From the NCBI GenBank assembly GCA_025058225.1, contig JANXEE010000024.1, positions 1 through 25,729 on the forward strand: a stretch of 25,729 bases of DNA, written 5' to 3'. Position numbers and translations under genes: made by a program. The first letter of the stretch is position 1, and every line of letters starts with the position of its first letter. Source of the stretch: Candidatus Calditenuaceae archaeon (GTDB taxonomy: Archaea > Thermoproteota > Nitrososphaeria_A > Caldarchaeales > Calditenuaceae). Below, piece by piece: positions 1 to 25,729 of the stretch. Below the pieces are notes generated by a model. It did not search any database, was not told where the DNA came from, and worked only from the letters and a program-made list of their open reading frames with translations.

Positions 1-789
1 GTCTATTCCCACGGTGGACTTCGACTGCATGCCGGTCGTCTTGTCCAGCGACTCCCCGAACATCATGCTGTCGATGAACTTCTGGTCCTTCAGGAGGTCG
101 TTGTACCTCGCCGGGTGGAGGAAGCACCTGTAACTGGTGTACGAAGGCGTCAGGTCCCGGCCGTCTATCGAAGCTCGAAGGTCCAGAAGGTGATCCAGCC
201 TAAGGGGCCCGCTCACCGTCATGTCCTCCGCGACCTCCGCCGATCCGAGCGAGTCGTAGAGACCGTAGACGTACTCGGTGGCCTTGACCATGATCGCTTC
301 GCCGACGCTCCTCGTGTAGGCCTCGATAACTTGCCAGTTGGCCGAGTTGAGGAAGCTCACGTCCCACAGGACTCTAGCCCTTATCCTGCGTCCATCGGCA
401 TCGAGGTCGGTGTCTATCTCGATGTACCGGGGCGGCGTGGAGACGTCCGGGGTGACCGCGCCCTTGGCGTCGAAGAGGGCCTGAATCCTCGGCACCAGCG
501 GAACCTTCGCCTTCGCCTCCCTCACCTCGTACCACGTTCCCATCGCCCGCCAGACCTGCTTCGGGTACGCTGCATCGATCACCTGCCTGACGACCTCCGC
601 GACCGCCCCAGCGTCGCTGCTGGTCAACGTATGCTTCGCCCAGTACTGAACGAACTTGTTGCCCGTCGCCTTCTTCGGGATGTGGCTGAGGATCTGGGAG
701 TCGACATCGAGCATCGAGTAGCACTTCCTGCTCAACAGCCCCGGGTAGATCGACGCCAGCTCGACAAGCCTGGACTTGAGCTCCTCCAT
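1..789 (-). CDS. HK97-fold major capsid protein, N-terminal 263 codons (3' end runs off the left window edge)
   Basis: Absent from the supplied ORF track because it is edge-truncated. I checked every plus-strand triplet 1-3, 4-6 ... 787-789 and found no TTA/CTA/TCA, so the minus frame is open. ATG is at 789-787. Translation: MEELKSRLVELASIYPGLL...NWQVIEAYTRSVGEAIMVKATEYVYGLY...LRLDHLLDLRASIDGRDLTPSYTSYRCFLHPARYNDLLKDQKFIDSMMFGES. The block FLHPARYNDLLKD parallels the HK97 gp5 region VLNPRDWHNIALLKD. It is the last visible gene of the portal operon. The start overlaps the upstream stop (TGATG), and GGGTGGTG lies about 9 nt upstream. Confidence 0.8.
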   Translation of the reverse strand, partial: MEELKSRLVELASIYPGLLSRKCYSMLDVDSQILSHIPKKATGNKFVQYWAKHTLTSSDAGAVAEVVRQVIDAAYPKQVWRAMGTWYEVREAKAKVPLVPRIQALFDAKGAVTPDVSTPPRYIEIDTDLDADGRRIRARVLWDVSFLNSANWQVIEAYTRSVGEAIMVKATEYVYGLYDSLGSAEVAEDMTVSGPLRLDHLLDLRASIDGRDLTPSYTSYRCFLHPARYNDLLKDQKFIDSMMFGESLDKTTGMQSKSTVGID

Positions 790-1253
790 CAAAGCAGCAC
801 CACCCTGATCTCCTCACCAGAGGAAGAGGCCTCGTCGAGCGCTATTCCCGAGACGCTCCGGGTCTCCAGAGCCACCGCGTCTGAGGCTGAGGCCGAGTAG
901 TTCTGCGGATGGGAGGGCGCATTGACCTGCACGAACCCTCCTGCTCCCGCTGCGACGAGGCTCCCCCTCTGAACCGATGACGCCGCCTTCACCCTCACAA
1001 CGTTGCCGACGAAGACCACAGCGCGCGTCCCCCTAGCTCCTGGCTCGAGCTCCTGACCCTCTGCGAAGATCGCCACAGCCCTCTTCCCGACGGTCGTCGA
1101 CGGCCTCAGGACCGTGTCCTCTTCACTCACCACCAGCGGCTCGCCACCTCTCAGTACCACGCTCGAGACGTTGTGGACGTCGTAGCTCGCCACCTCACCG
1201 GCTCTCCAGAGCAGGGTTCCGGCCCTGCCTATACCCTCAGGTGCAGGCACCAC
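789..1253 (-). CDS. small head-module protein, DUF2190-like (head decoration / scaffold position)
   Basis: 154-aa ORF directly upstream of the capsid gene. GTG start at 1253 is preceded by AAGGAGGTGG. The pattern GEPLVV..AVAIFAEG..AVVFVGNVVRVKAASSVQRGSLVAAGAGGFVQV...SGIALDEASSSGEEIRVVLL resembles the Gly/Val-rich beta-protein family (DUF2190) commonly found between protease and capsid genes in lambda/HK97-like head modules. Family assignment is from memory, not searched. Confidence 0.5.
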   Translation of the reverse strand: MVPAPEGIGRAGTLLWRAGEVASYDVHNVSSVVLRGGEPLVVSEEDTVLRPSTTVGKRAVAIFAEGQELEPGARGTRAVVFVGNVVRVKAASSVQRGSLVAAGAGGFVQVNAPSHPQNYSASASDAVALETRSVSGIALDEASSSGEEIRVVLL

Positions 1254-2289
1254 ATACCACCTCCTTCGCGCCCGAGGTCTTCAGCCCCGGGCATTTCGAG
1301 AGGTGCTCCCTGAGGAGCCTGACCACGTTCAGGAAGTAAGCCCTGTGAACTCTCGGTGCCTCCGGTGACGCGATCAGCCCGACGAGGTAGGAGTGTTGGC
1401 ACGACCTCACCTCTCGCTCCAGTCTCCTCATCATGTCTCTCAGTACGTAGGTGGGGACGTGGGTCGGCACCTCAGTCTCGAGGCTGCTGAGGAAGTTTGA
1501 GTGATCGCAGTGTTCACGGGAGCTGGTCTGAGACGCGATCGTGGCCGATGGAGGATGAAGGCCCGCCAACCAGGTCAGCGAGGGCGAGACTAGTCCCGCG
1601 AGGCTGTCGTGCCGGAGCAGCTGGGAGGTGGAGATCCGCTCTACCCCCGTCCCCTCGAAGGCAGGTTCAAGCTCCAGGCAGAGCGACAGCGCCGCGAAGT
1701 GGACTCCCCTTCTCTCACAGACTCTCTCAGCGTCGGTCGCAGAGCAGGACTCGCTCCTCGCCCACTCGACGACGCTTGCACCCCTGAAGGCCCCTGACAG
1801 TGCCAGCCCGTGAACCCTGGGGTCATCGAGGACAGCGATGGCCTCAAGCCGATCGTCCTCAGCCTCAGCGTCGAGCACCGTGCCGGCCCATCTGGTGACG
1901 TCTATGCCCCACTTCTCGATGTAGGCCTCAGCCACCTCCGGGAAGAGGAGCGCGATGGGTGTGGGGAAGAGCAGGTGGTCGATGTCGATGGGCTTGAGGG
2001 CCAGAGTCCTCGCGGCCCTGATCAGCTCCTCCCCCGAGATGAGGTAGGAGGGGTCGCCTCTGCTCCTACCAGCCCTGACAGCTACGACCTTCAGTACCCT
2101 CTCGCGGAGAGCGCCCGCTGGAACCCAGCTGAAGGAGTGGGAGACCACATGGGCGTGGCCCGTTTCGGAGGACCTTATCAGCTCAGCCAGCTCCCTCGCT
2201 CTGGACCTGGTCTCAGCGTTCTCGTATCCCTTCGATGCGATAAGCTTCAGGAGCTCCCTCCTCACGACGCCGACATCGCGGGGCGTCAT
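1237..2289 (-). CDS. hypothetical head-module protein (positional candidate for maturation protease, scaffold or minor head protein)
   Basis: 350-aa ORF between portal and the DUF2190-like gene. ATG at 2289 is preceded by GAGGTGGT and lies 1 nt after the portal stop. Its 3' end overlaps the next gene by 17 nt. I recognise no catalytic motif with confidence, so the function is positional inference only. Confidence 0.6.
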   Translation of the reverse strand: MTPRDVGVVRRELLKLIASKGYENAETRSRARELAELIRSSETGHAHVVSHSFSWVPAGALRERVLKVVAVRAGRSRGDPSYLISGEELIRAARTLALKPIDIDHLLFPTPIALLFPEVAEAYIEKWGIDVTRWAGTVLDAEAEDDRLEAIAVLDDPRVHGLALSGAFRGASVVEWARSESCSATDAERVCERRGVHFAALSLCLELEPAFEGTGVERISTSQLLRHDSLAGLVSPSLTWLAGLHPPSATIASQTSSREHCDHSNFLSSLETEVPTHVPTYVLRDMMRRLEREVRSCQHSYLVGLIASPEAPRVHRAYFLNVVRLLREHLSKCPGLKTSGAKEVVCGACT

Positions 2290-2290
2290 G

Positions 2291-3535
2291 CTACCACCTC
2301 TGCTCCCTCAACACCCCTCCGGAGAGGCAGTAGGTCCGCGTCGAAGAACCGCCCGAGTCGTCCTGAAGCCTCCACCCCGCGAGCCTCAGCATCTCCCTCG
2401 CCTCCTCGATCGATATGATGGGAGGGTTGCGCTCATCTCCCCTTGCGGCCGCGAGCACGTCCTTCACGTCCCACGACGGCGACTGCGGCTCCCCGAACAT
2501 CACCCTCACGCTCGACTGTCCGGAGTCAATTCCGTGCTGCCCTAGGACCAACCCGATGATCTCCTCGTACTGCGAGCTCAGGAAATCCCTGAGCAGAGCC
2601 ACCTCCGGCTCCAAAGTCTCGATGGCAGCCTGAGCGCTGGCGTAGGTGAACCCGGTGTAAGTTATCAGACGTATCAGGGGATTCCTGAGACCGGTGACGA
2701 CCTGCCTGTCGAGATGCTCTATCAGCTCGTAGAACCTAGTCTTCGAATCGACCTTCACCTCAAGTTGCTTCAGGTCGAAGTCCACGACGAGGTCCTGTCC
2801 GACCACAGCCTGCTCGTATGCTTCCTTGAACGAGTCCCTCGCGGCCCTCGGAACGATGAAGACGCTCCTCTGCGGGTACTTCTCGACGAGGATGCGGGCT
2901 GCGTTGTCGATCCTCTCCTTCACCTCCAGAAGGGATGGCCTCCTTACGGTCTTGCCCCTGACCGGGTACCCTACGCCGGGCCTGACCAGGTGGTTGATCA
3001 GCCCCTCACCGAAGGCACCCTCGTTGATCGGGTTGAAGCGGAGATGCCAGACCTCCTCCGCATCCAACTCGACGACCCTGCCGTGCCAGCTCTGAACGTA
3101 CCTCATCGCTCTGCCATCGGGGGCCCTGATGACCGCCCTGATGCTCGAAAGGGGAACGTAGTGAAGCGTGTTGACCCTTCCCTTCGGAACGAGGTTGATG
3201 AACGCGTTGCCGCTGAGGACGACGTCCCTCGCGACCTTCACGTGCAGGTCCGCGAACCTGTTCCGCCTGAGGAAGGAGTCCACAACCCTGAGCAGCTCCC
3301 TGTCCTCGCCGACGAGGTAGTATCTGGCCCCTATCCTGGCCACGATCGAGTCCACAGCGAACTTGACGTAGCTGTCCCTTCTGTACCACTCGACCAGCAG
3401 GTCGAAGTCCGGGTCCGAGTACTCACGATGGTGATAGTCAGCTGAGCCCAAAACACTGGGCTGATAAGGGACGTTGCTCGGCTCCTCTTTCCGTTGAGCC
3501 GCTCTCGCCAGCGCCCTCATCGCTTGCCTCAGCAT
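2291..3535 (-). CDS. phage/virus portal protein (HK97-type portal family)
   Basis: 414-aa ORF of portal-like size and pattern (...YRRDSYVKFAVDSIVARIGARYYLVGED...VLSGNAFINLV...). It is the first gene of an operon followed by head proteins and an HK97-fold capsid protein. ATG is at 3535. Confidence 0.75.
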   Translation of the reverse strand: MLRQAMRALARAAQRKEEPSNVPYQPSVLGSADYHHREYSDPDFDLLVEWYRRDSYVKFAVDSIVARIGARYYLVGEDRELLRVVDSFLRRNRFADLHVKVARDVVLSGNAFINLVPKGRVNTLHYVPLSSIRAVIRAPDGRAMRYVQSWHGRVVELDAEEVWHLRFNPINEGAFGEGLINHLVRPGVGYPVRGKTVRRPSLLEVKERIDNAARILVEKYPQRSVFIVPRAARDSFKEAYEQAVVGQDLVVDFDLKQLEVKVDSKTRFYELIEHLDRQVVTGLRNPLIRLITYTGFTYASAQAAIETLEPEVALLRDFLSSQYEEIIGLVLGQHGIDSGQSSVRVMFGEPQSPSWDVKDVLAAARGDERNPPIISIEEAREMLRLAGWRLQDDSGGSSTRTYCLSGGVLREQRW

Positions 3536-3703
3536 GCCGGTTCCTGTGATCGGCGGAACTTCATTTTTCTGTTAAAACTAACAAATTTAGCAAATCTGAG
3601 ACAACGGGAACTATTACTCGCGTGTGACACAGATAATATTCCTTGAATGCAACGACGGTTATCGAAGTACAACGATATCATGATTAGATTACGTTCACGA
3701 AAC
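3536..3703. promoter_or_regulatory. AT-rich divergent control region between head operon (minus) and RHH/tail operon (plus)
   Basis: 168 bp that is markedly AT-rich in a GC-rich context. TATA-like stretches are GTTAAAAC at 3571-3578 and ATAATATT at 3633-3640. Direct repeat CAAAT(N4)CAAAT is at 3582-3595 with an AAATTT palindrome core at 3584-3589. Hairpin GTTCC(N10)GGAAC at 3540-3559 sits just upstream of the portal ATG. Confidence 0.5.
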
Positions 3704-3898
3704 ATGCCGGGATATCACGTTACGATCTACGTCGAGGAGGAACTTCTCAGAAGGATAGAGGAGGCGAGGGGAGAAGTTCCGAGGAGCAGGTTCATCGTCA
3801 AGCTGATAAAATTGGGTATGAACGTGTTAGAGGATGACAAGGGGGGATCGCAGAGGAGTCAAACGAGGTTTACACCCTATAGAAAAAATGTATTATGA
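3704..3898 (+). CDS. ribbon-helix-helix (CopG/Arc/MetJ-like) transcription regulator
   Basis: MPGYHVTIYVEEELLRRIEEARGEVPRSRFIVKLIKLGMNVLE has the N-terminal beta-strand plus two helices typical of RHH proteins. The track ORF starts at 3647. In-frame ATGs at 3680 and 3704 fit RHH architecture better, and the exact start is uncertain. Confidence 0.65.
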   Translation: MPGYHVTIYVEEELLRRIEEARGEVPRSRFIVKLIKLGMNVLEDDKGGSQRSQTRFTPYRKNVL

Positions 3899-3946
3899 TA
3901 ATTGTAACAGCGAACAGAAATTTCCCCTGTTGTGCAATCATATGCG

Positions 3947-4870
3947 ATGAGGTACGTCGGAGTGGGGAGGGAGTCGTCACAGGGAAATCCGGTATCGCCG
4001 CAGTCCTATATGGATCCAAGGAGGGTAGAAGCCAGCCCCATAGTCGAGGATCAGGTGATAAACACGCTGTCGAGCAGGTTCCCGAAGCTGAAGCACCTCG
4101 GGGGAGTGAGGGTGGAGGGAGAGATAGAGGGGCTCTTCGGGCCGGACTCGTTCTCGATGCTGGTGCTCAGTATGGTCTTGGGGAAGGTTCAGTCGACAGC
4201 CTCGGAGGGTTACAGCGTCCACAACTTCAGCCCGCTGGAGATAGGAGAGGTGCCGAACACGTACACCGTTGAACTGTGCGACGAGGGAATAGCCAGGGTA
4301 ATCGTTGGGGCCTTCGGTGACTCGATGGAGCTGAACCTGAGGCCGGACGAACCGGTCTCCGCGTCGTTGTCGTTTCTGGCACTGAACGAGCTTCAGGGCA
4401 CTCCTAGGACTCCGACATTCTCCAGAGTTCATCCGGTGAGGCCCGAGGACGTGGTCTGCCTGATCGGTGGACAAGCTGTAGAGTTGGACGAGCTGACGCT
4501 GAAGCTCGAGAACGACCTTTCAACGGACCATTACACGATAGGCTCGAGGACGTTACCCCGACACGAACTGGGGGAGTTCAGCGTCGCTGGGACCTTCTCC
4601 GCGAGGTTCAGGAGCAGGTCCCACCTGGACAGGTTCCTGAACGGCCAGGAAACTTCTCTCTCGATAAGGATGAGGAGCGGCACCGTCGCTGCGGGCATCG
4701 ACAGAGAAGTGGTCGTCGAGCTTCCGAGAGTCTACTACTCGACTTGGAGCTGCGAGGTGGTACCCTCCGAGAGGTCGGTGCAGGAGGTGGAGTTCAGGGC
4801 CCTGGCGACCTCGGCCGGCGACCCCCCGGTCAGGTTCAGAGTCCAGACAGAGGAGCAGTTACCGGGGTGA
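3947..4870 (+). CDS. major tail (tail tube) protein, siphovirus-like
   Basis: About 307 aa, immediately upstream of a small chaperone-like ORF and the tape measure gene. The segment GGVRVEGEIEGLFGPDSFSMLVLSMVLGKV...HNFSPLE...TYTVEL resembles tail tube protein families. The first ATG in the ORF is at 3947; the track start at 3932 is GTG. Confidence 0.55.
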   Translation: MRYVGVGRESSQGNPVSPQSYMDPRRVEASPIVEDQVINTLSSRFPKLKHLGGVRVEGEIEGLFGPDSFSMLVLSMVLGKVQSTASEGYSVHNFSPLEIGEVPNTYTVELCDEGIARVIVGAFGDSMELNLRPDEPVSASLSFLALNELQGTPRTPTFSRVHPVRPEDVVCLIGGQAVELDELTLKLENDLSTDHYTIGSRTLPRHELGEFSVAGTFSARFRSRSHLDRFLNGQETSLSIRMRSGTVAAGIDREVVVELPRVYYSTWSCEVVPSERSVQEVEFRALATSAGDPPVRFRVQTEEQLPG

Positions 4871-4874
4871 GGCG

Positions 4875-5162
4875 ATGACCCACAGGATCGAGGTGAACGG
4901 CAGGCCCTACACGGTGAGGTTGAGGGCGAGGGCATGGCCCCACCTCCAGACCCTTGCGAGGGCGCTGACCGAGACGCCTCCCAGCGACGACAGGATTGAC
5001 CTAGCAGAGAGGAGGGTCCTCGAACTCTGCGTGGAACCCTACCCGGAGGGCGATGAGGACGTGGTGCTGGCGAAGTTGATGGCCCTCTACGCCTCGCTGA
5101 TGAGGGAGGCGGCCGCGAGCTTTCGGGAGGAGGGAGATGCTGGCACTGGGAAGGGTGGCTGA
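4875..5162 (+). CDS. tail assembly chaperone-like protein (gpG position)
   Basis: 95-aa acidic ORF (MTHRIEVNGRPYTVRLRARAW...) directly after the tail tube gene. GGTGAGG precedes the ATG. The call is mainly positional. Confidence 0.45.
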   Translation: MTHRIEVNGRPYTVRLRARAWPHLQTLARALTETPPSDDRIDLAERRVLELCVEPYPEGDEDVVLAKLMALYASLMREAAASFREEGDAGTGKGG

Positions 5163-5286
5163 GCGGTTCGGGAGGAGGCCATCGGAGATGCTGAGGGGGA
5201 GGATGGAGGACCTGATACTGGACGTGTTGGTCGCGAGGGAGCTGGCCCATGAGGAGGCGAGGAGGTGGAGGTCGTTCAGGAGGTAA
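5137..5286 (+). CDS. small overlapping ORF (49 aa), possible chaperone extension or independent small gene
   Basis: Below the track size cutoff. The frame is open from 5104. ATG at 5137 is preceded by GAGGAGGGAG. Translation: MLALGRVAERFGRRPSEMLRGRMEDLILDVLVARELAHEEARRWRSFRR. It overlaps the 3' end of 4875..5162 (+1 frame relative to it) and the 5' end of 5265..5684. Confidence 0.3.
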   Translation: MLALGRVAERFGRRPSEMLRGRMEDLILDVLVARELAHEEARRWRSFRR

Positions 5287-5684
5287 GGGTCCACGGCCTC
5301 AAGGAGGCGCTGAGGGCCCTGAGCGCTGAAGCTCTGTCGAGATCGGAGGGCCTGCTGGTGGAATCTCTGGCCAAATTGTCGGCCTCGAGGGCGTCGTCCT
5401 ACTCGCCGAAGAGGACCGGAAAGCTCGCGGCCAGCATCTCGGTCAGAAGGTTGAGCGGAATGAGGTTCTCCGTCACACCGGGTGTGAGCTACTGGCCCTA
5501 CTTGGAGTTCGGAGTGAGGCCGTTCGAGCTGAACTCACGGGTCTACATCCAGGACGTAGGTTTCAGACACGTCCATGTCCACCCCGGGATAAGGCCTCAT
5601 CGATTCCTGAGGAGGGCGGCCAGCGAGTCCCTGCGCGAGTTGGGAAAGCTGGCGAGGTCGTTGCTTCGTGAGCGAGTCGTATAG
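5265..5684 (+). CDS. HK97 gp10-like head-tail/tail completion protein
   Basis: The 139-aa product contains KRTGKLAASISV...VSYWPYLEFG, matching the TG.L..SI ... Y...(V/L)EFG signature of the HK97 gp10 family. GTG start is preceded by GAGGAGG. Confidence 0.65.
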   Translation: MEVVQEVRVHGLKEALRALSAEALSRSEGLLVESLAKLSASRASSYSPKRTGKLAASISVRRLSGMRFSVTPGVSYWPYLEFGVRPFELNSRVYIQDVGFRHVHVHPGIRPHRFLRRAASESLRELGKLARSLLRERVV

Positions 5685-7263
5685 GATAGGAATAGAGTTC
5701 GTTGGAAGGGACGACGCAACGGATGAGATCGCATCGGTCTCTGAGGGGCTCAGGAGGCTCGGAGAGGCAAACGAGGAGCTGGTCTCGAGGGCGAAGGAGG
5801 TGGTCAGGCAGTCAAAGGAGCAGAAGACGGTCCTGAGGGCTGTTCAGGAGGAGTCGCAGGTCTTCGGGGAGAGGGCGCAGTTCGTGGCGAGGCAGCTCAA
5901 CGAGGTCTCGGGGCTCGGCTCGTCGCTCTCCAGGATCATTACGTCCCTCGACGCCTCGATGACCAGGCTCCACACGGCCCAGTTGGTCCTCGCGTCGGCT
6001 CAAGAGAGGCAGACTGCTCTCCTCAGGGAGCTCAACGCCCAGTTCGGGCTACAGGCGTCATCGGTCGAGGAGGCCGGACAGGCCCTGAGGAGGATGCTGG
6101 AGACAGGTGAGGCGAGCGGACCCGTTGCGGAGCGGGTCAAGACGGCTTTGAAGGGCGTTGAGGAGGTGCAGAAGCAGCTGCAGAAGGCCAGCAGCGACGT
6201 CGAGTCGTCGTTGAGGAACTTCCAGGCCCAGCTGGTCGCCGTGGGACTGAGCTCGATCGAGCTGGTCCCGAAGTTCATGTCTGTCGTTAACGGTCTCTCG
6301 GCTGTCGTTTCGATGTCACCGGCGCTGAGCTCCGCGCTGAGTCTGGTGAGGGGAGCGTTCACGGCGCTCTACGCCTCCATGGGCCCCGTGGGGTTGGTAC
6401 TGATGGGCATAGGCACAGCGGCTGCGTTGCTCGTCGCGAACTGGGAGAAGGTCGCACCGGTGTTCGAGGGCGTAGCGTCAACAGTTGGGTCGGCGCTGGG
6501 TCCGGCGCTAGAGTGGCTGCTGAACAACGTCCTCTCACCGATAGCCACGTTCCTGACATCGATGCTGGCGACGGCCCTCGAATGGGTCACCGGTCAGCTG
6601 CACACCTTCTCGATGATCGCTGAGGCCCTCTCAATGGGGCTGACGTGGCTCTGGAAGAACGTGCTCGAACCCCTGGCAGGGTTCCTCGTCGGCCAGCTAG
6701 TCAACTCGTTCCTGATTACTTCTGGATTAGTTGAAGGGGCCACTGGGGTCCTCAGCGAACTCGGCGAGACAGCCGAGTGGGTTTGGAACAACGCGCTGGT
6801 GCCCCTAGCTCAGTTCGTCGCCGAGCAGGCCGTTGCGGCTTTGAGGGCCTTCGGTCAGGCTCTGGGCTGGCTCTCCGAAGCAGCTCGTAACACGTTCTCA
6901 GCGATTCACAGGGCCGCTGAGTCCCTCCTCAAACCGGTGCTGGACCTCATCAACTCGGTGGTCTCGGGAATACGGTCAGCGTTCGCGTGGCTTCACGATC
7001 AGCTGGTAGGCCACTCCATCGTCCCAGAGCTCTGGAAGGAGGTCGTGCGTTGGACCGAATGGGGATACGGTGAGACCTTGGAGACGATGGGGAGGCTCCT
7101 CTCGTCGCTCGACGCAGCAGGCTCAGGGCCGTCGCGTTCGATAACGCTGAACGTCACGCTGAACGTTAACGCACCGTCAACCGGAGAGATGGACTGGGAG
7201 AGCGTTGCCGAGATGGTCAGCAGGGCCATGCTCCACAGGATCAGGATGGCAGGGCCCCTCTGA
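5668..7263 (+). CDS. tail tape measure protein
   Basis: 531 aa. The N-terminal third is coiled-coil-like (EANEELVSRAKEVV..., QKQLQKASSDVESSLRNFQAQL). The central part is hydrophobic with periodic Trp-containing repeats. It sits downstream of the tube and chaperone genes. GTG start has GAGGT 9 nt upstream and overlaps the gp10-like gene by 17 nt. Confidence 0.8.
   Translation: MSESYRIGIEFVGRDDATDEIASVSEGLRRLGEANEELVSRAKEVVRQSKEQKTVLRAVQEESQVFGERAQFVARQLNEVSGLGSSLSRIITSLDASMTRLHTAQLVLASAQERQTALLRELNAQFGLQASSVEEAGQALRRMLETGEASGPVAERVKTALKGVEEVQKQLQKASSDVESSLRNFQAQLVAVGLSSIELVPKFMSVVNGLSAVVSMSPALSSALSLVRGAFTALYASMGPVGLVLMGIGTAAALLVANWEKVAPVFEGVASTVGSALGPALEWLLNNVLSPIATFLTSMLATALEWVTGQLHTFSMIAEALSMGLTWLWKNVLEPLAGFLVGQLVNSFLITSGLVEGATGVLSELGETAEWVWNNALVPLAQFVAEQAVAALRAFGQALGWLSEAARNTFSAIHRAAESLLKPVLDLINSVVSGIRSAFAWLHDQLVGHSIVPELWKEVVRWTEWGYGETLETMGRLLSSLDAAGSGPSRSITLNVTLNVNAPSTGEMDWESVAEMVSRAMLHRIRMAGPL
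6508..6819 (+). repeat. three 16-aa Trp-repeats with an exact 44-aa period inside the tape measure gene
   Basis: LEWLLNNVLSPIATFL (aa 281-296, nt 6508-6555), LTWLWKNVLEPLAGFL (aa 325-340, nt 6640-6687) and AEWVWNNALVPLAQFV (aa 369-384, nt 6772-6819). A half-period copy ALEWVTGQLHTF starts at aa 303. Confidence 0.8.
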
Positions 7264-7306
7264 GGGCTACGAGTCGTTTATCTCTGGGCGGTTGAGACTC
7301 GAATCG

Positions 7307-7888
7307 ATGCAGCACCCGCTCGAGGAACCGATAAGGTGCTTTGTGGCGGTGGACGTCTTCGCACCGGAGATCACGAGAACTATTGCGTCCATCGGAAGGG
7401 AGCTGACCGAGTCGGGACTGTTGGCCAAGCAGGTCGACCCGGAGTCGTTGCACGTCACGCTTCAGTTCCTCGGGGAGCAGCCGAAGGAGGTCGTCGAGAG
7501 GTTGAAGGAAGAGCTCTCGAACATCAAGTTCAGGCCCTTCACGGTCAGGCTTTCGGGGTTGGGGTACTTCCCCGGGGGAGGGAGGATCAACGTCGTCTGG
7601 GTGGGAGTTCACGATCCCAGCGGCGAGATGCGTAACCTTCAGAGGGAGGTGACTGAGCGGACCGCGAAGCTCGGGCTGAGGCCCGACAAGGAGTTCTCGC
7701 CTCACATCACCATACTGAGGGTGAAGGGCGTCAGGAACAGGCCGAAGGTGCTGGAGGTGATGGAGAGACACTCGAAGATCGAGCTCGGCGAGGTCGTCGT
7801 CGACCGGTTCAAGCTCAAGAGGAGCGTCCTGAGGCCCGAGGGACCCCTGTACACGGACCTGCTGGTGGTGAAGTCTTCACAGACCTGA
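7307..7888 (+). CDS. thpR: RNA 2',3'-cyclic phosphodiesterase / 2'-5' RNA ligase family (2H phosphoesterase)
   Basis: Two HxTx motifs are present: LHVTLQFLG and PHITILRV. Size is about 193 aa counted from ATG 7307 (MQHPLEEPIRCFVAVD...). The track start at 7205 would overlap the tape measure gene and adds a non-homologous extension. Confidence 0.85.
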   Translation: MQHPLEEPIRCFVAVDVFAPEITRTIASIGRELTESGLLAKQVDPESLHVTLQFLGEQPKEVVERLKEELSNIKFRPFTVRLSGLGYFPGGGRINVVWVGVHDPSGEMRNLQREVTERTAKLGLRPDKEFSPHITILRVKGVRNRPKVLEVMERHSKIELGEVVVDRFKLKRSVLRPEGPLYTDLLVVKSSQT

Positions 7889-7890
7889 AT

Positions 7891-9990
7891 TCAGATCCGT
7901 TCCCTGTAGAGGGACATCGAGTTCAACGTGACCGAGATCGAGCTCATCGCCATCGCGACCGCTGCGTAAACCGGGTTCAGGAGCAGACCGAGCGGGTAAA
8001 GAGCCCCGGCTGCGACCGGTATGAGGGCCACGTTGTACGCGAACGCCCAGAAGAGGTTCTGTTTGATTTTCCTGACGGTGGACTTGCTTATGTCGATGGC
8101 CCTCACGACGTCCATCAGGTCGTCGCGGAGGAGTATGAGGCTGCCGGCCTGCTTCGCGACGTCCGTACCGGAGCCTATCGAGATCCCGACGTCGGCCTCG
8201 ACGAGCGCTGGTGCGTCGTTGATGCCGTCGCCGACCATCACCACCACACCGCCGGCGCTCCTCAGCTCCCTGATGAACTCGGCCTTCTGGTGGGGAAGCA
8301 GCGATGCCTTGAACTCTTTGACGCCGATCTGCTCTGCAACGGCCCTCGCGGTCTCCTCGTTGTCGCCCGTGAGCATCAGGACCTTGACGCCCCTGGCCTT
8401 CAGCTCCCCGACCGCCTCCCTCGCCTCCTCCCTCGGCAGGTCCAGCAACCCTATCGCGCCGATGGCCCTACCGTTGACCCCCACAGCTACGGTCGTCAGT
8501 CCGGAGGCCTGCATCTCCTCGGCCTCCTCAAGGAGGGCGTGGGGGACCTCGACACCCTCTGACTCGAGGAACCTCAGACTTCCCACTACCACGGTGGAGC
8601 CGTTGACCCGCGCGGTCACACCCCTGCCGGGATGACTGCTCCCCTCCCTCGGCTCGATGAAATCTATGCCCTTCGATCTGGCGTGCTCGACTATGGCCTG
8701 CGCTATCGGGTGGTTGGAGGACAACTCGGCAGATGCCGCGTATTTCAGGACCTCCTCCTCCCTCAGCCATTCAAGCGCCGTGACCCTGAAGACCTTCGGG
8801 TTGCCGTAGGTGAGGGTTCCGGTCTTGTCGAAGACCACCACTGCGACCCTCCTGAGGACCTCCAAGGCTTCACCGGACCTGATCAGCATCCCCCTCTTGG
8901 CGGCCCTCCCAGCGCTGATCATGATGGCGGCGGGCGTTGCTATTCCCAGCGCACACGGACACGCGACGATGAGCACCGAGACGGCCACGAGCATGGAGAA
9001 GTTGAACGGCATCCCTGCCACGACCGACCAGTAGAGGGAGGAGGCAACTGCAACCACCACTACCACGGGGACGAAGACCGAGGCAACCCTGTCGGCGAGC
9101 CTCTGCAGCGGAACCCTCGAGAGTATCGCCTCTTGGACGGTCCTTATGATCTGCGAGAGCGTGGTCTCTTGGCCTGTTCTCAGAGCCCTCACCCTGATCA
9201 GCCCCGTGAGGTTAACAGTACCGGCGATGACCTCGTCGCCGACGCGCTTCTCGACCGGTACGCTCTCGCCTGTCATGGAGGACTGATCGACGCTCGTGTA
9301 ACCGTCAACGATCACACCGTCGACCGATATCCTCTCGCCGGGCCTGACGACGACCACCTCACCAGCCTCAACCTCCTCCGCCGGCACGGAGACCTCCTGA
9401 CCATCCCTGACCACGACGGCCCTGTCGGGGTGGAGCTCGTAGAGGGACCTCACCGCCTCCTCCGCCCTCACCCTTACCCGGTGCTCGAGAGCTCTGCCGA
9501 GTAGTATGAAACCGATGATAAGAGAAGACTCGAGGAAGTAGTACCTGTGATCCCCCTGTGGTGGCTGAACGAGCTGGGGGAGGAGCCCAAGGTCCTGCAT
9601 CACAACGAGCGCGCTGTAGGCCCAGGCGGTCGTCGTCCCTATGGCGATCAGACTGTCCATGTTGGCCTGCCTGGCCTTCAAGGCGTCGAGGAAACCTCTG
9701 TAGAACCTTAGCCCCGCGACGAACTGCACCGGAGTAGCGAGAGCGAGCAGCACTAACGCTGTCAGGTGGTGGTTCTGAACGGGTTTGAGGAGTTCCAGAA
9801 GACCTATCAGGGAGCCGACCGAGAGGCTGAAGCCGACGAGGTACCTGAGCCTCCGCAGCTCGATTTCGGGCTCAAGGAACTGGAGCATGCAGGACCTGCT
9901 GCAGAAGTAATAGGACACGCCTCCACGCTCGACCTTGAACTCAGGGCTCCGCTCGTCGACGTACATGCCGCAGACCAAGTCCCGCGCCAT
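7891..9990 (-). CDS. copA: Cu(I)-translocating P1B-type ATPase with N-terminal YHS/TRASH metal-binding domain
   Basis: Motifs seen: [27 protein letters not shown] ([10 protein letters not shown]) and MxxSS (MAMSSIS). The N-terminus is [32 protein letters not shown]. The track start at 10002 is GTG; the first ATG is at 9990 (MARDLVCGM...). Confidence 0.9.
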
Positions 9991-10014
9991 CGAAGCAGAC
10001 ACGTCGTATCACCG

Positions 10015-10020
10015 TTATAA
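10015..10020. promoter_or_regulatory. palindromic TATA element TTATAA shared by divergent copA and the DUF420-like gene
   Basis: It is the only AT-rich hexamer in the 55-bp interval between ATG 9990 (minus) and ATG 10046 (plus). Its centre is about 27.5 nt from one ATG and about 28.5 nt from the other. Confidence 0.45.
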
Positions 10021-10045
10021 CTTGCTCCCAAAGTCGTGAGGTTGT

Positions 10046-10600
10046 ATGGTCAACGTCAGGAGGCACACCGCCCTGACAGCTGTCGTGACTCTGGTGGCCT
10101 ACACGCTCCTGAGCTACCTGCTCCTCTCGCCGAGGGAGTCGGTTGAGGTTGGTTGGGCTGTCGAGGTGCTGCCCCACGCGATAGCCGCGGTGAACCTCAC
10201 GGGGCTGATCTCGTTACAGCTTGGGTACAGGGCCATCAAGAGGGGAGACGTGAGGTCCCACAAGCTCTTCATGCTGGCGAGCTTCCTGCTCATAACGGCG
10301 TTCCTCGTGATGTACGTCTCGAGGCTGTTTCTGGGAGGAGTTGAGGTCTACAGGGGCCCGGAGGTCCTGAGGAACTTCGTCTACATCCCGGTACTCGCGA
10401 TCCACCTCGCCCTCTCCATAATCTCGGTCCCTCTGGTCTTCTTCAACGTCCTGACGGGTGGAACTATTCCGATAGCTTACATCTCGCAGACACCTCACCC
10501 GAAGGTCGGCAGGATAGCGTACGCCGCGTGGTCCGTGAGCCTAGCTCTTGGGGTCGTCGTCTACATCTTCCTGAGGTACCTCAACGTCCCTGAACACTAG
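10046..10600 (+). CDS. DUF420-like (CtaM-like) integral membrane protein
   Basis: 184 aa with 4-5 predicted TM helices. The pattern LPHAIAAVNLTGLISLQLGYRAIKRGDVRSHKLFMLASFLL..FLVMYV...IPVLAIHLALSIISVP resembles the DUF420 family. Assignment is from memory. Confidence 0.55.
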   Translation: MVNVRRHTALTAVVTLVAYTLLSYLLLSPRESVEVGWAVEVLPHAIAAVNLTGLISLQLGYRAIKRGDVRSHKLFMLASFLLITAFLVMYVSRLFLGGVEVYRGPEVLRNFVYIPVLAIHLALSIISVPLVFFNVLTGGTIPIAYISQTPHPKVGRIAYAAWSVSLALGVVVYIFLRYLNVPEH

Positions 10601-11451
10601 GGGGCTGAGGCGTCGCAGAGAGCCCTGTAGTCGCGCTCGTCCAGCTGCCATCCCGAGGCGCCGGCGTTCTCCTCGAGGTGCCTTCTCGAGACGGCCTTCG
10701 GTATCGTGATGACGTTCTCGTGGTGGATGACCCAGTTCAGCGCCACCTGAGCCGGTGTGACGCCGTACTTCGCGGCGACCCTCGTCAGCTCCCTCCCGAG
10801 CTTGGACCCCCTCTCGACCTCGCGGAGGACTCTCCCCTGAGCGAGCGGGCTGTAGGCCGTGACCGTGATCCCCTGCCTCATGCAGTGGGGCAGCAGATCG
10901 ACCTCGATCGACCTGTTGAGGAGGTTGTACTCGACTTGGTTCGCGACGACGTCCGTCACCGAGAGGCAGCTCCTCGCCTCCTCCAGCAGCTCGACCGAGA
11001 AGTTGCTGACGCCTATGTGCCTTATCTTCCCGTCCTTGTAAAGCCTCTCGAGGGCCCTCATCGACTCCCTCAGAGGCACCTCATCCGACGGCCAGTGTAT
11101 CATGTAGAGGTCGACGTACTTCAGCCCGAGCCTCCTCAGGCTCATCTCGCACGACCTCAGGACCTGATCGTACCTGAGGTTGGTCGGCCAGACCTTGGTC
11201 GCCACGAAGACCTCGTCCCTGGGGAGGTCCCTGATCGCCTCTCCCACGAGCTCCTCCGAATGGCCGCCACCGTACATCTCCGCGGTGTCGATGTGGGTCA
11301 TCCCCAGCTGGATCGCGTACCTGATCGCATCGACGCACTCCCTGTCCCTGCTGAGATCGGGCCTGGGCCCTCCACCCATCCTCCACGTCCCGAGACCTAC
11401 CTCCGTAACGAGCTCGGAGGTCTTGCCCAGACGCCTCTTCAGGACCTTCAC
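10597..11451 (-). CDS. aldo/keto reductase
   Basis: 284 aa with the AKR catalytic tetrad context: HIDTAEMYGGG (D, Y), FVATKVW (K) and YMIHWP (H). Its stop overlaps the convergent DUF420-like stop within CTAG (10597-10600). Confidence 0.9.
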   Translation of the reverse strand: MKVLKRRLGKTSELVTEVGLGTWRMGGGPRPDLSRDRECVDAIRYAIQLGMTHIDTAEMYGGGHSEELVGEAIRDLPRDEVFVATKVWPTNLRYDQVLRSCEMSLRRLGLKYVDLYMIHWPSDEVPLRESMRALERLYKDGKIRHIGVSNFSVELLEEARSCLSVTDVVANQVEYNLLNRSIEVDLLPHCMRQGITVTAYSPLAQGRVLREVERGSKLGRELTRVAAKYGVTPAQVALNWVIHHENVITIPKAVSRRHLEENAGASGWQLDERDYRALCDASAP

Positions 11452-11464
11452 CGGACCATCGACC

Positions 11465-12769
11465 CTACTCGTATTTGAGAGCCCTCACCGGGTCTATCTT
11501 GGAGGCCCTCCAGGCAGGATAGAGACCGCTCGCGATGCCGACCAGCGCACCGATGCCCATCGCCAGAGGTATCCACTCGGGTCTGATGACGACCGGCAGC
11601 GTCACGGCGGTGAAGGGCCCCGAGTTCAGGAAGAGCGCGCCGAGTAATATCCCCAGCGGAACGGCCACCAGCGAACCTATCAACCCCACGAGCGAGGACT
11701 CGAAGAGGAACATGTTGAGGACGTCGCGCCTCTTGGCACCGATCGCCCTCAGGACACCTATCTCCTTCGTGCGTTCCGTGACGTTGACCAGCATGATGTT
11801 CGCGATCCCGATGGACCCGACCAGCAGAGCGAACGAGCCTATCTGCAGGACGAAGCCCGCGAAGAGCTGGATCTGTTCCCTGATGAAGCTGACGAGCTCG
11901 CCCGTGGAGATGGTGATGAACCGGAGGTTCGGGACCTCCCTCCTCCTGAGACGCTCCGCGTCGGAGTTGGTCCGCATGTACTCGAGGACCTTGTTCTGGA
12001 CCTGCTCGAGCTCCGTCACCGAGTTGACCCGGATCCCGACGACCCTGAAGACCCTCTGGACCCCCGCCCCCGGAATAGGCCGCTCGACGTCGTAGTAGTG
12101 CTCGAGGTTGAGGTACGCGGCGTTCTGGAAGATGAAAGGTATCTCCTTGATGATCCCGACGATCCGCGCCTGAACGGACCTCTTGACCCCCTCCTCGACG
12201 AAGTTGAGCTCGATGGTCCTACCGATCACGAGGTCCAGTCTCTCCTCGTCGCCGATCTCCTTGGCTATCCTCTGAGCGATGTCATAGGTCACCACGGTCT
12301 CGAACTCGTTCCTGAAGGTCCTGCCGAGGTAGAGCTGATTGGGCGTGAAGGCGTTGGGAGTTATCGCGATGATCCTGAAGCCTCCGAAACCCGAGGAGAC
12401 CTGTTTCCCTCTGAACCTGATCGGGCCGTTGATGTCTGGCTGGAGGTCGCCGCTGGCGTAGACGTCCTTTACGCCCGGGATCCTACTGAGGGTCGTCATG
12501 TCCCTCTCGGATATCATGGGGGTGGGATGGATGAAGAAGCTGGTGGCACCGACTCCAGACCTGATCTCGCCGACCGTGACGGAGAACGTGTCGGGCGCGA
12601 AGAGGTCCGTGAACCTGGAGATGAAGAAGGTCTCGACGCTGGAGGACATCATGACGACGGTGATGACGGTCGCGACGCCGAAGATGACACCGAGGGTGGT
12701 GAGTATGGACCTGAACTTGTGGGCTGAGACGTTCGACCACGCGACCAGGAACAGCTCCCTGAACCTCAA
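11465..12769 (-). CDS. ABC transporter permease, MacB/FtsX-like
   Basis: 434 aa. An N-terminal TM segment (FRSILTTLGVIFGVATVITVV) is followed by a large extracytoplasmic domain and a C-terminal FtsX-type 3-TM bundle (KEIGVLRAIGAKRRDV...). No ATPase gene is adjacent. Confidence 0.85.
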   Translation of the reverse strand: MRFRELFLVAWSNVSAHKFRSILTTLGVIFGVATVITVVMMSSSVETFFISRFTDLFAPDTFSVTVGEIRSGVGATSFFIHPTPMISERDMTTLSRIPGVKDVYASGDLQPDINGPIRFRGKQVSSGFGGFRIIAITPNAFTPNQLYLGRTFRNEFETVVTYDIAQRIAKEIGDEERLDLVIGRTIELNFVEEGVKRSVQARIVGIIKEIPFIFQNAAYLNLEHYYDVERPIPGAGVQRVFRVVGIRVNSVTELEQVQNKVLEYMRTNSDAERLRRREVPNLRFITISTGELVSFIREQIQLFAGFVLQIGSFALLVGSIGIANIMLVNVTERTKEIGVLRAIGAKRRDVLNMFLFESSLVGLIGSLVAVPLGILLGALFLNSGPFTAVTLPVVIRPEWIPLAMGIGALVGIASGLYPAWRASKIDPVRALKYE

Positions 12770-12833
12770 GCTCTCGACCGCTCCCTACGTCATCAAGCTG
12801 ATTAAAAGGACTGAGCCTGACCTACAGGCGACA

Positions 12834-14744
12834 TCAGAAGATGCCCAGGGCCCTGCCCAGCAGGAAGACCACCAGAACGAGGATGCCGAGGGCGATGCCG
12901 GCGACGTTGACGTTGCTGCTGCCGGTCTGGATGTACCTGAAGGCCTGAACGAAGTAGACGAACGCCTTGGCGGAGGAGTAGTTGAGGCCGTCGATGACGC
13001 GTTCCTCGATGTTGCGCCTGATCCAGGAGGAGAGCTTGATGAAGCCCGTCACGAACACCAGCTCGAATGCCTGGTCGATGTAGTAGCGGTTCACCAGCAG
13101 CGTGTGTACCGGTTTGAGTGCGCCCTCTCTCACCTTCGACGGATCACTCTTACCCGAGAAGTAGAACAGGTAGGAGACGCCGAAACCGGTGACCAGCACG
13201 ACACCGGAGACCACGTAGGCCAACGGATCGACTTTGATGTGCTCGACGCCGAGGTAGTGGAGGAACTCCTCCTCCAGTGGGGGAAGGCCCAGAACTGCGG
13301 CTAGGGCAGCGAGGACGATCAGGGGCACCGTCATGACCTTGGGGGACTCGTGAAGGCCGCCGTGGCCGTCGGCGTGGGCGTGGGACGGCAGATGGCCCCT
13401 GAACTCACCGAGGAAGACCTTGCTCACCCACCTCATGCTGTAGATCACGGTCAGGACGGACGCCGACACCACGAGGGCCAAGGGTATCCAGTGACCTCCC
13501 TTGATCAGCGAGTTGATGACCAGGTCCTTCGTGAAGAAGCCGCTGAGCGGCGGGACGCCGGAGAGGCTGAGGGCCCCGACGAGGGCCGTGTAGAAGGTGA
13601 CCGGCATGTACTTCCTGAGACCACCCATCTGGTCGATGTCGTTGGTAGCGACCGCGTGAATCACGGAGCCCGCCGCGAGGAAGAGGAGGGCCTTGAAGGC
13701 CGAGTGGCTCAGCAGGTGATAGACCCCGGAGGCCCAGCCCGCGACCGAGCCGGCGCCGATCGCCGCGAACATCAGGGCCAGCTGGCTGATCGTCGAGTAC
13801 GCCACCACCCTCTTGATGTCGTTCATGACGAGGCCCATGGTGGCCGCGAAGAGAGAGGTGAAGCTGCCGATGGTGATCATCAGCGCGTACCAGTCGGAGA
13901 GCTGTGCTGTGCCGAAGTGCTCGACCGGGACCAGCGTCCAGGAATATCTGGCCATCAGGTAGACTCCGGCCTTGACCATCGTTGCGGCGTGGATGAGCGC
14001 GCTGACAGGGGTGGGGCCCTCCATCGCGTCCGGGAGCCAGACGTGGAGCGGGAACTGGGCGGACTTACCCATCGCTCCACCGAAGGCCAGCAGCATGACC
14101 AGCCCCATGAAGCCGGGGTCGATGCCGCGGGCGTGGACCTCGTGGGCGATCTCCGAGACGCTGAGCGACCCGAACCTCGAGAAGAGGAGCGCTATTGAGG
14201 CGAAGAGCATGACGTCACCTATCCTCGTGGTGACGAAGGCCTTGATCCCGGCGAGCCTCGCCTCCTTCCTGTGGTAGTAGAAGCTGATGAGCCCGTAGCT
14301 GCAGATGCCCACGATCTCCCAGCCGATGTAGAGGCCTGCGAGGCTGTCCGAGACGACCAGCAGCGTCATGCCGCCGATGAAGAAGGTCATGAAGAACCAG
14401 TACCTCGGTAGACCCTCCTCGTGGGACATGTAACCCACGGAGTAGATCAGGATGAGGAGGCCGATGCCGTTGGCGATGGCTGCCATGAGGACCGAGAGGG
14501 GGTCCAGGAGAACGCCGAACTTCAGCTCTGTGCCGCCGGGGAGGACGAGCCACGAGGCCTCGACGACCTGAGAGGGCTTGCCGTAGACATCCGGGACCAT
14601 CGAGACGGCGAAGGCCGTTGAGAGCGCAACCAGCGAGATCGAGTAGAGCTCACCGACACGCTTGCCGAGTTTGAAGAACGCGGGCACCAGCGTCGACCCG
14701 AGGATCGGTATCAGCCAGACCAGCCAGGGCGCGTAGGGCAGCAT
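12834..14744 (-). CDS. nuoL: NADH-quinone oxidoreductase subunit L-like (NuoL/MrpA family proton-translocating subunit)
   Basis: 636 aa and polytopic. It has the typical N-terminus (MLPYAPWLVWLIPILGS) and a C-terminal lateral-helix region (NRYYIDQAFELVFV...VIDGLNYSSAKAF...IQTGSSNVNVAGIALG) characteristic of subunit L. Confidence 0.8.
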   Translation of the reverse strand: MLPYAPWLVWLIPILGSTLVPAFFKLGKRVGELYSISLVALSTAFAVSMVPDVYGKPSQVVEASWLVLPGGTELKFGVLLDPLSVLMAAIANGIGLLILIYSVGYMSHEEGLPRYWFFMTFFIGGMTLLVVSDSLAGLYIGWEIVGICSYGLISFYYHRKEARLAGIKAFVTTRIGDVMLFASIALLFSRFGSLSVSEIAHEVHARGIDPGFMGLVMLLAFGGAMGKSAQFPLHVWLPDAMEGPTPVSALIHAATMVKAGVYLMARYSWTLVPVEHFGTAQLSDWYALMITIGSFTSLFAATMGLVMNDIKRVVAYSTISQLALMFAAIGAGSVAGWASGVYHLLSHSAFKALLFLAAGSVIHAVATNDIDQMGGLRKYMPVTFYTALVGALSLSGVPPLSGFFTKDLVINSLIKGGHWIPLALVVSASVLTVIYSMRWVSKVFLGEFRGHLPSHAHADGHGGLHESPKVMTVPLIVLAALAAVLGLPPLEEEFLHYLGVEHIKVDPLAYVVSGVVLVTGFGVSYLFYFSGKSDPSKVREGALKPVHTLLVNRYYIDQAFELVFVTGFIKLSSWIRRNIEERVIDGLNYSSAKAFVYFVQAFRYIQTGSSNVNVAGIALGILVLVVFLLGRALGIF

Positions 14745-14999
14745 GACCCTCGGATAGCCCGCTATACTTCAGAATAAAGGCTTGACCCTGCGGAAAGGAC
14801 TAGGTCGACCAGGGCGTGGAGGACGGCCCCACGGGCAGAGGCCCTCTCAGGGTTATCCCAGGCCCCTGAACTGATACGGCGATGGTCGGAGTCCAGAGGA
14901 GGGACGGGGGAGAGGAAGCGATGGGGGGCGCGCAGGTAGATGACCGGGACTCGAGAGCTCGGGCAAATGGTGATGTATACTGCGTGTCAATGTAGGGTC

Positions 15000-15479
15000 G
15001 TGAGGCGGCTGGCCTGGGTGGGGTTGGCGGGGGCCATCGCGGTGATGCTGCTGGTCACGCTGATGGCCGTGAACCCCGACAGGGGCGGGGCGGGCGGAGG
15101 GCCCTGCGTAGACAGGCTGGGGTTCGACGAGAGGAACGGCGTGACACTGACTCTGAGGCCGGCCTTCGTCGGAGGCGGTGTCAGGTCGATCGAGTACACG
15201 ATCGTGAACAGGAGGAGCGAGCCGATCTACTTCGGCGCGCCGTACGACGTCCAGAGGTTCACCGACGGCAAATGGGTCACGGTGGACTGGATGAAGGACC
15301 GAGTCTGGATAATGATACTCTACTCGCTGAACTCCGGGGAGTCGATGACGCTTACGGTTGAGCTCCCGGAAGACATCGAGCCCGGATGCTACCGACTCGT
15401 CAAGGAGGTGATGCTGCGGGACACCACGGAATCCAAGTGGAAGGTAGAGCTGGTTGCGACGTTCGTCGTGGAGCGTTGA
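15000..15479 (+). CDS. hypothetical secreted or membrane-anchored protein with Ig-like beta-rich domain
   Basis: The track ORF is 14940..15479. GTG at 15000 gives a classic signal/anchor N-terminus ((M)RRLAWVGLAGAIAVMLLVTLMAV) and lies about 24 nt downstream of the TATA-like ATGTATAC (14973-14980). Starts at 14940 or 14967 remain possible. I recognise no family. Confidence 0.5.
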   Translation: MRRLAWVGLAGAIAVMLLVTLMAVNPDRGGAGGGPCVDRLGFDERNGVTLTLRPAFVGGGVRSIEYTIVNRRSEPIYFGAPYDVQRFTDGKWVTVDWMKDRVWIMILYSLNSGESMTLTVELPEDIEPGCYRLVKEVMLRDTTESKWKVELVATFVVER

Positions 15480-15530
15480 TCCTCAGCGGCCGATGAGAGT
15501 TAAATTAGGGGCGCGTGAGAGTAACGACAG

Positions 15531-15641
15531 GCCGGGGTACCTCAGCTGGCTAGAGGCGTTTGCCGGACAGAGGGCCGCGCTCATAATCCCTCGGTGAGGG
15601 ATGAATCGCGGTTGTCGTGGGTTCGAATCCCACCCCCGGCA
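15531..15641 (+). tRNA. tRNA-Met(CAU) (elongator or Ile2-type) with two introns
   Basis: Acceptor GCCGGGG (15531-37) / CCCCGGC (15634-40). D-arm CCTC-AGCTGGCTA-GAGG (15540-56). Anticodon stem CCGCG (15575-79) / CGCGG (15607-11) with loop CTCATAA (15580-86). Variable loop TTGTC. T-arm GTGGG-TTCGAAT-CCCAC (15617-33). Discriminator A at 15641. There is an extra ~17 nt at 15558-15574 and an extra ~20 nt at about 15587-15606. 111 nt minus 37 nt gives a canonical 74 nt. CCA is not encoded. Confidence 0.8.
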
Positions 15642-15810
15642 GGTTCAACAGGAACCCTCATGAGATTCCGAACCAGACGTCATCAACGAAACCGGGCCCT
15701 CGTGTTGGAGGAACGGAGAGGCGATGGGTTACGAATGCGTGCTGCACGAAAAACAGTAACTCAATTAACGTAATGTCAATAGACTAAAAAAACGAGATGG
15801 AGAGGCTATG

Positions 15811-16269
15811 TCACGCTGTGGTGCAGGACAATGTTGCAGTTGTCGGTGCCCATGGGGCGTTTCCAGTTCCCAGAGTGGCCAGCACCGCAGTCGGGTAGGA
15901 CTTGCCGCCTGCGCTGTAGAACGCAAGCTCAACCGTAACTCCGGGAGGTGGGGACGCTACGTCTACGTCACACTGCACTGTCTGACCTACAGCCACCGCA
16001 ACCGGGGTTGTCAGAGTGCCTATGGCCCTTCCCTGCACGACGACCTGAATTATCGAGGTGTCTGCGGATCCGGTGTTCCTCAACCTCACCCTGAACGTGT
16101 TATCGTCGATCATAACCGCCGAGACGATCTCCAGCTTCTCGAACCTCGTGAAGACCCCGACCAGACCCGACGCCCAGAACGCCACCGCGATCGCGATCAC
16201 GATCGCTACCGCAACCAGTATGACCGTCGCGACTACGGGGCTTATCGCCTTCTTTCCCCGCGTTCTCAT
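15811..16269 (-). CDS. archaeal type IV pilin-like protein (class III signal peptide)
   Basis: N-terminus MRTRGKKA|ISPVVATVILVAVAIVIAIAVAFWASG is a typical archaeal pilin N-terminal domain: basic leader, Ala at -1, then ISPV plus a hydrophobic helix. A beta-rich C-terminal domain follows. The TATA-like ATAAATATT at 16298-16306 lies upstream. Confidence 0.75.
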   Translation of the reverse strand: MRTRGKKAISPVVATVILVAVAIVIAIAVAFWASGLVGVFTRFEKLEIVSAVMIDDNTFRVRLRNTGSADTSIIQVVVQGRAIGTLTTPVAVAVGQTVQCDVDVASPPPGVTVELAFYSAGGKSYPTAVLATLGTGNAPWAPTTATLSCTTA

Positions 16270-16428
16270 TTCACCCTGTTTGAGCTCTATCCAGAAGATA
16301 AATATTCACACGTATGAGTCTGATGAACCGAGAGAACTAACTGACTAACGAAGTGAACCCAAAAGGCACTAACTAATATTAATAGATATGCGGTATTTTG
16401 CCGGTCAGACACGACAGTGATTAACAGT

Positions 16429-16860
16429 TTAGACACAGTTAACGGACTCGACACCGATCACGAACGGCCCCGAGAAGTCACCATAATTGGCCATAAACGC
16501 AGCGGGAAACCTCTTCCCAGTGGAGGTGATCACCACCAGCTCGATCGAGGCACCGACCGGTAGGTTTCCGCTGAGGCGCACGGTGCAGGTCTTCACCGCT
16601 CCGGCACCCACCTCGACACCGACAGGCAGCCGATGGTACACTCTGCCCATCAGCTCGATCGCCGAGATCGAGGAGGCCGCCACTCCCGGGTTCCTAACGG
16701 TGAACTCGATCGTCCTGCCGTCGACGGTCCTCGCCCCGGTGATTTCCAGCCTCTCGAAGGGCGTGACCTGCGCGACGAACCCCGAGGCCCAGAACGCGAC
16801 CGCTACAGCGGCTACCACCGTGACGGCAATGAGGATCGCCGCCTCGACCGAGACCTCCAT
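16429..16860 (-). CDS. pilin-like paralog with atypically short acidic leader
   Basis: Clear paralog of 15811..16269: AVAVAFWASGFV..FERLEI..FTVRNPG versus AIAVAFWASGLV..FEKLEI..VRLRNTG. The N-terminus is MEVSVEAAILIAVTVVAAV. The upstream in-frame stretch to the stop at 16939-16941 has no ATG, GTG or TTG, so ATG 16860 is the start. Confidence 0.65.
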   Translation of the reverse strand: MEVSVEAAILIAVTVVAAVAVAFWASGFVAQVTPFERLEITGARTVDGRTIEFTVRNPGVAASSISAIELMGRVYHRLPVGVEVGAGAVKTCTVRLSGNLPVGASIELVVITSTGKRFPAAFMANYGDFSGPFVIGVESVNCV

Positions 16861-16884
16861 CCAGCACAGTGAACGAACGTCCAG

Positions 16885-16891
16885 TATATTT
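16885..16891 (-). promoter_or_regulatory. TATA box (AAATATA on minus strand) for the leaderless pilin paralog
   Basis: Its centre is about 28 nt upstream of ATG 16860. It is flanked by the CCAG/CTGG inverted repeat (16881-16895). Confidence 0.5.
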
Positions 16892-16967
16892 CTGGAGCGC
16901 TCTTGTCCGCCCGCTCGACACGTGGACCCGAAAAGCTTTTACCGAGTCTAGACGTAGATGAAACAGC

Positions 16968-18746
16968 ATGGGATTCTCCGACTCCTTCGCGTCCTTCTCC
17001 TTCGCCTACTTCAGGACCTTAGGCAGTAAGATCGTCCTCCGCTTGGCTCCAGGCATACCGGATAAGCTCGACTCCACCGGGAAGCGCCTCCACCCGGAGG
17101 TCTTCGCGTCGATGGTGATGGGGGCCTTCTTCATCTCGCTCGCGGTCACCGGGGCCGCTATGGCCGCTGTATACCTGGTCACGCTGAACCCGCTCTACGT
17201 TGTCCTTCTCGTGCCCATACCGGTGCTGGTGCTGCTCTTCGGCATAGCCTATCCGTACCTCTCCGCCGCCAACACCTCGTCCATGTACGAGAGCGAGGTC
17301 CCCTACGCAGCCGCATATCTGGCAGTCATGTCCACGGGCGGCATACCGCCGTTCAAGAGCCTCGAGCGCCTCGCCGAGACCGATCTCCTCCCGAGCATCG
17401 CCAAATCGGCACAGGTGGCCCAGATACACGTCAAGATCGCAGGCGAGGACCCCGTCACGGCAATTGAGAAGATGGCCAAGGGCATACCGTCGAAGGAGTA
17501 CAGGGACCTGCTGCTGGGATACGCGTCCACGCTCAGGAGCGGCGGCGACGTCGTCCACTACCTGATCCGGAAGACCGAGCAGATCTTCACTGGCAGGATG
17601 GGGACGATGAGGATCGTCGGCGAGAGGATGGGCATGCTGATGGAGGGGTTCGCCGCGATCACGATGATGCTCTCGCTGGTCCTCTTCACGATCTACATCA
17701 TCTCGAGGGCCCTTCCGTCGGAGTTCATGGTGATGCCCCAGGAGCAGTTCGTGATCATAGCCTACGTGATCCTGCCCACCCTCTCGATCGTCTTCGTCTA
17801 CATCGCCGACATCAGCCAGCCCAAATACCCCCAGACCGACCCGCGGCCAATGAAGGTCTTCTACCTCACGATACCGGCTGGACTGGCGTTCCTGGTCCTC
17901 TTCGTCTTCCCCTTCTTCTTAGCCGAGCTGAGGACGATACAGCCCTTCAACTTCACCTCCTCCCTCATGGTCGGGTTAAGGTCCGCGATGGGCCTCGAAC
18001 CCGGCTACGAGTCGTCTCTTGCGCTCTGCCTCACCTTCATCGTCCTCTTCCTGCCGGGCGCGGTGGCCTTCAGGACCTACAGCTCCGAGAACTTCTCCGT
18101 CATCCACGGGATGACCCTCTTCCTCAGAGACCTCACGGAGGTCAGGAAGACCGGACTGAGCCCGGAGCAGTGCATAATCGACCTCTCCCGGAACTCCTAC
18201 GGTGCCTTCTCTAAGAGGCTGAAGGAGATCGCGAGACAGATAAGCTGGGGAATACCGCTGAAGAAGATCTATCAGGACTTCACCAAGCGGACCTACGGCT
18301 GGCTGGAGAAGGCCGGCATGTTCATCCTGATCGACGCGATCGACGTCGGCGGTGGCGCTCCCGAGACCCTCGAGGTCCTCACGAGCTTCTCCGAGGATCT
18401 GGAGGAGATAGAGAGGCAGAAGCGCGCAACGCTCAGACCGCTCATGATGATACCGTACCTGACGGCCATTCTACTGGTAGTGGTCGTGGTCATACTGATA
18501 GTCTTCATGAGGGAGCTCCTGAAGGTCGCCAGAATGCCCATCTCGACCGCCGAGTTCATCGGTTCCTTCCTCCCGCCGGTGATCTTCATCGCCGCGATCA
18601 GCGGGCTCGTCGCCGGTAAGATCTCCACCTCGAGAATCGCAGGGGGCTTCATGCACGCCACCATACTGTCGGTCGTCTCGCTGTTGGCGATCTGGATATC
18701 CGGAGTGATGGCCGTACAGTTGTTCCAGCTGCCCTCCGTGGGTTGA
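16968..18746 (+). CDS. type IV pilus/archaellum platform membrane protein (FlaJ/TadC/PilC-like, two T2SS-F domains)
   Basis: 592 aa and polytopic. It has two cytoplasmic T2SSF-like modules: ...GEDPVTAIEKMAKGIPSKEYRDLLLGYASTLRSGGDVVHYL... and ...GIPLKKIYQDFTKRTYGWLEKAGMFILIDAIDVGGGAPETL.... It is divergent from the pilin genes. Confidence 0.8.
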   Translation: MGFSDSFASFSFAYFRTLGSKIVLRLAPGIPDKLDSTGKRLHPEVFASMVMGAFFISLAVTGAAMAAVYLVTLNPLYVVLLVPIPVLVLLFGIAYPYLSAANTSSMYESEVPYAAAYLAVMSTGGIPPFKSLERLAETDLLPSIAKSAQVAQIHVKIAGEDPVTAIEKMAKGIPSKEYRDLLLGYASTLRSGGDVVHYLIRKTEQIFTGRMGTMRIVGERMGMLMEGFAAITMMLSLVLFTIYIISRALPSEFMVMPQEQFVIIAYVILPTLSIVFVYIADISQPKYPQTDPRPMKVFYLTIPAGLAFLVLFVFPFFLAELRTIQPFNFTSSLMVGLRSAMGLEPGYESSLALCLTFIVLFLPGAVAFRTYSSENFSVIHGMTLFLRDLTEVRKTGLSPEQCIIDLSRNSYGAFSKRLKEIARQISWGIPLKKIYQDFTKRTYGWLEKAGMFILIDAIDVGGGAPETLEVLTSFSEDLEEIERQKRATLRPLMMIPYLTAILLVVVVVILIVFMRELLKVARMPISTAEFIGSFLPPVIFIAAISGLVAGKISTSRIAGGFMHATILSVVSLLAIWISGVMAVQLFQLPSVG

Positions 18747-18751
18747 TTGGA

Positions 18752-20347
18752 TCACTCAGACCTCGAAAGCTCGCTCAAGAGTCCGGAGACCACGGACGTT
18801 AAAACCTGTCTGAGAACGACGTCACTTGGCGATGAAACGTCGATGAGTTTGATGCCGAAGCTCTTGGCGATGGTCTCAACGGTCGACGGCCACTTCGCCA
18901 CTGCCAGCACGTGAACCTCCTTGACCTCCTTCTCCAGCCTGAGCCAGACCGCCTCCGAGAGGACCTCGCCCGCACCCCTGTACGGGGCCCCGTAGGACAG
19001 GAAGGCCGCCACCGGTACGTCGTCTCGCTTAACTAGGAGATCCACGACGTGAGGTGTTCCCATGGAGTCCAGCAGTACGGAAGGCGCCTCTACTCTCAGC
19101 CCAGTCTCCTGCAGGAGACTGTAAAGCATCACCAGCGGCCTCTTCTCCTTCTCGAGGTACTCCTTGTACTCCGGCTTGAGCCTGAAATTGTAAAAGCGCT
19201 GATACCTTCCGTACTGAGGGTCGTAGCGATTCCCACAACTCCTGCATGTAAACTCGGTTCTAGGTATCTCGGAGACCGATCCACACGAGTTACATCTGAA
19301 GAGGGTGGAATAGAGGACGAAGGTTGAGCTCTGCGACTTGCCGACTGCACCCGCCGCGTCAGAAACGGACGATCTGACCTCCTCGCTTCTTATCCTGCAC
19401 TGCGGACACTCATAATAAGCGAGCTTCATGAATGACAGTAAGGGCCCCAGATACCCGCAATTCGTGCACTGAATAACCTCCTGGCGTTCTATGTCCTCGG
19501 ATTTGCAGTACATACAGGCGAGCTCGTAAAACGCATCGATGCTGTAGCACTTGGGACACGACAGCGTCTTGAAAGCGAAATCGCCCTCCAGCACACCTTT
19601 CCTCCAGAGCGAGATCAACAGCTCTAATACCGACCGCGGCTCCAGACCCAGCGACTCCTCTACCTCGCGGTATCTGCCTCCTAACGGTGCTGAGTGATCC
19701 TTCAACGGTTTGAGGGGCTTACCGTGCTCCACTAGCCACTCAACCAGCGTTAGCTCCGTATGAGAGAGGGTGATGACCGTAGGTGGTGCGTCCTGGAACT
19801 CCGGCACCTTAGTGACGATTTGCGGCTGATCGGGAGCCCGGGTAGGTTGAACGGTCGGTCCTGCGGACACCTCTTCGCTCAGTTTCGGCGAGGGGGACTG
19901 GGCCACCGTTTCGGGCGGCGGGACCTGGACGCGCCCCTCTTCACGCTGTTTGGGGACCTCGACAGCCTTCTCAGACTTCTTAGGAGTGCTCGACGCAAGC
20001 ACACGCACTAACGCACCGCCCAGACCTATCGCGGGAAGAGGGACAGAGAACACGACGTGTCTTCCGACAGCGGCCAACCCTTCAGGGGTGATGAGAGCCG
20101 CAACGACAGTTCCAGCGAGCCATCCCAGCAGCACACCGATTACTGAGAGTATGTTCATGGAAAGGCGCCACATGAAGGCCATGACGACACCTAAGATCAC
20201 ACCGCCGAGTATCGAAGGCATGAAAAGGAAGAACTGTGACGTAAAGGAGAAAAACACCAGGGCGATAGACGTTGCAACACATCCCACAATTATGTTGACC
20301 ACAAGAGGTATCAAAGTTCTAAAAACGCCCGCTGATACCTTCCTCAT
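18752..20347 (-). CDS. membrane-anchored wHTH plus triple zinc-ribbon protein with uncharacterised C-terminal alpha/beta domain
   Basis: About 4 N-terminal TM helices, a Pro/Glu/Lys-rich linker and a wHTH-like segment (LTLVEWLVEHGKPL...RSVLELLISLWRKGVLE). Three CxxC...CxxC pairs follow: CPKC/CMYC, CTNC/CPQC and CNSC/CRSC. The C-terminal domain ends ...HVLAVAKWPSTVETIAKSFGIKLIDVS. The track start at 20392 is GTG. ATG 20347 lies about 31 nt downstream of the TATA-like AAAAATATAC, so it is the preferred start. Confidence 0.7.
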   Translation of the reverse strand: MRKVSAGVFRTLIPLVVNIIVGCVATSIALVFFSFTSQFFLFMPSILGGVILGVVMAFMWRLSMNILSVIGVLLGWLAGTVVAALITPEGLAAVGRHVVFSVPLPAIGLGGALVRVLASSTPKKSEKAVEVPKQREEGRVQVPPPETVAQSPSPKLSEEVSAGPTVQPTRAPDQPQIVTKVPEFQDAPPTVITLSHTELTLVEWLVEHGKPLKPLKDHSAPLGGRYREVEESLGLEPRSVLELLISLWRKGVLEGDFAFKTLSCPKCYSIDAFYELACMYCKSEDIERQEVIQCTNCGYLGPLLSFMKLAYYECPQCRIRSEEVRSSVSDAAGAVGKSQSSTFVLYSTLFRCNSCGSVSEIPRTEFTCRSCGNRYDPQYGRYQRFYNFRLKPEYKEYLEKEKRPLVMLYSLLQETGLRVEAPSVLLDSMGTPHVVDLLVKRDDVPVAAFLSYGAPYRGAGEVLSEAVWLRLEKEVKEVHVLAVAKWPSTVETIAKSFGIKLIDVSSPSDVVLRQVLTSVVSGLLSELSRSE

Positions 20348-20373
20348 TTCTCTGCTATGTACTGACAATTCTC

Positions 20374-20383
20374 GTATATTTTT
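20374..20383. promoter_or_regulatory. TATA-like element (GTATATTTTT on plus, AAAAATATAC on minus)
   Basis: About 31 nt upstream of ATG 20347 on the minus strand. Being AT-symmetric, it could also fire rightward into the structured ORF-free region 20405-20565. Confidence 0.4.
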
Positions 20384-20681
20384 GTTTAGCACGTGTCAAC
20401 TAGTGCATTAGTCTAATTTCGGTTCTGCCTCAGAACCTCAACTCCTGATTCCGGTCCAGGCGCCCCTTTAGGCGTCTTATAAGACTCTGGTTAGAGCATC
20501 CTTGGACGAGGTACGGGCCATCTCCCGTACAGGGTGCCCGGACACGTCGGCATCGGTCCGGTTTTAAACTTACAGACGAATTGGCTTATCGACCTCCATT
20601 TTATCACGTCTATTTAAGAATATTCATAAATGACAAATCGAAAGGACGAATTATTGGATCGATGGACACGGGGTAGGCCGG

Positions 20682-21875
20682 GTGTTGAACGCATCGAACC
20701 GCCTCACCGACGTGACGATCTTCATGTCCAGCATCGCGCTATCGACCGCGCTATCGACCGGCTTGCAACCCCTCCTCCCCTATTTCATCAGAGGCCTCGG
20801 TGCTACCGTTGAGCAGGTCGGTCTGGTGCTTGCCCTCTCGAGGGTGATGTACCTCGCACTCTCACCAATAGGCGGGGTTCTAGCAGACTTGTGGGGGAGG
20901 AAGACCGTACTGGTAATATCACCGTTGGTCGCGGGCGTTGCTTATCTTCTATTGGCCGAGTCGACCGACTGGCCCTCATCGATAATCCCGCTGACGCTGA
21001 TCATGCTCCCCGTAGCGCTCACGGGACCGGCCGTCTTCGCTTACATAGCCGACCTCTCGTCCGCGGAGAAGTACGGTCGATTTTACGGCCTGTACTTCGG
21101 TGTCGTCAACGCGGCCACCGTCGTGGGGTACCTGATTGCCGGACCACTCGTCGAGGTCAGCGGTTATAAGGCCGTCTTTCAAGTCACCGCACTGACGCTC
21201 CTCTTAAGTGCGGCCCTGCGGATCGCGCTGAAGGAAACCCGTACCCGAAAGGACTACACAACGATGGATCTCAGCCTCCTGCTGAAGAGCTCTGTGAAAG
21301 CGACATCTAAGGGACCGCTGCCAGCTCTCATCACGCTCAGGAGCCTGAACCTTGCGCAGATATGGGTTCTGACCGGAATCGTCATACCGCTCGTCGCCAG
21401 AGACGTGGCTCAACTGAGCGAATCGGACCTGACCATGATGTTCGCGATCGAATCGATCGTCTTCGCGTCCCTCTCCACGCTCGGAGGCAAGTTGGTAGAG
21501 GGTGAGAGGTGGTTCCTGTTCATCTGGTTGGAGATAGTACTGCGCTCGTTGAGCGTGTTGGTCCTCATAACAATAAGCACGTGGTTCGGTGTTTTACTCG
21601 CGCTGCTTCTGGGATCCGGTTTAGCCATCTTTATCCAGCCATTCGTTGACTCCAGAACTTCTGCTATCGTCAACGGGTCCATAAGGGGAGGAGTCTGGGG
21701 GATACAACAATTGCTGTACAATGCGTCTATAATAGTCGCCACTTATGGCGCCAGCCTCGTGTGGGATACGCTCGGCTATCGAATCGCTATATGGTTCACC
21801 ATGCTGCTGGTGATGTTCATGGTCCCGGTATTCTATCAAATCCGTCGCCGGATTACTTTGGCAGATGCGCGGTGA
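20682..21875 (+). CDS. MFS transporter
   Basis: 397 aa with about 12 TM helices. The MFS loop motif is GGVLADLWGRKTVL. The start is GTG at 20682, with an alternative ATG at 20724. TATTTAAG at 20611-20618 lies upstream. Confidence 0.8.
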   Translation: MLNASNRLTDVTIFMSSIALSTALSTGLQPLLPYFIRGLGATVEQVGLVLALSRVMYLALSPIGGVLADLWGRKTVLVISPLVAGVAYLLLAESTDWPSSIIPLTLIMLPVALTGPAVFAYIADLSSAEKYGRFYGLYFGVVNAATVVGYLIAGPLVEVSGYKAVFQVTALTLLLSAALRIALKETRTRKDYTTMDLSLLLKSSVKATSKGPLPALITLRSLNLAQIWVLTGIVIPLVARDVAQLSESDLTMMFAIESIVFASLSTLGGKLVEGERWFLFIWLEIVLRSLSVLVLITISTWFGVLLALLLGSGLAIFIQPFVDSRTSAIVNGSIRGGVWGIQQLLYNASIIVATYGASLVWDTLGYRIAIWFTMLLVMFMVPVFYQIRRRITLADAR

Positions 21876-21981
21876 TCTTTTCCATATTACCGTTCAAAAA
21901 CGCACTGTTGATCACAAAAATGAAAAACTGTTAGGGGACAGGACCGAGAGCTTAATCTTTTGGATATTGGTGTATTATCAG

Positions 21982-22854
21982 ATGGCCTCTGAGGAGATAA
22001 AGTCGAACGTTCTGGCCGCACTGGCTGAGCTTGCCTTCTCGGGCACGACCCTCATCAAGCCCATGTTCGACTCGCAGTCCCCGACCGGAGTATCCTATCC
22101 CGACGCTGATATGGCTTTTAACACTAAGGGCGCCGAGACCGAGGAATTGCTCGATAATCTGCACAGGGCCGGCATACTGAAGAGGACCCTTTTAGATGTC
22201 ATAAGGGCATGTCCGGTATGCGGACACGTCGATGTGGAGGCAAGGGAGGCGTGTCCGAGTTGTAAGTCCCTGAACTTGACGGTTGAGGACCGTAAGGTGG
22301 TCTGCATTAACTGCGGGACAGTATCCCAGTCTCCCGAGTTCCTGTTGCACTGCGGCAAATGCGGAAACCTATTCCCCCAAGAGGCAGCTAGGTTGCGCCC
22401 GCTCTTCGCCTATCTGATCGCCAAGTCGGCGCTTATGGACCAGCGAGGAACCCAGAGGACAAACGTGATAGAAATAACAGGGAAACTAGTGATACACGCC
22501 TCGTTAATGGATGAGATGAGGAGGGTCCTGGAGAGCATGACCGAGCGTATCGAGAAGACCGTCAACAAGCTGATCGAAGCGTCAGGTCAGGTAGAGACAA
22601 TCCCACAGGTGACCACTCCGACCAAAGTTTTCACTAGGACTGGCCTATCACCCGCGTTGAGGAAGACCCTGAACGCACTCTCCCAGGTCGGAAGCGCAAC
22701 GGCCGAAGAGGTCGCATCCCTGACCGGAAGGACGAGACCTCTCGAGAGCGTCTATCTCAACCAGCTGGTCTATATGGGGTACGTTACAAAGGAGCGGAAA
22801 GGACAGAGGATTTACTTCAGGCCCTTGAACCCTGCGATGGTGGAGATGAAATGA
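21982..22854 (+). CDS. double zinc-ribbon plus C-terminal winged-helix DNA-binding protein (paralogous core to 18752..20347)
   Basis: The ATG at 21982 (MASEEIKSNV...) lies about 26 nt downstream of the TATA-like TTAATCTTTT. Zinc ribbons: CPVC/CPSC and CINC/CGKC. The C-terminal wHTH is LRKTLNALSQVGSATAEEVASLTGRTRPLESVYLNQLVYMGYVTKERKGQRIYFRP. The track start at 21865 adds an implausible extension that overlaps the MFS stop. Confidence 0.7.
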   Translation: MASEEIKSNVLAALAELAFSGTTLIKPMFDSQSPTGVSYPDADMAFNTKGAETEELLDNLHRAGILKRTLLDVIRACPVCGHVDVEAREACPSCKSLNLTVEDRKVVCINCGTVSQSPEFLLHCGKCGNLFPQEAARLRPLFAYLIAKSALMDQRGTQRTNVIEITGKLVIHASLMDEMRRVLESMTERIEKTVNKLIEASGQVETIPQVTTPTKVFTRTGLSPALRKTLNALSQVGSATAEEVASLTGRTRPLESVYLNQLVYMGYVTKERKGQRIYFRPLNPAMVEMK

Positions 22855-23041
22855 ACCGAGCACCGTTGAGAACGGATTGGCAACCCGTTTCCGTCCCTCA
22901 CCACGAGGGAGCTGTATGATCTGCCGCGGAGCGAAGCGGCCGACGCCGTATGGAACGCAACAATTAACTGAAACTCGAGGCAGATCGGGAACGCGGGTGT
23001 TTAGATGTCCACTGGGTATACCTTTTTCACGTGACGCGGTG

Positions 23042-24280
23042 ATGGCTAGGACCAGAACATCGATGGGGTTTATCGGTCATCGAACTCGTGTCGCGGTTAA
23101 AAGTCATTTGGGGATCTCGCCAGCCGTTGCGACCGCGATTCTGGCTAGCGTCACCCTTTTCCTAGGTATTTTACTCATCACGCTCAGTACCGGCTGGTTC
23201 AGCGTTAGCGCGACCGATCTGAATTTACAGGCCAACCGCGAGATACAGTTGATCAGGACTTCTGGGTTGCTGGTCTTCGAGAGCGTTAGGTACGCAGCAA
23301 ACCCAGCTAATCGTAGTGCAATAGTCAGGAACGTCTCCGAAGTCGAGTTATGCGTGACCAGAGTTGAGTTGATCCACGAAAACGGCACCTTGGCTGGGGT
23401 ATGGCCTACTCCCCCTGTGAGGTGGGCGAGGTGTGACCCGACTGGACTGAATCCCATAAGGTCCAAACAGAGCCTCGAGCTCAGCGCAACGAGGGGGACC
23501 ATACCGCCTTGCATCGACTGCAGCCCCGGAGATCGAATCAGGCTGAGTGTTTGGTACATCGCGAGATCACTTTACGATCAAAACGACCCTGCGAACTCTG
23601 CGGACGAGATGCGCTTCACTGAGACTGTGATCGTCTTCCCAGGAACGAGGAGAGTCGGAATGTGCACTGCAAATTTGGGTAGCAGGTATGTAGTCCTGAG
23701 CTCCATCGACCCGCTCACGAACTATAACAACGGTCGAATAATGGACAGCCCCAACGACAAGGTTTACTTCGGTTTCTCACATCCGACACCAGCAACAGAC
23801 AACCCCGTGCACTTCGGAGTTAAACTAGTGGGACGCGATAACGTCGTAGTCATAAGTGGTGACCTGAGGATAGATGTGCCATACGAGCAAGCCATCGGTG
23901 GAGCAGCTGGCATATCAACGCCCTTCATGGCAGTCGTCAGCGGTTCCTATCAACCGGTTCCATGGGAGTTTTACTTCGACAGAACCGATGACGGAGTGTT
24001 GCACGTCTCAGACATCCGGCTGATAACACAGTACCGCACCTACCTGAGCGAGTTTCCGATTCTAGCGAGCGTTCAGCTGACACTGGGCAAATTATACGGT
24101 GTGGTCGTGCATGGTTTGATCGTTAAAGTGTATTTAACTGATTGTAATGGCAATCTTCTAACGACCCTGTCCTTCACGATCTCAGCGGGAAGAGAGGAGG
24201 AGTGGATCACCGTGTTCATAGACGTCCCTGAGATAATTGAGGTTACCGAGCTGGCGAGAGTGGAGGTGCGCTTCAGATGA
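23042..24280 (+). CDS. large pilin-like surface protein (class III signal peptide plus ~370-aa extracellular domain)
   Basis: KSHLG|ISPAVATAILASVTLFLGILLITLSTGWF matches the archaeal pilin N-terminal domain. Starts at ATG 23042 (MARTRTSMGF...) or ATG 23063 are both plausible. The track extension from 22877 is Arg-rich and unlikely. The stop overlaps the next start (ATGA). Confidence 0.65.
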   Translation: MARTRTSMGFIGHRTRVAVKSHLGISPAVATAILASVTLFLGILLITLSTGWFSVSATDLNLQANREIQLIRTSGLLVFESVRYAANPANRSAIVRNVSEVELCVTRVELIHENGTLAGVWPTPPVRWARCDPTGLNPIRSKQSLELSATRGTIPPCIDCSPGDRIRLSVWYIARSLYDQNDPANSADEMRFTETVIVFPGTRRVGMCTANLGSRYVVLSSIDPLTNYNNGRIMDSPNDKVYFGFSHPTPATDNPVHFGVKLVGRDNVVVISGDLRIDVPYEQAIGGAAGISTPFMAVVSGSYQPVPWEFYFDRTDDGVLHVSDIRLITQYRTYLSEFPILASVQLTLGKLYGVVVHGLIVKVYLTDCNGNLLTTLSFTISAGREEEWITVFIDVPEIIEVTELARVEVRFR

Positions 24281-25729
24281 CCCGGAGGAGGACTCACGGG
24301 GACTCGGACGTGGTCTCAACGGCCATCGCCCTCTCGTTGGTCGTTGCAGTAGGAATAAGCTTGCTCATCCTCCTCAACTCCAGAGCTATGATCAGCCGAC
24401 AAGAAGCGGTCGAGGACCTGAACAGAGACCAACTCTTGCTGAGATCGTTGCTCGCTGCGGATTACGCGCTGTTCCCCGATCCGAGATATGGGGAGGGCTC
24501 AGGCATTGGTGTGATCAAGTTGAGAAACGTTGGAGACGTGCCAATAACGATATTCAGGTTTATCGTGTACAGAAACGGATCTGTCTCCTACGATTCAGGA
24601 ATCAATCCTTCGATGTTCATAACGCTCGGAGTGAGGTCTGAAGGAGAGAGAACGGAGGAGACCAGGTTCACATGTCGTGGTTGCAGGGCCGGTGACCCGA
24701 TACTCGTGACGATTCACTACGTTCCCACCGCACTGATAAACCCGGCAGACCCTACCACGATCGATCCGCTCTACAGGACGATGCTCTACAAGGTAGCTGA
24801 GTTCAAGCCGATCGTACCTCAGGCACTAGCTTCCCCCATCTGCCCGATACCGAATAACTGGATCTTCATCGAGTTCGTGGATCCTGTGGAGGAGATGATT
24901 AGAACGCAGGGAGGTCCTATTCAGGCTGTAATTACTAACAGGCTGAGGTTCAGGGTGACTATGGCCAGCAACCCCAATCTGGACGCAACGATCAACATCG
25001 TGGTAACCGACGGCACTAACCAGATGACCGGATCGGTGCAAATATCTCCGCCCTATCCGAGGCAATACGAGGTCGAGCTAAGAGGCCCGGTTCTGCGGTA
25101 TCCCGTGTCGATTCGATTCACGTCTGATACTGTAGACATACGTCCGGAATTGTGGAGGTTCAACACCGACAGCGAAGTCCTTATGCCGGATTATATGCGC
25201 CTCAGCGTAGACAACCTCAACAACTTAGTTGTAGGTCTGTTGGCGTCAGCTTACGCGACCGAGGACACGTCTGCGACGGTGCGCGTGGACGCTTACTGCG
25301 GCACCGAAACCATGCACCATGTGGCGAGAGGAGAGACCGTCTTGGACTTCGAGGTGAGGGGGACGAACTACGTCGCCACCCAATCTATGGGATATCTCAA
25401 TCCAACCGTTCAGATGGCCCTGATACGCGTTGTAGAGATGACCTTCAGCGACGTCACGGTAATCGTTTGGACGACAGCCACGCGATACGTCACCACCACT
25501 ACCACACAGACACTCACCAGCTTCAGGACCACCACGGTTCCGAGGACGACGGTAACTACGACGTCCACCAGCGTGGTGACCGCCTCAACGACTTGGGTAG
25601 TTTCAACCACAACGACCACAACGAATACTACTTCAACGTCAACATCATGGGCCACGTCATGGACGACGACAACTATCATATTGACGAGTACAACGAGTAT
25701 ACCAACCGCAACAACGACGATAACACTAA
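24277..25729 (+). CDS. large pilin-like surface protein with Thr-rich C-terminal stalk, 3'-truncated by the window edge
   Basis: Absent from the ORF track because it is edge-truncated. I verified 484 codons with no stop from ATG 24277 to 25728. A perfect GGAGGTG (24262-24268) lies 8 nt upstream. The N-terminus is MTRRRTHG|DSDVVSTAIALSLVVAVGISLLILL (pilin-like). The C-terminal part is TTATRYVTTTTTQTLTSFRTTTVPRTTVTTTSTS.... Confidence 0.7.
   Translation, partial: MTRRRTHGDSDVVSTAIALSLVVAVGISLLILLNSRAMISRQEAVEDLNRDQLLLRSLLAADYALFPDPRYGEGSGIGVIKLRNVGDVPITIFRFIVYRNGSVSYDSGINPSMFITLGVRSEGERTEETRFTCRGCRAGDPILVTIHYVPTALINPADPTTIDPLYRTMLYKVAEFKPIVPQALASPICPIPNNWIFIEFVDPVEEMIRTQGGPIQAVITNRLRFRVTMASNPNLDATINIVVTDGTNQMTGSVQISPPYPRQYEVELRGPVLRYPVSIRFTSDTVDIRPELWRFNTDSEVLMPDYMRLSVDNLNNLVVGLLASAYATEDTSATVRVDAYCGTETMHHVARGETVLDFEVRGTNYVATQSMGYLNPTVQMALIRVVEMTFSDVTVIVWTTATRYVTTTTTQTLTSFRTTTVPRTTVTTTSTSVVTASTTWVVSTTTTTTNTTSTSTSWATSWTTTTIILTSTTSIPTATTTITL
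25471..25729 (+). repeat. Thr/Ser-rich low-complexity coding region (ACN-codon rich)
   Basis: From codon WTTATRY onward most residues are Thr or Ser. This explains the spurious Val-rich antisense ORF 25410..25679. Confidence 0.85.

Follow-up and report, generated by a model that had tools for sequence, protein, structure and literature searches.

ToxR/TcpP of Vibrio are membrane-bound one-component regulators of surface filaments. ArnR and ArnR1 of Sulfolobus are regulators of the same kind, and Sulfolobus pili and biofilm are under the control of Lrs14/TrmB-family regulators (PMC4858521). TackOD1 is an uncharacterised Cys-rich domain that serves as an output domain of response regulators (PMC5847659). 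Its published architectures, mainly from Thaumarchaeota, are the stand-alone domain, REC-TackOD1 and REC-wHTH-TackOD1 (Galperin et al. 2018, PMC5847659; Makarova et al. 2016, PMC4858521). As TackOD1 was found fused to separate wHTH domains, reading DNA may not be the task of TackOD1 itself. arCOG06883 was placed in thaumarchaeal/archaeal type IV pilus (T4P) loci (PMC4858521, PMC5847659). The link between TackOD1 and T4P loci is thus already published and is not new; the proteins described here represent a different architecture within this uncharacterised family.

The window, a stretch of 25,729 nucleotides from a Candidatus Calditenuaceae archaeon of hot springs, encodes two such proteins, A (18752..20347, minus strand) and B (21982..22854, plus strand). 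With a probability of about 0.55, A and B are two pilus-locus-associated regulatory or adaptor proteins in a T4P locus of the UpsF/BasF type. The longest open reading frame of A extended over 18752..20392 on the minus strand (546 aa, GTG start at 20392). The likely translation start is the ATG at 20347, giving 531 aa, because this is where the homologues start and because a TATA-like box is located about 33 nt upstream. For B, the longest open reading frame (21865..22854, plus strand) likely starts at the ATG at 21982 and then yields a soluble protein of 290 aa, as the match to the TackOD1 profile begins at this position and all six homologues are 290-308 aa long.

A combines a membrane tether, a complete TackOD1 and, at the C-terminus, a restriction-endonuclease-like domain. 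Fourteen homologues, 490-550 aa long and with identities as low as 33%, had the same architecture, and the Cys residues and the C-terminal motif residues were conserved. In the initial annotation about four N-terminal TM helices and a Pro-rich linker had been assigned to A. A Kyte-Doolittle scan agreed with this, residues 1-122 (19982..20347, minus strand) being hydrophobic over positions 3-88 and 98-118, with four segments within 3-118. Positive charges, read directly from the sequence, were clustered at the N-terminus and after TM4, and by the positive-inside rule both termini and the soluble part would be cytoplasmic. The flexible linker of roughly 70 aa (residues 123-190; 19778..19981, minus strand) was rich in Pro, Gln and Glu and poorly conserved, with 10-18% identity to the distant clade.

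The cores of A and B had been aligned by eye and tentatively related to TackOD1, and both proposals were borne out. BLASTP gave 29% identity over 108 aa (E=9e-11), and the Pfam profile PF18551 (TackOD1) matched A with 82.2 bits and B with 67.2 bits, both above the gathering cut-off of 32 bits. The Cys-free N-terminal sub-domains of the two proteins matched in hhalign with 89% probability (E=2e-6). These comparisons indicate a paralogy beyond chance and, at the level of sequence, place A and B in the TackOD1/arCOG06883 zinc-ribbon family as two paralogues that have diverged. In A, the N-terminal sub-domain (residues 191-262; 19562..19777, minus strand) covers Pfam profile positions 8 to about 60. 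Its predicted topology is H-b-b-H-H-b, backed by the modelled secondary structure of the corresponding part of B. The TackOD1 N sub-domain is probably winged-helix-like, a reading that comes from a medium-confidence model (pLDDT 58-75) and has no sequence support.

The ribbon coordinates given initially were exact for both proteins. In A, three ribbons with six CxxC motifs (C264/267, C278/281, C294/297, C314/317, C352/355 and C368/371) extend from C264 to C371 (19235..19558, minus strand). The Cys columns were invariant or nearly so in the homologue alignment, and from the Cys pattern zinc binding may be expected. Ribbon 3, which had been noted as an extra ribbon of A and matched TackOD1 profile positions 146-188, comes after a variable insert (residues 319-345). 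The N sub-domain and two zinc ribbons of B occupy residues 1-130 (21982..22371, plus strand), and the four CxxC motifs C77/80, C91/94, C108/111 and C124/127 lie at 22210..22362. B covers only profile positions 11-130 of 188 and is consequently truncated after ribbon 2.

In B, this truncated TackOD1 is followed by a long helix and then by a C-terminal winged helix, as had been annotated. The winged helix-turn-helix is of the ArsR/TrmB/AspA type (residues 224-281; 22651..22824, plus strand). The AF2 segment had a pLDDT of 80-90, and the top Foldseek matches were AspA, AntR, MarR, ArsR and SmtB. The Pfam TrmB profile scored 24.9 bits, below its cut-off of 25.6, the NCBIfam ArsR/SmtB profile gave E=3.5e-5, and the B homologues P0008 and P0009 carry PF01978. 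Since the scores were below the family cut-offs, B does not belong to any curated subfamily. The preceding gene (20682..21875, plus strand, 397 aa) encodes an MFS transporter (Pfam MFS_1 with 99 bits, and NCBIfam matches) and is predicted to be of the DHA/Tet-like drug:H+ antiporter type.

The region from A through the MFS gene to B is flanked by pilus genes on both sides, in agreement with the pilus island described initially. A T4P platform protein (T2SSF; UpsF/BasF/ArlJ-like) is encoded at 16968..18746 on the plus strand and was recognised by Pfam T2SSF and by NCBIfam BasF and UpsF. Two small pilin genes (15811..16269 and 16429..16860, minus strand) have class III signal-peptide-like N-termini and a weak Pilin_N match, and homologues adjoined T2SSF in all related loci. 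On the 3' side of B, two large pilin-like or adhesin-like genes (23042..25729, plus strand) have class III signal-like N-termini and a weak UpsA match. The first extends over 23042..24280. The second, with its start at 24277 and a tail rich in Thr, continues past the end of the window. In locus L009 the T2SSE ATPase gene follows homologues of these large genes. The T2SSF gene and A converge with a gap of 5 nt and are therefore not co-transcribed. The only shared promoter motif found was GACACGTG, upstream of A and T2SSF, and its conservation was not found past the closest relative.

The proposed linkage to pilus genes was also upheld beyond the window, in a survey of 19 related loci. No relatives turned up outside Ca. 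Calditenuaceae ('Aigarchaeota'). A was arranged tail-to-tail with T2SSF in all nine informative loci (the window, L003, L001, L004, L005, L006, L007, L011 and L012), with about 5 to 25 nt between the two genes, and the other flank of A varied from MFS to RFC/Cdc6. In every one of 11 loci, B came after the MFS gene. Pilus genes (T2SSE or pilin-like) were present within 10 kb of B in each of the seven loci with enough flank (the window, L003, L009, L014, L016, L017 and L018), in three different gene orders, and L014 carried T2SSF, pilin, T2SSE, MFS and B on a single contig. The place of A beside the platform gene of the pilus is fixed, and the MFS gene and B, in this order, make up a fixed cassette within the same pilus locus or at its edge. 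No contig of the Calditenuis clade was seen to carry both A and B. Locus L016 overlaps L006 and L012 via a 602-aa gene, a 458-aa gene and T2SSE, from which overlapping synteny we infer that A and B occupy the two opposite ends of a single locus in this clade. All loci are from one archaeal family, and common descent instead of selection may therefore account for part of the conservation in gene order. A diverged as fast as the pilins (35-40% versus 82% for T2SSF).

The last 147 residues of A (385-531; 18755..19195, minus strand) form the C-terminal alpha/beta domain that had been annotated, and the AF2 model reached a pLDDT of 87.3 and a pTM of 0.82, with a predicted core of alpha-beta-beta-beta-alpha-beta. 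Foldseek searches of PDB and BFVD gave AF1548 as the top match (1y88, E=4e-5), with R2 RLE, Can2/Cdn1/Card1, EcoT38I, MspJI and Bax1 among the other best matches; many further matches were viral 'restriction endonuclease' proteins. The model thus supports a PD-(D/E)xK, Mrr-like restriction-endonuclease fold, the resemblance that had been seen initially in the tail of A. In an exhaustive HMMER search the domain was restricted to the family, with seven representatives among 1.84 billion.

If A were an active membrane-tethered Mrr-like nuclease, its winged-helix-like domain and ribbons would be the DNA-binding head and the tail would be catalytic, acting on DNA near the pilus for uptake or exchange or as an antiviral gatekeeper. 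Mrr is composed of a winged helix and a subsequent catalytic domain, an order that A parallels; A evolves fast, the best fold matches are nucleases, and the first three strands contain conserved, non-canonical residues (E420, D427, D/E436 and K440). However, a canonical D...(D/E)xK motif was not found at the beta2/beta3 positions, and the initial annotation had likewise seen no (D/E)xK signature; the predicted beta3 is purely hydrophobic, and D427 is replaced by Asn in three homologues. Searches of the domain against Pfam and PDB sequences gave no family match and no sequence-level nuclease family, the Foldseek TM-scores were only 0.4-0.63, and a PADLOC scan yielded nothing significant for this domain. 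The domain is probably non-catalytic, and a nuclease role of A is very unlikely. A purely structural role, in which A is an assembly accessory of the pilus machine whose ribbons and restriction-endonuclease-like domain contact the platform or ATPase without a nucleic-acid role, is consistent with the invariant pairing with T2SSF and with divergence at the pace of the pilins, as expected for co-evolution with variable pilus components. It is nevertheless doubtful, considering that all soluble modules of A are of types that usually bind nucleic acids, that TackOD1 occurs in response regulators, and that core T4P machines elsewhere function without such a protein. A and B could also form one signalling circuit similar to Mlc-PtsG or anti-sigma logic, with membrane-bound A holding B via the homologous TackOD1 cores until the state of the pilus machinery frees B to reach promoters. 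The paralogous cores, a tether without obvious output in A and an output domain in B would fit, as would the adjacency of both genes in the window, in L003 and probably in L009, and, in the other clade, their shared location in a single extended T4P locus. Such a circuit is unlikely, though, as the cores are only about 29% identical, and in the Calditenuis clade A and B are about 10-16 kb apart at opposite locus ends, with no B-type gene within 10 kb of A.

A and B are good candidates for pilus regulators, and we infer their functions as follows. B would be a one-component transcription factor whose wHTH reads DNA and whose TackOD1 half is a sensing or partner-binding module, and it would probably control the MFS gene together with the neighbouring pilin-like genes. 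A would be a membrane-tethered regulator or adaptor on the cytoplasmic face, beside the pilus platform and ATPase. It would employ modules of nucleic-acid-binding type, namely TackOD1 and the probably non-catalytic restriction-endonuclease-like domain, by a logic akin to that of ArnR or ToxR/TcpP without homology to them.

With the TackOD1/arCOG06883 double-Zn-ribbon proteins of TACK archaea, A and B share the CxxC-rich ribbon core and the occurrence in T4P loci. Unlike the published proteins, both are without a REC domain and come from Ca. Calditenuaceae (Caldarchaeales); A adds a 4-TM anchor and a family-restricted restriction-endonuclease-fold domain, and B stops after ribbon 2 and is fused to a C-terminal wHTH. 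A resembles Mrr/AF1548-type PD-(D/E)xK proteins in the core of its C-terminal domain and in the order of a DNA-binding-type head and a restriction-endonuclease-like tail, but it differs from them in sequence profile and motif, in its membrane tether and in its pilus locus instead of a restriction or defence context. Like ArnR/ArnR1 and ToxR/TcpP, A would combine a membrane anchor with cytoplasmic domains of DNA-binding type in a filament-gene context. As the initial annotation had stated, its architecture is nevertheless different from ArnR: no HTH_27 or OmpR-type match was found, the anchor is N-terminal with 4 TM, the soluble part consists of TackOD1 and a restriction-endonuclease-like fold, and DNA binding by A is putative. 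The C-terminal 60 residues of B share the wHTH fold, with sub-threshold profile matches, with ArsR/SmtB, MarR and TrmB/Lrs14-type regulators, and like these regulators, which are often paired with efflux transporters, B is always located directly 3' of an MFS efflux-type transporter. In these regulators dimerisation or ligand domains usually accompany the wHTH; in B the wHTH is C-terminal and a TackOD1 zinc-ribbon module takes their place ahead of it.

Protein A was placed at 18752..20347 on the minus strand (531 aa) and protein B at 21982..22854 on the plus strand (290 aa), with an MFS transporter gene (20682..21875, +) between them. The open reading frames as called extend further upstream (18752..20392 (-) for A and 21865..22854 (+) for B), and the start codons ATG 20347 and ATG 21982 were favoured on the basis of homologue alignments and promoter-like A/T boxes. 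The cores of the two proteins were 29% identical over 108 aa in BLASTP (E=9e-11), and their Cys-free N-terminal sub-domains, aligned alone by hhalign, were related with 89% probability (E=2e-6). Against the Pfam profile PF18551 (TackOD1, a Cys-rich zinc-ribbon domain) A scored 82.2 bits and B 67.2 bits, both above the gathering cut-off of 32 bits, and a PF18551 match is precomputed for all homologues of A and B. On these sequence comparisons A and B are paralogous in their cores. The initial annotation had proposed this from two segments, 19235-19558 and 22210-22362, which run exactly from C264 to C371 of A and from C77 to C127 of B; its guess that the common module might be TackOD1 was also correct.

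Residues 1-122 of A are hydrophobic and form about four TM helices by hydropathy. Hydropathy and the positive-inside rule argue that the remainder of the protein is cytoplasmic, given that basic residues occur at the N-terminus and follow TM4 and that the ribbons hold twelve cysteines. A poorly conserved linker rich in Pro, Gln and Glu (residues 123-190) is followed by a complete TackOD1 domain (residues 191-384), which spans positions 8-131 and 146-188 of the 188 in the profile. It holds 12 Cys in six conserved CxxC motifs, one of which replaces the HxxC of the published pattern.

In B, residues 1-130 match only positions 11-130 of the profile and comprise the N-terminal sub-domain and two ribbons, whose 8 Cys form four CxxC motifs; by this coverage the TackOD1 domain of B is truncated. 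A long helix at residues 173-202 precedes a C-terminal winged helix at residues 224-281. Although the AlphaFold2 model of whole B was poor (pLDDT 65, pTM 0.30) and only the wHTH and part of the ribbons were usable, the wHTH segment had a pLDDT of 80-90 and an H1-H2-H3-wing fold. Foldseek matched it to AspA, AntR, ArsR, SmtB and MarR with a probability of 1.0. The profile scores were below the cut-offs for TrmB (24.9 vs 25.6 bits), HTH_5 (16 vs 22 bits), the NCBIfam ArsR/SmtB model (23.5 vs 55 bits) and Csa3-HTH; the B homologues P0008 and P0009 carry a PF01978 match. The clean winged-helix end ascribed to B by the initial annotation is therefore supported at the level of structure prediction. 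The N-terminal sub-domain of TackOD1 also had a winged-helix-like order of elements in the B model, with medium confidence. As hhalign gave no signal of relation between this sub-domain and the C-terminal wHTH of B, we only infer a winged-helix label for it.

Residues 385-531 of A constitute a separate domain, whose end had been likened to the tail of Mrr-type restriction-endonuclease folds. At the sequence level no match to Mrr_cat, NERD or any other member of the clan was found with Pfam at E<=10 across 11 members, and a profile search of the PDB, NCBIfam and PADLOC yielded nothing meaningful. An exhaustive HMMER search gave 7 matches in 1.84 billion representatives, essentially members or fragments of the same family. 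Two of the proteins returned were most likely spurious: P0022, with 11 weak stretches, consists of unrelated units of about 100 aa in tandem, and P0025 (2965 aa) matched in 9 weak stretches.

An AlphaFold2 model of the domain, built from an alignment of 11 sequences, reached a pLDDT of 87.3 and a pTM of 0.82 with the topology H-E-E-E-E-E-H-E-H-E-H (H, helix; E, strand). Foldseek matches in the PDB included AF1548 (1y88, E=4e-5), the RLE domain of the R2 retrotransposon, the nuclease domains of Cdn1, Can2 and Card1, and further EcoT38I, VC1899 (1xmx), Bax1 and MspJI, all at moderate TM-scores (TMq 0.4-0.63). In BFVD the matches were viral proteins whose annotation reads restriction endonuclease, PD-(D/E)XK or Mrr. 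These results support, as a prediction, a PD-(D/E)xK restriction-endonuclease-like alpha-beta-beta-beta-alpha-beta core, so that the suggested fold was borne out by modelling. The initial annotation had also failed to find the catalytic signature, and the canonical D...(D/E)xK (or QxK) motif was indeed absent from the expected strands beta2 and beta3. Predicted beta3 (residues 444-451, VPVAAFLS) is hydrophobic and has neither an acidic residue nor Lys, and the conserved polar residues follow another pattern, E420-x6-D427-x8-(D/E)436-x3-K440. We lean towards a non-catalytic or non-canonical domain.

Fourteen A-type proteins of identical architecture were found, with 33-76% identity. A scan of one genome per GTDB species located them in just four species, each belonging to Ca. 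Calditenuaceae or Ca. Calditenuis. Five B-type proteins were found in the protein search and six more in metagenome loci (45-80% identity). At all nine loci with flanking sequence (the window, its relative L003, and L001, L004, L005, L006, L007, L011 and L012) A adjoined the type IV pilus platform gene T2SSF (16968..18746 (+) in the window) in convergent orientation, the two genes being about 5 to 25 nt apart. On its other side A neighbours MFS in the window clade (the window, L003 and L009) and RFC/Cdc6 in the Calditenuis clade. The MFS gene preceded B in 11 of 11 loci, and genes for the pilus ATPase T2SSE or pilin-like proteins lay within 10 kb of B in all seven loci with enough flank. In L014, L016, L017 and L018, T2SSE and pilin-like genes were located 3-7 kb upstream of MFS-B, and the contig of L014 additionally bears T2SSF (within 10 kb) and a pilin gene.

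The far end of L006 and L012 is overlapped by L016, which shares with it a 602-aa gene, a 458-aa gene and T2SSE (95% identical to that of L012). From this overlap, A and MFS-B appear to mark the two ends of a single pilus locus, about 25 kb long, in the Calditenuis clade. In the window clade, as the result of a rearrangement, MFS-B separates A from the large pilin-like genes, which in L009 are followed by a T2SSE gene. An interim reading based on L002 and L008, in which B was tied to MFS only and lay away from the pilus, was overturned by the metagenome loci with full flank, as the contigs of L002 and L008 end 330-494 nt upstream of MFS. Both paralogues thus remain linked to the pilus locus across at least three gene orders. 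The co-occurrence with pilus genes that the initial annotation had proposed to check was found within one archaeal family, and since all data come from this family, shared ancestry contributes to the pattern.

Other putative regulators were seen around MFS-B in the Calditenuis clade. Directly after B, on the opposite strand, lies the gene of a 309-aa protein that has a wHTH at its N-terminus and multiple TM segments at its C-terminus (L002, 2708-3637 (-)), and a CBS-domain protein and a 403-aa AsnC-type HTH protein are encoded before MFS (L016, 6202-8314 and 10929-11957). With these three proteins, the edge of the pilus locus is rich in regulators.

When the window was compared with the Calditenuis clade, T2SSF showed 82% identity and A only 35-40%, with 57-59% in the ribbons, 34-39% in the REase-like domain and 22-26% in the TM region. 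The pilins (40-50%), the large pilin-like proteins (40-43%), MFS (51%) and B (46%) were also divergent, and the divergence of A about equals that of the pilins. The motif residues of A are clearly under purifying selection. Compared across L001, L004, L006, L012 and L014, T2SSF (window 16968-18746) was 79-83% identical between the clades, unlike A, the pilins, the large pilin-like proteins, MFS and B with only 35-51%; the platform gene is either unusually constrained or exchanged between lineages.

The motif GACACGTG occurs only twice in the window, at 16917-16924 (+) and 20390-20397 (-), each copy just upstream of a TATA-like box (of T2SSF and of A, respectively) and oriented with its gene. 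At least two matches were obtained in 24 of 100 shuffles; the closest relative retains the motif at its T2SSF site, but the corresponding positions elsewhere lack it. For these reasons a shared operator of A and T2SSF was dropped as a weak lead; the pair may have arisen by chance. Short inverted repeats in the spacer between A and MFS were not conserved in L003. This spacer (20348-20681) is essentially unalignable to L003, though the flanking proteins are 75-85% identical. Identity to L003 is about 85-95% in the spacer between the divergent pilin and T2SSF genes (16861-16967) and in the one upstream of pilin 1 (16270-16428).

Further features were noted elsewhere in the window. Structural genes of the tailed-virus type cluster at positions 1-7263, probably as the remains of a provirus. 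They include a portal-like gene (2291..3535, -) and genes for a tail tube or minor tail protein (3932..4870; Phage_tube_2 70 bits, phrog_290 E=2e-28), for a neck or tail-completion protein (5265..5684; phrog_5) and for a tape-measure-like protein (5668..7263). Next to the pilin genes, and at the same place as in L003, a gene (14940-15479, +) encodes a small protein, either secreted or in the membrane, that bears a Big_14 Ig-like domain (65 bits) and may be an adhesin or otherwise associated with the pilus. Between this gene and the pilin genes lies a tRNA-Met(CAT)-like gene (15531-15641, +), missed by default ARAGORN and by Rfam at the gathering threshold. It gave a clean cloverleaf once two putative introns, of 17 nt after position 26 and of 20 nt in the anticodon loop, were spliced out in silico, and the region is near-identical in L003.

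The preferred reading, with a probability of about 0.55, is that B is a one-component transcription factor and A a membrane-tethered regulatory or adaptor protein. The wHTH of B would bind DNA, and its TackOD1 half would be the sensing or partner-binding part; its probable targets would be the MFS gene and the pilin-like genes nearby. A would act as a tethered regulator or adaptor beside the platform and the ATPase. It is doubtful that A is a purely structural accessory of the pilus, and rather unlikely that A and B together form a membrane-sequestration circuit.

Very little weight is given to A being an active, membrane-tethered Mrr-like nuclease: the predicted fold is of the nuclease type, but the lack of D...(D/E)xK on the expected strands and the replacement of D427 by Asn in 3 homologues speak against it. 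The same slight chance applies to the wider proposal that such a nuclease, located by the pilus platform, cuts or processes DNA crossing the envelope there, with B as a transcriptional reporter of the same signal. If this were true, A would serve DNA uptake or exchange linked to the type IV pilus, or gatekeeping against pilus-adsorbing viruses, and its pilin-like divergence would reflect an arms race.

A and B offer a tractable handle on archaeal pilus regulation, with a narrow taxonomic range. To our knowledge, TackOD1/arCOG06883 is among the few families that have a specific link to the type IV pilus loci of TACK archaea; it has no assigned function, and we know of almost nothing on the regulation of non-archaellum pili in archaea outside Sulfolobus. 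The locus presents two natural dissections of TackOD1, one tethered and fused to a nuclease fold (A) and one fused to a winged helix of the classical DNA-binding type (B), and both are kept beside pilus genes. This raises the testable question of whether TackOD1 serves to sense or to bind a partner and feeds a DNA-binding output, and the locus supplies soluble constructs for assays of zinc stoichiometry, DNA binding and interaction.

The broad survey of TackOD1 was literature-based. Makarova et al. (2016; PMC4858521) placed arCOG06883 among uncharacterised cytoplasmic proteins linked to type IV pili. TackOD1 was named by Galperin et al. (2018; PMC5847659), who described it alone, as REC-TackOD1 and as REC-wHTH-TackOD1, with about 11 conserved Cys in five CxxC and one HxxC, and stated that its function 'remains obscure'. 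In the literature searched, no paper after that one mentioned TackOD1 or PF18551. Two-component response regulators with a TackOD1 output have an N-terminal REC, whereas A and B had no Response_reg match at E<=0.1. The ArnR-type membrane-bound regulators of the archaellum (arCOG05969, pfam13463) have an N-terminal HTH of the HTH_27/MarR type; no such Pfam match was found in A, and domain order and anchor differ, in agreement with the earlier view that the architecture is unlike ArnR. The family and its linkage to the pilus are already known, and A and B share the habitat of the TackOD1 proteins from archaeal type IV pilus loci. The 4TM-TackOD1-REase-fold architecture, in which A adds a previously undescribed, family-restricted domain of predicted REase fold, the truncated TackOD1-wHTH architecture, the co-occurrence of both in one locus, and the host, which extends the range of TackOD1 to Caldarchaeales ('Aigarchaeota'), appear to be new.
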